From an uncultured Thermoleophilia bacterium (lineage in GTDB: Bacteria; Actinomycetota; Thermoleophilia; RBG-16-64-13): 64,000 nt of DNA. The notes beneath the pieces were generated by a model. The model was not told the DNA's origin, did not search any database, and saw nothing but the letters and a program-made list of their open reading frames with translations. Position 1 is the first letter of the stretch; the number at the start of each line of letters is the position of its first letter. The position numbers were made by a program, and so were the translations under genes. Of the stretch, positions 1 to 64,000 are shown one piece after another. The stretch covers positions 3,877 through 67,876 of the forward strand of contig CAVVNF010000018.1 of NCBI GenBank assembly GCA_963749535.1, in the 5' to 3' direction.

Positions 1-811
<811 letters not shown>

Positions 812-821
812 TTGCTGCGGT

Positions 822-851
822 TTGACAGTCCACGGTGCCTGCAGGTAGAGT
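822..851 (+). promoter_or_regulatory. candidate sigma70-type promoter for the tRNA-Gln/tRNA-Glu pair
   Basis: TTGACA (822-827), 18 nt spacer, TAGAGT (846-851), about 35 nt upstream of tRNA-Gln. Sequence match only. Confidence 0.4.
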
Positions 852-886
852 ACGCACTCGCGACCAAACAGCGCATGGCGTGCCGT

Positions 887-962
887 TGGGGTGTGGTGCA
901 AGTGGAGACACTTCGGATTCTGGACCCGAATAGTCCAGATGCGAGCCCTGGCACCCCAGCCA
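887..962 (+). tRNA. tRNA-Gln (anticodon CTG) with an atypical T arm
   Basis: 76 nt. Acceptor TGGGGTG/CACCCCA is perfectly paired, with discriminator G plus encoded CCA. Anticodon loop is TTCTGGA (CTG at 920-922). Ends resemble bacterial tRNA-Gln. The T arm reads CCAGA-TGCGAGC-CCTGG instead of the usual ..G-TTCRANY-C... Confidence 0.7.
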
Positions 963-966
963 GCTT

Positions 967-1042
967 GGCCCGTTCGTCTAGCGGTTAGGACATCGCCCTC
1001 TCAAGGCGGAGATCACCGGTTCAAATCCGGTACGGGCCACCA
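967..1042 (+). tRNA. tRNA-Glu (anticodon CTC)
   Basis: 76 nt. Acceptor GGCCCGT/ACGGGCC. Anticodon stem TCGCC/GGCGG with loop CTCTCAA (CTC at 1000-1002). T arm CACCGG-TTCAAAT-CCGGT. Encoded CCA. Confidence 0.9.
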
Positions 1043-1051
1043 AGAACACCG

Positions 1052-1080
1052 AAGGCCGCTCCTCTGGGCACGGCTTTTTT
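1052..1080 (+). terminator. candidate intrinsic terminator after tRNA-Glu
   Basis: AAGGCCG ... CGGCTTT stem (7 bp including one G-U) ending in a T6 run. Confidence 0.45.
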
Positions 1081-1327
1081 CCTTCTCACGAGCCAAGACC
1101 GCCGCCAGGAGAAAGCTCGGTGGCCGCGCTTCACGCGTGCGGCGTGAAGATGTTGCGGACTTCGCGGTATCGCAGCCGCGCGGCGAGGCACCTGCGTTGA
1201 GAGGCCCCGGGATCCGGAGAAGCGATCGGGCTGTCGGACGCTTCTACGCAACCGGTCAGCAAGCCCGGCTTCAACGAAAGACAGCCAGGACGGACTTCGT
1301 TCCCGCAACTGGGTCGGTGCTTCGCCC

Positions 1328-1585
1328 TCAGTCCTCCACTTTGAACACCTTGTCGTGCTCGTGTACCGGTTCGATCACTTTGATCCCGATCACGTCGCCC
1401 CGTCTTGCTTCGGTCACAGACAGGTGTTCAATCTGGATCGAGGAAACCACCTGCTCGAGGTCCGTCGAGTGTCCTTCGATGCGGATTACCTCCCCGCCTC
1501 TAAGAGTGCCACTCGTCAGACGAATCGCTGCAACCGAGATCTTGTCGAAATCGTGGGTCACCGCTCCAATTTCTTGCTCGGCCAT
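1328..1585 (-). CDS. small EF-Tu-domain-2-like beta-barrel protein (85 aa)
   Basis: MAEQEIGAVTHDFDKISVAAIRLTSGTLRGGEVIRIEGHSTDLEQVVSSIQIEHLSVTEARRGDVIGIKV resembles translation-factor domain II-like small proteins. Start chosen at the internal ATG. Confidence 0.5.
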   Translation of the reverse strand: MAEQEIGAVTHDFDKISVAAIRLTSGTLRGGEVIRIEGHSTDLEQVVSSIQIEHLSVTEARRGDVIGIKVIEPVHEHDKVFKVED

Positions 1586-1889
1586 CTCAGCCCCCCGTCT
1601 CGACGGTAGTCTTCCTTCCAGCGATGCCTCGCCAGCAGAGCCGGCGACACTGCAGCCGCGCATGGCTCCAGCATAGGCCGACGACCCCTCCTGTCAACAC
1701 ACACGCCCAGAGGCGCGCCAACGAGAACTGGTTCCTGAGCGTCTATACCTCCCGTGATCGAGTCGCGTTCACGGGTGAGACGCACCCGCCAAGGCGGTTA
1801 GCCAGCGCCGCGTTTTGCGACCTGGCCTCCAGGTGTAACGCCGTTTCAGTCGATACTGACCTGGCCCGATCATCGGAATGTCAGCGGGC

Positions 1890-1923
1890 GTTGGCTGAAT
1901 GTTGGCTGGACGGGCGTTTGGCC
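1890..1923. repeat. three direct GTTGGCTG-type repeats left of the tRNA-Phe fragment
   Basis: GTTGGCTG at 1890-1897 and 1901-1908 (11-bp phasing); degenerate GTTTGGCC at 1916-1923. Same orientation as the copies at 2071-2158. Confidence 0.6.
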
Positions 1924-1965
1924 GAGACACGGGAATACTGAAGTGGCCCATTAACAGGGACTTTA

Positions 1966-2009
1966 GGTGGCGGGACCCGGATTTGAACCGGGGACACCAT
2001 GATTTTCAG
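1966..2009 (-). other. 3' fragment of tRNA-Phe (GAA), anticodon loop to discriminator + CC; candidate att core
   Basis: The reverse complement reads CTGAAAA-TCATG-GTGTC-CCCGG-TTCAAAT-CCGGG-TCCCGCC-A-CC. That is anticodon loop, 3' anticodon stem, variable loop, T arm and 3' acceptor strand. Upstream sequence cannot form the 5' half, with no D arm and no GGCGGGA. Confidence 0.75.
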
Positions 2010-2033
2010 TGGTGAGTGCGGGCTGACGACGGC

Positions 2034-2120
2034 TGTCAAAGCATGTCAATGCGTGTCGTTTAGGCTGCGTGTTGGCGACTTCCAAAGACCGGCCCTGACA
2101 ATTCCTGACAAACACTGACA
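2034..2120. repeat. phased inverted arrays: 3x TGTCA then 3x TGACA, each at 10-bp spacing
   Basis: TGTCA at 2034 and 2044, TGTCG at 2054; TGACA at 2096, 2106 and 2116. An extra GTTGGCG lies at 2071-2077 between the arrays. Confidence 0.6.
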
Positions 2121-2128
2121 TGCGGTTC

Positions 2129-2158
2129 GTTGGCAATCCGTTGGCTGGGCGTTGGCTG
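2129..2158. repeat. three direct GTTGGC(A/T)G repeats at 11-bp phasing, just downstream of the int stop
   Basis: GTTGGCA at 2129-2135; GTTGGCTG at 2140-2147 and 2151-2158. Confidence 0.6.
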
Positions 2159-2192
2159 GGACCGGCAAAACACCACCGGCTGGAGGCTGATT

Positions 2193-3428
2193 CTACTTCC
2201 CAACGACTAGGGCAGCGACAGTGGTCGCGGCCTGTGCGGAGAGAGCCGGTATCACGTGCGAGTAGGTGTCCAGGGTGATGGAAACGGTGGCATGGCCCAG
2301 CCGATCAGACACCACCTTGGGGTGAACGCCAGCCTCTAGAGCAAGGGTGGCATGAGTATGGCGGAGACCATGCAGATGTATGGGGGGAAGTCCGCTGCGT
2401 CCCACCGCCGCGCAAAAGGCTTTGGTCACCCGTTCGGGGTGGATGAGCTTCCCATCCTCACGCGTGAATACCAGCCCGCAGTCTGTCCAGGCTGGACCCC
2501 ACTCCAGACGCTCCTCCTTTTGGCGGCGGCCCCAGGTCTTGAGCACCGATACCGTGAAGGGATCAAGCGCCACCAGACGCCGGCCCCGGCTCGTCTTGGG
2601 CTCGTGCACCTCGACGGCGCCGTTTATGGGCACGAGCGAGCGGCACACCGACAGCCGGGCTCGATCCAGATCAACGTCTTGCCACCGAAGAGCCAGCGCC
2701 TCTCCCCTGCGCAGGCCGGTCATGGCCAGGGTGAGCCACAAAGGATAGAGCCGGTCGTTTCTCACCGCCTCCAAGAAGCTGCGCAGCTGCTGGCTCGTCC
2801 ACACTTGGGTTCTTTCCCCTCCAGCCGCCCCGAGGCGCGGCGGGTCAGCCGCATCGCAGGGGTTGCGGAAAAGCCTATCCCAGCGGACGGCGTCGCCCAG
2901 CGCGCGGTGGAGAGTGGCGTGCACTCTTCTTACCGAGTTGGCCGATAGTCCTCCGCTGCCGCAGACCTTGCCGTCTTTAAGGAGCTGGGCATAAAGGGCA
3001 TTAATCATGACCGGGGTCGGCTTCTGCAGCTTCACGCGGCCGAGCGAAGGGATGACGTGCTTCATGGCCAGAGTCGCGTAGGAGGCATGAGTAGTCGAGC
3101 GGACCGTGCTTTCTATGGCCGGTAGCCATTCCTCAAGCAGAAACTCCCGGAGCGTGAGGTCTCTGCGTTCGGTATAAGCGCCGCTCTGTAGGCTGGAGAG
3201 ACATGTGGTAAGGGCTGCCTGGGCGGCCCTTCTTGTGGGAAACCCCGCCTGGCAGCGTTGGCGCCGCTCGATGGTTTCCTTGAGCTCTCCCCCACACGCC
3301 GGGCAGGTCTTCGTCTCTTTGCCCTCCACCCAATGCCGGCGCCCGCAGGTTCGGCAGCGTTGGGCAGGTTGAGGGCCGAGTTCGAGGATGTATTCCCAGG
3401 TGCGTCTCTTGCGGACGTGGCCTCTCAC
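2193..3428 (-). CDS. int: tyrosine recombinase / phage-type integrase (411 aa)
   Basis: Catalytic signature GLRRGEALAL ... HGLRHTHATLA ... LGHATVSITLDTYSH (R, HxxR, H, Y). The N-terminal arm-binding region carries a CxxC...CxxC insert. Confidence 0.95.
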   Translation of the reverse strand: MRGHVRKRRTWEYILELGPQPAQRCRTCGRRHWVEGKETKTCPACGGELKETIERRQRCQAGFPTRRAAQAALTTCLSSLQSGAYTERRDLTLREFLLEEWLPAIESTVRSTTHASYATLAMKHVIPSLGRVKLQKPTPVMINALYAQLLKDGKVCGSGGLSANSVRRVHATLHRALGDAVRWDRLFRNPCDAADPPRLGAAGGERTQVWTSQQLRSFLEAVRNDRLYPLWLTLAMTGLRRGEALALRWQDVDLDRARLSVCRSLVPINGAVEVHEPKTSRGRRLVALDPFTVSVLKTWGRRQKEERLEWGPAWTDCGLVFTREDGKLIHPERVTKAFCAAVGRSGLPPIHLHGLRHTHATLALEAGVHPKVVSDRLGHATVSITLDTYSHVIPALSAQAATTVAALVVGK

Positions 3429-4030
3429 TGTCGCAGATCGTCCAATGCCGGAGGAGCTCCATGACCCTCACGCTCGCCGTCGGTGGCGCCCTGCGCCGAC
3501 TCGAGCCTACGCCTCTCATCCTCAAGGGCTTGGGGCAGGTACTCCTCATACAACTCTTTGCTTAAAGCTGGAATCTCACCTTGGCCCGACCCCCCATACA
3601 TGATCTGAAGCACCACGTTTTGGGGTTCGTTCCCCCGCCACTCCATGGTGAAAAGCGGGTTCCGCGAGGATAGTAGCGTTCGAGACAACCTCATGGGCAG
3701 AAGCTCGGGCACACCGAGATTAAGCGGAGGCGCCATGGGCCCCTGAGGCCCCGCCTCCGGGTCCAATAAGTCCAATACGTAGGTGCTTAGGGCCATGGCA
3801 AGCGCCCAAAGCTCGTCCACCGAGACGGAACGCTTGCCTCGCTCGACCTCTCCGACAGTGGTCGCATACCACTTGCGCTCCAAGTGGCCCAGAAGGCGGG
3901 TCATGCGCTCGGCCAAATCCCGCTGGCTGAGCCCCACTCGCTCGCGGTGGGCCCGCACGTTCTCGGCCAGAACCTGGGAGGGGATGCGGTACTGGGGGAC
4001 AGCTTGTTCATTCGGATCATCGTCGGGCAC
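3425..4030 (-). CDS. XRE-family HTH regulator (repressor-like), 4-nt overlap with int
   Basis: HTH LAENVRAHRERVGLSQRDLAERM...TTVGEVERGKRSVSVDELWALAMAL. Start placed at GTG 4030 behind AAAGGAGG, because the longer ORF (to 4159) would run through the AT-rich operator region. Confidence 0.7.
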   Translation of the reverse strand: MPDDDPNEQAVPQYRIPSQVLAENVRAHRERVGLSQRDLAERMTRLLGHLERKWYATTVGEVERGKRSVSVDELWALAMALSTYVLDLLDPEAGPQGPMAPPLNLGVPELLPMRLSRTLLSSRNPLFTMEWRGNEPQNVVLQIMYGGSGQGEIPALSKELYEEYLPQALEDERRRLESAQGATDGEREGHGAPPALDDLRQ

Positions 4031-4060
4031 AGGGCCTCCTTTGCCTTGTTCATTGTATTG

Positions 4061-4147
4061 TAACGATTTTCGTTCTGTATTGCAACGAAAATCAGCTTGT
4101 AACTGTCCTGTGACCATGATATCTTTCTGAATCGTAACGAAAATCAT
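4061..4147. promoter_or_regulatory. AT-rich switch region with three copies of AACGAAAATC (candidate operators)
   Basis: AACGAAAATC at 4084-4093 and 4136-4145 on the + strand. On the - strand it lies within the inverted repeat AACGA-TTT-TCGTT at 4062-4074. The copies sit between the divergent XRE and xis-type genes. Confidence 0.5.
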
Positions 4148-4203
4148 TCTAGATAGCAAGAATGAGGCGATTCCATCGTGGGGGCATGCCGGAGCAGCGC
4201 CAC

Positions 4204-4437
4204 ATGAACTTGAAGGAATTGAAGGCCAGCGACCGAGCCACGATCAAGGTGGAGGAAGCCGCCCAGGTTCTCGGCATCAGCCGCGGCAGTGCCTACCAAG
4301 CCGCCAGAAATGGAGAGCTGCCCGGTGTCCTTAGGATTGGACATCGACGATTGGTCTCGGTGGCCGCCCTACTCAAGGTGCTTGGGGTCGACGACCTTGA
4401 GCAGCTCCCGGTGCAGGGTCCAAGTACAGAGGGGTGA
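4204..4437 (+). CDS. xis: excisionase-type (MerR-like) HTH DNA-binding protein
   Basis: ATIKVEEAAQVLGISRGSAYQAARNGELPGVLRIGHRRLVSVAALLKVLG is typical of the helix-turn-helix excisionase family. It is divergent from the XRE gene. Confidence 0.75.
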   Translation: MNLKELKASDRATIKVEEAAQVLGISRGSAYQAARNGELPGVLRIGHRRLVSVAALLKVLGVDDLEQLPVQGPSTEG

Positions 4438-4443
4438 TCGTCG

Positions 4444-4713
4444 GTGGACTCCGAGAGCAAGGAGCAAGTTAGGCAGATCGTCCGGGAAATCTGGGCAAAC
4501 GCCGAACGGATCCACTCTGGGATGCTCGAGCTCACTATCGAGTTCGAGTACGGCCAGGTGGTGGATAAGCAATTCCGGGCCTACTCCCTGACAAGACAGA
4601 TAAGAAGCCTTATGAGCCGCCAGCCCGACCCCGCCTGCCGACAAGACCTTGAAGGGCTGCTTCAGGTTTACGGCCAGCGAAACGACCATAACCACAAAAG
4701 CGGGGACCGATGA
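4444..4713 (+). CDS. hypothetical protein (89 aa)
   Basis: ORF only. Its stop overlaps the next start in ATGA at 4710-4713. Confidence 0.4.
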   Translation: MDSESKEQVRQIVREIWANAERIHSGMLELTIEFEYGQVVDKQFRAYSLTRQIRSLMSRQPDPACRQDLEGLLQVYGQRNDHNHKSGDR

Positions 4714-4904
4714 CCGCCGTTGCGGCAACGGGGGCCGGGCGAATCCCGGCGGCATCCATCCGCGGTCAATGGGCCTCTCTCCCCCGCCACCGCTTGTGCG
4801 AACCCATACGTGGACCTAATCGCCCAGGCTCGCGGGGTGAGATCAATCACCGGGTCATCGAGCGGCGGGGTGGCAACCGGAAGAGGCAGGCGGACGAGCC
4901 ATGA
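4710..4904 (+). CDS. hypothetical small protein (64 aa), translationally coupled on both sides
   Basis: ATGA overlaps at 4710-4713 and 4901-4904 link it to its neighbours. No recognisable motif. Confidence 0.4.
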   Translation: MTAVAATGAGRIPAASIRGQWASLPRHRLCEPIRGPNRPGSRGEINHRVIERRGGNRKRQADEP

Positions 4905-7078
4905 GCGGCCTGGAACATCTCAAGCAAGAGCGGCCCATCGTTGAGGAGCTTGCCCGCCGGGGCCATCGGCATGTGAGTAAGTTCGGCCGGCAGGTGACGT
5001 TCCGCTGTCCATTTCCCGACCATGAGGACACCGAGCCCAGCTTCGTCGTGTACACCGATACGAACACCTTCCGCTGCTACGGGAGTTGCGGCAGGCATGG
5101 CTCGGTGCTGGACCTCGTCATGGGCCTCGAAGCGGTGGAGCTGAAAGAAGCGGTGCGGATCCTCGGGGGCAACGTTCATGATCTAAACAGCCACAACGAT
5201 GCCACACCCCGAAAGCGCGCCGACAATGAACCCCCGGTTTCCCCTCCGGTGAAGGCTGTTACACCATTACACCTCGGTGGCGGCATCACCCTAGAGCAGC
5301 TCGGTGCAGCGAAAAAGTTGGAAACGAGCTTCCTGGAGAGTCTGGGATGCCGTAACAGCAAGCGTAACGGCGTAGCGCACGTGACCATCCCCTACTACAG
5401 CGAGACCGGGGAAACCCTCTCGGTGAGGTCGCGTCTTGCGCCCACTGGAGGGCGCTTCCGCTGGCGAGCGGGCGACAAGGTGCACCTCTATGGACTTGAC
5501 CGCCTGGACTCCGCCCACGAGCGCGGCTGGGTGCTCCTTGTCGAGGGCGAGTCGGACTGCTGGACCTGCTGGCAGCATGGACTACCCGCCCTGGGGATCC
5601 CCGGAAAGACCACCTGGCGCAGTGAATGGGTCGCCAAGTTGGCCGGGTTGGACACATACGTGTGGCGGGAGCCGGATGCAGAGGACCTGGTGGAGCGCAT
5701 GGCCCCGGACCTGCCCAACCTCCGGGTGATCGTCGCTCCCCAGGGCACCAAGGATCTCTCCGAAGCACACCTTGCCGGACAAGACGTGGTCGCCTTGATT
5801 GACCAACTGCGAGCGAGAGCCCCGCGGGCTAGTGAGGTACTCCGCGAACGCTTAGACGGTGAACTCGCCGATGTCATGGAGAGAGCCAGAGCGGTCCTGG
5901 AGGCCACCGACCCGCTGGAGCTGGTGAGCAGCGCTATTCGGGCACAAGGCTACGGGGGAGACCTCAAGCCGGCGGAACTTACCTACATTGCCTGTACTGG
6001 CAGGGTACTCGCAATGCGACGGGGATCTATGCCCGCTCACCTCCTGCTGCTGGGCCCGGCCTCCGCCGGCAAGAGCTTCACCAAGAATATCGCCTTGCGG
6101 CTGATGCCACAGGAGGCCTACCACGAGATTGACGCCGGATCCCCGCGGGTGCTCATTTACGACGACGCCCCTCTGGAGCATCGGGTGCTCGTCTTCGGGG
6201 AGGCGGACTCCCTACCCGCCGGCGAAGACAATCCAGCCGCGTCCGCTGTCCGCAACCTCTGTCAAGACCATCACCTCCACTACAAGGTGACCGTGCGCGA
6301 CGCGGAGACGGGCGACTACATCGTGCGCGATGTACGCAAGCCCGGACCGACCACGCTCGTGACCACGGCGGTGAGGCGCCTCGGGCCCCAGCTCGACACC
6401 CGTCTTTTCATCCTGGAAGTGCCCGATGATCAGAGCCAGATCGGAAGTGCACTCCGGGCACAGGCCGCTCTTGAATTACAAGGGGGAATCCCGGACCCGG
6501 ATCCGGCCCTCATCGCCTATCAGCTCTACCTGCAGCTCCGTGCTCCGTGGGATGTGGTCGTGCCCTTCGCAGACCAGCTGGCGGAACATATCGCTCGGCA
6601 ACCGATGGAAAGTCGAGTCGTTCGGGACTACGCCAGGTTGCTCACACTCATCAAGGCCGTCGCTGTGCTCCGTCACCACCACCGCCAGCGGGATGAACGA
6701 AGCCGACTGGTGGCCGAACCTGCCGACTACATCAAAGTTTACGAGCTGGTGGGAGAGGTCTACAAGGCAAGCGCCACGGGCGCCAGTCGCGGGGTGCGGG
6801 AAGCGGTTGAGGCGGCGTCAGAGCTGCTGATGGAGCAGCAGGCGCCAGTTACAGTCAGCCAAATAGCCGCCCAACGCGGATGGTCAAAAATGGCCGCCTC
6901 CCGCAGAGTGGCAGCGGCTCTCAAAGGCGGCTGGCTCACCAACTCAGAGACCAGACGGGGATACCCCTACCATTTGGGCATCGGAGAACCGTTACCATCA
7001 GAAACCGGCTTGTTACCGCCAGAATCGCTGAGGTGTAACACCGTAACGGTCGCTACCGCCGAGAAGACTCTGGTATGA
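4901..7078 (+). CDS. primase-helicase (CHC2 zinc finger + Toprim-like + P-loop NTPase), 725 aa
   Basis: Zinc finger FRCPFPDHEDTEPSFVVYTDTNTFRCYGSCGRHG. Toprim-like VLLVEGESDCWTCWQHGLPALGIPG. Walker A LLLLGPASAGKSF. Confidence 0.85.
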   Translation: MSGLEHLKQERPIVEELARRGHRHVSKFGRQVTFRCPFPDHEDTEPSFVVYTDTNTFRCYGSCGRHGSVLDLVMGLEAVELKEAVRILGGNVHDLNSHNDATPRKRADNEPPVSPPVKAVTPLHLGGGITLEQLGAAKKLETSFLESLGCRNSKRNGVAHVTIPYYSETGETLSVRSRLAPTGGRFRWRAGDKVHLYGLDRLDSAHERGWVLLVEGESDCWTCWQHGLPALGIPGKTTWRSEWVAKLAGLDTYVWREPDAEDLVERMAPDLPNLRVIVAPQGTKDLSEAHLAGQDVVALIDQLRARAPRASEVLRERLDGELADVMERARAVLEATDPLELVSSAIRAQGYGGDLKPAELTYIACTGRVLAMRRGSMPAHLLLLGPASAGKSFTKNIALRLMPQEAYHEIDAGSPRVLIYDDAPLEHRVLVFGEADSLPAGEDNPAASAVRNLCQDHHLHYKVTVRDAETGDYIVRDVRKPGPTTLVTTAVRRLGPQLDTRLFILEVPDDQSQIGSALRAQAALELQGGIPDPDPALIAYQLYLQLRAPWDVVVPFADQLAEHIARQPMESRVVRDYARLLTLIKAVAVLRHHHRQRDERSRLVAEPADYIKVYELVGEVYKASATGASRGVREAVEAASELLMEQQAPVTVSQIAAQRGWSKMAASRRVAAALKGGWLTNSETRRGYPYHLGIGEPLPSETGLLPPESLRCNTVTVATAEKTLV

Positions 7079-7260
7079 AAGTTGATCTTGCCCCTGATGT
7101 TCTTGATTCCTGCCGGTGCCGGTTTGCCCTGCTCAGTCGCGCAGGCGAGAACGTGAAACTTGAGCCTCTCTTCCCCGAAGACTTCCCAAAAACGCGAGAG
7201 CTGGTCGAACAGATACGTCGCCATAAGGGCGACATCCTCGGCGCTCGCGGACGTTGTTGA
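7075..7260 (+). CDS. hypothetical small protein (61 aa)
   Basis: ORF with an ATGA overlap to the primase stop. No motif. Confidence 0.3.
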   Translation: MKVDLAPDVLDSCRCRFALLSRAGENVKLEPLFPEDFPKTRELVEQIRRHKGDILGARGRC

Positions 7261-7274
7261 CGAAGAAGGATCAC

Positions 7275-8491
7275 ATGGCTGCCAAAACTAACAACCTGCA
7301 AGTGGAACACGTGCCCCTCGACCAATTACGCCCCGACCCCACAAACCCCCGCCATATACCTCAAGCCGAGCTTGAGGCTCTCACCCGAAGCATTTCCGAG
7401 TTCGGACTGGTGGATCCGATCATCGCGAGAGCCGAGGACAAGACGGTGATCGGCGGACACCAGAGATTGCTCGCGGCCAGGAAGCTCGGACTGAAGACAG
7501 TGCCGGTCATCTTCCTCGACATCAGCAAGGAGAAGGCCCGGCTGCTGAACGTAGCCCTGAACAAGATCCGCGGCGACTTCGACCACGAACTGCTCGCCCG
7601 ACTGCTCGCCGACCTGTCGGAGACTCCTGAGCTGGACCTCACCCTGACTGGTTTTGACGACAAGGAGATCAAGCAGCTCCTCAAAGGTCTTGAGGCTCGA
7701 GAGAAGACGAGACCGGCCGGAGACCTTCGACTTAGACGACGCCCTGAGGAAGGCATACGAGAGCCCACGAGCCAAACTTGGCGACTTCTTCCAGCTAGGC
7801 GAGCACCGGGTGCTCTGCGGAGATGCGACAAAGAGCGAGGACATCCAGCGGCTGATGAATGGCTCCACAGCCGCTATGGCCTTCACCGATCCCCCCTACA
7901 ACGTCTCTCTGGGTGACCACGGAGGAAAGCAACAAGGCCAAAGCCGTCGGCGCCTTCAGGAACGACTCCATGGCACCCGAAGCCTGGGAGGCCTTCTGCC
8001 GAGGCTGGGCCGCTCAGCTTCTCGCCGCTGTAAATGGTTGTTCATATGTTTGCATGTCGACCAAGGAGTGGCCCACGGTCTCCCGAATCCTGGCTGAGGC
8101 GGGCGGCCACTGGAGCGACACCATCATCTGGGAGAAGGACCGTTTCGTGCTCGGGCGCTCCGACTACCAACGAGGGTACGAGCCCATCTGGTACGGCTGG
8201 CGGGAAGGAGCCGAGCATCACTTCGCCGGCGGCCGGGACCAGTCGGACATCTGGAAGATCGAGCGGCCTTCGGACTCTCCCCTCCACCCCACCATGAAAC
8301 CTCTGCCCCTGATCGAGCGAGCCATCGAGAACTCCTCGAAGCCAGGAGACGTCGTCCTGGACCTCTTCCTGGGATCAGGATCGACCCTGATCGCCGCGGA
8401 ACGAACCGGCCGCGTCTGCTACGGCATGGAGCTGGACCCACACTATTGTTCCATCGTGATCGCCCGCTGGGAGGCTTTCACGCGGGCATAA
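7275..8491 (+). CDS. ParB-like nuclease domain fused to DNA methyltransferase (DPPY class); two frame breaks
   Basis: ParB N-terminus: LRPDPTNPRHIPQAELEALTRSISEFGLVDPIIAR...GGHQRLLAARKLG. Methylase motif IV AFTDPPYN and motif I VVLDLFLGSGSTLIAAERTGR. Frame changes near 7710 and 7930. Confidence 0.85.
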
Positions 8492-8552
8492 GGCGGAGAA
8501 GGTGAGGGCCTGATGCTCCAGCTAGCCCCCCTCATCAAGCAGAGGTGGACCG

Positions 8553-9009
8553 ATGGTGAACAACCGGGGCTGCACGTTCGTCATGCCCGATGGCCGACTC
8601 TGCGGCGCCTCTGCTCTGCGGGGCGAGGACTACTGCCTCTTTCACTCCCCCGACCACGCCGAGGAAGCGGCCGAGGCCCGAGGCTGGGCGGGCTCAGGCG
8701 CCGCAAAGAACGAGACCGTCGCCGGCGCTTATGAGTTTGCAGGGGCTGGGCACGGTGCCCGGACATCCGCGTCTGATCGAGGTGGCGGCCGTGGACACCT
8801 CTGGCGCTGGAGAACTCGGTGGCCCGGAACCGCACCCTCGCCTACTCTAAGCCAGTCCGCCCTCAAGTGCCTGGAGCAGGGAGAGCTGGAGGAGCGGCTG
8901 GAGATGCTGGAAGCGGCCCTTAGGAGCCGGGACGCCCTCCCCGCCTTCCGACTTCGACCTGGACCTCGACCTCGAAGAAGACGCCGATCCCAAGGAGCTA
9001 CTGCCATGA
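8553..9009 (+). CDS. hypothetical island protein with Cys/His-rich N-terminus; frame breaks
   Basis: N-terminus: CTFVMPDGRLCGASALRGEDYCLFHSPDH. A coiled segment follows across frames: IEVAAVDT...ALKCLEQGELEERLEMLEAAL. The acidic tail ends in TGA, overlapping the next ATG at 9006-9009. Confidence 0.45.
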
Positions 9010-10865
9010 CCCTGGCCAAACGCCTCGATGACCTGGAACACAACCTCACCCCCAAGGAGCTCGTCATCAGCTGGATGCGGGAAGCCCACAGCTACCACTC
9101 CTACGTCGGCTACGGCAAGTACCTCCACACCCAGCCCGACGAGGCCTACCCCCTCTTTCGCATGCCCAAGGCCAACGGAGAGGCGACGAGGGCTCGGCTC
9201 AAGGGAAGGACCGAAGCGGAGATCCACGAGGCCATCCGCCGAGGGGAGAAGAATCTCCTCTTCCTCTACCACCTGCACAACCAGGTGAACGAACGCCTGA
9301 TCTTTGAGACGGAGGCGCTCAACCTGCGGGTGGCCCTGCTCTGCGCCCTCCTCTGTGACCTGCTCTTCCAGGTGGAGGTGAGCGACCATTACCTTTGCCT
9401 CTCCCGCCGTCTGCAAGAGGAGTGGGCCTATCCTCTGGATCCGGAGACGGCCCAGGCGGTGTGCCGCCGCGGAGAGCTACGGGGTGGAGACCTGGCGGGA
9501 GGTGGAGGAAGGATACCTAATCCAGGGCTGGCTGGACGAACAACTAAAGCGCGAAGGACATGTCGAGCTGCCCTGGGCGGCCGGTCTCGCCCGGGGAGAC
9601 ATCGCTCCCCGGCCGCGCTTCCGGATTCCCACCCTGGAGGAGATCCGGCCCTGCTTTGCCAACGAAGAGACCTACCAAGCCTTCCTTGGGGCCAGCGACT
9701 ACAACTGCGGCTTCGCCGACGTCACCGATGCGCAGTATGAGGAGCGTGCGGAGGCTCTGGAGGCGGCCCTTAAGAAGTCTGGTCGAAGAAGGCCGGTGGA
9801 GAAGGGCACGGTCCTTCGCCTGGAGAGCGTCCCTCACGAGTTCCTCAAAGACGCTCCCCTTCTTGAGAACGAATGGATCGACCGCCATGTTGTTGCTCTG
9901 GCCGAGTGGGGAGCGCTCCTTGCCCGGCGGGGCTTCCGGCTGGAGCCGGCCAAAGACGACCACATGCTGGCCTATAGCCGCACTCGTGGAGACCAAGACC
10001 GGCCAGGAGGTGGAGACCGGGAGACCCCAGGATCCAGCGCCTGCGGGCCGAGGCGCAAGACCCGCCTGGAAGCCTTCCCGGGGCGGACCCGAACCATCGA
10101 GGGTCGCCCCTATCTGTCGCTCTCCGACTACCTGGCCTGGAAGGGCCGCGGGGTGAAGGGCGATCTTAAGCAGAACATTCAGTCCGGGTTCGTGCGACAG
10201 TCCTTCAACGATTGGGTGGAAAGCCAAGGTACTGGGGCGACACTGGCGGGAGTGTCGGTGGAGGTCATCCACTCCTGGTCGGCAGACTTTCCCCGGGAGG
10301 TGGTCCCGGAGGCGAAGCTTCCCCAGAAGCTCGGAACCCGCCGGGAGCTGCTTGGATGACCTGGGGCGTCACCTCACCTTCCAGGGGATGATCCACCCCG
10401 GGACCGATTCGGCCCTCAGGCACACCGAGCACTTCCGCAAGCACGCCCAGACGTGGCCGGACTTGGCCCGGGAGACCGACGAGACAGGTGCGGGTCTATC
10501 TGGAGGCGGAGAATCTCCTCTCCCGGCGCTACTTCAGCGGTGAGGACATCTACTTTCCCGCCTCGCGTGAGGAACTCTCTTCCCTGCTCGCCTCGGTCAA
10601 GGAGTCGCAGGACCACTACCTGCAGTTTGTGGCCCCGGAGCTTAGCCGGGGGCAGGATGAGAAGACGGACGGAAAGGAAGGCAAGGACGGCCAGGATACC
10701 GAGGAGCTGGCCGAGCAGAGGCTCACGGCGAAACGAGCCAGGGACTATGCCGGCCAGCTCGTGGTCCTGGCCAAGGCCGAAGCCCTCACCGACCTGGGCG
10801 AGAAGAACCAGGGCGTCCGCTTGGTGGAGAGGTGGTTGCGCGAAGAGGCGGGCTGGGACTTCTGA
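9006..10865 (+). CDS. large hypothetical island protein (~620 aa if breaks near 9480, 10350 and 10490 are bridged)
   Basis: Protein-like segments in three ORF-track pieces: MTLAKRLDDLEHNLTPKELVISWMREAHSYHSYVGYGKY..., ...EVEEGYLIQGWLDEQLKREGHVELPW..., ...VYLEAENLLSRRYFSGEDIYFP.... No family recognised. Confidence 0.4.
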
Positions 10866-10872
10866 GACTGCC

Positions 10873-11045
10873 TTACCGGAAGAGTCCGCGCATGAGGGTG
10901 CGACCCAGCAGCTTGCCCACCCCGCGCCTGGCGATCCGACGGGAGACGCGCCCGGTCCGGACCGCTCGGACGTCACCCAGGATGCGGGCGCTGCGGTAGA
11001 GGATCTGCGGACCTTGGGGATGGTGAGACCTTTTCTGCGAGCCAT
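10873..11045 (-). CDS. possible small Arg-rich protein (~57 codons, one frame break)
   Basis: ATG at 11045 lies 7 nt after AAGGAGA. It reads MARRKGLTIPKVRR, then a shift, then ILYRSARILGDVRAVRTGRVSRRIARRGVGKLLGRTLMRGLFR. Confidence 0.3.
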
Positions 11046-11284
11046 GTTGGTATCTCCTTCGGCCTGGCGATCCGACGACTTTGCGCAGCCGCGCACGTCT
11101 CAATCATAGGTCGACCTCCGGACAGACTGGCGAGCATTGAGACTCGGGCAGAAGGCGGCTATCAGCCCGTACCCGCCGACACGATGGCTCGCAGCCCGGC
11201 GCCGGCGGGCCTCCCCCATACCGGATCCGACCTCGGCCTACTCGCTCTAGGCTCGAAGGCCGGCGGAGTCGCGCGTAGGCTTTC

Positions 11285-12837
11285 TTAGTTGATGATCTTG
11301 ACCGGCGTTCCTACATAGACGCGGGTGTACAAGTCCTCGACATGGGGCACCCGCATACGGATGCAGCCGTGAGAGCCATGCGAACCAATCGACAAAGGCC
11401 CCTTGGTCCCGTGGATGCCCACCCGGGGAACGGAGAGCCACATCACCCGAGCCTGGAGAGGATCACTTGGCCCGGGGCCGATCGGCTCGGCGCCGGCGGC
11501 CCAGGACGAGTCGGGCGGATACCAGGTGGGGTCGACCTGCTTGGAAATGATGACGAAGTTGCCGACGGGCGTAGGCCAAGCGGGCTGCCCGACCGCCACC
11601 GTATAGGTCTTCACCAGTTTGCTTCCTTCGTAGAGGGAGAGCTGGCACGTGGCCCGGTCGACCACGATGAGCCCCAGGAGGCCTTGGGCAGTGTCCTTGT
11701 CTAGTCCGGTGGCGACCGCGAGTCCCTGGGCCTGCTCGTAGGCGTTCACTGCTTCTTGTGTGGCCGCGTCAAACACGCCGCTCGGCTTACCTTTGAAGAA
11801 GCCCTTGCTTACGAGAATCTGCTGGAGTAGCGTCACTTCCGCTCCCACCGCCCCGCTCGTGAGATTCGCACTCCCCAAGGTTGCCCCGGTGTTGACCAAG
11901 AAGGATTGGGTGAAGCTAGCCGTGTGACCTCCGGCGTTCGTCATCTGCACCTGGAGCTCATGCTGCCCTTCGGCAAGGCCTGCCGCGGATATCTGGTAGG
12001 ACTGGCCAGGAAGGTTCGAGGTCGCCTGGTCCGCTGCGCTTCCAACGGCGACCAGCGGCACGGGCTCTCCATCAAGGGTGGCCGAGGTGACGAGCTTGTC
12101 GGGGAAGAGATCCTTCACCGTCAGGTCCACCGTGCCTGAAGCCTGCTTCCAGGTGGCTCCCGGCCAGGTGCCGAGACTCACTACCGGACTATCCAATTCG
12201 GCCAGAACTGCCATTGCTTGGTCGAGCTGTTGCCAGCGAGATCAGTGGCCGTGATTCCCAGCTGGTGCGTGCCCTGAGTCACGTTGAGCACCGTCTCCGC
12301 GGACTCCGACTGAACCGTGAGGGGCACTTCCTTCCCGTCGAGCGTGAGCGTCGCCGTCTTGACCGGCTCGTTGAAAGAGGCTAGAACGTGAAAGGTGGCT
12401 CCGCCGACACTGGTCAGGGGAGAAGGCGCGGTGATCGAGATCGGGCGGGACGGTGTCGACCACGAAGCCAGTGGACATCACGATGCGTCGCGAGAAGACA
12501 TCGCTTGAGCTGTAGGTGAGGCTAGCCGTGTGTTGACCGTCCGGGATGGTGAGGTCGGCGGTCACGAGGTCTGACCCCAACGAAAGCTCAGAAGAAGCAA
12601 TCTCGGTGCCGTCGACCAGGAGGGAATCTGCCCCCTTCCTGGCCGGTAGCCGGGGAGCGATGCGGAGAGGACGACCGAATGGGAGACGAGATAGCTGCCG
12701 GAACGCGGGGAAAGAGAACCGAGCGCAACCGCTTGGGCGTGCTCGACCCCGACAAAACCGCCCCCCGCCGCAGCGACAATGAGAACGGCAATCCCCGTCC
12801 ATCCCCACCAGCGCACTTTTCGCAACCGACTGGTCAT
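11285..12837 (-). CDS. L,D-transpeptidase with signal anchor, Ig-like repeats and a PG-binding domain; frame breaks
   Basis: YkuD active site HGTKGPLSIGSHGSHGCIRM. PG-binding-like LLQQILVSKGFFKGKPSGVFDAATQEAVNAYEQ. N-terminal TM segment MTSRLRKVRWWGWTGIAVLIVAAAGG behind GGGAGGAG. Pieces 12837-12562, 12242-13096 and 11285-12214 join by frame changes. Confidence 0.85.
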
Positions 12838-13104
12838 GCCTATCTCCTCCCGGTATCAGGCCCCGCGTGTTCCTTCTGTCGGAGATACCGGTAACCGCAA
12901 TTACCTGCTCTCGCCTGTGGCCGATAACAATAGCAGGAGCAACGCCAAGGGGCGGACCCGGACCATCGCTATGGCAAGATCGTGTGCCCCTGATTTGCGT
13001 GTGACCCAGTTCAAGTCTGAAGTCACGCGTTCCGCTTCTGACCGCCAAGCAATGGATGCTTGGGCCCTCCCCCCAATCGCCATCCTCGTCTCGCATCTGT
13101 CGAG

Positions 13105-15375
13105 TCAGTCCTGGTTGTCAGTAGCCTGCGGCTCCAAGTGGACCTCGCCCGGGATGGGAGCGTTCTTCACATCCCTACTCTCTTCCTTGGCTGATCTCTT
13201 GCGCTTCCGCCATCCGACCAAGCGCCAGATGCCGATGCCCATGAGCACGAGCCAGCCGATAACTTCCAGGATTTGGCCCAGGTCGTTCGCGTTTGTGCGC
13301 CCATAGTAGAGCGTCACGTGGCTCTGCGTGGGGATGACCATCATGAATGAGGGAGACACCAGATACGGACCCTCGGCCCCTTTCACGTGCCAGTTGGGGA
13401 AGTAGGAGATCTTGATCCAGTGCGGCACGCCGATGGCGGTCGTGTCGAAGGTCAGGGTGTCGTCTGTAAGTTGAACGTTGGAGACCACACCGCTGGTCTT
13501 GGTGGGAGTCACTGGCGGTTTCGTTACCTCGCCCGGAGAGACCGACTTGAACTGTTTGAGGGCCGACTGCCCCTGGTCCCAAACCAAAGGAGTGGTGAGG
13601 TCAGCCGGATTCTCGTACCAATTCAAGGCTAAGTCCCGCCAGTTCCCCTGCGGGACGCTCAGGCGAACGGGCTCGTTCTGCATCACCTGCACGTAACCGG
13701 TGGCCCCGGCGATGCGGAAGATGTCGTAGTCGCCGAAGGTGGCGAGAAGGGTAGCCCGCGGATCGGCCTTCACCGCGCTGGTCACCTGGGGGGAGACCGT
13801 CAGCAGGTAAGGGATGTTCATCAGTTGCAGGTGAGTAAGGCCATTAGGAATGTCCAGAGGGGGGTAGCTTATGCCGCTGATGGCGTCGCTGGGCTCCTCG
13901 GACAGCTCCGCTTGATTGATGAAATGGAAGGGAGCGGTAAAGGACGCCTCCATGAGGGTTCCTTCCATGGTCGGCTGGGCGACTCCATCGCCGTTTTCCG
14001 CGTCCAGCTCGGTCCAGTAGGGGATAAGCTCGAAGGCCCTCTCCGTCCCGAAGTCGTTTATCGTCGCGGAGTGCTCCACCATCACTCGGCCTGGGGGCAG
14101 ACTGGCGATGAAGTTGTTGATCTGCTGGTACTGACTATACGTGGACTTGCCTTCATAGCCCGTGTAGTTCCATTTGATCCACGAGGCCGCCGTGCCACTC
14201 GTGAAAACCACGACCAGGCCGAGTGCGATCGCGACTAACGGGACATAGATCCTTCGGGCGGTGATACCTCTCACCCGGAACAGATCGCGGACGACGACCG
14301 TGAATGGACGGATGAGCCACACGGCAGCGTAAGCGGCCCACAAGTAGAGCGAGAACCAGAAGAATGGCATTACCCGGGCGTTCCAGAGGCGCCCGTTAGG
14401 CAGGACGTATATCAACACAAGCGAGACAAAGGTGATCCAAGCCAAGGGGAGGAGGCGCTTGTCTTTCCGCCCCACCGCATAGGCCATGCCAACCAGCCCG
14501 AGCCCGGCCACCGGAAGGAAAGCGGTGGGCAGCAGATCATGCAAAGAGTGGAGCTGGGTCCAGGCCATCTTCGCCGACCACTTAAGGTCGACAAGGAAGG
14601 GTATGCTCCAAAAGGCGGTGAGGGCAAAGCCCACCGCGCCAACACTCATCAGATAGAGCAAGGCGCGCCGGCGCCAGTGCACCAGTAGGAGACCCCACAC
14701 CAGGAACACCAGCACGAACGTGGTCACGATGTGCGAAAGGACGATGACAAGAACGAGCAGGCAGTTGACCACAAACAGCCAGTCGAACTTGGATCCTCGC
14801 TCCATGGCCTTGTGCATGGTCCCCAAGAATAGGAAGCACAGGGAGAAGCTCAGCATGTAGCTGAACTCACCGGCCAGGGTGCTGAGAATGTTCCCGCCGT
14901 AGTATCGAGAAGCTTGAAATAGGAAAAGAAACAGCAGCGCAAATACAGCCGCAAGCACCGGGTACGGGCGCCGGATGCGAAGCAGGCGAGCAAAGGCATA
15001 GGCCACAGCGGGCAGCGCGAAAACGCCCAGGACGGTCACGAGCTTGAACGCGATCTGGTAGGGAATGATCCAGTGAAGGACGGCGATAAGCAGGAAGGGG
15101 AAGGGGAAGTAGAAGGTGAACATGGGCATGCCCGCGTACCAGCCAGGAGCCCAGCCGGTCAACTTGAAGTGCGGGAGCAGATCCTGGATGAGGACCTGCA
15201 TCGGGTAGTGGTAGGCGCCAGTGTCCCCCCCGCCCGTGGTGGTCAGGCTGAAAAGCAGATTGGGCCGGTAGAAGATAAAGAGAACGGCATAGATGGCGAG
15301 AAAGGCGATGAGCGTGGGAAGCCAATCCCAGACGCCTTTGCGACCTACCGAGTCTTCGTAGTCGGAACCCCGCAT
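13105..15375 (-). CDS. large polytopic membrane protein with C-terminal extracytoplasmic domain (GT-C/YfhO-like glycosyltransferase fold suspected)
   Basis: Intact 756-aa ORF behind AAGGAGGGG. About 12 hydrophobic segments in the first ~400 aa, then a soluble domain and a final TM segment. Family assignment is by general architecture only. Confidence 0.6.
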   Translation of the reverse strand: MRGSDYEDSVGRKGVWDWLPTLIAFLAIYAVLFIFYRPNLLFSLTTTGGGDTGAYHYPMQVLIQDLLPHFKLTGWAPGWYAGMPMFTFYFPFPFLLIAVLHWIIPYQIAFKLVTVLGVFALPAVAYAFARLLRIRRPYPVLAAVFALLFLFLFQASRYYGGNILSTLAGEFSYMLSFSLCFLFLGTMHKAMERGSKFDWLFVVNCLLVLVIVLSHIVTTFVLVFLVWGLLLVHWRRRALLYLMSVGAVGFALTAFWSIPFLVDLKWSAKMAWTQLHSLHDLLPTAFLPVAGLGLVGMAYAVGRKDKRLLPLAWITFVSLVLIYVLPNGRLWNARVMPFFWFSLYLWAAYAAVWLIRPFTVVVRDLFRVRGITARRIYVPLVAIALGLVVVFTSGTAASWIKWNYTGYEGKSTYSQYQQINNFIASLPPGRVMVEHSATINDFGTERAFELIPYWTELDAENGDGVAQPTMEGTLMEASFTAPFHFINQAELSEEPSDAISGISYPPLDIPNGLTHLQLMNIPYLLTVSPQVTSAVKADPRATLLATFGDYDIFRIAGATGYVQVMQNEPVRLSVPQGNWRDLALNWYENPADLTTPLVWDQGQSALKQFKSVSPGEVTKPPVTPTKTSGVVSNVQLTDDTLTFDTTAIGVPHWIKISYFPNWHVKGAEGPYLVSPSFMMVIPTQSHVTLYYGRTNANDLGQILEVIGWLVLMGIGIWRLVGWRKRKRSAKEESRDVKNAPIPGEVHLEPQATDNQD

Positions 15376-15669
15376 TCCCCTCCTTCTAGAGCAATACGCG
15401 CCGCAGCGCCAGTCCCCCAGTCATGGGCGATAGGGCGAAGGCTGCAGGAGCGAGGTTTCCCTCATCAACCCAGCCCGGCATGATAAATCGTGCCGCCCCG
15501 ATGGCTCACGACTGTCCAGCGTGTTTCACCTAGCCCCCCCGGGGCCATGGCCTCATGCGCTTTCGCCTCGACCTGGCCTGACGCCGGCCAAGAAGTGCGT
15601 GGGCTGGAAGGGACCTCTTCTTCCCGGCATCAACGGCTCGTCAAATCTTTCTTGTGCTCGAGATATTCG

Positions 15670-16008
15670 TCACGACCGATCTCTCCTCGCGCGTAGCGCT
15701 CCTGCAAGGATTCTCAAGCCCACCGACGCTCCGGCTGATATGCTTGTCTGCTTACTCGCGAGCGGGGCAGCCGGATGGATTTGTTCAGACTGGGGATGCT
15801 GGCGTGCGTGCAGCAGTTCGATCATGACAAGAACCAGCGCTGCCACCACCGCAGCCCAGAGAATAATCAGCAGCACTGTCCACAGGATCCCGAGCTCCCC
15901 CAAGTGGCCGCCCGCATGGAACACGGCGACCCGAAGGACTCCCCCAGGCACCAGCCGGCTTCGAGGAGCAATCGTCCCTGGGGGCAAACTATTCATGCCC
16001 GACTCCAT
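15670..16008 (-). CDS. small membrane protein, hypothetical
   Basis: One strong TM segment, GILWTVLLIILWAAVVAALVLVMIELL. Start uncertain. Confidence 0.35.
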   Translation of the reverse strand: MESGMNSLPPGTIAPRSRLVPGGVLRVAVFHAGGHLGELGILWTVLLIILWAAVVAALVLVMIELLHARQHPQSEQIHPAAPLASKQTSISAGASVGLRILAGALRARRDRS

Positions 16009-16013
16009 TTCTC

Positions 16014-16628
16014 TCACTGGGTGGCGATGAGCCCAATCAGTTCTTCGGCGCCTGAGTATAGGCGGCCCCACGTAAGGTCTTTGTTAACCGGCGACTTCGT
16101 ACGTGGGCCTACCCGTAGACAGCTACCGCGTATCGAGCTGGCGAAGTCGCAGCGCCGGGGCCGAATGAACTCGTCAAGACGCCTGAGGGCCACGAACTTC
16201 CAGGCATCGGGGAGATGGTGAAGGGCGAGTTGGGAGACCGCCCCCGCGAACGGCTCACCCTCATGCTCGTAAGTGAGGAAGCCCGCTTGGCGAAAAGCGA
16301 TGTTCTCGATCCCCTCCTCGCGGGCGCGCTCTTCCGCGTAGGTGAGCATGGCACCGGAGACGTCAAGGGCGATCACCTCACGGCACACCCTGGCGGCCGC
16401 CCGGGCAAAGGAGCCGGTACCAGTGCCTATCTCAAGGACAACGTCATCCGGGGATAATCCGAGAAACTCAAGGATGTGTTGGGCCTCGGCTGAGAGGTCG
16501 CGCAAGGCACCCATGTGTTTATCGTAAGCCCGCACCACGGCCTGACTGGCGTAGTCTGTGCCCCTCTGAACGCTCTCACCCCACTGCCAGAACGGTCCCA
16601 CCACGAGTCTTCCTTCCATCCGGCCCAT
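16014..16628 (-). CDS. class I SAM-dependent methyltransferase
   Basis: Motif I VVLEIGTGTGSFARAAA, followed by VIALDVSGAMLTYAEERA and LALHHLPD. Confidence 0.8.
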   Translation of the reverse strand: MGRMEGRLVVGPFWQWGESVQRGTDYASQAVVRAYDKHMGALRDLSAEAQHILEFLGLSPDDVVLEIGTGTGSFARAAARVCREVIALDVSGAMLTYAEERAREEGIENIAFRQAGFLTYEHEGEPFAGAVSQLALHHLPDAWKFVALRRLDEFIRPRRCDFASSIRGSCLRVGPRTKSPVNKDLTWGRLYSGAEELIGLIATQ

Positions 16629-16767
16629 TTGACCTGATCATACTGGCCTGCCTGGAGTCACCCAGACCTTTCCAGCAGCGTGATGGTACGCTCCACACCC
16701 ATATCTTCCGTCTGGGTAGATCTTGGTCGGGGCAAGGTGGCGGAGGCACTATGCTCGAGCTTCTACG

Positions 16768-16983
16768 TCAGGGCACCCGCACGCGTTTGAGCGCGAAGTC
16801 GTAGTCTCGCACGTCCAGCAACTCGATCTCCAGCTGGTCGCGCAGTTCGGGTAGCTCTCCGGGTCGGGGGTCGAGAAGGGCGTACCCCCAGCTGCTCACC
16901 GGGGCTCGCTCGTCCACGACAACGGCGTTGATCCGGTAGCCTTCCTCGAGGCGCCGCTCAAGAAGCTTGATAACCTCGCTCAT
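16768..16983 (-). CDS. hypothetical small acidic protein (71 aa)
   Basis: ORF MSEVIKLLERRLEEGYRINAVVVDE.... No motif. Confidence 0.3.
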   Translation of the reverse strand: MSEVIKLLERRLEEGYRINAVVVDERAPVSSWGYALLDPRPGELPELRDQLEIELLDVRDYDFALKRVRVP

Positions 16984-17159
16984 TCCAAAACCCCACTTCT
17001 CGCGCAAGAGACAGGCGGCTCCCCGCTCGCCGCTTTCACATGACGCCACATAGGCCAGACTGCACACATATTATCGGCAAGAGAATGGGAAAGTGTTCAG
17101 CTTCTCGACCACGACCCCGGCACCGCTGGCGCTTCGTTGCGGCATTCCCATGTACTTGA

Positions 17160-17477
17160 TCACAGCCGGACCAGCATGTCGATCGCAATGAACAGCACGA
17201 TTAAGCCGACCATAGAATTGAGGTCGATACCAACGGAGCCGATGCGCGCTGCGGGAATCGCCCGGCTGAACAACCGTAGATACGGTTCGGTCGGCCGACT
17301 CACTACCCGAGAAAGGCGAGCAGGCAGACCGTCAGGGCGCAGCCGAAACCAGGACAGCACCGCGCGCCCCACAACCAGCCAGCCATAGATCATGGCCACG
17401 AGGTAAACGACGTAAAGAATGCCGGCCAACCGAAACTCCCTGGAAGAGCCAAAAGAGGACATACCGCACCGAGACAC
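17160..17477 (-). CDS. YggT-family membrane protein
   Basis: GRAVLSWFRLRPDGLPARLSRVVSRPTEPYLRLFSRAIPAARIGSVGIDLNSMVGLIVLFI matches the YggT pattern. Confidence 0.7.
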   Translation of the reverse strand: MSRCGMSSFGSSREFRLAGILYVVYLVAMIYGWLVVGRAVLSWFRLRPDGLPARLSRVVSRPTEPYLRLFSRAIPAARIGSVGIDLNSMVGLIVLFIAIDMLVRL

Positions 17478-17791
17478 CCAGCACCGGCCTCAAGGCTAGC
17501 GTCATGATGCATGGAGCGGTCTGAAGCTTGGCCGCCGGCAGAAGCGCCTTCTGGCGCCTGCGGTAGTCTACCTTCTGCCTGCAGCGAAGCGGAGCCGTCC
17601 GGGGTTTGGGGACCATCCAGCTAATCGAGGACTCGGTTGCGAGGGCGGCACGAGTGTGGGATCGGGCAGGGTCCAGTGTCCTGGCCGTCGCTAGGGTTAT
17701 CATCAAGGCCAGGCACCCGAGGAGCCTCCATTAGCGAAGGACGGCGCTCGTTGAACCTTCTCTTTAGGCAAGGCGTGGACAGAGATCAGTC

Positions 17792-18952
17792 ATGGTGAGA
17801 CGTTCACCCCCGAGCAATTCCGTTCGCCGGCGCCGACGGCACCCAGTAGCGGCCATGGTCGTGGGTGGTCTAGTTGTGCTCGCCATAGTCATCGCCGCAA
17901 TCGCCTCCAGTGCCGGAGGGACCAAGACGACCTCAAACTCGACCGTGGCCAGCGGCACAAGCTCGAGCATCTCCACGGCTACTGCGGCAACTCAAGCGAT
18001 CGCGGGGGACGCGAATAGCGGCGTCGCCGTGACTACCACCGCAACTGCGACGGCCTCCGAGCTTGCGCTGGTGGTGGAGCCCGACGCTGGTTTCACTCCT
18101 CTTTATGCTTTGCTCCGCTCGGCTCGCAAGAGTGTCGACCTCGTCATGTACGAGCTGGAGGACAGCCAAGTCGAGTCCATCTTGGCTCAGGACGAGGCCC
18201 GCGGCGTCAAGGTCCAGGTGCTCTTGGACAAGAGCTATGTCGGTAAATACAACCAGGCGGCCTTCAGTTACCTTCAGGCTCACCAGGTGGCCGTGCGCTG
18301 GGCGCCGTCTCATTTCCAGCTCACCCACGAGAAGGCCATGGTGATCGACGACAAGACAGCCGCGATCATGACCTTGAACTTCACCGCGCAGTACTACTCC
18401 TCGACCCGGGACTTCGCGGTCATCGACACTAACGCCGCGGACGTGGCCGCCATCGAGGCCACGTTCGCCATCGACTGGGCCGGGAGCAGCGTGACCGCGC
18501 CCAAGGGGGCCGATCTGCTCTGGAGCCCGGGCTCCGAACAAGCGCTCCTTGACCTGATCTCCTCCTCCCATCACTCTCTTCTCGTCGAGAACGAGGAGAT
18601 GGGCGACGCCGCGGTGACGGGCGCTCTGGAAGCGGCGGCACGGCACGGAGTCCAGGTCGAGGTGGTGATGACGCGGCAAGCCAGTTGGTCCAAGGCTTTT
18701 GACGCCCTAGTGGCCGCCGGAGTGGCGGTACGGACCTACGCCGCTTCCGCTCCCCTCTACATCCATGCCAAGGCCATCGTGGTGGACCCTGGTTACCCAG
18801 GAGCCGAAGCGTTCCTCGGCTCGCAGAACTTCTCCCTCACCTCCCTGCTGCATAACCGCGAGTTGGGGATCATCACGTCAGACTCGGCCGTGATCACGGC
18901 GGTTGCTTCCGTCCTACAGCAAGACGCGGCCGCCGGGACACCCTGGCGCTGA
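17792..18952 (+). CDS. membrane-anchored or secreted phospholipase D-family protein (two HKD motifs)
   Basis: HKD motifs HEKAMVIDD...TLNF and HAKAIVVD...GSQNFS. N-terminal TM segment plus a Thr/Ser-rich linker. Confidence 0.85.
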   Translation: MVRRSPPSNSVRRRRRHPVAAMVVGGLVVLAIVIAAIASSAGGTKTTSNSTVASGTSSSISTATAATQAIAGDANSGVAVTTTATATASELALVVEPDAGFTPLYALLRSARKSVDLVMYELEDSQVESILAQDEARGVKVQVLLDKSYVGKYNQAAFSYLQAHQVAVRWAPSHFQLTHEKAMVIDDKTAAIMTLNFTAQYYSSTRDFAVIDTNAADVAAIEATFAIDWAGSSVTAPKGADLLWSPGSEQALLDLISSSHHSLLVENEEMGDAAVTGALEAAARHGVQVEVVMTRQASWSKAFDALVAAGVAVRTYAASAPLYIHAKAIVVDPGYPGAEAFLGSQNFSLTSLLHNRELGIITSDSAVITAVASVLQQDAAAGTPWR

Positions 18953-19086
18953 TAGCCCACAAGGCCATGGATTCCGACAGGCGCCCGAGGCAAGAGCTTC
19001 TCACCCGCGCCAGAGGCGCTCAGAGCGGCGCCGGTGGGCTTCGGGAAGGACCTGGGGTCACGTGCGCCTGCGCAGTCGCTGCTCCT

Positions 19087-19115
19087 TTGACAGCGACCGC
19101 GCCTGGTCGTATAGT
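19087..19115 (+). promoter_or_regulatory. near-consensus sigma70 promoter
   Basis: TTGACA (19087-19092), exactly 17 nt, TATAGT (19110-19115). Confidence 0.5.
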
Positions 19116-19166
19116 CTCGGACACATGATGAACGACGCCATCAGGCCGCTTTAGCAAGCGGCCTGC

Positions 19167-19571
19167 TTGCTTACAGAATGGGAACGGCCGGTGAGAGCCG
19201 AGCTAGCCTGCGAGCCTTTCTGCGCCCTGGACGAGAAGAGCGGGATCGTTAAGGTGGCTTTTGCCTTTTGGGCCATCGATCCGGGCGCAGAGCTGGTCGA
19301 ACTTTCCTGGACCGATACTCACCCCCAAGAGAACGGCAAGCGCTTGGGAGGCACCGCCAGAGCAGTGGCCGAACCCGATGGTGTGCCCCTCGCGTTTGTG
19401 GCCGGCATGCCCATTAGCCTGTTTCTGGAGCCGAGAAGGATCAACTTCGAGTTGCGAACCCTCGAGCCCTTGCGCAGCCTGGGCCACGGCAGCGGAACGC
19501 CAGCAGTCGACCCAACCGATGTGGCCGGCACCGTCCGCTTCACGCTTCGCTCCTGGAGCGACCTCACCTAA
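19167..19571 (+). CDS. hypothetical protein (~130 aa; start uncertain, TTG 19167 or GTG 19191)
   Basis: ORF only. Confidence 0.4.
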   Translation: MLTEWERPVRAELACEPFCALDEKSGIVKVAFAFWAIDPGAELVELSWTDTHPQENGKRLGGTARAVAEPDGVPLAFVAGMPISLFLEPRRINFELRTLEPLRSLGHGSGTPAVDPTDVAGTVRFTLRSWSDLT

Positions 19572-19674
19572 GAGGGCCGTCGCCCGCGCGCCTTGACGCC
19601 ACCCGTTCGGCGGTCGGAAGATAGGCCCTCATGGTTAGATCGTCCTTAGCAAACAAGAAGCGAGAGTAACGCCC

Positions 19675-20460
19675 ATGGCACGCCTGCCTTACCTGGGAGA
19701 GTGGGCAACGCCCAAGGCGATCGCTGGGGTCTTGCGGGCACTCTTTCTTGGTACCGTGAGCCGACTGGTACCCGCCGCCCTGGAAGCACTCCGCGACGAC
19801 GTGCTGCCCGTCTACCAACCCACGCACGACAAACCCTAGGTAGACCCAGGCCCTCTCACCTACAGCCTAATCCAGTGCGAGCACGACCGCACCGCAGAAC
19901 AGGCTCTGTTCACCGACGAAGAAGCCGCCGTCCTTTTTGACTGGGGCTACGAACTCTTCGGTGACCCCGAGACCACGGGACCGGAGAGGTTCTACGTTTG
20001 GCAACCAAAAGAAGGACAGGCTCCCCCCGAGGGGCTGCCGCAGGATAGCTGCCAAGACTATGACGAGCTGAACCTCTATCTCGCCCAAGTTCGGACCGCC
20101 CTTCGGGCTTGGGGGGAACCTTTCTGCCTGACAGACGAATGGATCCCAGCTATCGCCCGGCGTCAGCTCGATGCCTGGCACCGACGCTGGTACCTGGCCT
20201 ACCCGCACCGCACGTGGCCGCGCAGGGTTAAGGCAGCGTCGGCGTCGGACACAGGCCTGGGTCCCCGCCGCCACCAGCTGCGGACTCGCCTGGGAGCGAG
20301 ATCATCGGCCCGGTACGGCTGGAATGGCTTCTCTTCCCCGGAGCCACGTGGTTCCTCCCCACCTCGGCCCATGAACGCCGTCTGTCCTATGAGCAGGAGG
20401 GCTGGGACCCCGCTACAGCCCCCAGGGAGGTCGCGCGGAGGTACATCCTGGCCAGCATGA
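19675..20460 (+). CDS. hypothetical protein interrupted by an in-frame TAG at 19837-19839 and probably a later frame change
   Basis: ATG 19675 gives 54 codons, then TAG. More than 110 further in-frame codons follow with no ATG, GTG or TTG: ...DEEAAVLFDWGYELFGDPETTGPERFYVWQPKEG.... The tail continues more plausibly in another frame (IIGPVRLEWLLFPGATWFLPTSAHERRLSYEQEGWDP). Confidence 0.4.
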
Positions 20461-20510
20461 TCACGCCCTGGATACTAGCGACGGTCGTACCCCCTGGGCC
20501 GGCCAGCAGG

Positions 20511-20954
20511 TTATTGCCCGTAGTAGCTGAGCAGCTCCGAACGGAAGTCCGCCTTGCCCATGTCTGGCCAGTAGTCCTTTTCGAAGCTCGGGGCCTTGTC
20601 AAGCTTTTCCTTGGTCATGTTGATGACAAGACGTTTGTCGCAGGTATCGACCTTGATGGCTTGCCACGGGACGGCGAACAGCCTGTCACCCACCCCCATG
20701 AAGCCGCCGGAAGAAAGGACCGCGTACTTTATGCAGCCGTCGGCCAAGTCGACCATGAACTCTTCGACCCTGCCGACAGTCTCGCCGGCTACGTCAAGCA
20801 CCTTGTCCGACATAAGGCTCTTGGCCCCAAGCACCACGGCAACCGTCGGCTCGCACTCCAGTGGCGGGCCTTGCCGGCTCGGGGGATCCGTGAACGAGCC
20901 TATCTTCGCGACCAAGCCTCCGAAGGTCTCCTCATCCGTTTTGAAGTTGTCCAT
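20511..20954 (-). CDS. PRC-barrel domain protein
   Basis: VLDVAGETVGRVEEFMVDLADGCIKYAVLSSGGFMGVGDRLFAVPWQAI is a typical PRC-barrel core. Confidence 0.75.
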   Translation of the reverse strand: MDNFKTDEETFGGLVAKIGSFTDPPSRQGPPLECEPTVAVVLGAKSLMSDKVLDVAGETVGRVEEFMVDLADGCIKYAVLSSGGFMGVGDRLFAVPWQAIKVDTCDKRLVINMTKEKLDKAPSFEKDYWPDMGKADFRSELLSYYGQ

Positions 20955-20986
20955 CGCTGCTCTCCTCTAGATCTCGATGATCCGGA

Positions 20987-21475
<489 letters not shown>

Positions 21476-21677
21476 TTACCCGCAAGAATCTTCTCCACCT
21501 CTTGATATCCGGTCTGGAAGGCGTAGTTATAGCGCGCCGGCAGCGCGATTAGCGGGCTTGGGTGGTGTTAGGCCGGATTAGGAGAGCAAACTATGCGGGG
21601 TGTAAGCGGTCGGCCGCCCTTGGCCGCTGGAGCTTCGGCCCATGGCCTGACGCACTGAAATTGCAGATTTCGGATTC

Positions 21678-21902
21678 ATGATGTTTCTCCTGGACGAGGC
21701 AACGCTCCCAATCGAAGCGGGCGAACGGATCGGACTTCTGGGCCGGAACGGGACCGGCAAGTCCACCCTTTTGAAGATGCTCGAGGGCGATGTTCCCCCG
21801 GATTCGGGCGAAATCGTCACCGAGCGCCGAGACACGGGGTCCCCCCGCCCCCCCCAGGATGTCCACGACGCTCTGTCCGGAACGGTCTATGACGAATGGT
21901 GA
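21678..21902 (+). pseudogene. N-terminal remnant of an ABC-F type ATPase
   Basis: [37 protein letters not shown] (Walker A) with nothing ABC-like after it. Confidence 0.6.
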
Positions 21903-21940
21903 GGAGATGAGCCCGCCGGGCTATACTCTATGCGTACAGA

Positions 21941-22177
21941 TTGGGGGCTCAAATGGTCAGCTTCAAGATAATCGTGGAGAAGCACGCGGACGGATACGTA
22001 GCGTATCCCCTGGGGCTCAACGGCGTCGTCGTCGGGGAGGGTGACAGCTACGAAGAAGCCCTCGCCGATGTCAAATCGGCGATCCTGTTCCATATCGAGA
22101 CGTTCGGGGCAGAGGCCATGGACCCAGACTCACCCATTCTCGAGGCATTCGTCGCCGAGGCGACTGTGAGTGGATGA
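21941..22177 (+). CDS. hicB: HicB-like antitoxin (UPF0150 fold)
   Basis: FKIIVEKHADGYVAYPLGLNGVVVGEGDSYEEALADVKSAILFHIETFG. ATGA overlap with the next gene. Confidence 0.75.
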   Translation: MGAQMVSFKIIVEKHADGYVAYPLGLNGVVVGEGDSYEEALADVKSAILFHIETFGAEAMDPDSPILEAFVAEATVSG

Positions 22178-22419
22178 GCCCGAAATTTCCCGCCGACGCA
22201 CCGAGGCCGAGAGTAGTCAATGCTCTGGAAGTATTGGGATTCCGGTTGGTGCGAGAGGGTAACCACATCGCGATGCTCCGCGACAATGCTGACGGGATCC
22301 GCACGCCCCTGACCCTGCCGAACCATCCCTATATCAAGGGCTCGATCCTCCGGGCAATCTGTACTCAGGCCAGGATATCTCGAGACGAGTTCCTGAGCGC
22401 GTATTCCGAGACACGGTAA
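22174..22419 (+). CDS. hicA: HicA-like toxin (YcfA family)
   Basis: VVNALEVLGFRLVREGNHIAMLRDNADGIRTPLTLPNHPYIKGSILRAICTQARISRDEFL. Confidence 0.75.
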   Translation: MSPKFPADAPRPRVVNALEVLGFRLVREGNHIAMLRDNADGIRTPLTLPNHPYIKGSILRAICTQARISRDEFLSAYSETR

Positions 22420-23048
22420 CGTATCTGCGCAGTCCTCGGTGTCACCATCCTTGGCCCGGGAGCGGTTGGCCCAGTACCAGGAGCACAGCCCGTACACACC
22501 CTCCTCCCGCCACATCTGTAGCCGCCAGTCGAGCAATTAGCGGGTCTGGGACTGCTTATAGGCAGATTTAGAGAGACGTGAGCGAGGAGTGAGACCAGAC
22601 CGGCCCTGGCCAAGTCGGTGGATCGCGTGTGTGTTGAAGCCGCTCCGTCCGTTCTCCTTGAAGGACACTCCCCGTCCGGGTCAAAGACGCATACGTGCGT
22701 TGTACCTGTCTCCCATACCCGAGTCCCACCGTCAACTGACCCTCGACCTTGTCATGCTCGCTCATGTTCAGCCTCCCTCCTCGGTTCCCAGCAGACGGTG
22801 CCGGGTCTGTCTCTACCAGTCCTAAGGGGTTAGCCTTCTCATCTCGTCGAGATGGTGATGGTCGCCCAGACGGGTACGAACCGTGAGCGACCAGGTTGGA
22901 AGGACCTCAAATACGCCGACCGCGCATGTAAGGGCGGGTCCTCTTGAAGGATGCCTCTCTCCTTCGGGTCCTGGTGGCAACCAGCCATGGTGCAGCCGCC
23001 TCATAGGGTAATCTTGAGACGCGGACCGCAGACCACTGAGGGGTAGAA

Positions 23049-23939
23049 GTGCCGAAGAAGCGAAGCAAAGCAGTGCGCTGGGGCATCATAGGCCTACTCC
23101 TGCTCGCCGCGGTTGTTGTGATCACCTCTTGGATCGCGCCCCGTCTCGGCGGCCTAAAGTCAACGGTGCGGTCGGTCGAGGCCAAGGTCGCGAGTCTCTC
23201 CTCTCGGGCGCAGGACGACAAACAGGCGGTGGCCAGCGGCATAGACGAGCTTCACAATCTACTCGCCCAGTATCTACCCGCCACGATCTCCGGAACGACT
23301 AATCAAACCGCTTCCCCGCCTTCAGCCCAGGTGCAGGCCATCGCCCAGCGGGTGAAACCAAGCGTGGTGGACATCACCGCCGTCCTTTCAAGGAGCGCGT
23401 GGGGAACGTCAGAGGCTCTGGGGACGGGCGTCATCTACACGAGCGATGGGCTGATCATCACCAACAACCACGTGCTCACCGGGGATGGAGAGGGCCTCGC
23501 CCGCACCGTCTCGGTGACTCTGGCTTCCGGTGCGCGGATGTCGGCAACCATAGTTGGCCGAGACCCTGCCCACGATCTCGCCGTCCTCCGGGTGCGGGCC
23601 AAGGGACTTCATCCCGCGGTCTTTGATACTAGCCTAGCCGGCCGGAAGCCGGGCACGTCTGTTGTGGCGCTCGGTAACGATCAGGTGCTCAGTCAGCCGG
23701 TCGCAGGCGGTGACATTATGGGATTGGTGGGCGGCGTTCAGCTGGGTGGCCGCTCCTCCGCCGATCAGGTCCTCGCAACGAGCGTTCCCTTGATGCAGGG
23801 CGACTCCGGCGGGCCCTTGATCGATGCCGCTGGCCGAGTTATCGGCATCAACTTTGCTGAGCTTACCGGGGAGAGAGCGGGACTCACCCTCCCGGCTAGT
23901 CTCGTGCTGGAGGTGACGCGCAAACTCGTAGGGCGGTAA
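23049..23939 (+). CDS. membrane-anchored trypsin-like serine protease (S1C/HtrA-like, no PDZ)
   Basis: Catalytic triad context: ITNNHVL, HDLAVLRV, GDSGGPLIDAAGRVIGIN. N-terminal TM segment. GTG start. Confidence 0.85.
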   Translation: MPKKRSKAVRWGIIGLLLLAAVVVITSWIAPRLGGLKSTVRSVEAKVASLSSRAQDDKQAVASGIDELHNLLAQYLPATISGTTNQTASPPSAQVQAIAQRVKPSVVDITAVLSRSAWGTSEALGTGVIYTSDGLIITNNHVLTGDGEGLARTVSVTLASGARMSATIVGRDPAHDLAVLRVRAKGLHPAVFDTSLAGRKPGTSVVALGNDQVLSQPVAGGDIMGLVGGVQLGGRSSADQVLATSVPLMQGDSGGPLIDAAGRVIGINFAELTGERAGLTLPASLVLEVTRKLVGR

Positions 23940-24162
23940 GAAGACCTGAAGAGAAGGCGGCATGGAGGCGACGCGAGGCTCTCCTCGATGAGACCTTGAC
24001 TATCTCGGAACCGGCGGACCCGGGCCATCATGCGCGGCTCGTGATGGTCGCGATGAGCGGAGCCGGTACGGTCTGCGGATAGCCGGTCCGACCCGAACCA
24101 CCGGTTCCCCAACGACGCGCGTTCGCTCGCGGCGGGCCGCGAAGCCCCAAACGCCAGCAAAG

Positions 24163-24540
24163 CTACCGGGCAGCTCCAACACTCACCGGATCGCCGTCCC
24201 GGACAGAGCGAAGCACGCTCAGGTCGCCCACCACATGGCCGAAGGGGTTCACATTGCTATAGGCTCGCGGCTCTGGGCCATCGCTCACCGGCGTCGGGCC
24301 GAAGAAGATACAGAATGCGGCGCCGACCGGCCAGTAGCCGAGTTCACCGACCGTCAGGTCTTGTCTCGCTCCCGGCTCCTCTACGAGTCGCACCGGGACT
24401 GAGAAATAGATCTCGTCGCCCCACCTGTTTGCCGTGGCCTGCAGGGGCAAGGCAGCCCAGATAGCTGAGGCGGTGGCGGTCTCGTCCAGTAGCGCCTGCA
24501 CGGAGACGCTTCCCACGGTGATCTGGATCTCATGGTTCAT
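24163..24540 (-). CDS. cyclophilin-like fold protein (DUF3830-like)
   Basis: ALLDETATASAIWAALPLQATANRWGDEIYFSVPV...GELGYWPVGAAFCIFFGPTP. Confidence 0.55.
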   Translation of the reverse strand: MNHEIQITVGSVSVQALLDETATASAIWAALPLQATANRWGDEIYFSVPVRLVEEPGARQDLTVGELGYWPVGAAFCIFFGPTPVSDGPEPRAYSNVNPFGHVVGDLSVLRSVRDGDPVSVGAAR

Positions 24541-24859
24541 GTGCCCAATACTACCGCTGTGCGGCCCCACCCAGCGGGGCAAATATCCGTAGACATTCAT
24601 GGGGCATCCGCAGGTCGCCGGCGACGGTCAAGATCAGCCAATGGCCGCAGCGGGTGGTCATTCATGTCCGGGCCTTCGCGGCGTGGAGAGCCAGATCCGC
24701 GTGCCCGGCCCAACTCCGTAACCCTCTCGGCATGGCTTCAAGGGTTCCTGATATATTCGGTTGTGGAGGCCCCGTACCGCTATCTCGTAGTCCATGCTAC
24801 GGATTCCCGCTGGCCTCCAAAACAGCTACCCAGCCCGCCGACGGCTGACGAGGTGATGG

Positions 24860-27622
24860 ATGCGCCTTACTACGATCCGCGTCAATGGCGTCAAAAGACA
24901 GGTCATATCCGACGAGAGCAGACGACTGGTAGACCTCATACGCGACGATCTCAGACTAACTGGAACCAAGAAAGGCTGCCTCGAGGGACACTGCGGTGTC
25001 TGCTCGGTCATCATCGACGGCAACGCCGTCCGTTCCTGCCAGGTTGCGCTTCGAGACCTGGCGGAAGGTTCGCAGATAACGACGATCGAGGGGATCGGCA
25101 CCCTCGAAGATCCGCACCCGATCCAGAAAGCGTTCGCGGCGGAAGGTGCCATCCAGTGCGGCTACTGCACGCCGGGGATGATCGTCGTCGCCAAAGCCCT
25201 CCTCGACCAGAATCAGCAGCCGTCTGAAGCGGAGATCCGGGAGGCCTTCAAGCACAATCTTTGCCGGTGCACCGGATACGACTCGATTATCCGCGCGGTG
25301 CAATTGGCATCGGCCCTGCTTCGCGGCGAGGCGTCAGACCGCCCGCTCGCGCTCAATGTAGGCGGTGACCTTTTCGGCCAGAAGGTTCCTCGGCCGTCTG
25401 CACTGGCCAAGGCCACCGGGACGATGCAGTTCGGCGACGACCTCGATGTGCCTTCGGATACGCTTCATCTGAAGATCGTGCGAAGCCCACACCATCACGC
25501 GTGGATCAGGGGGATCGATCCCTCGGAAGCCGAACAGATGCCGGGCGTGGTGGGGGTTCTGACGGCGGACGATATCCCCGGAGAGAACCGCGTCTGGTCC
25601 GACCCTCAGCCCCAGTATGGGGATTTTGTGCTCAACGAGCGGGTCTTGTGCGACGAGAAGGTCAGCGCATGGGGCAGCCCCGTCGCGGTCGTCGTGGCCG
25701 AAACCGAGGAGCAGGCCGCCGCAGCGGTGGATAAGGTGCGGGTCGACTACGAGGTCCTGCCGACCTACAGGACGCCCCAGGAGTCACTCGCCGAGGGTGC
25801 TGTGTCGATCGTTCCGGAATACGACAGCAACAAGACCTTCACCGCGTACCTGCGGAAAGACGTAAAGGGTAAGGCGGAGGTGGAGGAGATCCTTCACGAC
25901 CTACCGTACGTGGTGGAGCAAGAGTTCGTTACCGCCCGTCAGTCGCATCTCACCCTGGAGCCGGACAACGCCATCGCCTTCATCGACGATGAGGACCGCC
26001 TCACAGTTATGTCGAAGTCGGTCTCGATTCACTCCCACATGCGCGAGCTCAGTCGGATCCTGGGGATTGGCACCGACCGAATGCGCTGGATCGAGAATCA
26101 ATCGGGCGGGAGCTTCGGCTTCAAGACCAGGATCACCTGCGAGGCCTACGTAGCGCTCGCGGCACTGAAGTACCGCAGACCGTGCAAGATCGTCTACTCG
26201 ATGGCGGAGAACATCTTGACCGTCGGAACGAGGAGTCGCTTCTGGGCGAAGGCGAAAGTCGGAGCCGACAACGATGGTCACATCAAAGGATTGCTATTCG
26301 AAGTGGCGGTCGATTGCGGCGCCAACGACAATATGGGCTCTCAGATTGTCTACAAGTGCAATCACTATTTCGGCGGACCTCATCGCATCCCCAAGGCCTA
26401 CGGCGCGGCGACGATAGTCTTCACGAACGACCAGCGGGCAAATGCCTGCTGTCGCGGGCTAGGGGCTACACCGACGCAGCTCGTCTCCGAAGTTCTGCTC
26501 GACATGCTTGCCGAAAAGGCCGCCATGGACCCGCTCGAGTTCAGATACCTGAACGCCTGGCGCCCGGGCGATGTCGGTAACTGGGGCTCCGAGACGGACT
26601 GCTATCCGTATCCGGCCATGCTCGAGCATCTGCGACCTCTCTACCAGGCAGCCAAAGCCCGGGCCAAGGAGCAGTCGACATCTCAAAAGAAACGGGGCGT
26701 GGGCGTGGCGGGCGCCTTCTTCGGCTGCGGATTGGACGAGATCCCCGATACTTCATTTGCCTGGGCGGAGTTGAATCCGGATGACAGCGTCACTATTCAT
26801 GCCAGCTGGGCGGATCCCGGGCAAGGCGCGGACATCGGGATCGTGACGATAGCGTCTCGGGCGCTCGAGGGGCTACCGCCGGAAAAGATCCGCTTTGTAA
26901 CGCGAGACACCGACATCACCCCCAACAGCGGTCCCTCGCTTGCCAGCCGGCAGACGACGGTCACCGGCAATGCGATCCGGCGCGCGTGCGAAGCGCTGAT
27001 TAAAGCCATGAAGGACAACGGCTGCCCGAACTACGCCGATATGAAAGCCCGCAACCTGCCCCTGTTATACATAGGCAAGCACGTCTGCAATCACACGCTG
27101 AGCGACAAGAATAGCCAGGGGCGACCGGTCGAGAACTGGCAGTACAACCTGCAAATGGCAGAGGTCGAAGTGGACGGCGCTACCGGCAAGGTCAAGGTCT
27201 TGAAGATGACCACGGTCGTTGACGTTGGGGTGATCCACAACCGCCTGGTCATGGAAGGGCAGGCGGTAGGCGCGGCCAACATGGGCACCGGCATCGCCTT
27301 GTGGGAGGAAGTCCTACCGGGAGAGACCGATACGTTGCTCAAAGCCGGCATCCCCAACTTCCTCAACTCACCACCGATCGAGTGTCACTTTCTTGAGACC
27401 TACCGGGAGCGCGGTACCTACGGGGGAGTAGCCTGCGGCGAAGCGGTAATCATGGCGACGGCACCGGCAATACTAAATGCCATATACGACGCTTGCGGCG
27501 CCCGGCTATCCGTGTTCCCGGCCAAGCCAGAACGGGTGCTTGAAGCGATAGCGGAAAACGACCCAGGAAAGGGCGAAGCTGAAGACGCACTCGCTGACGC
27601 CAAGGCTGATCACGGGATCTAG
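24860..27622 (+). CDS. Mop-type aldehyde oxidoreductase (two [2Fe-2S] domains fused to a molybdopterin-binding XDH-family domain), 920 aa, intact
   Basis: GCLEGHCGVCSVIIDGNAVRSC, IQCGYCTPGMIV and NLCRCTGYDSIIRAV, followed by a CoxL/XdhB-like large domain. No FAD domain, as in Desulfovibrio Mop. Confidence 0.9.
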   Translation: MRLTTIRVNGVKRQVISDESRRLVDLIRDDLRLTGTKKGCLEGHCGVCSVIIDGNAVRSCQVALRDLAEGSQITTIEGIGTLEDPHPIQKAFAAEGAIQCGYCTPGMIVVAKALLDQNQQPSEAEIREAFKHNLCRCTGYDSIIRAVQLASALLRGEASDRPLALNVGGDLFGQKVPRPSALAKATGTMQFGDDLDVPSDTLHLKIVRSPHHHAWIRGIDPSEAEQMPGVVGVLTADDIPGENRVWSDPQPQYGDFVLNERVLCDEKVSAWGSPVAVVVAETEEQAAAAVDKVRVDYEVLPTYRTPQESLAEGAVSIVPEYDSNKTFTAYLRKDVKGKAEVEEILHDLPYVVEQEFVTARQSHLTLEPDNAIAFIDDEDRLTVMSKSVSIHSHMRELSRILGIGTDRMRWIENQSGGSFGFKTRITCEAYVALAALKYRRPCKIVYSMAENILTVGTRSRFWAKAKVGADNDGHIKGLLFEVAVDCGANDNMGSQIVYKCNHYFGGPHRIPKAYGAATIVFTNDQRANACCRGLGATPTQLVSEVLLDMLAEKAAMDPLEFRYLNAWRPGDVGNWGSETDCYPYPAMLEHLRPLYQAAKARAKEQSTSQKKRGVGVAGAFFGCGLDEIPDTSFAWAELNPDDSVTIHASWADPGQGADIGIVTIASRALEGLPPEKIRFVTRDTDITPNSGPSLASRQTTVTGNAIRRACEALIKAMKDNGCPNYADMKARNLPLLYIGKHVCNHTLSDKNSQGRPVENWQYNLQMAEVEVDGATGKVKVLKMTTVVDVGVIHNRLVMEGQAVGAANMGTGIALWEEVLPGETDTLLKAGIPNFLNSPPIECHFLETYRERGTYGGVACGEAVIMATAPAILNAIYDACGARLSVFPAKPERVLEAIAENDPGKGEAEDALADAKADHGI

Positions 27623-27888
27623 AAACCCTAGCTTGGCCCTATGGCCCACTTCCTTTGTCAGAGCGAGAGCCGGTTCGATCACGTGTACGTTGGACGAAAG
27701 CCCCGCCCACGGCCGAGATATCCCGCTAGGGACACTTTGCTCAGGTAACTCCGGTGAATCGCCCTGGGTTCAATGGGCACTCATTTGCTCTGGTCCGTCA
27801 TCTGCGCCGTGGCCAGTGTTCCTTCCAGCTTGAGCCATGAGCCCGATTTGGGCGCGGACCTAGCGGTCCCCGGGGAAGATCGCCATCC

Positions 27889-28309
27889 TCATCTTATCCC
27901 CTCACATGGCGTAAAGAACAAGCAGTCTTTCGCGGCCGAGCCACCCGCCCCAGAGAACTCTGCGCGCAATGGCGTCCCCACCTTGATGGTCTCAGGGTTC
28001 CTGGCGTCGACTCCGACGATGCGGGCAACGGCGCGAACCCCCTCGTCCAAGTCGACGACCCCCACCACGTAGGGGTTGTCCTTACCAAAACCCTGCTTGA
28101 CCATGTCCGGGCGGTGCAACCGAGATACTGGTGAAAGCGGCCAGTCGGCCGGTTCCGACGAGTTCCACCCACTCGCTCGCAGAGCCGTAGCAGGACGCGC
28201 AGATATGCCGCGGCGGGAAGGACAGAACGCCGCAATTCTTGCAGCGAGAGGCCATCAGCAACCCCTCGCGCAGGAATTGCCCATATGATGCATCGTTGAA
28301 GGGCCGCAT
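27889..28309 (-). CDS. DUF35 Zn-ribbon/OB-fold protein (thiolase partner); one frame break
   Basis: CKNCGVLSFPPRHICASCYG ... VGVVDLDEGVRAVARIVGVD. Starts 10 nt after the thiolase-like stop. Confidence 0.8.
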
Positions 28310-28319
28310 CTCCACCGGC

Positions 28320-29594
28320 TCACCTCCTCTCGAGGATTGTGAAAGTGCAGGTGCCGCCCGTGCCCCCGAGATTGTGCGCGGCGCCCACCCGGAGGTTCGG
28401 GTTGGGAACCTGACGCTTGCCCGCCGCGCCGCGCAACTGCTGCCAGACTTCATAGAGCTGGGCTGTGCCGGTGGCTCCCACGGGGTGCCCCTTGGCCTTG
28501 AGACCGCCGGAGGTGTTGATAGGCATCGGGCCGTTAAGGGCGGTGAGACCCTCCGCTGTGGCCCTCCAGCCCTCCCCCGGACCGAAGAAGCCAAGGTCCT
28601 CCAGATGGATTATCTCCGCCATGGAGAAGCAGTCGTGGACCTCGGAGAACTGGATATCCTTGGCGGTGAGACCCGACATCTCGTACGCCTGCTGAGCGGC
28701 GAAGACCGTGGCCTCATAACTCGTGAGATCGCGCTTGGCATGCAGGCTATAGCTGCTTCCCTGCCCCATGCCGGCTAGATAGACAGGATCGTCCGTGAAG
28801 TTGGAAGCTAGTTCCTCTGCGACGAGAAGAAGACATGAGGCTCCGTCGGTGATAGGACAGCAGTCGAAGAGATGTATCGGCCAAGCCACCGGTGGATTCA
28901 CGGCCGTATCCCGGAGAAAGGCTTTCTCATCCTCCCACTGGGGGATGGGCTGCCCCCGTTCGCGGCACTTCTCGATCTTGGCGTTCATGAAATCGCGCAC
29001 CGTGAGGGGGAACTGTGCCTTGGGATTCAACGGAGCGTTGTTGTGACTCTTGATGGTCACGTTAAACAGGATCTCCCTATCCACCCCATACTTGTCGAAG
29101 TACGCGGTGGCCGTAGCCCCAAACACCGCGGGAAACGTGTAGCCCGCAGCAACTTCGTATGGGCTTCCGGCCATGCCTAGCCCTTCGGCGACCTCCTCCG
29201 TACTTCGGCGCGACATCTGTTCGACGCCTCCCACCAGCACCACGTCGTAGAGTCCGGACGCGATGGCCATCGCCCCCTCACGGAAGGCAAGCGCACTTGA
29301 GGCGCACGCCCCTTCCGTGCGGGTCACCGGCTTGGGCACAAGCCCAACCAGATCGGCGATTATGGGTCCCCAATGGGCCTGCCCCACGAAGAAGTCATTG
29401 CTGTAGTTGCCCAGATAGATTGACTCGATGTCTCGGGGGTCCAACCCCTTCTCGACTGAACCCATCATCTCGATGAAGGCCTCGGCGAAGAAATCCTTGC
29501 AGTCCCGGTCCTTGTAGAGACCCAGCTTGGTCAGACCCCCACCGACGATCGCAACGCCCCGGGCAAGCCCGCGTCTTCGTGCGCTGGTAGTCAA
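28320..29594 (-). CDS. thiolase-like (SCP-x/non-specific lipid-transfer type) protein, 424 aa
   Basis: Thiolase fold motifs: TRTEGACASSALAFREG, NTSGGLKAKGHPVGATG, HNLGGTGGTCTFTILER. Confidence 0.85.
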   Translation of the reverse strand: MTTSARRRGLARGVAIVGGGLTKLGLYKDRDCKDFFAEAFIEMMGSVEKGLDPRDIESIYLGNYSNDFFVGQAHWGPIIADLVGLVPKPVTRTEGACASSALAFREGAMAIASGLYDVVLVGGVEQMSRRSTEEVAEGLGMAGSPYEVAAGYTFPAVFGATATAYFDKYGVDREILFNVTIKSHNNAPLNPKAQFPLTVRDFMNAKIEKCRERGQPIPQWEDEKAFLRDTAVNPPVAWPIHLFDCCPITDGASCLLLVAEELASNFTDDPVYLAGMGQGSSYSLHAKRDLTSYEATVFAAQQAYEMSGLTAKDIQFSEVHDCFSMAEIIHLEDLGFFGPGEGWRATAEGLTALNGPMPINTSGGLKAKGHPVGATGTAQLYEVWQQLRGAAGKRQVPNPNLRVGAAHNLGGTGGTCTFTILERR

Positions 29595-29603
29595 TTCCTC
29601 ACC

Positions 29604-30579
29604 TCAGTAGTCCTTCTTGAGCTGCTTGTAGAGCTCCAGTTGCTTCAGGAGTCTCCTGTTCTGACTGTCGAGTACCTTGGCTCGCGGGACGTCCTTGTAG
29701 TCGACCCAGCCACGCCCGGTCTTCACGCCCAGATCTCCCTGTGCCACCTTCTCCTTGAGAGTCTCCGATGGCCCTTCGGCGTTGCTCAATTCAGGGAAGA
29801 TACGTCCCTCGATGACGACCATAGTGTCGAGGCCGAACATGTCCAGAGCTTCGATATGGCCGATGCAGGCATGGCGCATCCCGTAGCTAGCCTGAGCCAC
29901 CAGGTTGATGTCCTCGAGCGAGGCCACATCTTGGGCGATAAGGGATTCGATTTCTCGAATCATCGCCAGCTGGATGCGCGTGCCCAATAGACCATAGATA
30001 TCCTTCTTCACAAGGACAGGCGTCTTGCCCACGCGCAGCATGAGCGCCTTCGTGAGAGCGATGTTGTCGGTCGCTGGTATGCGGTCCGTAGTGAATCTCT
30101 ACCAAGGGCATGATGTGGGCCGGATTGAAGTAGTGCATGCCGATCATGCGCTCAGGCGTCTCACACCCCTCGGAGATGGAAGCGACGGGACAACTGCTTG
30201 TGTCGGAGCCGATGACAATCTCAGGACGGATGCCATCGAGTTGCTTGAAGATCTTCCGCTTCAGCTCCAGGTTCTCAGAGACGGTCTCGACCACGAAATC
30301 GCAGCCTTTGGCTAGAGGCGCGTAGTCCTCAGTAGCGACGGCCGATATGCGGGCTCGAACCGCGCCAGCCTCCTCGCTTAGAAGACCGTATTCCTGCACT
30401 AGGGCACAATTGGCCTCTATCTGGGCCAGACCCCGATCGCAGGTCTCCTTGCTTCGCCCGGTGATGATCACCTCTATTCCTGCTTCGGCGAAGTTCTGGG
30501 CGATGCCTTGACCCATGGTGCCGGTCCCGCCGATCACCAGCACCTTCTTGATGCCTGCTGCGTCCAAAGTTCCTCCCAT
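29604..30579 (-). CDS. 3-hydroxyacyl-CoA dehydrogenase family protein; one frame break near 30050
   Basis: Rossmann VLVIGGTGTMGQGIAQNFA; HADH core MIGMHYFNPAHIMPLVEI; C-terminal domain GDLGVKTGRGWVDY. Confidence 0.85.
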
Positions 30580-30623
30580 CCAGTCGTGCCTCGCAGCCTG
30601 GACGCTTTTTCTCCCGATGGGGA

Positions 30624-31553
30624 CTACCAGTTGACCTTGTCGAGACCCTTGAGGCCCAAGATGGCCCGCGCTTCTTCGGAGCTGGCGGGTTCAAGATCGA
30701 ATTCCCGGCCGATGCGCGCGATCTTGTCTACCTGTTCGGCGTTGCTCTTGGCCATCACACCCCTGCTCAGCAGCAAGCTGTCCTCCAGGCCGACCCGGAC
30801 GTTGCCACCCATGTTCATGGCCAGGGTGCACAGTGGCATCTGCATTCGTCCGCCAGCGCAAACCGACCAATTGAAGTCACCCACCAGATTCTTGGCCGAG
30901 TTGTACATGAACTGGAGGTTCTCGAAGGTGGCGCCGATGCCACCGAGGATGCCCATGACCCACTGCATGTAGATGGGGGCTCGGAGCTCGCCGCGTTTCT
31001 TCATGAAGGCGACGTTATTGATCATGCCGGTGTCGTAGATCTCAAGCTCGCCTACGGTCCCATGCTCGGCGAAGATGTTGTTGAACTGCTTGAGCATGGC
31101 GAAGGAGTTTTCGAACACGTAGCTCTCGGTACCCCGCAGATACGTGTCCTCCCACTCATACTTGAACTCACCCTTGAAGCTCTCGGCCATCGGATAGAGG
31201 CCGAAGTTCATGGAGCCGTAGCTAAACGTGGCTAGCTCGGGGCTGAGCTCTATGACCGAGCGCAGACGCTCCTCGACCGTCGCGCCGATGCCGGCGCCGG
31301 TGGTCATGCAGAGGATCATGTCGCACTTGGCCTTGACCCGCTGAGCCACTTCTTTGTAGTAGGCGACTTCACGGCTGGGTGCCCCCGTTTGGGGGTCCCG
31401 TACGTGGATGTGAGCCACCGCCGCCCCAGCCTCGTGCGCCGCTACCGCTTCGTCCGCGATCTGCTCGGGGGTGATCGGCAAATACGGGGACATGCTGGTG
31501 GTGTGCACGGCACCGGTGATGGCGGCAGTAATGATGAATTTGTTGGATGCCAT
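30624..31553 (-). CDS. BKACE family enzyme (beta-keto acid cleavage enzyme, DUF849/Kce-like)
   Basis: N-terminus KFIITAAITGAVHT...ITPEQIADEAVAAHEAGAAVAHIHVRDPQTG is typical of 3-keto-5-aminohexanoate cleavage enzyme homologs. Confidence 0.85.
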   Translation of the reverse strand: MASNKFIITAAITGAVHTTSMSPYLPITPEQIADEAVAAHEAGAAVAHIHVRDPQTGAPSREVAYYKEVAQRVKAKCDMILCMTTGAGIGATVEERLRSVIELSPELATFSYGSMNFGLYPMAESFKGEFKYEWEDTYLRGTESYVFENSFAMLKQFNNIFAEHGTVGELEIYDTGMINNVAFMKKRGELRAPIYMQWVMGILGGIGATFENLQFMYNSAKNLVGDFNWSVCAGGRMQMPLCTLAMNMGGNVRVGLEDSLLLSRGVMAKSNAEQVDKIARIGREFDLEPASSEEARAILGLKGLDKVNW

Positions 31554-31608
31554 TGTCTATCTCCTCAAGCGCCGGCCGACTTGTGGCGTCCGGCTCACCG
31601 GTTCAGAT

Positions 31609-32855
31609 CTAGTGTTTGCCCTCGGTCGCCTGCAGCCAGTCTTCAGCCTCCGCATCTTTCCAGGCGTCCACAGGGGCTTGCTCTTCCTCCTGGTCTTCCC
31701 GCTTCAAGATGGCGAAGACAGGTCCAAAAGCCATGGGCGGGCAGCCGCCTACGAACACGCCTTGATCACGCCACCTCTCCACGCATTTGCCAACCAGGAT
31801 GAGGTCTTTATCGCGGGCGCAGCCGTCCGGCAGCTTATTCTTGGGCCCAAACACCAGCGAGATGCCCTGGTTCTCGTCGTACTTGCCCTGCTTCTTTAAG
31901 GCATCGAGGGCGTACATCATCACGCCCATGCAGCTAGTGCAGGAGTTCTCATCGTAGATGTCGTAGCCGTGGTAACGGGAGAAACCTTCGAGGAAGGGAG
32001 TGTCGAGCTTCTTGTAGACCTCCTGGATGCTATTGCCCCGGACCTCTATTTGGTCCTCGTCGATGACGCCGAGGCCCCGTTTTGCGCCTTTGGTCAAGTA
32101 GGTCTGGTAGAGGTCTATGCCAGCCATGCGGCAGCAGGTAGCGTCGATGGCGAGGGCGTCGGTGCCGGCCACGATGCAACCAAAGTCGACGGGGACGCCA
32201 AGCCCCATGGGGCCGAGACCCTCTTGCGGCCGCACCATGTCCACGATGGAAAGATCCGGCTGCGTGATTGACAGGAGGTCGAAAAGGGCCTCCCCCAGCT
32301 CGACGAAGTGCATCTTGCGGTGCATCCTGTCGTCGACGGCGCCCTTCAGGTTTTTCACGGCGCAGGTGAAGACCATGCTCAAGTGCGTCTTGAAGATGGG
32401 AACGCTGATCACGCAGTCGGCGTCCAGCATCATCTTGGGCACCCGGAACTTCTTGATCTCCACCCCATTCGGCACTTCGACCTCGACCAGCTCTTCTTTC
32501 GTCAGGCGTTTGATGTCGACGATGCGGTCGACGCCGGCTTCCTCGGCCGCCTGGCGCAGCCCGGACATGGCCAGCGCTTTGAACGTGTCCTGGCCTATGC
32601 ACGACGCCTCGGCCATGATGATTTCTTTGGGCTTGTACCTTTTGACCGCCGCCACAACGGCTTTAAGGACTTCGGGGTTGGTATTGACGCTGGTCTCGGC
32701 GGCGACGGGTGCCCGGCATTCGGCTTGATGAGGACGACCGCACCAGGCTTCAGCAGGTTCTCGACTCCGTCGAGTTGCGACAAGGCTCTATCGACCATCT
32801 CCTGGATGTCGGTCCCCTTGGCTATGGAGACAACTGACTTGCTCATCGTGTGCAC
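31609..32855 (-). CDS. DUF362 domain protein; one frame break near 32690
   Basis: VLIKPN ... DADCVISVPIFKTHLSMVFTCAVKNLKG ... SIVDM is the DUF362 pattern. C-terminal Cys cluster: CTSCMG...GGCPP. Confidence 0.7.
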
Positions 32856-32862
32856 CTTCTCT

Positions 32863-33624
32863 CTAGAACTTCATGCCCCGTTGTTTGAGCGCCTTCACGA
32901 TGCTTTCCGGCAGCATGGCCTTCACCCTGTCGGACACCGCCGAAGCCTCTTCGGGATCGTATGTCCAGATGTGGACGCATTTCCCCTGGCATCCGTCGTC
33001 GCCCAAATGGGGGCCCATGAAGGTGAGCAGCCTCTTGTCGACCTCCATGTAGGCCTCGATGTAGGCGTAGTCGAAGGCCACGCAGTACTTTGCCTGGGAT
33101 TCCCAACCCGCCGGGGGACGCCAGGCGCAGCGAGGACGCGAGCACACGGCTTTGGTGTCATCGAACCACGTATAGGCATGGGTATCGGGACCATAGAGGA
33201 TATGGGCGATGTCCTGATACCAAGCCATGGCCCTGGGGCTAACGATCTCGCCCCATCTCTTCTGAACGTTGGTCCAGCCCCGGGTGCCGGTTTCCGTTCC
33301 AATGGTGCGGGCCAATTCAAGCGCTTTGTCCACGCCCCAAAGCTTCTCGACCTTGTTGAACATGTTGTGCCACTGGAACTTCATCTGCCGGGCGAGCGCC
33401 GCGTAGCTCTCGTCGACACTCATTCGCGTGAGATCTTCGTCAACTTCGAACCGGGCCACTTGCTCAACATGGTCCCAGGGAACCCCCCAACCGGGCACGA
33501 CACCGGGCCAGTCAGTCACGAACGCGTAAGGGGTACCGGTGGGCTTGTAGACCTCGAATCCCCACCTGTCCTCTCCCTCCTTGTTGACGGGTGGATATGC
33601 GATTGCGCTTGGCTTACTTTTCAT
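32863..33624 (-). CDS. conserved hypothetical protein (~253 aa), Trp/Cys-rich
   Basis: Intact ORF. Start at ATG 33624 behind AGGGAGA. No family recognised with confidence. Confidence 0.5.
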   Translation of the reverse strand: MKSKPSAIAYPPVNKEGEDRWGFEVYKPTGTPYAFVTDWPGVVPGWGVPWDHVEQVARFEVDEDLTRMSVDESYAALARQMKFQWHNMFNKVEKLWGVDKALELARTIGTETGTRGWTNVQKRWGEIVSPRAMAWYQDIAHILYGPDTHAYTWFDDTKAVCSRPRCAWRPPAGWESQAKYCVAFDYAYIEAYMEVDKRLLTFMGPHLGDDGCQGKCVHIWTYDPEEASAVSDRVKAMLPESIVKALKQRGMKF

Positions 33625-33678
33625 CTGTCTCCCTATTCCACAAATCGTCGCCACAATGTGGTCAACGCGGGTGGTTGC

Positions 33679-34024
33679 TCAGGCTTTGGTCGGAACGATC
33701 ACGATTAGGTTCACGCAGGGTTCGTTTCCGACGTTCAAGTACTCACCAGGCTCGTTCGCCGGCCGGAAGACAGAATCGCCCTGGTGGAGGATGTATTCCT
33801 CGTTCCCGGACTTGACCTTCATGGTGCCGGACAGGATGTAATAGACTCGTTCGGCCGGCATGCCGTCATCCTTGCCGCCGCCGTCGGGGAGGAATTCGGA
33901 GATGGCTACCCAGAAGCCCTGAGCGCCGGTCTCTTCCTTGCCGTGTATGCGCATGGGCCAACAACCCCGAGTGATTGGCCGGTTCAAAATGCGTGCCCCT
34001 GTCCGCCGCCCGTACAACCTTCAT
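33679..34024 (-). CDS. cupin domain protein; frame break(s) near 33960-33975
   Basis: ATG 34024 behind AGGAGG gives MKVVRAADRGTHFEPANHSG. A shift leads to the cupin core ERVYYILSGTMKVKSGNEEYILHQGDSVFRPANEPGEYLNVG. Confidence 0.7.
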
Positions 34025-34072
34025 GAGAGCCTCCTAGTTACGCTGTTCTTGACCCTTCTTGTCTTGTCTTTC

Positions 34073-35977
34073 TTACGCAGCTGTATTAGTCGCTCCAAGA
34101 AACACTCGCCTCATCTCCTCGAGCGCGCGGGGATCATCAAGAGTGGAGGGAACGCTGTAGCCCTCCCCGTCCGCGATCTTGCGAATCGTGCCCCGCAGGA
34201 TCTTGCCGGATCGCGTCTTTGGTAGTTGCGGGACGACGGCGGCCTGCTTGAACGCCGCGACCGCTCCGATCTGCTGCCGCACCATGGCCCGCAACTCGCC
34301 AACTAGCTCATCGGGGTTCCTGACGGACCCCGCCTTCAGGACGACGAAGCCGAAGGGCATCTGTCCCTTGAGCTGTCGGCCACGCCCACCACCGCGCACT
34401 CGGCCACATCGGGGTGCGTGGCGATGACCTCCTCCATGCGCCCGGTGGACAGGCGGTGGCCGGCAACATTGATGACGTCATCCACGCGCCCCATGACGAA
34501 GACGTAGCCGTCAGAATCGATGTGGCCGCCGTCGCCGGTGACGTAGTAGCCCGGGGAAGTCTCGAAGATAGCTGTCCATGAAACCGCTTGTCGTTCTGCC
34601 AGAGGGTGGGAGGAGCCAGGCGGAAGCGGCAGCTTGATGGCCGATGACCTTCCGTGCCGGCGGCACCGGCGTGGCCCGCTGGCGTCGAGGATCTCGCACG
34701 TCGTATCCCGGACACCGGCTTGGTCGGCGAGCCCGCCTTGACGGGCAGCGGCTCGATACCCATGCAGTTGCCCGCGATGGCCCAGCCGGTCTCCGTCTGC
34801 CACCAGTGGTCGACGACCGGGATACTTCAGGAGTGTCGCTCGGCCCAGTGGTAGGTATCGGGGTCGAGACGCTCGCCGGCCAGGAACAGGTCTGCAGAGC
34901 TGGAGATGTCGTATTTCTTCAGATAACGCTCCTTCCGGGTCCTCCTTGCTTGATCGCGCGGATGCGCGGTGGGAGCGGTGAACAGGACCTTGACCTTGTG
35001 CTCGGCGATAACCCGCCAGAAGGCGCCGGGATCGGGGGTGCCGACCGGCTTGCCCTCGTAGACGACGGTGGTGCAGCCAGCACAGCAGCGGGGCGTACAC
35101 GATGTAGGAGTGGCCGACGACCCAGCCGACGTCGGAGGCGGCCCAGAAGACGTCGCCGGGCTCGATGTCGTAGATGTTCTTCATCGACCACTTCAGCGCG
35201 ACCGCGTGCCCGCCGTTGTCGCGGACCACGCCCTTCGGCTTCCCGGTCGTGCCGGAGGTGTAGAGGATGTACAGCGGGTCGGTTGCGCGCACGCGACGCA
35301 GGCAACCGGCGTCGCATGCTGCGCCATAGCCGTCGCCCAATCGTAGATCCCGGCCTGGGCGCCAACTCGGCGGCCAGCTGCGGGCGCTGAAAGATGACGC
35401 AGGCTCGGGCTTGTGTCGACGCTCGCAGGGCATCGTCCAAGCAGCGGTTTGTAGGCGATCACACCTGCTGGGCTCGATCCCGCAGGAAGCGGACACGATC
35501 ACCTTCGGCTCGCGTCGTCGATGCGGCGGCCAGCTCGTGGGCCGCGAATCCACCGAAGACCACCGAGTGGACGGCACCGATCCGGGCGCAGGCCAGCATC
35601 GCCACGAGGGCCTCGGGGATCATCGGCATGTAGATGACGACCCGGTCCCCTTTTTCGACGCCAAGGCCAGTTAGCACCCCGGCGAACTTAGCCACCTGAC
35701 TCTGAAGTTCGCGATAGGTAAGGCAAGACGAAGCACCGGTGATGGGACTGTCGTAGATGATGGCCGTCTGCTCGCCCCGACCTTCAAGGACATGCAAATC
35801 CACGCAGTTGAAACACGTGTTCAGCCGAGCCCCGGCGAACCACCGGTGGAACGGGGGATTCGAGTCATCCAAGACACGACGCCAGGGGACGTCCCAGTGG
35901 ACTGCCGCCGCCGCTTCACCCCAGAATCCAGCGGGGTCCTTCATGGAACGCTTATAGACTTCGTTGTAGCCGATCAA
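34073..35977 (-). CDS. AMP-forming acyl-CoA synthetase of the propionate/acetate-CoA ligase (PrpE/Acs) type; at least 5 frame breaks
   Basis: Motifs: YNEVYKRSMKDPAGFWGEAA...IYDSPITG...VIYMPMIPEALVAMLACARIGAVHSVVFGGFA, then YILYTSGTTGKPKGVVRDNGGHAV, then GRVDDVINVAGHRLSTG, then LPKTRSGKILRGTIRKIADG. Confidence 0.8.
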
Positions 35978-36082
35978 TTCTCCGCAACCAGAACCTTCCC
36001 TAGTATCTGTTCGGCTCACCCGTCTGAGGCCGCAGCGTCCGGACAACCACTGCGGCCTCGGGGGCGAAGGGGGACTACGTAA

Positions 36083-37496
36083 TTAGCCGGTGTAGGGCTG
36101 GACGGGACCCTGAACCGTCAGCCAAGGCGTAATCGGGTTGCTGACGACCTTGAGTTCTACCTTGTACTTGCCCGTGCCTGTCTGCCATTGACCGCCATAG
36201 AGCGGGGTCACGATAACGTTTTGGACGGGATGCCCCGTTTTAGGCGCTACTGGCAGAGTGAAGTCGATGGGGCCAAAAACCGTGTCTTGCAGTTTAGTCG
36301 CGACCAACGCTTGGAGGATGGATTCTTTGTCATCGATGTTCGTGGTTCGTTTCAACGTGTCGATCGCCACTTCCAGATGGGTCATCTCACCGATGGGTTG
36401 CTCCCACTGCCGGTTGAGCTGGGCTTCGAATGCGTCAGCAAGTTGCTGGCAGGTTTGGCCGACGAGCCCGGACTTAAACGGATAGGTGGGATGCCACCAC
36501 TGGTTGCCGGCGACATTGAGGCCAACATCGCCGATGGACTCTATCCCCCCGGGAATAGCGTGGATTTCTCGATCACACATATCTTCGGAGTGAACCCTTG
36601 CTGCTTGGCCTGCTGCAGGACCACGCCCAGGGTCGGCGGAAGGGTGAGACCAAGGAGCACTTCGGCACCCGCGCCCTTGAAGGCGTTTATGATCGAGGTG
36701 AAGTCTTCCGCCGCGTCGTCGAACGGGCCTCCGTCGACCAGTTTGAATCCGGCGGCCTTAAGGATTCCCGGCCAGTACGCTCTAAGGGCTGCGCCGTCGG
36801 CGTCATTCGGCCATAGACCTCCGACCACCTTGTTAGTCTGGAACCCGTTAATCATGTTCATGTTGACGGCAATCTCTCGTTCGAGCCCCAGCAAAGGTGA
36901 TAGGTCCACTTATAGACCGTGTTGATCTTCCCGCCCGAGCGGGCCATGAGCCACGCTTCCCAGGGGCAGTTGTCTGTGATGGTCGGCACGCCCAGGGACT
37001 CGCCCTGGGTAGTGATCGGGATGACCATGTCTGGGCCCGCGTCACCCACGAGGATGTCCACGTTGTCGTTTGTGATCAGGTCGCCAGCCACCTGACCAGC
37101 CCGGTTTGAATCCGACTGCGAGTCTTTTCGGAGGATGGTGATCTTGTGAGTCTTGCCGTCTCCGAGAACTATGCCATCGCCCAAGACCCCATTTATGACC
37201 CCGAGGATGAAATCTCCCGCGACTGCGTGCTCCTCCATCGATCCGGTCACCGGCTCCACCCAGCCGATCTTGACCTCGCGCCCCACTTCGGCGGCGGTCG
37301 TGACAGTCGCGCTCGAGCTTGTGGTCGCCTCGCTGCTCGCAGTCGTTGCAACCGAGCTGGCGGTCGTCGCGGCAGTCGTGGCCGCAGTCGTCGTAGTCGT
37401 GCCGCCACAGGCAACAAGGGCGCCGCCCAACCCAGCACCAAGACCGACAGCCGCTCCCGCTACCCCGGCCAGTTTGAGGAACTCGCGCCTACTTAC
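36083..37496 (-). CDS. Tat-signal lipoprotein, type-I periplasmic binding protein (Liv/amide-type ABC substrate-binding protein); two frame breaks
   Basis: SRREFLKLAGVAGAAVGLGAGLGGALVACGG, then a Thr/Ser/Ala linker, then a PBP1-like core (VKIGWVEPVTGS...ITNDNVDILVGD...). No permease or ATPase genes adjacent. Confidence 0.7.
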
Positions 37497-37804
37497 TCTC
37501 TTCCCTTCACTGAGACCCACTTGCCCCGCGGCCGGATCCTGTGTCTTTCTTCTCCTGCATTTTTCCTCCCCCCTCAGCTTGTGCTCAGATGATTCCAGAC
37601 TGGGGCTGTCCCCGGTTCCCCACGCAACTGGGCAGACCTCAACCGGACCAAGAGACTCCCTTATCCGTCTGATAGTATCTTTTAATACCATCCGCAGAGT
37701 TAGCGCTCAAACACAAAGCGCCTTCGCGCTCATCCCCTGGTAACAGATAATACACACCGTAGATTGCCGGCGGAGAATGTCAATACCTTCCTACGCTTGA
37801 CCGC

Positions 37805-38773
37805 TCACGCCTCGGCCGACAACTCCCCAGGCCCGGCCGGCACCTGCGGGAACGGGAAAGCAAAAGGTGGGTTCGCCGCCAGTGTCCTGAGCAGGGGTTC
37901 GTATGTCTCTATGTCGGCTTCAATATTCAACTCGCCCCGATAGATGGCCTGGATTGCAACAAAGGCCTCAAAATTTGTCCAGAGATAATCCTCGGCCGAA
38001 TACTCCTGGTCCCATGACAGCCTCATGGCTGAGTTCTCTAGAACACCCAGGAGGGCATAGGCCATCATGTCGTCGCTGGTGCGGGGGGACCCTGCGCCAG
38101 ATTGCCGGAGCGATACAAGATCACTAAAGATGGGCCGGGTGAGTGTCTGGTAGGTGCGAATGAAGAGCTCCTTTGTCTTCTCGTCTGTGCCCAAGGCCTC
38201 AGCCCTCACAAAGGTCAGCATCTCCGGGCTGACGTTTCGCACTCCAAGGAACCCAATCACCCGCATCATGTGGCGCTTGACCAGGTCCGGTTCGGCCAGG
38301 ATGCGCTCTTCTGTGTACTGCAAGGTGCGCTCGACCAGGGTCTCTACCACTTCGATGAAGAGCTCGCGTTTTGAGGGAAAGTACCGGTACAGAGTGAGGG
38401 GACCAACCCCAGACTGAGAGGCGATGTCGGCCATGCGCGTGCCGGTGTAGCCTTGCTCCGCAAAATGACGCGACGCGGTTTCTAGGATCAAGTTCCGTGT
38501 GGCCGCGGTCTGCTCGGCCGCCAGGTCAATCTCGTCCGCCTCGGTGGGCTCTCCATTCGCGTCTAACTGCCTCCGTATGTCCTCGAGTGACAACCCTTCG
38601 TCCTTGAGCTCTCGTATACGACCAAGACGAGCGAGGTGGCGCGACCCATACACCGCCGGCCCTCCACCCGTCCTCTTGGCAGGTGGCAGCAAGCCTTCGC
38701 GCAGGTAGTGATAGATCGTAGTTCTAGGGAAACCGGAGGCTTTCTCCAGCCCTGAAATGCCGAGCATCTGCAT
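37805..38773 (-). CDS. transcription regulator with tandem MerR-type and TetR-type HTH domains
   Basis: MerR HTH: ISGLEKASGFPRTTIYHYLREGLLPP...SRHLARLGRIRELKDEGLSLEDIRRQL. TetR HTH: RNLILETASRHFAEQGYTGTRMADIASQSGVGPLTLYRYFPSKRELF. A TetR-like C-terminal domain follows. Confidence 0.8.
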   Translation of the reverse strand: MQMLGISGLEKASGFPRTTIYHYLREGLLPPAKRTGGGPAVYGSRHLARLGRIRELKDEGLSLEDIRRQLDANGEPTEADEIDLAAEQTAATRNLILETASRHFAEQGYTGTRMADIASQSGVGPLTLYRYFPSKRELFIEVVETLVERTLQYTEERILAEPDLVKRHMMRVIGFLGVRNVSPEMLTFVRAEALGTDEKTKELFIRTYQTLTRPIFSDLVSLRQSGAGSPRTSDDMMAYALLGVLENSAMRLSWDQEYSAEDYLWTNFEAFVAIQAIYRGELNIEADIETYEPLLRTLAANPPFAFPFPQVPAGPGELSAEA

Positions 38774-38874
38774 GCGATATCTCCCGAAAAATGGCCCCTG
38801 GGTAACCGGAGAAGATATGTGGGCGACGCCCACTTTAGGCTATTGGGGGGCGGCTTGCCAGGGCCGATCGCCCC

Positions 38875-39531
38875 CTATCGTCCCCGATCGGACCTCCAGA
38901 GAGGATTGCCGAGCGGGATGAGAGTCCGGCCAGACATCGTGTTGATGAGTATGCCGGCCGCTCCATAGAAGGACGAGGCGGCGACCAACAGTAAGAAAAT
39001 CCCGACCAGCTTGGTCGGAGTTTTCGCCATGATGTTAAGAACAAGGGTGAGAATGGCCAGGTCTATGAAGACGAGAACCGCAAAGAGAGTCTTGTTGGTC
39101 ATGGCCGAAGCGACCGTTAGAATCAAGCTGAAAACGAGGAAGCCGATAAGGCCGTAGGCGTAATGAGTGATGTCGAACTTGGCGCCGGTGAAAATGGTGA
39201 TGAACAGTGTCAGGGAGACCGAATACCAGAGGAGCGAGTAGGTCGTGAATGCAGTGGCCCCGAACATGTTGTTCCTGCGGAAATCGATCAGGCCGGCGAC
39301 GAGCTGGGCTGTAGCTCCCATGAAAAGCGTCCAAGGAATCATGAGCGACTTTGCCGCGCCCGAAGCCAGGCCTAGATCCCCTGACGCCAGCACGAGCGCA
39401 GCCACTGCAAGCCCGGTCAGCCCGAGGACCGCCGGATCAGCGGCGGAGGCCCTCGGCTTTATCTCAGTGGTGAGAAACGGACTTTCCGGACTGTCGGCCA
39501 CTTGTCCCTCCCCGATGCGGCTGTTGTGCAA
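38875..39531 (-). CDS. GPR1/FUN34/YaaH (SatP/AceTr) family acetate/succinate channel
   Basis: DPAVLGLTGLAVAALVL ... LVAGLIDFRRNNMFGATAFTTYSLLWYS; six TM segments. Confidence 0.8.
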   Translation of the reverse strand: MHNSRIGEGQVADSPESPFLTTEIKPRASAADPAVLGLTGLAVAALVLASGDLGLASGAAKSLMIPWTLFMGATAQLVAGLIDFRRNNMFGATAFTTYSLLWYSVSLTLFITIFTGAKFDITHYAYGLIGFLVFSLILTVASAMTNKTLFAVLVFIDLAILTLVLNIMAKTPTKLVGIFLLLVAASSFYGAAGILINTMSGRTLIPLGNPLWRSDRGR

Positions 39532-39773
39532 GGTAGTCGAGATCGCACTGACGATTCAGGCTCAGCGACTCTTGCGTTAATATTGAGTGATACTAACCGT
39601 AGATTAACCGACCAGCAAAGTCAAGCCCCCAAAAGTGATCTCGCTTCCCCCCTCCAGCCGGAGGTTGTGGATGGACGGCGCGAGTCAGAATCAGACAAAA
39701 TCAGACAGGATTGGACGAACTTTTCGTGGGCAGCTGCGGGCAAGAGGGGTTCTGGTGCTTACTTCCCAAAAGT

Positions 39774-39798
39774 AAAGCCCCGCTTGTGACGGGGCTTT
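39774..39798 (-). terminator. intrinsic terminator downstream of tRNA-fMet
   Basis: AAAGCCCCG-cttgtga-CGGGGCTTT 9-bp stem. On the - strand it is followed by ACTTTTGGG. Confidence 0.5.
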
Positions 39799-39801
39799 CG
39801 A

Positions 39802-39877
<76 letters not shown>

Positions 39878-40107
39878 CCGTTCAGGAAAGCGGAGTATAG
39901 CACAGCAGAAGGCACCCCCTCGCCGCCCGGCCGCCAATGCAAAACCTAAGTCCTGTCGCGCATCTTGCGCTGAGTCGATAAAATGCCTCTGGTCCTCGGC
40001 GCTTCGTGCCGATAATCAATTCGTACTCTTAAGGGTAACTCTGGTGCTGCTGCGTGCATCAGGCTAGGAGTTGTGGAACGCCTGACGTGAAGCCGAGAAC
40101 CGGATAT

Positions 40108-41299
40108 ATGAGCCGCAACTATTGCGGCAAGCGTGGCTGCTCGTTCCGGGGATGGGCGCCCGCCATGGTTCCGGTAGCGGCAGCTTTCTTGGCGGTCGCC
40201 CTGTGCCTTGTGACCATGGCCTTCGCGGCCCCACCGGCATCTGCCGCTGCGGACACTGTCATTCTCCAGGGTCAGGCCAAGGTTCAGGTGGATTCTCTGC
40301 GCGACCAGGCTGCCGCGGTCCAGGCAGATATCGATTCGTTGGACCAGCAGATCGAGCAACTCGACGAGAGCTACAACCAACTGTCTCTACAGGTCGACAG
40401 CATCAACCAGCAGATGGCCGACCTCCGCAGGCAACTCGACGCCGCCCAGGCGGACCACGACTACCGCGTCCGGATGGTGGACGACAGGCTGGTCGCCTAT
40501 CTACAAGGCCGGCGGGCGTGATCAGTTCTTACAGATTCTGATGCTATCGAACGGCCTCAGCGATTTCATCAGCCGTGTCAGGATCGTTGCCTCCCTCGCC
40601 GAGCAGGACGACCGACTTGTCGACAACTTGAATGAGAGCACTGGCCAGATCGACGTGATCCTCAAGGAGATCGACGCCCAGAAGCTGGAGGAAGTGGACG
40701 CGCGCCAGCAGATGGACGATACGCTGCAGCTCAGCCAATTGAAGCTGGCGGAGCGCCAGACCACCTTGGCCGGTCTCAACACGCAGATCGCCGCCATCAT
40801 CGAGCAGGAGAAGCAGCGGCAGATCGAGGAGCAGAAGAGGCTCCAAGCGCAACTCATGGCGGGAATAGGCTACTGGGCTCACTATAACGGCCCCCTCCCG
40901 CAGAATAGCGACGCCGTCCTCAACCAGGTGGTCCAGACGGCAGCAGCCTACCTCGGGATCCCCTATGTATGGGCGGGCGACAGGCCCTCCACCGGTTTTG
41001 ACTGCTCAGGGTTCACGCAATACGTCTTCGCGCAGCACGGCGTCGATCTGCCCCATTACTCCGGATATCAAGCAGCCATGGGCGTCCCTGTGGACCTAAA
41101 AGACATACAAGCTGGAGATCTGGTCGCCTTCGGCAATCCCGTCTACCACGTGGGGCTCTACATCGGCGACGGCGAGTTCATCCAAGCGCCGCATACCGGT
41201 GACGTGGTCAAGATCTCCATGCTTAGCGAGCGCAGGGACCTTTCAGCCATCCGCCGTTTCCCGCTGAAGGCTCGGGTGGGTCCTCCCGCCGTCAGCTAG
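40108..41299 (+). CDS. secreted coiled-coil NlpC/P60 peptidoglycan endopeptidase (RipA-like); one frame break near 40515
   Basis: Signal sequence, then long coiled coils, then the catalytic domain YVWAGDRPSTGFDCSGFTQYVF...GDLVAFGNPVYHVGLYIGDGEFIQAPHTG. Confidence 0.85.
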
Positions 41300-41344
41300 T
41301 CGGGAAGCATTTACCCCTCCGCACGCATCGTCTAGAATGGGCGC

Positions 41345-41653
41345 ATGAATCTGATAATGATCATCATGATTTGCGTAGGCTGCGCCATGGGGCTGGCCGG
41401 CTTGGTCTACCTGGCGATACGCGCGCTTGCTTTGGTAAAGGCCGCGAAGAAGGCTGGGAGCGCGGTCACGACGCAGGTGCAAGCCCTCATCCGCGGCGGG
41501 CGGCTACTCGTCCCCCGGTTCCAAGAACTCCAGGCCAAACAAAAGGCAATGGCCGACCAGCTTCAGCGCTTGTCGGCCACTACGGAAGATCTGCGTCTCC
41601 TGAGAGATGAGCTGAACAGGGCCACGGGTTTAGTGACCCACATCAAGTCCTAG
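41345..41653 (+). CDS. small membrane-anchored coiled-coil protein (DUF948-like)
   Basis: N-terminal TM segment [25 protein letters not shown] plus a helical tail. Confidence 0.4.
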
Positions 41654-41886
41654 ACGGCTTCGACCTCGGTCACTTCCGGCACTTCCTCTTTGAGCACCCG
41701 CTCTACGCCCATGCGCAGGGTCATCTGCGACATCGGACAGCTTCCGCAGGCACCGACCAGCTTGACCTTGACAACGCCGGTCGCCTCGTCGACGTCAATC
41801 AACTCGATGTTTCCGCCGTCGTTCTGCAGGGCAGGCCGGATCAGGTCGAGGGCCTTCTCCACTTGCTCTTTCATCGCTTCCTCCAC
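41650..41886 (-). CDS. NifU-like (Nfu C-terminal domain) Fe-S assembly protein
   Basis: [42 protein letters not shown]. Confidence 0.85.
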
Positions 41887-42034
41887 TCTTCATTGACTAG
41901 CCGGGCCCCTTGAAGCCCGCTTTTCATGGGCCTCCGAGGGGTCCGGCTATAATCCGCACTAATCTTATCTAGTTTCTCACACTAGCGCGGCTGCGCCCAC
42001 CTCTAGCCGGCGCATTTCCCGCGTGCGGGCGGGC

Positions 42035-43219
42035 TCAGACCTTGATGATCGTCGCGATGCCCTGGCCGCCACCGATGCACATGGTAGCGAGACCGTAGGT
42101 GCCGCCTTCTTGCTTGAGCGCATAGATGAGGGTAGTTAGGATCCGCGCACCGGAGGCACCGATCGGATGACCGAGGGCGATGGCGCCACCGTAGAGGTTG
42201 GCTTTCTTCAGGTCGAGCGGCAGTTCCTGTGCCACGGCCAGGGCCTGAGCGGCGAAGGCCTCGTTCGCTTCGAAGACGTCGATCTGGTCGAGCGTCATGC
42301 CCGCTTTGTCCAAGACCTTCCTGGTGGCGTAGTACGGACCCATGCCCATGTACTTGGGATCGAGGCCGGCCGATGCGTACGCAACCAGGGTGGCCAGTGG
42401 CTTGAGCCCGTGTCTTCTCCGCGTATGCCCGGGAGGCGATCACCAAAGCGCGACACCGGCGTCGTTGATACCTGAGGCATTGCCGGCGGTCACGCAGCCG
42501 TCTTTCTTGAAGGCGGGACGCAGTTTGGCAAGACCCTCAAGGGTCGTGTCACCCCGGAAGTGCTCGTCGGTGTCGAAGATCTTGGGGTCACCCTTGCGCT
42601 GGGGGATCTCCACGGGAACGATCTCCGCCTTGAACTTGCCGGCGGCGCTGGCCGCCGCGGCGCGCAGCTGGCTCTCGAGCGCGAATTCGTCCTGCATCTC
42701 TCGAGTGATGCCATAGCGTTCGGCAACGTTCTCCGCTGTTAAGCCCATGTGGATCTTGTTGATGCCGCACGTGAGCCCGTCGACGAGGACGTCGTCAACA
42801 AGGGTGGCGTCGCCGAGGCGGAACCCCATCCGCGCTCCAGGCAAGATATGCGGGGCCATGGTCATATTCTCGATGCCACCCGCAACTATCACTTCAGCGT
42901 CGCCGGCGGTGATGGCCTGTGCAGCGAGGTGCACCGCCTTCATCCCGGAGCCGCACACCTTGTTGATAGTGATCGCCGGAGTCTCCTCAGGAAGGCCAGC
43001 GGCCAGCCAGGCTTGGCGGGCCGAGTTCTGGCCCAGGCCTGCTTGGAGAACATTGCCGAGGATCACCTCGTCTATTTCTTCCGCCGCCACACCGGCCCGT
43101 TTCAGGGCCTCGGGGATGACGATCGCACCCAGCTTGGTCGCCGGGATCTCAGAGAGAGAGCCGAGAAAACGGCCCACAGGCGTGCGGCATGCACTAAGGA
43201 TCACAACATCGGGGGACAA
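42035..43219 (-). CDS. acetyl-CoA acetyltransferase (thiolase II); one frame break near 42400
   Basis: Motifs [57 protein letters not shown] start 43219 behind AGGAG. Confidence 0.9.
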
Positions 43220-43438
43220 AGGATCTCCTTTCCTTCTGCCTACAGAAATGCGGCCGTGCAAAGACATGTCTTCTTGTCTCGCGCGGCCCGAAAGAGTCTA
43301 GCTTTGGAAAAGATACCACTCCTCGCGCCCGCCGGTCCGCTGGGCGCGACCGAAGACACCGGATGGCGCCGTCTTGTTCTGACTCGTCGCCGAGGTTTGC
43401 CGCTGGAACGGACCCCTCGCAGGCTGTTCTTCAGCAGC

Positions 43439-43708
43439 CTAGGCCAGATCGGGATGGTGGCCGGCCCATGGCCGTGGCCCGGCCAGCGCATGCGAGATTT
43501 CGACGCCGTTCGAGCCCAGCAACTGCACGACATCCGGCGTCATCGGCCAGAAATCCTGCTCTCTCTCGCTGCCTTCCCCGTTCACGCTCGACACATAGTG
43601 AGCCGTCACACGGAGCTCACCGTCCACGTCGTCCGCTAGGACCTGATAGCCCCGTCCAAGCCATTCCTCCAGCTTGATCTGGTACTCACGGAGAACGACC
43701 GGGTCCAT
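43439..43708 (-). CDS. hypothetical small acidic protein (89 aa)
   Basis: ORF only. Confidence 0.3.
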   Translation of the reverse strand: MDPVVLREYQIKLEEWLGRGYQVLADDVDGELRVTAHYVSSVNGEGSEREQDFWPMTPDVVQLLGSNGVEISHALAGPRPWAGHHPDLA

Positions 43709-43957
43709 GGCGCCTCCTTTTTCTCGCTAGGCGACCGCAATGGCCGCGTCTTCTCTCGTTTCTAACCGCTGTGGCGTAACCCCAAACCAAATCTCGGGGC
43801 ACCGGCCGCCGTGTGGTCAGACTGATCAGCCTGTTCCATCTTCGGACCGGCCGGGCCACGTTCGCGCCACGGCCGGGCCACGATCGAGTGATGGTCTGAC
43901 CTGCACCGGTGCTCCGACACAGGTCCGGTCTCACGCTCGCATCGGCTGAAGCGACGG

Positions 43958-44413
43958 TCAGCTCGCCAACGCCTCTCGTTGCCGCCAGCCGGCGCTGAAT
44001 AGAAAGAGCAGCGCGGATGTGCGCCCCAGATGGGTGAATACCTTGGAAAGTCCATCCGCAGTCACATCGAGGTCTACGTCGGCGCCGGAATCTTTCAGAA
44101 AAACATGAAAGGATTTGGACGCCTTGGCTGTTTCCACGAAGGTCTGGGCGTTCTTGATCACCGCCTCGATCTTCCGGCGGTTACGGATGACGCTAGGGTC
44201 GGCAAGGAGTCTCCCGACGTCCGCCTCGCCCATGAGTCTCACCTTCTGGGGATCGAACCCCTGGAAGGCCTCCCGCATGGATTCCCACCTCGCCTCCACC
44301 ACCTTCGGGCCCAGCCCGGCCGAGAACACGGCTCTGGCCAGGAGGTCGAAGTACGCGTTGTCAGATCGCGGGTATTCGCCTGCCCGCTGCATCCACGGCT
44401 GCTTCTCGAACAT
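43958..44413 (-). CDS. DNA-3-methyladenine glycosylase I (Tag)-like protein
   Basis: YFDLLARAVFSAGLGPKVVEARWESMREAFQGFDPQKV...LLADPSVIRNRRKIEAVIKNAQTF resembles the Adenine_glyco family core. The N-terminal zinc motif was not seen. Confidence 0.5.
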   Translation of the reverse strand: MFEKQPWMQRAGEYPRSDNAYFDLLARAVFSAGLGPKVVEARWESMREAFQGFDPQKVRLMGEADVGRLLADPSVIRNRRKIEAVIKNAQTFVETAKASKSFHVFLKDSGADVDLDVTADGLSKVFTHLGRTSALLFLFSAGWRQREALAS

Positions 44414-44491
44414 GCCCTCCTCCTTCTCGTGGGAACGTGCGAGACGAGGGTAGCTGCGGCACGAGTCGCTGTATGTACAACGGAGGTTGGG

Positions 44492-44845
44492 TTATGGCGC
44501 TCGCGCCGCGGGTCTTTTCGACACGGCCTCGCTCTCCAACTCTTTCAGAGCGTCTGACCGGTCCATCTGCTCGGGCGTGACGAGTGACGGCATGTCGACC
44601 ATCCCGGCCATGAGCCGCGCCTCGTGGACGCCGCTCGCCCACAGAGCCGCTGCGAACTGGTGGCGGTCGGGGTTGGTCCGGCCCAGCTCCGACACGACGC
44701 TCTTGGCGAGGGCCCGCAGTTCGGGCACAGGGATCCCGTATGCGGCCTCGGTCCTTATGCCGTACCGGGACATCCCCGCGAGGGCCTTGGGGTCCATCCG
44801 AGAGGCGAAGCCCGCGAGAATCCCGTCCACGGTGAGAGCAGACAT
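44492..44845 (-). pseudogene. DNA alkylation repair (AlkD-like HEAT) protein, N-terminal ~117 aa only
   Basis: MDPKALAGMSRYGIRTEAAYGIPVPELRALAKSV...ALWASGVHEARLMAGMV. It ends early, with too little room before the next gene for a full-length homolog. Confidence 0.45.
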
Positions 44846-44868
44846 ACCCGGCTCCTCCTTCGGCCGGG

Positions 44869-45552
44869 CTAGAACTTGCCTAAAGTGCCGGAGAGCCAAT
44901 CCAAGGCCAGCTTCTTCCGGTCGCTGAGATCGAGCTCGCGCAGGTTCCTCTCGGGGGTGAGCTCGACGATACGATCGGCGATCTGGAGTGCCTCGGTGAG
45001 CTCGTGCGTCACGTAGACGATGGTGGTCTTGTGCTCCCGGGCGATCTTCTGGAGCATGCCGATGAGGGAGGTCTTCAGCTCCAAGTCCATGTTGCTGAAG
45101 GGCTCGTCCATGAGCAGGATCCGTGGCTCGGCGGCAAAGGCCCGAGCGAGGGAGACCCGCTGAGCCATGCCTCCGCTCAGCTCGGCGGGATGGTAATCCT
45201 CGAAGCCTTGCAGGCCCACCCGCTCCAACCAGGAATGAGCGTCCCGGCGCGCCTCGTCCTTTCCCACGCCCTGAGCCCGGAATATGACGGCCACGTTGTC
45301 CAGGGCGGTGCGCCAAGGCAGCAAACGCGGCTCCTGGAACACGTAGCCGATGTTCACGTCTGCGACCGTCACCCGCCCCGAGTCCGGGGTGATGATCCGA
45401 GTGATGAGCTTGAGTATCGTCGTCTTGCCGACCCCCGAAGGGCCCACGATCCCGACGATCTCGTTCTCGGCCACCCGCAAGTCGAGATCGTCGAGCACCA
45501 CCAAAGAGTCGAAAGTCTTGCGCACGTTTTCGAAGGTGATCACGAGCACCAC
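44869..45552 (-). CDS. ABC transporter ATPase (NitT/TauT-type)
   Basis: Walker A GPSGVGKTT, signature LSGGMAQR, Walker B LLMDEPF. Confidence 0.9.
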   Translation of the reverse strand: MVLVITFENVRKTFDSLVVLDDLDLRVAENEIVGIVGPSGVGKTTILKLITRIITPDSGRVTVADVNIGYVFQEPRLLPWRTALDNVAVIFRAQGVGKDEARRDAHSWLERVGLQGFEDYHPAELSGGMAQRVSLARAFAAEPRILLMDEPFSNMDLELKTSLIGMLQKIAREHKTTIVYVTHELTEALQIADRIVELTPERNLRELDLSDRKKLALDWLSGTLGKF

Positions 45553-45553
45553 C

Positions 45554-46342
45554 TCATCCGGTTTCTCCCTTCCGCCAACGTGTCGTCCTGCGCTTGAGCG
45601 GGCGCAACACGCCGAACTCCAGGAGGGCCATGAAGGCGAGCAGGACCACTACCCAGGCAAAAGCCTCGGCGGTGTCGAGGAAGCTCTCGGCGCGCGAAAA
45701 TGAGTGCCCGATGCCCGAGGACGCGGCGAGGACTTCCGCCAGGATAACCGCCCTCACGGCGACGCCCGTGGCCAGAGTCAACCCGGCCATGACGGGAGAC
45801 GCGATCCCTGGCAAGTAGACCTCGGTGAGCAGCAGCCGGCGCGGAAAGTGATAGACCCGGCCCATCTCCAGAAGCTTCGGGTCGATCGCGAGTATGCCGG
45901 CCACCGTGTTGATGTACATACCGGGCAAGACGATCAGCGCCACCAGGAAGATCACCGGTCCGTTGCCGAGTCCCCCAAGCCAGAGTAGCGCCAACAACGC
46001 CAATACCACCGCCGGCATCGTCATCCCCACCCAGCGGATGGGTTCGAAGAAGGAGCGGGCGCGAGGCTGTAGACCGGCAATGACGCCGAAGACGAAACCG
46101 AGCACCGCGCCTATGACCAGCCCGATCACCAGCCGGCGCAACGTGATGAGAAGCTGCACCCAGAGCACGCGGGTCGATCCCAGGTGGCCCAACGCTTTCA
46201 CCGTGGCGACTGGAGAGGCCATGTTGACGGGATCCATGACCATCGACAGGACCTGCCAGACCACGATGATGAAGACCGCGCCCAAGGCTGCGTAGACAAG
46301 CCTGGCGCGCTTCGAGACCGTACTGGGCACAGCGTTGGACAT
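45554..46342 (-). CDS. ABC transporter permease (SsuC/TauC-like)
   Basis: Six TM segments with a BPD_transp_1-like loop. Adjacent to the ATPase with a 1-nt gap. Confidence 0.85.
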   Translation of the reverse strand: MSNAVPSTVSKRARLVYAALGAVFIIVVWQVLSMVMDPVNMASPVATVKALGHLGSTRVLWVQLLITLRRLVIGLVIGAVLGFVFGVIAGLQPRARSFFEPIRWVGMTMPAVVLALLALLWLGGLGNGPVIFLVALIVLPGMYINTVAGILAIDPKLLEMGRVYHFPRRLLLTEVYLPGIASPVMAGLTLATGVAVRAVILAEVLAASSGIGHSFSRAESFLDTAEAFAWVVVLLAFMALLEFGVLRPLKRRTTRWRKGETG

Positions 46343-46493
46343 CGCTCTAAAGACCCCGCCTCATTCGCCTGGAGGCTGGGGGCGCCCGCCCGTCCCGGGC
46401 GGGCGCCCCGCTTGGTGTTCGGCTAATCTAGTTGGCTATCGCCACGCCGAACCCTACTTGTCGCAGCTTGGACTTGGTCGCGGCTTGAACCAG

Positions 46494-47642
46494 TTAGGGC
46501 GCGTAGTAGAAGCCGGCGTCCGGCACTTTGCCGCCGATGACCTCCGGCGACAGAGTGGCCAATTGCGCGAGGAAGGTATCGACATCCTTGCGGGCATCCG
46601 CCGCGGGCGTGAACTTCCACGTGATGTTCTTGAGAGACGCAGTCATGGGGGCGGCCTTGAGGCCGAGTTGCGGGAATTGCGTCTCGATCAGCTTGCCGGC
46701 GGCCTCCGGGTTGGCGAGCATCCAGGCTACAGCCACCTGGTACTGTTTGAGAAAGTCAGCGATCACGGCCGGCTTGTCGAGCATGGTGGCCGTAGCCACG
46801 GTGCCGGCGATCGGGCTGAGATTCGCCCCGCCGGTCGCCTGTTGCCAGCCGGCGTCGAAGCTGAGCGCCCTGTAGAGTTTGGTCTTTGAATTCTGGCTCT
46901 GGAGGATCGAGGCCGTCGCCATCGGCTCGCTGAGCACCGCGTTCTGCACTTTGCCGGCCAAGAGCAGCTGCGACGCCTGAGTGGGATCTGTCGCGTAGCG
47001 CACCGTGAAGTCTTTCTGCGGGTCGAGCCCTTCTTTCTTGGCGATGTATTGGAACATAAGGTCTGGCACGCTGCCCTGGAACGGGACAGCAATGGACTGG
47101 CCCTTGATGTCCGCGAAGCTCTTGGCGCTCGCGTCGCTCGACACGAGATACGTTATGTTCCAAACGGTGATGTCCAGCAGTTTGATGGAAACGCCTTTGT
47201 TATAGAAGATGGCCGCGTTGTTGGACGGCATGGTGACGAAGTCGCCCTGCTTGCCGGCGACCATCGCCTGCAGCTGCGTCGGGTTCTCCCACACCACTAC
47301 GTCCGTCTTGTCGGCGACGGCCGACAGCAAGTTGTTGGCCGCGATGTAGGCCATGGGGATAGCCATGGGGCCGGGCGGCGCGACAAGGGTGATCTTGGCC
47401 AGCTTCGCTCCGCCGGCGACAGTCGTGGAGCTGGAGCTCGCGGCGGTCGTGGTGGGGCCGCCGGCGGTCGTAGTGGGACTGGTGGAAACCGTCGTCGAAC
47501 CGGCCGGCGACGTGGTCGGGGTGGACGAGCCTGAGCCGCACCCGATAGCAACCACCGCTGTTATCAAAAGCGTCACGGCGAGACCGATCACCAACGTCCG
47601 CCGCGACCTGGCCACCGGGTGGCTCCTCAGGGAATATGTCAT
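46494..47642 (-). CDS. lipoprotein substrate-binding protein (NMT1/SsuA-like)
   Basis: Lipobox VVAIGCGSG, Thr/Ser-rich linker, then a type-II PBP core. Confidence 0.75.
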   Translation of the reverse strand: MTYSLRSHPVARSRRTLVIGLAVTLLITAVVAIGCGSGSSTPTTSPAGSTTVSTSPTTTAGGPTTTAASSSSTTVAGGAKLAKITLVAPPGPMAIPMAYIAANNLLSAVADKTDVVVWENPTQLQAMVAGKQGDFVTMPSNNAAIFYNKGVSIKLLDITVWNITYLVSSDASAKSFADIKGQSIAVPFQGSVPDLMFQYIAKKEGLDPQKDFTVRYATDPTQASQLLLAGKVQNAVLSEPMATASILQSQNSKTKLYRALSFDAGWQQATGGANLSPIAGTVATATMLDKPAVIADFLKQYQVAVAWMLANPEAAGKLIETQFPQLGLKAAPMTASLKNITWKFTPAADARKDVDTFLAQLATLSPEVIGGKVPDAGFYYAP

Positions 47643-47703
47643 CAATCTTTTCCTTCTTGCACGCACGCTCCCCGCGCACATGATCGTTCGGCGGAACTAC
47701 AGT

Positions 47704-47961
47704 CTAAACTTGGAGGAAGTCCATCCTCTTTACATCGACGCCATGCAAGGTTTGAAGCTCGGCATAAAACGCTTCGACCGTGGCTTCGTCCCCAAAGACA
47801 TCAAGAAGTACCAGCCCGCTCGGCGAGCAGCTCGTGGCGTCCGCGTCGTGGATACCCAGTCTGGTGCGGATGTTGCAGCCATACTTTGTGAACGTCGCCT
47901 GCACTGACGGCACGTTCTCCGTGCGATGAGTGATATGGACGCCGAAGATGTGGTGTTGCAC
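47704..47961 (-). CDS. TM1266-like small regulator (putative iron-only hydrogenase system regulator family)
   Basis: 85 aa. The pattern FGVHITHRTENVPSVQATFTKYGCNIRTRLGIH...GLVLLDVFGDEATVEAFYAELQTLHGVDVKRM resembles the ACT/NikR-C-like TM1266 family as I recall it. Confidence 0.45.
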   Translation of the reverse strand: MQHHIFGVHITHRTENVPSVQATFTKYGCNIRTRLGIHDADATSCSPSGLVLLDVFGDEATVEAFYAELQTLHGVDVKRMDFLQV

Positions 47962-48147
47962 GACGATTCCTCCTCTTGTGTTCGGGCCCCTTGGAACGTT
48001 TTGCGGCCTGGTCCTCCGCCGAGCCGTCCTTGACGCTCCCGGTCGGGATTCTCACGGCTTCGTGCACATGTTCCCGAATGGACTCTAAGTCTACCCTAGT
48101 CGCGATTTTCAACGGCCAATGGCGGCTCCTCGAGACTGAGTCGGCGG

Positions 48148-48227
48148 TTTTGTGCGACTTTGCACTTGACTCCTATACCCGCAAAGAGTAATTTGTGAAA
48201 CACGTAACAGTGTTACTCATGTAACGG
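48148..48227. promoter_or_regulatory. three Rex-box-like inverted repeats overlapping a candidate promoter, in the divergent intergenic region
   Basis: Box C is TTTTGTGCGACTTTGCACTT (48148-48167). Candidate promoter is TTGACT (48166-48171), 17 nt, TAATTT (48189-48194). Box A is TTGTGAAACACGTAACAG (48193-48210). Box B is GTGTTACTCATGTAACGG (48210-48227). Compare the Rex consensus TTGTGAA-N4-TTCACAA / TTGTTAA-N4-TTAACAA. Confidence 0.35.
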
Positions 48228-48268
48228 CCGCCCGAGCTGCCAAAGCGGGCGAGCCGAGAGAAGGATCG

Positions 48269-49354
48269 GTGGCTCAGGCGGGAAAGCCAATAGTGTCTCG
48301 AAAGACGGTGGGGAGGCTCAGCCTCTACCGTCGGCTCCTGGATCTCCTCCGAGAGTCCGGGACCATGCATGTGTATTCCCATCAGCTGGCGCATCTGGCC
48401 GGGGTGAGCGCGGCCCAGGTACGGCGAGACTTCATGACCATCGGCTACTCGGGCAGCCCGAACCGCGGCTATGAGGTCAAGACGTGTCTCGAGAGCATCG
48501 GAAGCCTGCTCGACGGATCGGGCTGTCAGGACGTGGCTCTCGTGGGAGTCGGGCGTCTCGGCCGGTCCCTACTGGCCCACTTCTCGAACAAGCAACAGAT
48601 GCTGCGCATCGCCGTCGCCTTCGACACCGACCCAGCCGTCGTCGGCGGATCGTTGGACGGTTGTGAGATTCACGCAGTCGAGACCATCGAGAAAGTCGTG
48701 GACGAAAGAGGGATCCGCATCGGTATCCTCGCCGTGCCTCCGGAGGCAGCGCAGCCGGCGGCAGCCGCGCTGGTACGAGCCGGCGTGAGAAGCATCGTGA
48801 ATTTCGCGGCGGTTCCCCTCCGCGTCCCCGACGATGTCTTCGTGGACTATATGGACATCACGTCCGCCGTCGAGTCCGCGGCATTCTTCGCCCGGGACGA
48901 CGGCGACAAGGATTCGGCCCCTGAGGACGTGCCCGAGACCGAGATGGACCCCATCATCCGCACCATCGATTCGCTTTTGGCGAGGACGAACATGAAGCTC
49001 GAAGAATTGGCGCAAAGGATCGGTGCCCGCGTGCTCGCTCCGGGAGCCCCGGGCGGCACCGAGGTGACCAAGGTCTACGCAGGCGACCGCGTGAGCGACC
49101 TGCTCAACGAGGCATCCAACAAGACCTTGCTTGTGACCAACCTGGCGAACCTGCAGATGGTGCGGGTCGCGGAACTGATGGACGTGCCGGGTATCTGCTT
49201 CGTCGACGGGATCGACCCGGAACCGGACATCATCGAGCTCGCACGGGCCAACAACACGGTGATCCTGGTCTCACCCGTGGGAGTCTTCGAGACCTGCGGC
49301 CTTATCTTCCAGATCCTTTCCGAAAACGGCCAGAAACAGGCGGAGCCGCAATAG
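48269..49354 (+). CDS. rex: redox-sensing repressor Rex fused to a C-terminal DRTGG-like domain (361 aa, intact)
   Basis: Rex region: TVGRLSLYRRLL...YSHQLAHLAGVSAAQVRRDF...VALVGVGRLGRSLL...VNFAAVPL. About 130 extra C-terminal residues follow: GDRVSDLLNEASNKTLLVTNLANLQMVRVAELMDVPGICFVDGIDPEPDIIELARANNTVILVSPVGVFETCG. Confidence 0.85.
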   Translation: MAQAGKPIVSRKTVGRLSLYRRLLDLLRESGTMHVYSHQLAHLAGVSAAQVRRDFMTIGYSGSPNRGYEVKTCLESIGSLLDGSGCQDVALVGVGRLGRSLLAHFSNKQQMLRIAVAFDTDPAVVGGSLDGCEIHAVETIEKVVDERGIRIGILAVPPEAAQPAAAALVRAGVRSIVNFAAVPLRVPDDVFVDYMDITSAVESAAFFARDDGDKDSAPEDVPETEMDPIIRTIDSLLARTNMKLEELAQRIGARVLAPGAPGGTEVTKVYAGDRVSDLLNEASNKTLLVTNLANLQMVRVAELMDVPGICFVDGIDPEPDIIELARANNTVILVSPVGVFETCGLIFQILSENGQKQAEPQ

Positions 49355-49361
49355 CCAAGCC

Positions 49362-51375
49362 ATGGAATTCGTCTCCTACGACATAAAGAGCAGTGACTTC
49401 GACGCGGCGGGAGCGGCTTCCAGCGCCATCAAGGAGCAGCTGAAGCGTATCGGGGCGGACGCGGAGAGCATCCGGCGCACGATGATCGCAGCGTACGAAG
49501 CGGAGATGAACGTGGTGATCCACGCGCATGGCGGCCGCCTGGAAGCCTCGCTTTCGGACGACCGCCATCGACGTCGATGTGATCGATGAGGGGCCGGGCA
49601 TCCCCGACATCGAGCTGGCCATGAAGGAAGGTTTCTCCACGGCCAGCTCCGAGGCGCGGGCCCTCGGCTTCGGGGCGGGCCTGGGTCTGCCGAACATCAA
49701 GAAGAACAGCGACCGCCTGAGGGTGACCTCCCGCGTGAGCGAAGGCACCCGGGTGAGCTTCACCGTCTACCTCAAGCGAGAATCGGCGTGTGCGCCGAGC
49801 ATCGTCTCCCTCGCTGCCTCGACGGAAGACTGCCGCGATTGCCGCCGCTGTCTGGTGGCCTGTCCGACACATGCGGTGCGGGTGAGGAACGGCCGGCCCT
49901 CTGTCCTGGAGCACCTATGCGTGGACTGCACGAGCTGTATCGCAGCGTGCTCGTCGAAGGCCCTCACCGTGCGAGACGATGTCTCCTCGTTGGCGGAGCT
50001 GAAGAACATCGGCGAACTGGTCCTGGCGGTGCCTCCCGGGCTCCTTGCCAGTTGCGGAACCGGGCTTTCCCCTGCCCGGGTTCTCCAAGGATTGCGGAGG
50101 CTCGGATTCGCGGACGTCATCACCGTGGCGCCCTTTGAGCGCGCGCTCCGGCGGGCGGTCTTGACTTCGGCCAACGAGAACGCTGGGGACGGCCCGGAAG
50201 CACGGGAACTACCGATCATATCCCCGGCCTGCCCCGCCGTGGTGAACCTCATCGAGCTCAAGTATCCTTCGCTCCTTCCGCAGTTGGCACCTTTTGACTC
50301 CCCCTGGGAGGCCCTGCAGGCATCCCAGGCCGATCGCCGCGTCGCGTACGTCGTGTCCTGCCCAGGCCAACGCTCGGTACTCGTGGCCCACGAACCGGCG
50401 GACAGCGCAGGCAGCTGCGTCGAGCCAGGTGCCGTGTATCTCTCCCCCGGCCTCGTCCGCGATGCGGTCATGGCTCTTCTGGCTGCGGAGGGCCGAGAAC
50501 CCGCGACAGCCGGGCCGGCTGGAAGCGCAAAGGCGAGCGCAGAAGGCGGGGCCGACCACTCGACGGCGGACCTCGGACACGTGCTCACCGTCACCGGCAT
50601 GGAGCACGTCATGGCTGTGCTCGAGCAGATCGAGAACGGGCTGTTGACCGATGCCGAGGTGGTTGAACTCTACGCGTGCGCAGGTGGCTGCTTCGGCTCG
50701 CCGCTCCTACCCCTGGATTTCCACGTGACTGCCCGTCGTTGGGCCCAACAGGAATCGTCAACAGCCTGCTGCGGCGAAATGCCGGCAGCGCTCTCCCGGC
50801 GGCGCCCTTACGCCGCTCGTCCGGGGATACGCCTGGACCCGGACATGGCGCGCGCCATCGAAAAGCTCGGCCGGATGCAAGCGCTCACCCGTTCGCTACC
50901 CGGCAAAGACTGTGGTACGTGCGGCGCCCCCACCTGTGCAGCGCTGGCCGAGGACATCGTGATGGGGCGAGCGACGGCTGAGCTCTGCCCCTACTGCGAT
51001 AACGAGAAGGAGGCGCGGGACATGAGACTGCAGGAGCTCGTCCAGAGCTTTGGATCTCCGGAACTCACCCCCAGCGTGGCCGGCAACAACGACGCCGAGA
51101 TCGCGTACGGCTATGCCTCCGATCTGCTCAGCGACGTGCTCGCCCACGCCCCCGCCGGCGGGGTGCTCGTCACGCTGCAGGTGCACCTCAACGTGATCGC
51201 CGTGGCGAGCCACGCTGGCCTGAGGGCCGTCATCTTCTCGTCCGGCCGCCTCCCCGAGGACGACATCTCTCCCGAGGCGGCGGACGAGGGCCTCTCTCTC
51301 TTCGTGTCACCGGCGGACACCTTCGACATCGTCGGCCGACTGTATCAACTCGGGGTGAAGGGACGGGCTACGTGA
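49362..51375 (+). CDS. multidomain Fe-S sensor-like protein: GHKL (RsbW-like) ATPase + 2x[4Fe-4S] ferredoxin + HydS-like [FeFe]-hydrogenase H-domain homolog + Cx2Cx4Cx16C Fe-S motif + DRTGG-like domain; one frame break near 49560
   Basis: GHKL: EAEMNVVIHA, DEGPGIPD, GFGAGLGLPNI. Ferredoxin: CRDCRRCLVACP and CVDCTSCIAACS. H-domain-like motifs: ISPACPAVVN (L1-like, relay Cys replaced by Ala), VVSCPGQ (L2-like), ELYACAGGCFGSP (L3-like). Fe-S motif: DCGTCGAPTCAALAEDIVMGRATAELCP. DRTGG-like tail: SDLLSDVLAHAPAGGVLVTLQVHLNVIAVASHAGLRAVIFSSGRLP. Confidence 0.8.
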
Positions 51376-51396
51376 GCCGCGCCCCACACGGAAATC

Positions 51397-52178
51397 ATGC
51401 CTGAAGGACGGACGAGATTCCATGGCAGACCGCCTGCGACATGCGCAGCGGACTTGCACATCCACACGGCGCTGTCGCCCTGTGCGGAGCGACGAGATGA
51501 CGCCCCGCGCCATCGTGGAGGCTGCCTTGGCCCGAGGGCTTGACATGATCGCCATCTGTGACCACAACAGCGCGCGCAACGCCGCCGCCGTGCAGGAGGC
51601 GAGCGGGGAACGCCTGGCCGTTCTCGCCGGCATCGAGATAACGAGCGCGGAAGAGGTCCACGTGGTCGGTCTTTTCCCCGACGCGGCCGCGGCCGAGGCG
51701 GCGGGGTCGGAGATCGCTCCGCTCCTTGGCGACGCCGATAGCGGCTACACGGCGTTCTTCGGCGAACAGCAGGTCCTCGACGCCGAGGGCCGCGTACTCG
51801 ACACCGAGACTGCGGCGCTTGCCTTCGCCACTTCGCTCGAGGTGGACGCGGTGGTCGATCTGGTCCACCGGCACGGCGGTCTGGCGGTGGCGGCGCACAT
51901 CGACCGCAGGGCTTTCAGCGTGTTCTCCCAGCTCGGGTTCTTTCCGACCGAATCGGGTTTCGATGCGGTGGAGATCACTCCGTTCACCGGGGATGATTCG
52001 CCGCGAATGGCGGAATTCGCAGGCTCTGGGCCTGCCCATGACTGCAGCTCGTCCGACAGCCACTACCTCGAAGACATCGGGGCTGCCACGACGAGACTCA
52101 CCGTCGAAGTAGCGACCTTCGCCGAGCTGGCCCTGGCTTTCGCCGGCGCCGAAGGGAGGGCGATCGGTCGATGCATGA
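51397..52178 (+). CDS. PHP-domain phosphoesterase; frame break near 51490; 3' end uncertain
   Basis: ADLHIHTALSPCAE then a shift to MTPRAIVEAALARGLDMIAICDHNSARN...GIEITSAEEVHVVGLF...AAHIDR. Confidence 0.7.
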
Positions 52179-52668
52179 TGTGTCCCTCTATCTGCTCGAC
52201 GTCGCTCGAGAACTCAGTGCGCGCAGGCGCGACGCGCATAAACGTTGGTCTTCGCATCGACCACGCTTCCGACGAGTTGGAGCTGACGGTCGATGATGAC
52301 GGACGGGGTTTGAACGTCGACCCCTGAGCGGATCCTCGATCCCTTCTTCACTACGAAAGAAGGCAAGAAGACGGGACTTGGACTAAGCCTCCTGAGAGCG
52401 GAGGCCGAAGCAGCCGGAAGGGGGGCTCACCATCGGTCCCTCCCCCACCCTCGGTGGGGCCCGAGTAGATGTCACCATGCGCCTCGGCCACGTGGACAGA
52501 CCGCCCCTCGGCGATCTGGCCACGACTCTTGTGGTCACGGCGGTGACGAACCTAGATGTCTTGTTCACTATCAGCCTCGAGGGCGATGAGTTCGGGCAAC
52601 CACTCATCGAGGCACCGCTCACCGAAGCGACCGAACTTCTCCTGCACTGCGCGGAGCGGCTCGCATGA
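52171..52668 (+). CDS. stand-alone histidine-kinase-like (GHKL) ATPase domain protein; about 3 frame breaks
   Basis: MHDVSLYLLDV.LENSVRAGATRINVGL...LELTVDDDGRGLNVDP.RILDPFFTTKEGKKTGLGLSLLRAEAEAAG (N, G1 and G2 boxes). No DHp/His box. Confidence 0.65.
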
Positions 52669-52759
52669 GGCAGCGGCAGCCCTTACCAAGAGCGAAACAG
52701 TCGAAGCGCAGCCCAGGCCCGGGGACGCGCATGTTCAGGTCGGCCAAGGAGGCAACGGC

Positions 52760-53323
52760 ATGACGGCGGAGGCAGAGAATCGGGACGTAAAGTGCACGTG
52801 CTGCGAGGAAGCCTCGGAGGAGGAACTTCTCGCACGGCTCGACGACGTCATCGCCGGTACAAGGAAAAGCCAGGAGCTCTGATCCCGGTGCTGCAGCTCG
52901 CCCAGGGCATCTTCGGGTACCTGCCCGAGGTGGCTCTCAAGCAGGTCGCGACGCGAGCATGCGCAAGCCCTACAGCGAAGTGGCCGGCGTGGTGGGCTTC
53001 TACTCGTTCTTCACCACCGTCCCGCGCGGCAAGCAACCTCATCCGCGTCTGCCTGGGCACCGCCTGCTACGTGCGCGGCGGCATGAACGTGCTCGAGTCG
53101 CTCAAGAAGGAGCTGGGCATCGACGTCGGCGAGCACCACGGAGGACCGCGAGTTCTCGCTCGAGGTCGGCTCGCTGCTTCGGCGCCTGCGGCCTCGCCCC
53201 GGTGATCACGGTCGACGACGACGTCCACCACCGCGTCAAGCCGAAGCGCGGATCCGCGAGATCCTCGCCCAGTACGCACGCAGGAAGCCTTGGAAGCTGC
53301 CGTTGCGTGAGAGGAGCGCCTGA
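52760..53323 (+). CDS. hydC: HydC / NuoE-like [2Fe-2S] subunit of a multimeric [FeFe]-hydrogenase; about 3 frame breaks
   Basis: ATG behind AAGGAGG. Motifs KPGALIPVLQLAQGIFGYLP, IRVCLGTACYVRGG, GRCFGACGLAPV (assembled across frames). Stop overlaps the next ATG (TGATG). Confidence 0.85.
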
Positions 53324-53700
53324 TGGCCGACAAGATCAAGAGTGCCGCCGACCTGCTCGCCCTGGCCCAGAAGGCCAAGGCGGACGTCGACCTGCGCTCG
53401 GGCGCCAAGGAGATCACAGGTGACCGTGCACATGGGCACCTGCGGCATCGCCGCCGGCGCCCGCGACGTGGTGGCCGCTTTCCTGCTCCGAGCTGGCCGA
53501 GGCCAGGGCTCGACAACGTGACCGTCGCGCCAATCCGGCTGCGCCGGCCTCTGCGAGAAGGAGCCCATGGTGACCGTCACGTGACGCCGACGGCGCCGTG
53601 TACCACTACGGGCTGCTCGAGACGGAGCAAGGTCCACAAGATCGTCGAGGAACATCTGGTGGGCGGGGTCCCGGTGGACGCCTACCTCATCAAGCATCGT
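53323..53700 (+). CDS. small thioredoxin-like [2Fe-2S] ferredoxin (HndB-like); frame breaks, 3' end approximate
   Basis: MADKIKSAADLLALAQKAK...VTVHMGTCGIAAGARDVVAAF ... GCAGLCEKEPMVTV ... VHKIVEEHLVGGVPVDAYL. Confidence 0.6.
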
Positions 53701-53737
53701 AGCCGTCGATGTGGATCAGAGATCGAAGGAACCAGAT

Positions 53738-56700
53738 ATGAACGAAATCAAGAACCATGTTCTGATCTGCACAGGCGGCGGCTGCATCGCCTCCGGCGCT
53801 CTCGCGGTGAGCGCCGCCTTCACCAAGGAGCTGGAGGACCAGGGCCTCGCCGGGGAAGTCGCGGTCATCGAGACCGGCTGCCTCGGCCCGTGCGCGGTGG
53901 GCCCGGTGGCCCTCGTCTACCCCGACGGCGTCTTCTACCAGAACATCAAGGTCGAGGACGTGCACGAGATCGTGGAGGAGCACCTGCTCAAGGGCCGCGT
54001 GGTCGAGCGCCTCGTGAGCCACGCCCCAGGCACCGACAAGACCTTCGCCGAGATGCAGCGACGTGGAGTTCTTCAACCGCCAGGTGAAGATCGTGCTGCG
54101 CAACTCGGGCATCATCGACCCGCTCAAGGTCGAAGAGTACATCGCCCGCGAGGGCTACCAGGCGCTGGCCAAAGTCCTCACCGAGATGACCCCCGACCAG
54201 GTGGTCGAGCGAAGTGCTTCGCAGCGGCCTGCGCGGCCGCGGCGGCGCCGGCTTCCCCACCGGCCTCAAGTGGAAATTCGCCCGGCAGACCGAGTCCGAC
54301 GTCAAGTACATCCTCTGCAACGCCGACGAAGGCGACCCGGGCGCCTTCATGGACCGCTCGGTGCTGGAAGGCGACCCGCATAGCCTCATCGAGGGCATGG
54401 CCATCGGCGCCTACGCGATCGGCGCGCACGAGGGCTTCGTCTACCTGCGCGCCGAGTACCCGCTGGCCGTGGAGCGCCTCCAGTACGCCATCGACCAGGC
54501 GCGCGACTTCGGCCTGCTCGGCAAAGACATCATGGGCAGCGGCTTCGACTTCGACCTGGAGATCCGCATGGGCTCCGGCGCCTTCGTCTGCGGCGAGGAG
54601 ACGGCCCTCATGAGCTCCATCGAGGGTGGCCGCGGCGAGCCCCGGCCCCGCCCGCCGTTCCCGGCGGTCAAGGGTCTCTGGGACAAGCCCAGCGTGCTCA
54701 ACAACGTCGAGACCTTCGCCAACATCGCCCCGATCATCCTCAAAGGCGCGGAGTGGTTCGCCAGCACCGGCACCGAGAAGAGCAAGGGCACCAAGGTCTT
54801 CGCCCTCGGCGGCGCCATCCAGCACGCCGGCCTGGTCGAGGTGCCCATCGGCATGCAGCTGGGCGAGATCATCTACGAGATCGGCGGCGGCGTCCCCGGC
54901 GACAAGGCGTTCAAGGCCGTGCAGCTCGGCGGCCCTTCCGGCGGCTGCATCCCCAAGCAGCACCTCAACGTGCCCGTCGACTACGAATCGCTGCAGGAGC
55001 TCGGCGCCATCATGGGCTCCGGCGGCTTCATCGTCATGGACGACGACACCTGCATGGTGGACATCGCCCGCTACTTCCTCGACTTCATCCAGGACGAGAG
55101 CTGCGGCAAGTGCCCGCCCTGCCGGGTCGGCACCAAGCGCATGCTCGAGATCGTCACCCGCATCTGCAACGGCGAGGGCGAAGAAGGCGACATCGAGAAG
55201 CTCATCGACCTCGGCAAGACCATCCAGGACACCGCGCTGTGCGGCCTCGGCCAGACGGCGGCCAACCCGGTGCTGTCGCACCATCCGCCACTTCCGCCAC
55301 GAGTACGAGGCCCACATCCGCGACCACTACTGCGAGGCCGGCGTCTGCTCGACCATGTTCAGCGCTCGCTGCTCCAACGCCTGCCCGGCGAGCGTGAACG
55401 TCCCCGGCTTCGTGAGCCTCATCGGCGAGAAGCGCTTCGACGAGGCCTTGACGCTGCACCGCGAGCGCAACCCGCTGGCCAGCATCTGCGGCCGCGTGTG
55501 CTTCCACCCCTGCGAGAGCAAGTGCCAGCGCGCCGCCCTCGACGACGCCGTCGCCATCCGCGGCGCTCAAGCGCTTCATGACCGAGCAGGAGAACGACGC
55601 CGCAACTGCCGAAAGTCCTGGAAAACGCCGAGAACGCCACGCGCAAGATCGCCGTGATCGGCAGCGGGCCGGCCGGCCTCTCCTGCGCCTACTTCCTCGC
55701 CCGTCTGGGCTACAAGCCCACCATGTTCGAGAAAGAGGCCAGCCCCGGCGGCATGCTCGTGCAGGCGATCCCGGCCTACCGCCTGCCGCGGGAGGAGCTC
55801 GGCCGCGAGATCAGCATGATCGAAAGCATGGGCGTCACGATCAAGACCGGCAAGGCGCTCGGCCGCGACTTCACCCTGCACAGCTGAAAGACCAGGGCTA
55901 CGAGGCAGTGTTCCTGGGCGTGGGCGCCCCGCAGGGCGTCGAGCCTCGGCCTGCCCGGCGAGGATGGCGAGGGCGGTCAGTCGACGGCTCTCAGCTTCCT
56001 CGCGCAGTACAACGTGCACGGCGACCGCCTGGGTGGGCGAGCAGGTCGCCGTCATCGGCGGCGGCAACTCGGCCATCGACGCGGCCCGCACCGCCCTGCG
56101 CCTCGGCGCCAAGAAGGTCACCATCCTCTACCGCCGCCAGCGCGCGCAGATGCCCGCCTGGGCGAGGAGATCGACGCCGCCGACCTCGAGGGCATCGAGA
56201 TCATGCCGCTGGTCGCGCCCGAAGGAGATCGTCCGCGACGCGGCCGGCAAGGTTACCGGCGTGCTCTGCCAGCAGATGGTGCTGGGCGACTACGACAGGA
56301 GCGGCCGTCGCCGTCCCGTGGCCGGCCGCAATCCCGACTTCATCGTGGCGTGCGACCAGGTCATCGCCGCTATCGGGCAGTCGCTCGACGCAGACAGGCA
56401 TGCTCGGAGGCTCTTCCGCTCGAGATGCGCAACGGCTGGATCAAGACCGATCGGGCCGACCGGCGCCACCAGTCGTCGACTGGGTCTTCGCCGGCGGCGA
56501 CGCCGCGACCGGTCCCGCATCGGTGGTGGAGGCCATCGCCGCCGGCGAGAAGGCCGCGGTCGCGATCGACGAACGGCTGAGCGGTGCCAACCATGCGTTC
56601 TGGCGCCGCGACGTGGAGGTCGACTGCTACTTCGATCCCGACGCCGATCCCTGCAATACCCCGAGCGGCGGTCGTCGGCTGTGTCGACCCCAGCGTGCGG

Positions 56701-56822
56701 ACCTGCAGCTTCGACGAGGTCGAGCTGCCCTGGGATATGGATGTCGCGCTGGCAGAGGCCAAGCGTGCCTGCGTTGCGACTACGGCAAGGTCCCGGCCCT
56801 CGCTGAGACCAAGGAGATATGA
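53738..56822 (+). CDS. hydB: HydB/NuoF-like flavoprotein subunit fused to a GltD/NfnB-like NAD(P)H oxidoreductase domain; at least 12 frame breaks
   Basis: N-terminal Trx-like [2Fe-2S]: [15 protein letters not shown]...[10 protein letters not shown]. NuoF core: [37 protein letters not shown] continuous ORF piece runs across the junction: [82 protein letters not shown]. GltD-like motifs follow: [67 protein letters not shown]. Confidence 0.85.
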
Positions 56823-56823
56823 G

Positions 56824-58609
56824 ATGCCTGCCCTGACTATTGACGACATCAAGGTCGAGGTGCCCGAAGGCACGACCTTGCTCGACGCCTGCCGCCAGGT
56901 GGGCGCCAGGGTCCCCACTCTGTGCTACCTGGAAGGCGTGCAGTGCCATCGGCGCCTGCCGGGTGTGCCTGGTGGAGGTGGAAGGCGCGCGCGACGCTGG
57001 TCGCCTCCTGCGCTCAACCCGCCACCGAGGGCATGGTGGTCAAGACCAATTCGCCTCGCGTGCGCAAGGGCCGGCAGACCGTGGTCGAGCTGCTCCTGTC
57101 CGAGCACGACGGCGATTGCCAGACCTGCGACCGCAACGGCGACTGCGAGCTGCGCCAGCTTGCCTACGACCTGGGCATCGACGAGATCACGCTACGAGGG
57201 CGAGCGGACCCGCAAGATCGTCGACAGCTCCACCCCGGCCCTCGTCCGCGACACCGGCAAGTGCATCATGTGCCGGCGGTGCGTCACGGTCTGCAACGAG
57301 ATGCAGGGCGTGGGCGCCCTCTTCCCGCAGGATCGCGGCTTTGCCACGGTAATCGGCCCCGCGTTCGCCAGCAACCTCAGCGACGTGGTGTGCGTGCAGT
57401 GCGGCCAGTGCGCGGCCGTCTGCCCCGTCGGCGCGATCACCGAGAACAGCGCGATCGACCAGGTCTGGGCCGCCCTCGACGACCCCGACCAAGCACGTGA
57501 TCGTGCAGACCGCGCCCGGCCATCCGCGGCGCTCTGGGCGAGGAGTTCGGCTACGAGCCCGGCACGCTGGTCACCGGCAAGATGGTCGTCAGCCCTGCGC
57601 CGGCTCGGCTTCGACGCGGTGTTCGACACCAACTTCACCGCCGACCTCACCATCATGGAGGAGGGCACCGAGCTGCTGACCCGCCTGAAGAAGGCCCTGG
57701 TCGACGGCCAGACCGGTGGCGCTGCCCATGTTCACGAGCTGCTCTCCCGGCTGGATCAACTACATGGAGCACTTCAACCCGGACATGCTCGCCAACCTGT
57801 CCACCTGCAAGTCGCCCGCAGCAGATGTTCGGCGCGCTGGCCAAGACCTACTACGCCGAGAAGCTGGGCAAGAAGCCCGAGGACATCGTCGTGGTCTCGG
57901 TCATGCCGTGCACCGCCAAGAAGTTCGAGTGCAGCCGTCCCGAGATGACCGACAGTGGCGTGCAGGACGTCGACATGGTGCTCACGACCCGTGAGCTGGC
58001 GCGCATGATCAAGCAGGCCGGCATCGACTTCGCAGCCTGCCCGACGACAAGATGGACGCGCCGCTGGGCATCTCGCACCGGCGCGGCCGACATCTTCGCC
58101 GTCACCGGCGGCGTGATGGAGGCGGCGCTGCGCACGGCCTACGAGATCGTCACCGGCAAGCCGTTCCCGTTCGAGAACCTGCACGTCAAGCCCATCGCAG
58201 GGCCTCGAAGGCGTGAAGGAGGCCGCGGTGACCGATCGAGGACGACCGTGCCCGAATGGGCGTTCCTCGAGGGCGCCACGCTCAAGGTCGCCGTGGCCCA
58301 CGGCCTGGCGAACGCCCAGAAGGTCATCGACAGGATCCGCAGCGGCGAGGCGCCAGTACCACTTCGTCGAGGTCATGACCTGCCCCGGCGGCTGCATCGG
58401 CGGCGGCGGCCAGCCGCGGCTGACCTCCAACGCCGTGCGCGAGGCCCGCATCCGCGCCATCTACGCCGAGGACGAGGGCCGCGAGCTGCGCAAGTCGCAC
58501 GAGAACCCCGAGGTGCTCAAGCTGTACGAGGAGTTCCTCGGGGCAGCCGCTCGGCGAGAAGTCTCACAAACTGCTGCACACCAAGTACACCGAGAAAGAG
58601 CGCGTCTAG
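56824..58609 (+). CDS. hydA: [FeFe]-hydrogenase catalytic subunit (M3-type with C-terminal small-subunit-like tail); at least 8 frame breaks
   Basis: N-terminal clusters: IGACRVCLVEVEG, LLLSEHDGDCQTCDRNGDCELRQ, GKCIMCRRCVTVC, VCVQCGQCAAVCPVGAI. H-cluster motifs: FTSCSPGW, VMPCTAKKFE, EVMTCPGGCIGGGGQP. Tail: SHENPEVLKLYEEFLG. Confidence 0.9.
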
Positions 58610-58644
58610 TGAGCCAAGGCCCGATGCTATTCGTGGAGACAGCC

Positions 58645-59109
58645 ATGACCGCGGATAGCCCCGCACTCATACTCATCGTCGACGACGACTATGACTTCCT
58701 CGAGATCAACCGCATGATCCTCGAGCGGGCGGGTTATCGCGTTGTCACGGCTTCCGAGCCCGGCCAGGCCCTTGCCAAGATGGAGAACGAGAAGCCCGAC
58801 CTGGTCATCACCGACCTGATGATGACGAGCCTCGACTCAGGCTTCTCGTTCTCCCGCACGATCAAGACCGACCCGCGTTTCGCGGATGTGCCCGTCATCA
58901 TCTCGACGTCGGTGTCGAGCGCCCTTGGCCTCGACTTCCGGCCGCGCTCCGCCGAGGACCTGGCGAAGATGAACGTCGACGCCTACTTCGACAAGCCCCT
59001 CGACGCCCGGCGCCTGCTGGCCAAGGTCGCCGAGCTGCTTGCGGCGCGGCGCGAGGCCGCGGCCGGCCGAGCGTGCGACACGGCCGGCGCCGCACCCGAG
59101 GACAGCTGA
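58645..59109 (+). CDS. single-domain response regulator (receiver only); alternative start 58624
   Basis: LILIVDDDYDFLEI...PDLVITDLMM...VPVIISTS...DAYFDKP. Confidence 0.8.
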   Translation: MTADSPALILIVDDDYDFLEINRMILERAGYRVVTASEPGQALAKMENEKPDLVITDLMMTSLDSGFSFSRTIKTDPRFADVPVIISTSVSSALGLDFRPRSAEDLAKMNVDAYFDKPLDARRLLAKVAELLAARREAAAGRACDTAGAAPEDS

Positions 59110-61140
59110 TGCCGACGGTAGACAATCCGCTCGTCACGACCATCGGCGAGAGGTGCCGCATGTGCTACGCGTGCGTGCGCGAGTGCCCGGCCAAAGCCAT
59201 CCAGATCGTCGACGGCCAGGCCAGCGTCATCCAGTCGCGCTGCATCGGCTGCGGCAACTGCCTCCGGGTCTGCAGCCAGAACGCCAAGCAGGTCCGTCGA
59301 CGACACCGAGCGGGCTTTCGACCTGCTCGGCTCGCGCGACAGCGGCCGCGGCGATCGTGGCCCCGAGCTTCCCGGCCGAGTTCACCGATATCGAGCCGGG
59401 ACGGCTGGTGGCGATGATCCGCGAGCTCGGCTTCGCCGTCCGTGCACGAGGTGGGCTCTCGGCGCCGACCTGGTCGCCCACGAATACGCCAGGCTGCTCG
59501 GAGCGCGAGCCGACAGAGCCGCTACATCGCCACTCCCTGCCCGGCGGTGCAGTCGCTACGTGCGCAAGTATCACCCCGAGCTCACGCAGTTCCTCGGCGC
59601 CGATCGTCTCGCCCATGGTGGCGATGCGCGCGGGCGCTCCGCCACGATCTGGGCCGACGATCTTCAAGTCGTCTTCATCGGCCCCTGCATCGCCAAGAAG
59701 GGCGAGGCCAGCATCGACACGACCCATGTCGAGATCGACGCGGTGCTCACGTTCGCGGAACTGCGCGAGATGTTCGAGCAAGCGGAGATCGTCGCCGGCG
59801 CGGTAGACCCGGACGATGATTTCGATCCTCCGTACGGCGGCGTGGGAGCGGTATTTCCCATCTCGGGCGGACTTCTGCAGACCGCCGGACTTCAACAGGA
59901 CCTGCTGAGCGGTGAGATAGTCGTGGCCGAGGGGCGCGACGAGTTCGTCGATGCGATCAAGGAGTTCGACGTGGCCCACGAGGATGCCCGTCTCTGGACG
60001 TGCTGTCGTGCCAGGGTTGCTTCGCAGGCGTAGGCATGACGACCAAGGATACGAACCTCCAGCGCCGGACCCGCATCAGCAACTATGCCAAGAACCGGAT
60101 CGCCGGATTCAGCGACGAGCAGAGAGCGGACGTCGCCAACGCGTACGAACGTTATGCCGACCTCGACCTTTCCCGCACGTTTCGGCCCGACATCCAGACG
60201 CTGGGCGCGCCTGCGACCGCCGAGGAACTCAAGGAGATCCTGCGAGCGGATGGGCAAGCACAGCGAGGAGGACTTGCTCAACTGCGGGGCCTGCGGCTAC
60301 GACACCTGCCTGGACCATGCGCGTGCGGTTTACGCTGGTGTCGCCGACTCAGAGATGTGCCTTCCCAGCACCATCGAGCAGCTGCGCGCCGCCTACGGCC
60401 AGCTCGAGGAGTCTCACCGCTCGCTGGAGGAAGCCAAGGAAGCTCTCGAGAAATCGGGCAGGCTCGCGAGCATGGGTCAGCTGGCCGCCGGCATCGCCCA
60501 CGAGGTGAACAATCCGCTCGGCATCCTGCTGCTGCATGCCAATCTCGTGCTCGAAGAATGTGAGGAGCAATCCCAGGTCCACGAGGACCTCGAGACCATC
60601 GTCGACCAGGCGAACCGCTGCAAGCGCATCATCTCCGGTCTGCTCAACTTCGCCCGCCAAAGCCGGGTGGTCCGCCAGCCGACCAACCTCGTCGATCTGG
60701 TGCAGAAGGTACTGCACACCACTCCGATCAGCGAGGGCATCGAGGTGCGGGTCGACGACCAGCTGGAAGACCCGGTGGCCGAGATCGACTCGGATCAGAT
60801 AGTCCAGGTGCTTACGAACTTGTTGAGCAACGCCCAGCACGCGATGCCCGAGGGCGGCAGCATCGTGGTCGGATTGAGCGACAAGCCGGAAGAGGTCATC
60901 ATCCAGGTCACCGACAGCGGCAGCGGGATCCCGGACGAGAACATGGCGAAGCTGTTCGACCCGTTCTTCACCACCAAGCAGGTGGGCATGGGCACCGGCC
61001 TGGGGCTGGCCGTGACCCACGGCATCGTCAAGATGCACCGCGGCCAGATCACGGTCCAATCCAACCAGGATCCGGAAAAGGGCCCGACCGGCACCACATT
61101 CACGGTCAGCTTGCCGCGTTACGAGGAGCGCCCGGCCTAA
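59109..61140 (+). CDS. sensor histidine kinase whose input is ferredoxin + HydS-like H-domain homolog + Cx2Cx4Cx16C motif; at least 5 frame breaks in the N-terminal half
   Basis: Ferredoxin: CRMCYACVRECP and CIGCGNCLRVCS. H-domain-like motifs: IATPCPAV (L1-like), VVFIGPCIAKKGE (L2-like), DVLSCQGCFAG (L3-like). Fe-S motif: NCGACGYDTCLDHARAVYAGVADSEMCLP. A coiled coil leads straight to the kinase: H box AAGIAHEVNNPL, N box LLSNAQHAM, G1 DSGSGIP, G2 GTGLGLAV. TGATG overlap with the receiver gene. Confidence 0.8.
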
Positions 61141-61162
61141 AACGGCGAAAGTTGAGGACCTC

Positions 61163-62353
61163 GTGGGATCTCAGGAGCAAGTGGTCAGAGTCGCCATGGT
61201 GGACGACGAGGAGCCGCTCTGCCTGGGCGTGCGCCGCATTCTTGCCAAATACAACGTGCACGTGCCCGATGTCAGTGTCGACGCTTCCTACGATTTCACG
61301 TACTTCACCACCGGGGAGCGCTTCCTGGAAGCGATTGCCGCGGGCGACCAGTTCGACCTCCTCCTCTGGACCTCAAGCTGCCCGGGATGAGTGGGCTGGA
61401 TATCCTGACCGTGCTCAACCATCAGAACCGGCCGATCCTCACCATCATGATCACCGCGTACGCCACCTTCGAGACGGCGGTCCAGGCTACCAAGCTCGGA
61501 GCCTACGACTTCCTGCCCAAACCGTTTTCCCCGGACGAGCTCCGGTACGCGGTCCGCAAAGCCACCGACCAGTTGATCCTCAGCAAGGAGGCCCGGCGGC
61601 TGGCGGAGGAGAAACGTCAGGTTCGCTTCAACTTCATATCCGTCCTGGCCCACGAGCTCAAAGCACCGCTCAATGCCATCGAGGGCTACCTCCGGATCTT
61701 GCAGACCGACGAGCCACCCGAGCGCAAGCAGATGATCGATCGGAGCCTGATCCGGCTGGATGGGATGAAGAAGCTTATCTTCGACCTCCTCGACCTCACG
61801 CGTATCGAGTCCGGCCAGAAGGTGCGTAATTTCGTTCCGGTGGATGTCCGAGCGCTCGCGAAATCGGCGGCGGACCTGTTCTCGGCCGAGGCGGCGGAAC
61901 GGCACATCACGATCGACTTGAAGCCAGAGGGCCCGGTGGAGATGGTGGCGGATCCCAGCGAGATCGAGATCGTCCTCAACAACCTCATATCGAACGCGGT
62001 CAAGTACAACCGAGACGGCGGCAGCGTGACGGTCGAGATCCGTCGGCGACGACGGAACGCTCAAAGTCTCTGTGACCGACACCGGCATCGGCCTGGCTCC
62101 CGAGGAGGCCGCCAAGCTCTTCTCGGAGTTCGTCCGCATCAAGAACGAGGACACCATCAAGGTCATCGGCAGCGGCCTGGGGCTCTCCACCGTCCGCAAG
62201 CTCGCTCAACTTTACGGCGGAGATGCAACGGTCGTCAGTACGAAGGGGTCGGGGAGCACGTTCACCGTGACCTTACACGATACCCTGCCTGGTCTACCGC
62301 CTCCGGCCAAAACGCCGGCAGAGCGCGACGTCGAAGCCGGAACGGTCCGTTAG
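61163..62353 (+). CDS. hybrid receiver-histidine kinase (REC-HisKA-HATPase); two frame breaks
   Basis: Receiver: VAMVDDEEPL...DLLL.DLKLPGMSGLD...FLPKPF. Kinase: H box ISVLAHELKAPLNAI, N box LISNAVKYN, G1 DTGIGL, G2 GSGLGLS. Confidence 0.8.
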
Positions 62354-62382
62354 CAAGCGCGACGATCTTTCCTCCCTATCCG

Positions 62383-63063
62383 CTAGATCTTCTTGAGCAG
62401 TGACTCAACAAGACCATAGACATCTTCTTGCCGCCTGCATCCGCAAAGCCCGGCGGCCGCGGCCAGTCCTTTGTATTCGGCTACCCGCTGCGGCTCATCC
62501 ATCGCCAGCACCGACTGCGGGGTCTGTCCCTTACTTGCCAGCTCAGTGCTGAGCGAAGCGAGGATCCCACTCAGTGCGCCGGTCCCCTCGCTCGGCGCGT
62601 GCGGGTAGACAGTGCTGGTCTTGTCGTACTTCACGAACTCCTTCTTGCCGCCGGCCTCGAAGATGCCTTCCCAACGCTCCGTTTCCGAGTCCAGCGCATA
62701 GGTCTTGACTTCCTCGGCCCCGATTATCACCGCCTCCACCACGTCCCTCGGCGTCCTCTCGACGATGCAGAGCTCCGGGTATTCTCCGCCCACATCCAGG
62801 GACAGCCGGCCTCTGTCCTCGATTCGCTGGATAACGTAATACCTCAACAGCTCAGCGGCGTCTGCGTCCACCCCGAGCACTTCTTGCCAGCCGTCTCTCC
62901 ACCGGAGGAGGAGGTACTGTTTCGCCGCACCCACACTCACCGATGGCGGCACCAGCCCAAGCTCGGCCAATCCAAGCCACAGCCGGCCGTCCACCTTGCC
63001 GAACTCGACTTCCTTGGTGGAGCCATCTTCGTACGCTACGACCAATCGTTTTGGCTGACTCAT
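62383..63063 (-). CDS. hypothetical protein (226 aa), intact
   Basis: ORF only, 4 nt from the upstream HAD-like gene. Confidence 0.45.
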   Translation of the reverse strand: MSQPKRLVVAYEDGSTKEVEFGKVDGRLWLGLAELGLVPPSVSVGAAKQYLLLRWRDGWQEVLGVDADAAELLRYYVIQRIEDRGRLSLDVGGEYPELCIVERTPRDVVEAVIIGAEEVKTYALDSETERWEGIFEAGGKKEFVKYDKTSTVYPHAPSEGTGALSGILASLSTELASKGQTPQSVLAMDEPQRVAEYKGLAAAAGLCGCRRQEDVYGLVESLLKKI

Positions 63064-63067
63064 CTCT

Positions 63068-63805
63068 TCACCCCACCGGCCTGATGATGTTTTTCAATTC
63101 CGAAAGATGGCGAATCTCGCAGGAGGCATTGGAAGGGGCGTGAAAGATATAGCCCGAATACTGGATCGCCTGGAATCCGCGCTCTTGAGCGGGCGTAATA
63201 TCCGACCACTCCTTGTCGCCGACGATGACCGCGTCCTCCGGCTCGATGCCGCGCGCGCGCAAATCCGCGGCCAGAATGTCGTACAGGTCGCCGACTTCCT
63301 TGGAGGAGCCCTTGTAGCTCAAGTCGGTCTCGCCGGTGCGCAGGTCGATCTTGCCCTGCGGCGTGATCAACTCGTCGAAGTACTCGATCACGCCCTGTTT
63401 CACGAGGAACCGGCTCACCATGTCTGTGCCGATCGGCCCGAGGGTGCGCTTGAGCTCGGCCACGATAGAGACGGTGATGCCCTGTTCTCGCAGGTATTTG
63501 ATCGCCTCGATGGCGCCGTCCGCGACTTTCAGGTACTTCTGCTCGATACGGGAGAAGATCTCCGTGACCCCGGGCGCGTCGTCGAAGACGTAGCTCATGA
63601 TCTCCGGCCGCGCCTTCTCCTTGATCACAGGGTACGAGCCGTACTTTTCCTTCATCGACCGCCAGCGGCGGCACCGTTCTTCCACCAGCTCCGGCTCCCC
63701 CAGTTGCTTGCTGGTGTCGCCGATCATCCAGTAGGTGCGCTCCGGTGACGAGTCCATCAAGGTCTGCCCGAAATCGATGCCCACCCATTTTGCATGTATC
63801 ACCAT
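63068..63805 (-). CDS. HAD-superfamily-like hydrolase
   Basis: Motif-I-like VGIDFGQTL (second Asp replaced). Motif-IV-like AVIVGDKEWSDI. Rossmannoid spacing fits. Confidence 0.6.
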   Translation of the reverse strand: MVIHAKWVGIDFGQTLMDSSPERTYWMIGDTSKQLGEPELVEERCRRWRSMKEKYGSYPVIKEKARPEIMSYVFDDAPGVTEIFSRIEQKYLKVADGAIEAIKYLREQGITVSIVAELKRTLGPIGTDMVSRFLVKQGVIEYFDELITPQGKIDLRTGETDLSYKGSSKEVGDLYDILAADLRARGIEPEDAVIVGDKEWSDITPAQERGFQAIQYSGYIFHAPSNASCEIRHLSELKNIIRPVG

Positions 63806-63873
63806 GCGGCATGTCTCCTTTTCCGCTAGTACGGCTAAGCAGGTACAGCTAGGCTAGTCCGGCTAGAAGCCTG

Positions 63874-64000
63874 TTAGGCTTCCGGTACGTCAAGGATGTA
63901 GACCACCCCCACGTCGCCATCCACCCTCACGCGCATCCCGGTCTTCAGCTTCTTCGTGCCCTCCACGCAACCGGAGATCACCGGCAACCCATACTCGCGA
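63874..64000 (-). CDS. C-terminal end of a PEP-utilising-enzyme (mobile domain) protein, partial
   Basis: REYGLPVISGCVEGTKKLKTGMRVRVDGDVGVVYILDVPEA then stop. This is typical of the swivel domain of PEP synthase/PPDK-like enzymes. Confidence 0.5.
   Translation of the reverse strand, partial: REYGLPVISGCVEGTKKLKTGMRVRVDGDVGVVYILDVPEA

Follow-up and report, generated by a model that had tools for sequence, protein, structure and literature searches.

We find that a 64,000-nucleotide stretch of DNA (the window) from an uncultured Thermoleophilia-like actinobacterium carries the operon hydC-hndB-hydB::gltD-hydA, in which the HydB subunit of a HydABC-type [FeFe]-hydrogenase is fused to a GltD/NfnB-like module. 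Sequence comparison shows that the mobile, ferredoxin-like B3/B4 domain of HydB has been swapped for an NADPH:FAD:2x[4Fe-4S] module of ~480 residues. That hydB::gltD is one gene with this architecture is close to certain, and our main reading of its function, to which we give a probability of roughly 45%, is that the enzyme exchanges H2 with NAD(H) and NADP(H) independently of ferredoxin, the branch that usually leads to ferredoxin serving NADP(H) instead.

hydB::gltD is a single gene in a noisy stretch of sequence

The fused gene occupies positions 53738..56822 of the plus strand (as do all features below) and comprises ~1023 codons, from an ATG at 53738 (MNEIKNH...) to a TGA at 56820-56822, stitched together from 18 frame pieces. 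Relative to the orthologue L002, which is 92% identical in nucleotides, the gene contains 15 insertions (14 of one base and one of two bases) and three one-base deletions. Eighteen frame-disrupting indels within 3.1 kb could speak for an artefact, be it a mis-assembled chimera, a pair of separate genes or a pseudogene in decay, but the same unbroken fusion is present in a same-genus genome (matching residues 1-1023 with no stop), in eight other genomes of the same family and in two class-level relatives; across many phyla, more than 45 loci carry it. Moreover, alignment to L001 showed that indel rates of 7-16 per kb are limited to 51-60 kb (the 54-55 kb bin, at 4 per kb, being lower) and fall to at most one per kb in the flanks, and that this 9-kb patch hits the neighbouring genes as well. 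The substitutions relative to L002 are mostly synonymous, and the 92% nucleotide identity, set against the 96-100% identity of the window protein to the orthologue P0001 across the first 608 residues, points to purifying selection. Local errors of assembly or sequencing explain the frame breaks best, and we dropped the pseudogene, two-gene and chimera readings, which we consider extremely improbable, on the intact orthologues, the synonymous substitutions and the confinement of the indels.

A preliminary description of this DNA had argued that the fusion is a single subunit and no product of the frame breaks, and this holds: an uninterrupted frame piece (55280-55564, with CSNACP within it) spans the NuoF-GltD junction, and none of the intact orthologues has a stop and restart corresponding to 55.3-55.6 kb. 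Among at least 8000 candidates scored, intact orthologues with the full architecture (1017-1040 aa) were numerous, with 96-100% identity within the aligned segments and a frame that is continuous across the junction.

The operon encodes a full set of HydABC-type partners

The partners BfuC and BfuA are both represented in the operon, by hydC upstream of the fusion and by a hydA with H-cluster motifs downstream of it. The frame-broken hydC (52760..53320, end approximate), encoding a NuoE/BfuC-like [2Fe-2S] subunit, was located by tblastn with the L002 HydC, which matches at 100% over residues 1-31 and at 73% over residues 33-124; PF01257 was found on the 184-aa HydC orthologue. It is followed by a gene for a small thioredoxin-like, HndB-like subunit (53323..53700, end approximate), also frame-broken, whose ORF starts MADKIKSAADLL and matches the L002 HndB; the same position in L001-L003 holds a 125-aa gene, the length of the intact orthologues. 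The M3-type [FeFe]-hydrogenase catalytic subunit gene hydA (56824..58614, end approximate) begins with an ATG at 56824, just after the hydB::gltD stop, and is frame-broken as well, with the H-cluster motifs TSCSPGW (57734), MPCTAKKFE (57903) and EVMTCPGGCIGGGGQP (58369); the 590-aa HydA orthologue contains the domains Fer2_4, NADH-G_4Fe-4S_3, Fe_hyd_lg_C and Fe_hyd_SSU. The complete HydC/HndB/HydA set named in the preliminary description is thus present. In TSCSPGW, a serine takes the position of the second cysteine of CpI; we considered this an oddity of the window HydA and dropped the idea, as a serine is usual at this position in HydABC-type HydA genes of the compared loci.

A Rex/HydS regulatory cassette (HydS, DRTGG, PHP and HATPase) surrounds the operon. 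The host genome, which is high in GC, also encodes a separate StnABC-like cluster (G000:C15:53.8-58.3 kb) and other GltD-like paralogues.

Residues 1-540 correspond to a bifurcating-type HydB core

Pfam matches on the frame pieces placed the domains where the preliminary description had put them, and by alignment residues 1-540 form a HydB/BfuB core of the bifurcating type. An N-terminal thioredoxin-like [2Fe-2S] domain (53750..53980; PF01257, 2Fe-2S_thioredx, 1.4e-7) carries the B5 site with Cys11, Cys16, Cys48 and Cys52, all four of which occur in 34 of 45 fused proteins. The NuoF FMN/NADH-binding domain (54220..54729; Complex1_51K, PF01512, 2e-45) is ~60% identical to A. woodii HydB by Foldseek, with the FMN/NADH loops seen in the alignment, and the NADH_4Fe-4S helical domain (55060..55278; PF10589, 3.3e-28) supplies the B1 [4Fe-4S] cysteines C455, C458, C461 and C501, which are invariant in the 45 fused and 28 canonical proteins compared. 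The core matches HydB/BfuB of seven solved bifurcating complexes with E values of 1e-180 to 1e-235, and target-normalised TM-scores of its AF2 model range from 0.82 to 0.97. This similarity stops at residue 540-545, straight after EAHIRDxxCxAGxC.

The last element of the core is a hinge (55280..55348) with His525, Cys531 and Cys536, which together with Cys438 correspond in the alignment with 7q4v_B, 8a6t_B and 8oh5_B (A. woodii, T. kivui and Stn HydB) to the Zn/B2 site, whose role in bifurcating BfuB has been described (PMC12018979). All four residues are 100% conserved. This bears on the reading that the enzyme is a non-coupled dual-cofactor hydrogenase, in which NADH at the FMN and NADPH at the FAD would serve the H-cluster independently of each other, as alternative donors or acceptors and without energetic coupling; it would resemble Hyd1ABC of Syntrophomonas wolfei, which is NADH-dependent and non-bifurcating, extended by a port for NADPH. 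Such an enzyme would fit with the loss of B3/B4 described below, which takes away the canonical low-potential exit, and with HydABC enzymes whose short HydB has neither end domain, as found in the L003 relative and in the organism's own genome. However, the hinge histidine is reported to be missing from non-bifurcating homologues (PMC12018979), and it is retained here together with HydC and, in this lineage, the B5 cysteines, which speaks for continued use of the gating machinery. We therefore regard the non-coupled reading as improbable.

A GltD/NfnB-like NADPH module takes the place of the ferredoxin-like tail

The module begins seven residues past the hinge, at the exact place of the 2x[4Fe-4S] tail, as the preliminary description had proposed: the motif CX2CX2CX3CP, which is present in one or two copies in each of 28 canonical HydB proteins, is found in neither the window protein nor any of the 45 fused proteins. 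In a MAFFT alignment the canonical B3/B4 cysteines fall on those of the Fer4_20 dicluster domain with which the module opens (55322..55564; PF14691, 7.6e-16, covering profile positions 16-99 only; C544, C548, C583, C587, C591 and C595). A first Rossmann motif, VIGSGPAGL (55645..55803; NAD_binding_8, 7.3e-10; Pyr_redox_2, 8.2e-8), is predicted to bind FAD and has G640, G642 and G645 invariant, and a second, GGGNSA...YRR (56000..56158; second Pyr_redox_2 match, 7.4e-7), is predicted to bind NADPH. YRR is found in 44 of the 45 fused proteins, and the window protein shares the longer motif YRRxxxxMPA with the NADPH-specific StnC and NfnA. The predicted sites for FMN/NADH and FAD/NADPH, like the two dinucleotide motifs and the terminal RCLRC, agree with what the preliminary description had recognised.

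The C-terminal segment (56662..56822), which contributes C1006 and C1009 and has RCLRC at its end, resembles the N-terminal element of Fer4_20 in permuted position. When this segment is moved before the start of the module, the Fer4_20 match extends from 19-110 (75.6 bits) to 4-110 (93.8 bits), and only then is the full profile matched. The segment aligns with ...RCLECG of 9bov_A, 9n5u_A and 8oh5_C, and its pLDDT in the AF2 model is 83-94. The module thus appears to be circularly permuted, with its RCLxC motif at the C-terminus, as in StnC/NfnA. The eight cluster cysteines (C544, C548, C583, C587, C591, C595, C1006 and C1009), K610, R680 and both Rossmann motifs are conserved across the 45 fused proteins. 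The AF2 single-chain model (pTM 0.85), in which the junction has no low-confidence linker, confirms the domain folds at the level of prediction.

In searches with residues 543-1010 the best PDB matches were 9bov_A (1e-106), 9n5u_A and 8oh5_C, which outrank NfnB, NfnL, DPD and GltD. The module thus seems nearer to the non-bifurcating module through which NADPH enters in StnC/NfnA than to NfnB of NfnAB, and the Nfn-like function that the preliminary description saw built into the hydrogenase is not favoured, because Nfn chemistry needs ferredoxin and the docking domain for ferredoxin is precisely the missing part.

Ferredoxin could nevertheless still be a substrate that docks on the distal [4Fe-4S] cluster, with FAD/NADP(H) as an extra port, so that the enzyme would handle four substrates (H2, NAD, NADP and ferredoxin) as a hydrogenase with an integrated transhydrogenase, in the sense of the preliminary description. 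In NfnSL electrons leave for ferredoxin through the dicluster domain of NfnB/NfnL, and the module also matches these proteins (5jca_L and 4ylf_B). [quoted passage not shown] On the other side, ferredoxin binds at the B3/B4 domain in Tsi NfnABC (PMC12018979), and the fused protein is without the ferredoxin-like domain that builds the observed site together with the C-terminal domain of NfnC. The resemblance of the module is also closest to the Stn/NfnA type, with a non-bifurcating FAD and clusters that feed inward, and the genome already has the StnABC-like complex and the other GltD-like paralogues. On balance, a retained role for ferredoxin seems to us unlikely, if somewhat less so than the non-coupled enzyme.

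A candidate electron path between H2, NAD(H) and NADP(H)

According to our main reading, electrons would pass between the H-cluster of HydA and the B1-FMN-C1 centre of HydBC through the Fe-S chain of HydA, and NAD(H) would react at the FMN of HydB. The canonical low-potential branch runs from C1, on HydC, through B3/B4 to ferredoxin; in the fused enzyme it would instead lead from C1 through the distal and then the proximal [4Fe-4S] cluster of the GltD module and on to FAD and NADP(H). With the C1 branch ending at FAD/NADP(H), H2 would be linked to both pyridine-nucleotide pools without ferredoxin, according to 2 H2 + NAD+ + NADP+ <-> NADH + NADPH + 2 H+, and the two half-reactions would probably be coupled at a flavin/cluster site. 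The coupling of H2 to both the NAD and the NADP pools that the preliminary description suggested is plausible. A Nernst calculation based on the E' values of PMC9304861 is in favour of our main reading: the mean of NADH (-280 mV) and NADPH (-380 mV) is -330 mV, which equals the H+/H2 couple at ~1.4e-3 bar H2, whereas NADH alone corresponds to ~3e-5 bar. Against it, NADP(H) is a two-electron carrier that lies only ~100 mV below NAD(H), which makes bifurcation far harder to justify energetically than with ferredoxin.

A more specific version, which we put forward tentatively and hold to be possible at best, is a ferredoxin-independent Bfu branch, in which the B1-FMN-C1 centre would split the electrons of H2 to NAD+ (high-potential) and NADP+ (low-potential), or merge those of NADH and NADPH into H2. 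If true, this would be the first bifurcating enzyme with pyridine nucleotides as both outputs, and its BC module would work with FdhA and GltB-like partners as well.

The fused class is large and widespread

Full-length fusions are spread over considerably more than a dozen phyla and also turn up in archaea, alongside HydA, FdhA or a GltB-like protein, and the HydB::GltD design is thus widespread in anaerobes, forming a large class. The fusion is less novel than the preliminary description implied, as it is common, visible in databases and already mentioned in the literature, and the window adds one poorly sequenced member; its gain by itself is modest. In the full-text literature searched, including the Bfu, Stn and NfnABC papers, we found the BfuB-GltD fusion undescribed except for one sentence in Greening et al. 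(2024; PMC11216029), and no biochemical study of any member of the fused class. The label 'NADP-reducing hydrogenase subunit HndC' on some orthologues looks like a generic homology-based name and gives no sign that the GltD module was recognised. The class raises the question of whether H2, formate or other substrates can be linked to both nucleotide pools, NADH and NADPH, independently of ferredoxin. Were this so, models of redox metabolism would have to be revised for many uncultured anaerobes, since their 'HydABC' genes are at present annotated as NADH/ferredoxin enzymes.

Comparison with known systems

The archaeal HydB with a GltA domain likewise joins a NuoF-like part to one resembling the glutamate synthase small subunit, modelled on 7E5Z_B and 7MFM_I, and belongs to hybrid [FeFe]/[NiFe] complexes whose partners (a HydA-HyhS fusion, HyhL and HydD) are unlike those of this operon (Greening et al., 2024; PMC11216029). 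That domain is known from an AlphaFold model only and was proposed as a ferredoxin site, the main text making no mention of NADPH or FAD. StnABC/NfnABC (S. ovata 8OH5, C. saccharolyticus 9BOV and T. sibiricus 9N5U) have in common with the fused system the BfuBC core and the type of NADPH module, down to the '...EAxRCLxC' at its C-terminus; the Stn module conducts electrons from NADPH to Fe-S clusters without bifurcating them (PMC10482914). There, however, the module sits in a BfuA-like subunit that has no H-cluster, and the ferredoxin domain of BfuB is kept, whereas here the module is on BfuB, which is without B3/B4, and BfuA is a true HydA with the full set of three H-cluster motifs; assignment to StnABC/NfnABC failed on these points. 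NfnB/NfnL (4YLF_B and 5JCA_L), GltD (2VDC_G) and domains I-III of DPD share fold and cofactor motifs with the module (E = 1e-85 to 1e-49) but carry the RCLxC element at the N-terminus instead of the C-terminus; the FAD of NfnB is a bifurcating flavin that requires the NfnA/S partner, which is absent from the hydB::gltD operon.

The group A2 'glutamate-synthase-linked' [FeFe]-hydrogenases (HydDB class) also tie a GltD-like NAD(P)H module to an [FeFe]-hydrogenase, and combine HydA with a separate GltD, but are not known to have HydB or HydC. The preliminary description had pointed to the GltD-linked class in this context; we rejected membership in group A2 on gene arrangement, with HydC, HndB and the HydB core all present and GltD a domain of HydB, and assign the enzyme to HydABC (A3/Bfu-type). 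HndABCD of Solidesulfovibrio (Desulfovibrio) fructosovorans shares with the operon the four-gene layout and a small HndB-like subunit, but its HndC ends in the canonical ferredoxin domain and is not known to carry a GltD module.

Also close are the electron-bifurcating HydABC enzymes (A. woodii 7Q4V/8A5E, T. kivui 8A6T and T. maritima 7P5H; Bfu Type 1), which share HydC, the HydB core (~48-60% identity over HydB residues 5-543 by Foldseek, with the FMN/NADH loops, the B1 and B5 cysteines and the Zn/B2 hinge), an M3-type HydA and the same regulatory cassette. The difference lies in their C-terminal B3/B4 domain, with two CX2CX2CX3CP motifs and the proposed ferredoxin site, which the fused protein is without. 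Enzymes of the HydABC type set the H2/NADH/ferredoxin balance of anaerobes, and their mechanism is actively debated; as the current structural model places ferredoxin at B3/B4 of the B subunit and the fused class replaces exactly B3/B4, this class offers a ready-made test of the role of the low-potential branch.

hydB::gltD reads as one fused gene across a fragmented stretch of the assembly

The gene hydB::gltD spans positions 53738-56822 on the forward strand, where 18 frame pieces stand in place of a single long open reading frame. The stitched protein has 1018 residues, and Pfam places along it, in order, a thioredoxin-like [2Fe-2S] domain, Complex1_51K (2e-45), SLBB, NADH_4Fe-4S (3e-28), Fer4_20 (8e-16), an FAD-type Rossmann motif and a second, NAD(P)H-type Rossmann motif, so that the NuoF part, the GltD-type Fe-S domain and the two dinucleotide-binding motifs named in the preliminary description were all recovered from the stitched frames. 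The junction from NuoF to GltD, which that description had read through one ORF piece, indeed lies within an unbroken frame piece (55280-55564), and the observation as a whole is confirmed.

Among the best 120 of at least 8000 candidates found with the stitched protein, most are intact proteins of 1000-1060 residues with the complete domain set, and one database match (P0001) is 96-100% identical to the window protein over the first 608 residues. The DNA is 92.4% identical to the orthologue at locus L002, relative to which it carries 15 insertions (14 of one base and one of two), nearly all of them an extra C or G, and three one-base deletions. High protein identity at 92% DNA identity indicates purifying selection and is not expected of a gene with 18 real frameshifts. 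When 18.3 kb of a second orthologous locus, L001 (93% identical), was aligned to the window, the density of frame-disrupting indels was 7-16 per kb over most of the stretch from 51 to 60 kb, with 4 per kb between 54 and 55 kb, and at most one per kb in the flanks at 45.6-51 kb and 60-64 kb. Within the same patch, hydC, hndB, hydA and portions of the sensor gene are broken too; no frame change is needed to align Rex, DRTGG or the response regulator. Judged by this alignment, the assembly looks locally unpolished at positions 51000-60000. The fusion itself was found in a same-genus genome (stop-free match over residues 1-1023), in eight more same-family genomes (stop-free over nearly the full length) and in two class-level relatives, whose matches are also near full length, one with a single TAA within the aligned stretch. 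On the strength of these sequence comparisons, we conclude that the frame breaks in hydB::gltD are artefacts; that the fused reading is itself the artefact is highly improbable.

A Bfu-type HydB core carries an NADPH module

Residues 5-543 match the B subunits of solved electron-bifurcating (Bfu) complexes with E-values of 1e-180 to 1e-235 and, by Foldseek, about 48-60% identity, namely A. mobile NiFe-HydB, the HydB of A. woodii, T. kivui and T. maritima, StnB, the NfnB of C. saccharolyticus (Csac) and T. sibiricus (Tsi) and the BfuB of W-aldehyde oxidoreductase. This likeness ends directly after the hinge, the His/Cys Zn/B2 site EAHIRDxxCxAGxC. The AF2 model of the protein (pLDDT 89, pTM 0.85) gave target-normalised TM-scores of 0.82-0.97 against these same chains in Foldseek. 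Across the HydB proteins of the fetched loci, 45 fused and 28 canonical, the cysteines of the Fe-S site B1 and the hinge residues His525, Cys438, Cys531 and Cys536 are invariant, and all four B5 cysteines are retained in the window's lineage; the hinge His is characteristic of Bfu B subunits and missing from non-bifurcating homologues (PMC12018979). The CX2CX2CX3CP motif of the ferredoxin-like domain occurs at least once in each of the 28 canonical proteins and in none of the 45 fused ones.

Residues 543-1010 are closest to the NADPH module of Csac NfnA (9bov_A, 1e-106), Tsi NfnA and StnC, followed by T. maritima NfnB, P. furiosus NfnL, DPD and GltD, an order that Foldseek reproduces. The module conserves eight cluster cysteines (C583 in 38 of the 45 fused proteins), a Lys and an Arg equivalent to StnC K170 and R239, both Rossmann motifs, and the YRRxxxxMPA 2'-phosphate motif common to experimentally NADPH-specific Stn and Nfn-Bfu enzymes. 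The Pfam Fer4_20 match begins only at profile position 16-19, and the missing start ('...F.EV....A..EA.RCL.C') was found at the extreme C-terminus of the protein. Placing this C-terminal segment before 'ARCSNACP' restored a CxxC-x5-C-x3-CP motif and extended the match to profile positions 4-110, with a gain from 75.6 to 93.8 bits. The alignments of StnC and of both NfnA chains run through the same segment, to '...RCLECG'. Since the rejoining works and StnC and NfnA share the segment, the module is apparently of the permuted, insertable kind that Nfn-Bfu enzymes use, a picture that fits the Stn GltD domain, described as an insertion in a NuoG-like subunit (PMC10482914). A plain GltD appended to NuoF was rejected, the Fer4_20 start lying at the C-terminus as in StnC/NfnA.

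By MAFFT, the canonical B3/B4 cysteines fall on those of Fer4_20; in Foldseek, the alignments with the HydB of A. woodii and T. kivui extend beyond the hinge (565-576 columns); between the last Cys of the hinge and the first of the module lie only seven residues; and the AF2 model has no low-confidence linker at this junction. Their agreement suggests that the dicluster domain of the module sits in the B3/B4 position.

A shorter relative is encoded on contig C26 of the source genome (17200-19130). Like the database proteins P0219, P0246, P0250 and P0254 (about 650 residues), it matches residues 403-1010 only, combining the NuoF C-terminal 4Fe-4S helical part with a permuted GltD module, without the FMN domain; proteins of this kind seem to be what NCBIfam NF009410 (PRK12771) models.

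Operon context, distribution and phylogeny

In the clean relatives L001-L003, the gene order is rex(-DRTGG), a hydS-like sensor with an RsbW-type ATPase, DRTGG, PHP, HATPase, hydC (184 residues), hndB (125), hydB::gltD (1023), hydA (590), a response regulator and hydS::histidine kinase, and the window has the same order. Its hydA, whose ATG begins one base past the hydB::gltD stop, has all three H-cluster motifs. The L1 motif (57734-57754) reads TSCSPGW, with Ser replacing the second Cys of the usual CC pair, as in most HydABC-type hydA genes among loci L001-L083, of which only five have TSCCPGW (L006, L010, L070, L077 and one more).

In species-representative genomes, a scan found full-length fused genes in Actinomycetota, Nitrospirota, Verrucomicrobiota, Bacteroidota, Spirochaetota, Armatimonadota, Thermodesulfobacteriota and other 'delta' lineages, several Bacillota orders, Chloroflexota, Omnitrophota, Planctomycetota, Acidobacteriota and two archaeal MAGs, including a Lokiarchaeon; an Atribacterota copy (L050) is open only to about residue 607. 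Among the best 150 matches of an all-against-all HMMER comparison, full-length matches of about 1000-1130 residues fall into at least ten 50%-identity clusters. No NCBIfam model covers the fusion, a NuoF model alone scoring just over its cut-off, and orthologues consequently bear generic names ('NuoF', 'FAD-dependent oxidoreductase', 'HndC'). The preliminary description had also proposed a phylogeny of the NuoF part: a quick maximum-likelihood tree of the NuoF core, from a sample biased to the best 80 matches, requires at least four switches between fused and canonical forms. The window's clade lies within a set of 11 rows of mixed phyla (SH-aLRT 98), nine full-length fused genes and two contig-truncated copies running beyond the hinge, and HydA comes next in every one of these rows whose contig reaches far enough.

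The fused BC pair has HydA as its neighbour in many loci, FdhA-type molybdopterin subunits in L023, L026, L038 and L042, and a Fer2_4 protein with a GltB-like FMN protein in L021 and L043. At L021:4050-6424 and L043:11054-13351 (Lokiarchaeon Loki_b31), the genes after fused NuoF::GltD and hydC encode a Fer2_4/Fer4 protein and a PF01645 (glutamate-synthase FMN domain) protein of 526-540 residues, and no hydrogenase; the set may be a NuoEF-GltD-linked GltB-like enzyme. In L023:11416-14205 and L026:11067-13766, the FdhA-type subunit is broken into two ORFs at one shared position, consistent with an in-frame selenocysteine TGA. At L029:8098-15570 and L050:7537-14920, two HydC/HydB pairs in succession, one GltD-fused and the other with a HydB matching residues 1-529 only, precede a single hydA; these could be alternative BC modules or parts of one larger complex.

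Proposed electron path

In the Bfu model, mid-potential electrons arrive via BfuA at the B1-FMN-C1 site, with NAD+ reduction at the FMN, and a mobile HydC/NfnC domain moves low-potential electrons from C1 to B3/B4, the domain at which ferredoxin binds (PMC12018979, PMC10482914). In Stn, the homologous NADPH module connects NADPH/FAD with Fe-S clusters as a simple wire and does not bifurcate (PMC10482914). Taking this path and the wire-type module together, the most economical reading would be that NADP(H) is connected to what was the ferredoxin branch, and that the enzyme would couple H2 to NAD(H) and to NADP(H), ferredoxin not being needed, a tentative reading to which we give a probability of about 0.45. 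The Nfn-like function of the preliminary description, in which ferredoxin still docks on the distal cluster, agrees with the assumption made by Greening et al. (2024), and we consider it unlikely; that interpretation is partly supported: the fused hydrogenase subunit stands, and the function is ranked below the ferredoxin-independent link. With E' of about -280 mV for NAD and -380 mV for NADP (PMC9304861), Nernst arithmetic gives a combined couple of -330 mV that balances H+/H2 at about 1.4e-3 bar, compared with about 3e-5 bar if NADH acts alone and about 0.07 bar if NADPH does, so coupling of NADH and NADPH would have a modest but real thermodynamic meaning. An enzyme that uses both cofactors without coupling them is a slightly more doubtful alternative still.

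The source genome holds five NuoF paralogues and several GltD-like modules. Outside the window, an StnABC-like cluster (contig C15, 53800-58300) encodes a HydC-like protein, a HydB-like protein (residues 2-540) and a subunit joining a HydA-type N-terminal [2Fe-2S] part to a GltD-like module, and would be a Bfu-type transhydrogenase. About 4.5 kb beyond the window end (contig C18, 72400-76000) lie a second HydC, a short HydB matching residues 141-521 only and a HydA, which may be of the non-bifurcating HydABC type; L003 likewise has a short-HydB HydABC set downstream of the fused operon. A NuoEF and NuoG-like set follows at 81.2-84.2 kb of C18. Given the StnABC-like cluster and the other paralogues, the hydB::gltD enzyme is not needed for transhydrogenation.

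Relation to known systems

The HydB::GltD protein represents a variant of Bfu-type HydABC hydrogenase that is widespread, and to which the window contributes one poorly sequenced actinobacterial member; we found no biochemical characterisation of the variant in the literature. The Stn and NfnABC structure papers make no mention of a BfuB fusion. Greening et al. (2024) modelled the HydB of archaeal hybrid hydrogenases on NuoF plus the glutamate synthase small chain (PMC11216029), in a main text from which the words NADPH and FAD are absent. The Bfu classification assigns the Nfn-like domain to BfuA and treats B3/B4 as conserved (PMC9304861). Canonical Bfu HydB has a ferredoxin-like domain, whereas hydB::gltD is built without it.

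Follow-up and report, generated by a model that had tools for sequence, protein, structure and literature searches.

The window analysed here, a stretch of 64,000 nucleotides from an uncultured Thermoleophilia bacterium, carries a hydCBA [FeFe]-hydrogenase operon whose 3′ end is adjoined by a three-gene signalling module (positions 58645-62353; Table 1). In this module, a hydrogenase-like sensor histidine kinase is preceded by a single-domain receiver and followed by a second kinase with a receiver at its N-terminus (REC-HisKA-HATPase). The TGATG overlap that the sequence-only reading had described between the first two genes was confirmed: the stop codon of the receiver gene (59107-59109) and the start codon of the sensor kinase gene (59109-59111) share one base.

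Table 1. Genes and motifs of the hydrogenase operon and the adjoining signalling module. Residue numbers refer to the repaired 678-aa sensor kinase.
Feature	Position	Strand	Evidence
hydC	52760-53323	+	Synteny and Pfam of the intact relative L001
Small 2Fe-2S-like gene	53323-53702	+	Synteny and Pfam of L001
hydB fused to a GltD-like domain	53738-56822	+	Synteny and Pfam of L001
hydA	56824-58609	+	Synteny and Pfam of L001
Single-domain response-regulator receiver, 154 aa, intact ORF	58645..59109	+	Response_reg, E=4.6e-19
Hydrogenase-like sensor histidine kinase	59109..61140	+	Frameshift-aware alignment to P0001, Pfam, >100 intact homologues
Two CxxCxxCxxxC ferredoxin-type [4Fe-4S] motifs (F-domain)	59145..59285	+	Fer4_10/Fer4_7 (Fer4 dicluster), residues 13-59
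H-domain homologue	59299..60050	+	Fe_hyd_lg_C, residues 83-309, E=4e-37; alignment to solved hydrogenases; Foldseek
L1 ATPCP	Cys codon 59538-59540	+	Motif read in sequence
L2 GPCIAKKGE	Cys 59686-59688, Lys 59695-59697	+	Motif read in sequence
L3 SCQGC	60009-60020	+	Motif read in sequence
Cx2Cx4Cx16C accessory cluster	60283..60360	+	Pfam FeS (PF04060), residues 392-421, E=2e-8; last Cys 60358-60360
Signalling helix and HisKA/DHp	60361..60666	+	HisKA, residues 457-519, E=2e-12; phospho-acceptor His 60499-60501
HATPase_c with N, G1, F, and G2 boxes	60787..61119	+	Residues 562-672, E=3e-26; box residues invariant
REC-HisKA-HATPase kinase, ~397 aa, REC N-terminal	61163..62353	+	Pfam; frameshift-aware alignment to the L002 orthologue

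Judged by its sequence, the middle gene is a homologue of HydS-type (group C, "putative sensory") hydrogenases; it lacks the usual PAS domain and is fused to a class I HisKA/HATPase kinase. Motif codons and Pfam matches recovered all parts named in the sequence-only reading (two ferredoxin motifs, the H-domain, Cx2Cx4Cx16C, HisKA, and HATPase), and the Fe_hyd_lg_C match spans profile positions 4-244 of 245. No PAS domain was matched by Pfam in the repaired 678-aa protein. The direct joining of an Fe-S input to a complete kinase is also borne out by more than 100 intact homologous proteins (666-729 aa, best identity 92%) that carry the same architecture in a single ORF. The protein shares with HydS the Fer4 dicluster, the H-domain fold, the absence of the relay Cys, the Cx2Cx4Cx16C motif, and an adjacent operon for a trimeric, bifurcating-type group A hydrogenase; missing is the PAS domain that follows the accessory cluster in the M2f definition. 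All hallmarks of a class I (HisKA) kinase are present, namely the H-box His and the N, G1, F, and G2 boxes.

In phmmer comparisons with solved HydA and CpI, the H-domain gave E-values of 1e-9 to 1e-16, and residue-level alignment placed L1, L2, and L3. Foldseek aligned about 430 columns of an AF2 model with HydA/CpI at a probability of 1.0. For the kinase part, both Foldseek and phmmer returned ZraS and CckA (DHp-CA) as the closest solved relatives. The model, built for the intact homologue P0001 from a 26-sequence alignment, has a mean pLDDT of 72, with the ferredoxin domain and the linker 431-452 below 50, and was used solely for fold assignment and helix boundaries.

As sequenced, the sensor kinase gene is not translatable. 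The earlier claim of one protein at 59109-61140 thus holds for the domains but not for a single ORF, which is broken by 12 one-base indels. Relative to P0001 (92% identity) these are 11 insertions (59298, 59335, 59438, 59454, 59503, 59513, 59556, 59596, 59627, 59655, and 60243) and one deletion (59992), 10 of the 12 lying within 59298-59655. They were placed by frameshift-aware dynamic-programming protein-to-DNA alignment to this intact reference, which replaced a plain tblastn search of P0001 against the window that had merged frames misleadingly. After repair, the protein is about 673-678 aa long. Since its frame is broken in the window, it is a reconstruction validated only by intact homologues. 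The REC-HisKA-HATPase gene has a one-base deletion at about 61364 and a one-base insertion at about 62053 (versus the L002 orthologue), and every gene of the hydrogenase operon (52760..58609) carries indels.

Such damage might mean that the frameshifts are real and that the whole hydrogenase/sensor cluster is a set of decaying pseudogenes being lost in this lineage. The number of breaks (12 in the sensor kinase and 2 in the REC-kinase, with dozens more across hydC, hydB, and hydA) would agree with decay, as would a dN/dS raised to 0.37 in sensor kinase codons 1-190, the most damaged stretch. However, the pattern of the indels argues against it. Compared with the intact scaffold L001 (92.4% identical), the window has 79 extra and 19 missing bases, almost all in 52000-60250; insertions prevail about 4:1, nearly all changes are single-base, and they extend across 8 kb of raised GC content; substitutions, by contrast, show a uniform density. 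Once the indels are removed, ten genes show a dN/dS of 0.06-0.23 and zero in-frame stops, whereas about 100 real indels should have brought relaxed substitutions and stops as well. The same fragmented pattern recurs in some related loci from long-read MAGs (L054, L073). We rejected decay as highly improbable; the frame breaks are best explained as sequencing/assembly indels. In practical terms, the locus should be polished before any gene call in it is trusted.

Even less credible is a split of the sensor kinase at the frame break near 60243 into an Fe-S/H-domain protein and an independent kinase, the outcome that the sequence-only reading had named as its own refutation. The break falls inside the conserved …EELKEIL/ERMGKH… stretch, which runs unbroken through 26 of 26 aligned homologues and over 100 proteins in databases. 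A split there would also sever the Cx2Cx4Cx16C domain from the H-domain, an arrangement never seen in relatives, and this reading was rejected too.

All 16 cluster Cys residues are invariant in 26 aligned family members, together with the equivalent of Lys358 and the Ala-Pro-Ser motif. They comprise eight in the two ferredoxin motifs, four of the H-cluster (C142, C190, C297, and C300 in P0001 numbering), and four in the accessory Cx2Cx4Cx16C motif. The kinase boxes are likewise invariant (H460, N566/N570, D598-G600-G602, F612-F616, and G624-G626-G628). At the level of the primary structure, the sensor kinase hence retains every residue required to bind two ferredoxin clusters, the accessory cluster, and a [4Fe-4S] subsite with its bridging Cys; the Lys and Ala-Pro-Ser that contact the di-iron subsite are also kept, as are the residues of a competent kinase.

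Other H-domain positions depart from catalytic enzymes. The proton-relay Cys, earlier noticed to be replaced by Pro in the window (ATPCP), is P, A, or T across the aligned family, so that the substitution is conserved family-wide; it is absent from 84 of 85 CxxC representatives, with P (25), T (20), and A (17) the commonest replacements. The shortening of L3 to SCQGC was also upheld: this CxxC form occurs in every kinase-fused member, whereas catalytic HydA and the sampled PAS-type HydS clade have CxxxC, and a kinase was found in 0 of 49 CxxxC representatives. The equation of the PAS type with CxxxC comes from these 49 sampled representatives and not from the characterised TmHydS and TamHydS themselves, for which the text of Land 2020 gives no L3 spacing. 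The "well-kept" L2 ending in KKGE fits the window sequence and distant members but not the closest relatives; since these read KK-RA, the Glu is no family constant.

Further changes relative to CpI/HydA are the loss of GGGQP and the replacement of Gln325 by Met and of Met353 by Gly. Given these changes and the CxxC form of L3, the di-iron site may be altered or absent. It is conceivable, if rather unlikely, that the H-domain holds just a [4Fe-4S] cluster and no di-iron subcluster, as in Nar1/NARFL, and that the protein is an Fe-S-only redox, O2, or NO sensor reporting ferredoxin/NAD(P)H poise or oxidants instead of H2. The changes listed above favour such a sensor, and P1-P3 motifs can "hardly" be found in some Hydrogenedentota group C proteins (PMC11406978). 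The neighbouring Rex gene also shows that the cluster is redox-controlled anyway. However, little or no variation is seen at the residues that in CpI contact only the di-iron subsite, namely the Lys358 equivalent, Ala-Pro-Ser 230-232, Pro324, and the second L3 Cys, which bridges to [2Fe]. The strict synteny with hydCBA also speaks against an Fe-S-only sensor, and so does the fact that characterised HydS proteins without the relay Cys and Met residues still assemble the H-cluster (PMC8163306).

The same Fer4/H-domain/FeS input is also fused to PAS-HK, GAF-HK, σ54 activators, and GGDEF outputs, and such a variety of outputs on one input fits a sensor module. Tentatively, the kinase-fused proteins may belong to a distinct clade of hydrogenase-derived inputs, marked by an L3 motif shortened by one residue to CxxC, with many outputs including GGDEF/HD-GYP, separate from the PAS-type HydS, and with a metal site that is possibly a non-canonical H-cluster or none. 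We consider this doubtful. If it is true and no H-cluster is present, the signal would be other than H2 (redox poise, CO, or O2), and a rigid heptad-registered helix would pass the cluster state to the kinase.

The last accessory Cys lies 47 aa from the phospho-acceptor His in 26 of 26 family members. Among direct fusions, 27 of 33 keep this spacing in a 7n register (33, 40, 47, 54, or 68 aa). In the AF2 model, the last accessory Cys lies where the helix leading into the kinase begins, with modelled helices at 414-443 and then 447-479. This suggests that a single uninterrupted helix, fixed in its heptad register, links the accessory-cluster domain directly to the kinase.

The kinase-fused family spans more than 10 phyla and is nearly always found beside hydCBA, a single-domain receiver, and a REC-HisKA-HATPase kinase. 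Within 54 loci, a single-domain receiver adjoins the Hyd-kinase in 48, a REC-kinase lies no more than three genes downstream in 43, and a HydA gene lies no more than two genes upstream in 44. The placement of the sensor kinase between a receiver and a REC-kinase, first seen in this window, is thus a trio kept across phyla. The module likewise ends at the REC-kinase in other phyla, and here its only flanks are the 154-aa receiver and the REC-kinase, in line with the earlier remark that it encodes no DNA-binding response regulator. As neither a sigma70-like promoter nor a convincing terminator was found within 58000-64000, the trio is probably co-transcribed with hydA. A search for Rex operators found none with N6 spacing and one weak site with N4 spacing, upstream of rex only.

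The proposal that the three genes have the layout of a multi-step phosphorelay did not stand. Pfam found no HPt domain among the three proteins, the first kinase lacks a C-terminal receiver, and the REC of the second is N-terminal; a classical His-Asp-His-Asp phosphorelay is not supported. Because its REC precedes the kinase, the second protein resembles an LvrB-type receiver-controlled kinase, which points to a kinase cascade or to a circuit of two kinases and one receiver. Leptospira LvrB has the same domain order and came up as a neighbour in both fold and family; the likeness established is at these levels. In DivJ/PleC-DivK-type circuits, the likeness is that of a single-domain receiver between two kinases.

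Taken together, the locus probably encodes a cytoplasmic signalling module in which a HydS-type kinase reports H2 or its electron pressure, the frame breaks being artefactual. Most likely, the sensor kinase governs a kinase cascade in response to H2 or the redox state. The H-cluster-like site would be reduced by H2 or by the electron pressure of which H2 is a measure; as the proton-relay Cys is missing, turnover would be slow and the reduced state would persist, as reported for TmHydS and TamHydS. An electron may then reach the accessory cluster, whose last Cys ligand lies upstream of the phospho-acceptor His by the distance given above. The redox change could twist or piston the coiled coil, shifting the balance between kinase and phosphatase. 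The phosphoryl group would be accepted by the neighbouring single-domain receiver, by that of the REC-HisKA-HATPase protein, or by both. The latter protein might, as a second-tier kinase, phosphorylate a regulator whose gene lies elsewhere, or it might be a further kinase/phosphatase for the same single-domain receiver. The net outcome would be feedback control of hydrogenase expression or activity.

To our knowledge, the group C [FeFe] hydrogenases studied so far end in a PAS domain without a known partner, and both H2 sensing and the exit of the signal are unproven in them. With the accessory cluster fused straight to a kinase, a one-protein assay becomes possible (autophosphorylation with and without H2), and two candidate phospho-acceptors are encoded next door. 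The kinase-fused hydrogenase-like sensor is a real but already catalogued sensor type, encoded beside a hydrogen-metabolising enzyme. What is added here is the conservation of the trio beside hydCBA, the tracking of the kinase fusion with CxxC, and the heptad register of the cluster-to-His spacing; these points sharpen the experiment and leave the category unchanged.

H-cluster assembly and reaction with H2 have been demonstrated only for the PAS-type TmHydS and for TamHydS, and the properties of HydS and the role of the Cx2Cx4Cx16C cluster are described in the same work (PMC8163306). In common with HydS (M2f, TmHydS of Thermotoga maritima; group D TamHydS), the sensor kinase has two N-terminal [4Fe-4S] motifs, four H-domain cluster Cys, a C-terminal Cx2Cx4Cx16C motif, the loss of Cys299 and Met353/Met497, and a place beside a trimeric group A operon (PMC8163306). 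Unlike HydS, it has no PAS domain, and its accessory cluster leads through the 47-residue helix directly into HisKA/HATPase; unlike the sampled PAS-type HydS clade, it has CxxC and not CxxxC in L3. Its relay position is occupied by Pro.

A literature search for biochemical studies of kinase-fused [FeFe] sensors or of Thermoleophilia sensory hydrogenases returned catalogue-level mentions only. Kinase-bearing group C proteins are listed as HydDB class C1, "histidine kinase-linked (putative)" (PMC5037454), whereas the single study found to classify such forms puts their best HydDB matches in C3, not C1 (PMC11406978). In the latter study (mSystems 2024), a "BfuT" that carries a histidine-kinase domain is described from bfuCBA-T clusters of sub-type V, which occur in Hydrogenedentota, Bacteroidota, and Caldithrix abyssi (WP_006928132.1). 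Like BfuT, our protein is a hydrogenase-like sensor with a His-kinase domain directly downstream of hydA/bfuA. Three Hydrogenedentota loci (L013, L021, and L023) encode full-length homologues with 50-51% identity in the same gene order, and we infer orthology with the Caldithrix abyssi protein. The published BfuT account consists of domain annotation and gene order and does not discuss the receiver/REC-kinase partners, the CxxC signature, or the linker register. Unlike the BfuT clusters, the Thermoleophilia locus has a single receiver upstream and HydB fused to a GltD-like domain.

The [NiFe] systems HoxBC/HupUV with HoxJ/HupT and HoxA/HupR (HydDB group 2b) share the logic of a slow, hydrogenase-derived H2 sensor that acts through a histidine kinase in feedback on hydrogenase genes (PMC5037454, PMC8163306). 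They differ in their unrelated metal site and fold and in having separate sensor and kinase subunits linked via a PAS-like domain. Their NtrC-type output regulator is known and encoded nearby, whereas none is encoded beside the sensor kinase here. Finally, the σ54 enhancer-binding proteins of Clostridiales use the same Fer4/Fe_hyd_lg_C/FeS module as signal input, but their output is a one-component AAA+ transcription activator in place of the two-component kinase found in this window (PMC6615313).

ORF listing and three-frame translation of window 58600-62420 revealed an intact receiver ORF, followed by the gene of a hydrogenase-like sensor histidine kinase (Hyd-kinase) whose coding signal switches frame repeatedly until about 60250 and then continues as a long clean ORF to the stop. 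Two frame changes are also present in the downstream gene. We joined the Hyd-kinase frames by eye and used the resulting 678-aa reconstruction for a Pfam scan, which matched the domains tabulated below and no PAS domain.

Features of the window and domains of the Hyd-kinase reconstruction
Feature	Position	Strand	Details
Tyrosine integrase	2193-3428	-	
Zinc-ribbon protein	4901-7078	+	725 aa; DnaG-type CHC2
Molybdoenzyme	24860-27622	+	920 aa; xanthine-dehydrogenase/aldehyde-oxidase family; [2Fe-2S] domains fused to molybdopterin-binding subunit
Rex-operator-like site	48193-48210	+	TTGTGAAACACGTAACAG; 59 nt before rex
rex	48269-49354		
Second hydrogenase-like sensor	49362-51025	+	RsbW-like HATPase_c_2, two Fer4 motifs, H-domain, Cx2Cx4Cx16C
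hydB	53738-56822	+	Fused to GltD-like NAD(P)H oxidoreductase domain; intact relative 1023 aa
Receiver protein	58645-59109		154 aa; receiver only (Pfam E=5e-19)
Hyd-kinase	59109-61140	+	Reconstructed
Fer4 dicluster	Hyd-kinase residues 13-59		Pfam E ~1e-7
Fe_hyd_lg_C	Hyd-kinase residues 83-309		Pfam E=4e-37; nearly whole model covered
FeS (PF04060)	Hyd-kinase residues 392-421		Pfam E=2e-8
HisKA	Hyd-kinase residues 457-519		Pfam E=2e-12
HATPase_c	Hyd-kinase residues 562-672		Pfam E=3e-26
Invariant DHp Cys (C500 of P0001)	~60619-60621		Motif QANRCKRI, second helix
REC-kinase	61163-62353		REC-HisKA-HATPase order (Pfam)

To test the fusion, the stitched sequence was compared with about 5.8 billion proteins. 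The search gave over 100 full-length homologues (666-729 aa) of the same Pfam architecture, many of them from Thermoleophilia and other actinobacterial MAGs. This bears out the sequence-only reading, which had described a direct, PAS-free fusion to a complete kinase. In a frameshift-aware alignment with the best match, P0001 (92% identical), the window carries eleven single-base insertions (ten within 59298-59655, one at 60243), one missing base at 59992 and one additional in-frame codon (KKGE vs KK-R). The motifs and domains originally reported for this protein are thus real according to Pfam and the alignments, but the ORF is not intact, being interrupted by 12 indels. That the Fe-S input and the kinase are two separate proteins, a scenario raised in the same reading, can practically be dismissed: the segment containing the break at 60243 is uninterrupted in all homologues.

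The intact scaffold carrying P0001 (L001) aligns with window 49061-61388 at 92.4% identity. Relative to it, the window has 79 bases too many and lacks 19, nearly all of these differences falling within 52000-60250, where G+C is 0.68 vs about 0.61-0.63 elsewhere; mismatch density is even throughout. After deletion of the indels, in-frame stops were found in none of the 10 genes, and dN/dS was 0.06-0.23, rising to 0.37 solely in the most damaged 190 codons because local misalignment raises dN. Even mismatches, insertion bias, the lack of stops and low dN/dS together indicate insertion-biased sequencing or assembly error over genes under purifying selection. We regard a pseudogene as very improbable, since these dN/dS values and stop-free genes, the concentration of indels against an even mismatch density and the intact homologues of the same architecture all speak against it. 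Hyd-kinase is confirmed as a reconstruction, not as an ORF of the window, and every gene call in 52000-60250 is unreliable in the present sequence. Fragmentation like that of this region was also seen in two long-read MAG loci (L054 and L073).

Conservation was assessed in 26 family members with 59-87% identity to P0001. All 16 presumed cluster ligands are invariant, namely the Cys residues of two CxxCxxCxxxC motifs, the single Cys of the H-cluster motifs L1 and L2, both Cys of L3 and the four of Cx2Cx4Cx16C. Equally invariant are the Lys three residues past the L2 Cys (Lys358 in the solved [FeFe] hydrogenase CpI), an Ala-Pro-Ser triplet aligned to CpI 230-232 and a Pro-Met pair aligned to CpI Pro324-Gln325. 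Where the proton-relay Cys299 would be, the members have mostly Pro, sometimes Ala, once Thr and never Cys. Residue-level HMMER alignments paired 'ittPCPa' (L1), 'iGPCiaKK' (L2) and 'lSC.qGCfagvG' (L3) with 'tsCCPaw', 'vMPCigKK' and 'mtCpeGCisgGGQ' of solved hydrogenases. It follows that L3 is shorter by one residue and has lost the GGGQP signature; the shortened L3 and the Pro in place of the relay Cys had both been recognized correctly. The L2 reading KKGE occurs in the window and in the most distant members (P0115-P0120), but close relatives read 'KK-RA', so its Glu is not a family constant.

The CxxC spacing of L3 and the lost GGGQP favour a redox or oxidant sensor that has Fe-S clusters but no di-iron site. 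This is the main rival to H2 sensing, and we consider it rather unlikely, because the bridging Cys is invariant, as are Lys358 and the Ala-Pro-Ser triplet. The AlphaFold2 model (mean pLDDT 72, H-domain core confident) matched, in Foldseek, HydA of T. kivui, T. maritima and A. woodii as well as CpI, DdH and CbA5H over about 430 aligned columns, and also the DHp-CA kinases ZraS, CckA and HK853.

The kinase is complete, its H-box, N, G1, F and G2 residues being invariant in the same 26 members. The nearest NCBIfam entries are AtoS and ZraS for the kinase half and [FeFe] hydrogenases for the input half, with all scores so far under the equivalog cut-offs that Hyd-kinase falls outside every named family. 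Its H-box (AHEVNNPL, nearest AtoS/ZraS) differs from that of the REC-kinase (AHELKAPL, nearest PhoR/TorS). Judging by sequence, the two kinases are thus of different HisKA flavours, which suggests different phospho-acceptor preferences. Additionally, the tabulated DHp Cys is invariant in 26/26 members; its role could be that of a redox-sensitive thiol or simply structural.

In the AlphaFold2 model, a helix (414-443) is predicted directly after the last accessory-cluster Cys and continues into the first DHp helix (447-479), which carries His460. This Cys and the His are spaced 47 residues apart in all 26 close members. After clustering of the kinase-fused proteins at 50% identity, 33 representatives show a spacing under 70 residues, which leaves no room for a PAS or GAF in between; it is 33, 40, 47, 54 or 68 residues in 27 of them, values that differ from 47 by multiples of 7. 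Without the 47 class, the register is kept in 11/17, vs 1 in 7 expected by chance. Heptad spacing of this kind is the hallmark of an unbroken coiled-coil signalling helix and speaks for mechanical transmission of the accessory-cluster state to the phospho-acceptor site. Engineered LOV-kinase linkers offer an analogy for this register.

Searched exhaustively by HMMER with the H-domain and FeS region alone, 1.84 billion representatives yielded 487 proteins at E<=1e-30, and 138 of the top 150 were tallied by L3 and kinase. L3 was CxxC in 43 proteins with a full kinase and 42 without one; CxxxC occurred in 49 kinase-less proteins and in 0 with a kinase, and 4 had another L3, with or without a kinase. 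Kinase fusion is therefore confined to the CxxC branch in this sample. According to Pfam scans of samples, the outputs of kinase-less CxxC members are sigma54-AAA+/HTH (with or without PAS), GGDEF, or GGDEF plus HD-GYP, and some kinase-bearing ones have PAS or GAF inserted ahead of the kinase. CxxxC members of 572-626 aa are of the classical PAS-ended type of putative sensory hydrogenase (HydS); a single sigma54 fusion had CxxxC, and its motifs were degenerate. Given these varied outputs, the Fer4/H-domain/FeS unit behaves like a transferable input module.

When one genome per species was scanned, full-length homologues (37-61% identity across residues ~8-666), all from MAGs, turned up in Thermoleophilia, Planctomycetota (including Kuenenia), Myxococcota, Hydrogenedentota, Acidobacteriota, Verrucomicrobiota, Bacteroidota, Chloroflexota/Dehalococcoidales, Elusimicrobia, Sumerlaeota, WOR-3 and Clostridia. 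Intact relatives share the gene order rex, HATPase_c_2-Fer4-H-domain-FeS protein, small protein, PHP, GHKL ATPase, hydC, small 2Fe-2S-like protein, hydB-GltD fusion, hydA, REC, Hyd-kinase, REC-kinase. With L001 proteins as phmmer queries, we mapped the neighbours in 54 loci. A single-domain receiver lies directly beside Hyd-kinase in 48 (38 downstream, 11 upstream), a REC-HisKA-HATPase gene lies at most three genes downstream in 43, several others being cut by contig ends, and hydA lies at most two genes upstream in 44. The three genes thus form a conserved unit appended to the catalytic operon hydCBA. The receiver is upstream in 8 of 9 fused-HydB loci and downstream in 37 plain-HydB loci; HydB is fused in L001-L006, L012, L014, L047, L054 and L073.

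At the head of the cluster, the second hydrogenase-like sensor has SPACP as L1, 'VSCPGQRS' without a Lys358 equivalent as L2 and CAGGC (CxxxC) as L3, so the catalytic operon is bracketed by two different hydrogenase-derived sensors. In L002-L006, L035 and L059, a second hydC-hydB-hydA operon follows the three genes or converges on them, with one more single-domain receiver gene in front of it. Proteins consisting of a receiver alone thus seem to accompany these hydrogenase operons repeatedly.

Pfam upheld the two flanking proteins as originally described, but the multi-step phosphorelay drawn from them does not hold: Pfam and the frameshift-aware alignment revealed neither an HPt nor a C-terminal receiver, and the REC of the second kinase is N-terminal. 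The earlier interpretation is thus partly supported. An LvrB-like, receiver-controlled second kinase or a circuit of two kinases and one receiver fits better. For Hyd-kinase itself, we demonstrate the set of ligands, a competent kinase, the register of the linker, synteny and modularity; it is probably best read as a cytoplasmic kinase that senses H2/redox. In this reading, H2, the presumed signal, would reduce a slow H-cluster-like site that lacks the relay, and the electron would then pass to the accessory cluster. The coiled coil joined to that cluster would reset the kinase/phosphatase balance, phosphate might go to the neighbouring receiver, to the REC of the second kinase or to both, and the output could feed back on hydrogenase expression or activity.

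HydDB gives an 'undetermined role' for the [FeFe] classes C1 ('histidine kinase-linked (putative)'), C2 and C3 alike (PMC5037454). HydS types have two N-terminal clusters and Cx2Cx4Cx16C, lack Cys299 and the proton pathway, have changed Met353/Met497 and are located beside group A operons; a signalling role was proposed for their accessory cluster (Land et al., PMC8163306). In Hydrogenedentota, a group C3 protein with a histidine-kinase domain, BfuT, is encoded directly downstream of bfuA; its best HydDB match is Caldithrix abyssi WP_006928132.1, and similar clusters occur in Bacteroidota isolates (PMC11406978). The gene order is identical in our Hydrogenedentota loci L013, L021 and L023. Sigma54 activators with Fer4/Fe_hyd_lg_C/FeS inputs have been catalogued for Clostridiales (PMC6615313). 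Hyd-kinase thus belongs to a kind already known at the annotation level; our literature search yielded no biochemical or genetic work on any protein with the kinase fusion. The class has been catalogued before and occurs in cultured organisms, and the window copy is a noisy assembly of it. As a class, these proteins are an attractive candidate system for studying [FeFe]-based H2 sensing.

The Rex-operator-like site has one perfect half-site and 3 mismatches overall, and about 0.7 such matches per window are expected by chance; as a candidate Rex site upstream of rex, it may mediate autoregulation. The molybdoenzyme has no evident tie to the Hyd-kinase locus. Near the window start, the integrase and the CHC2 zinc-ribbon protein suggest an integrated mobile element.
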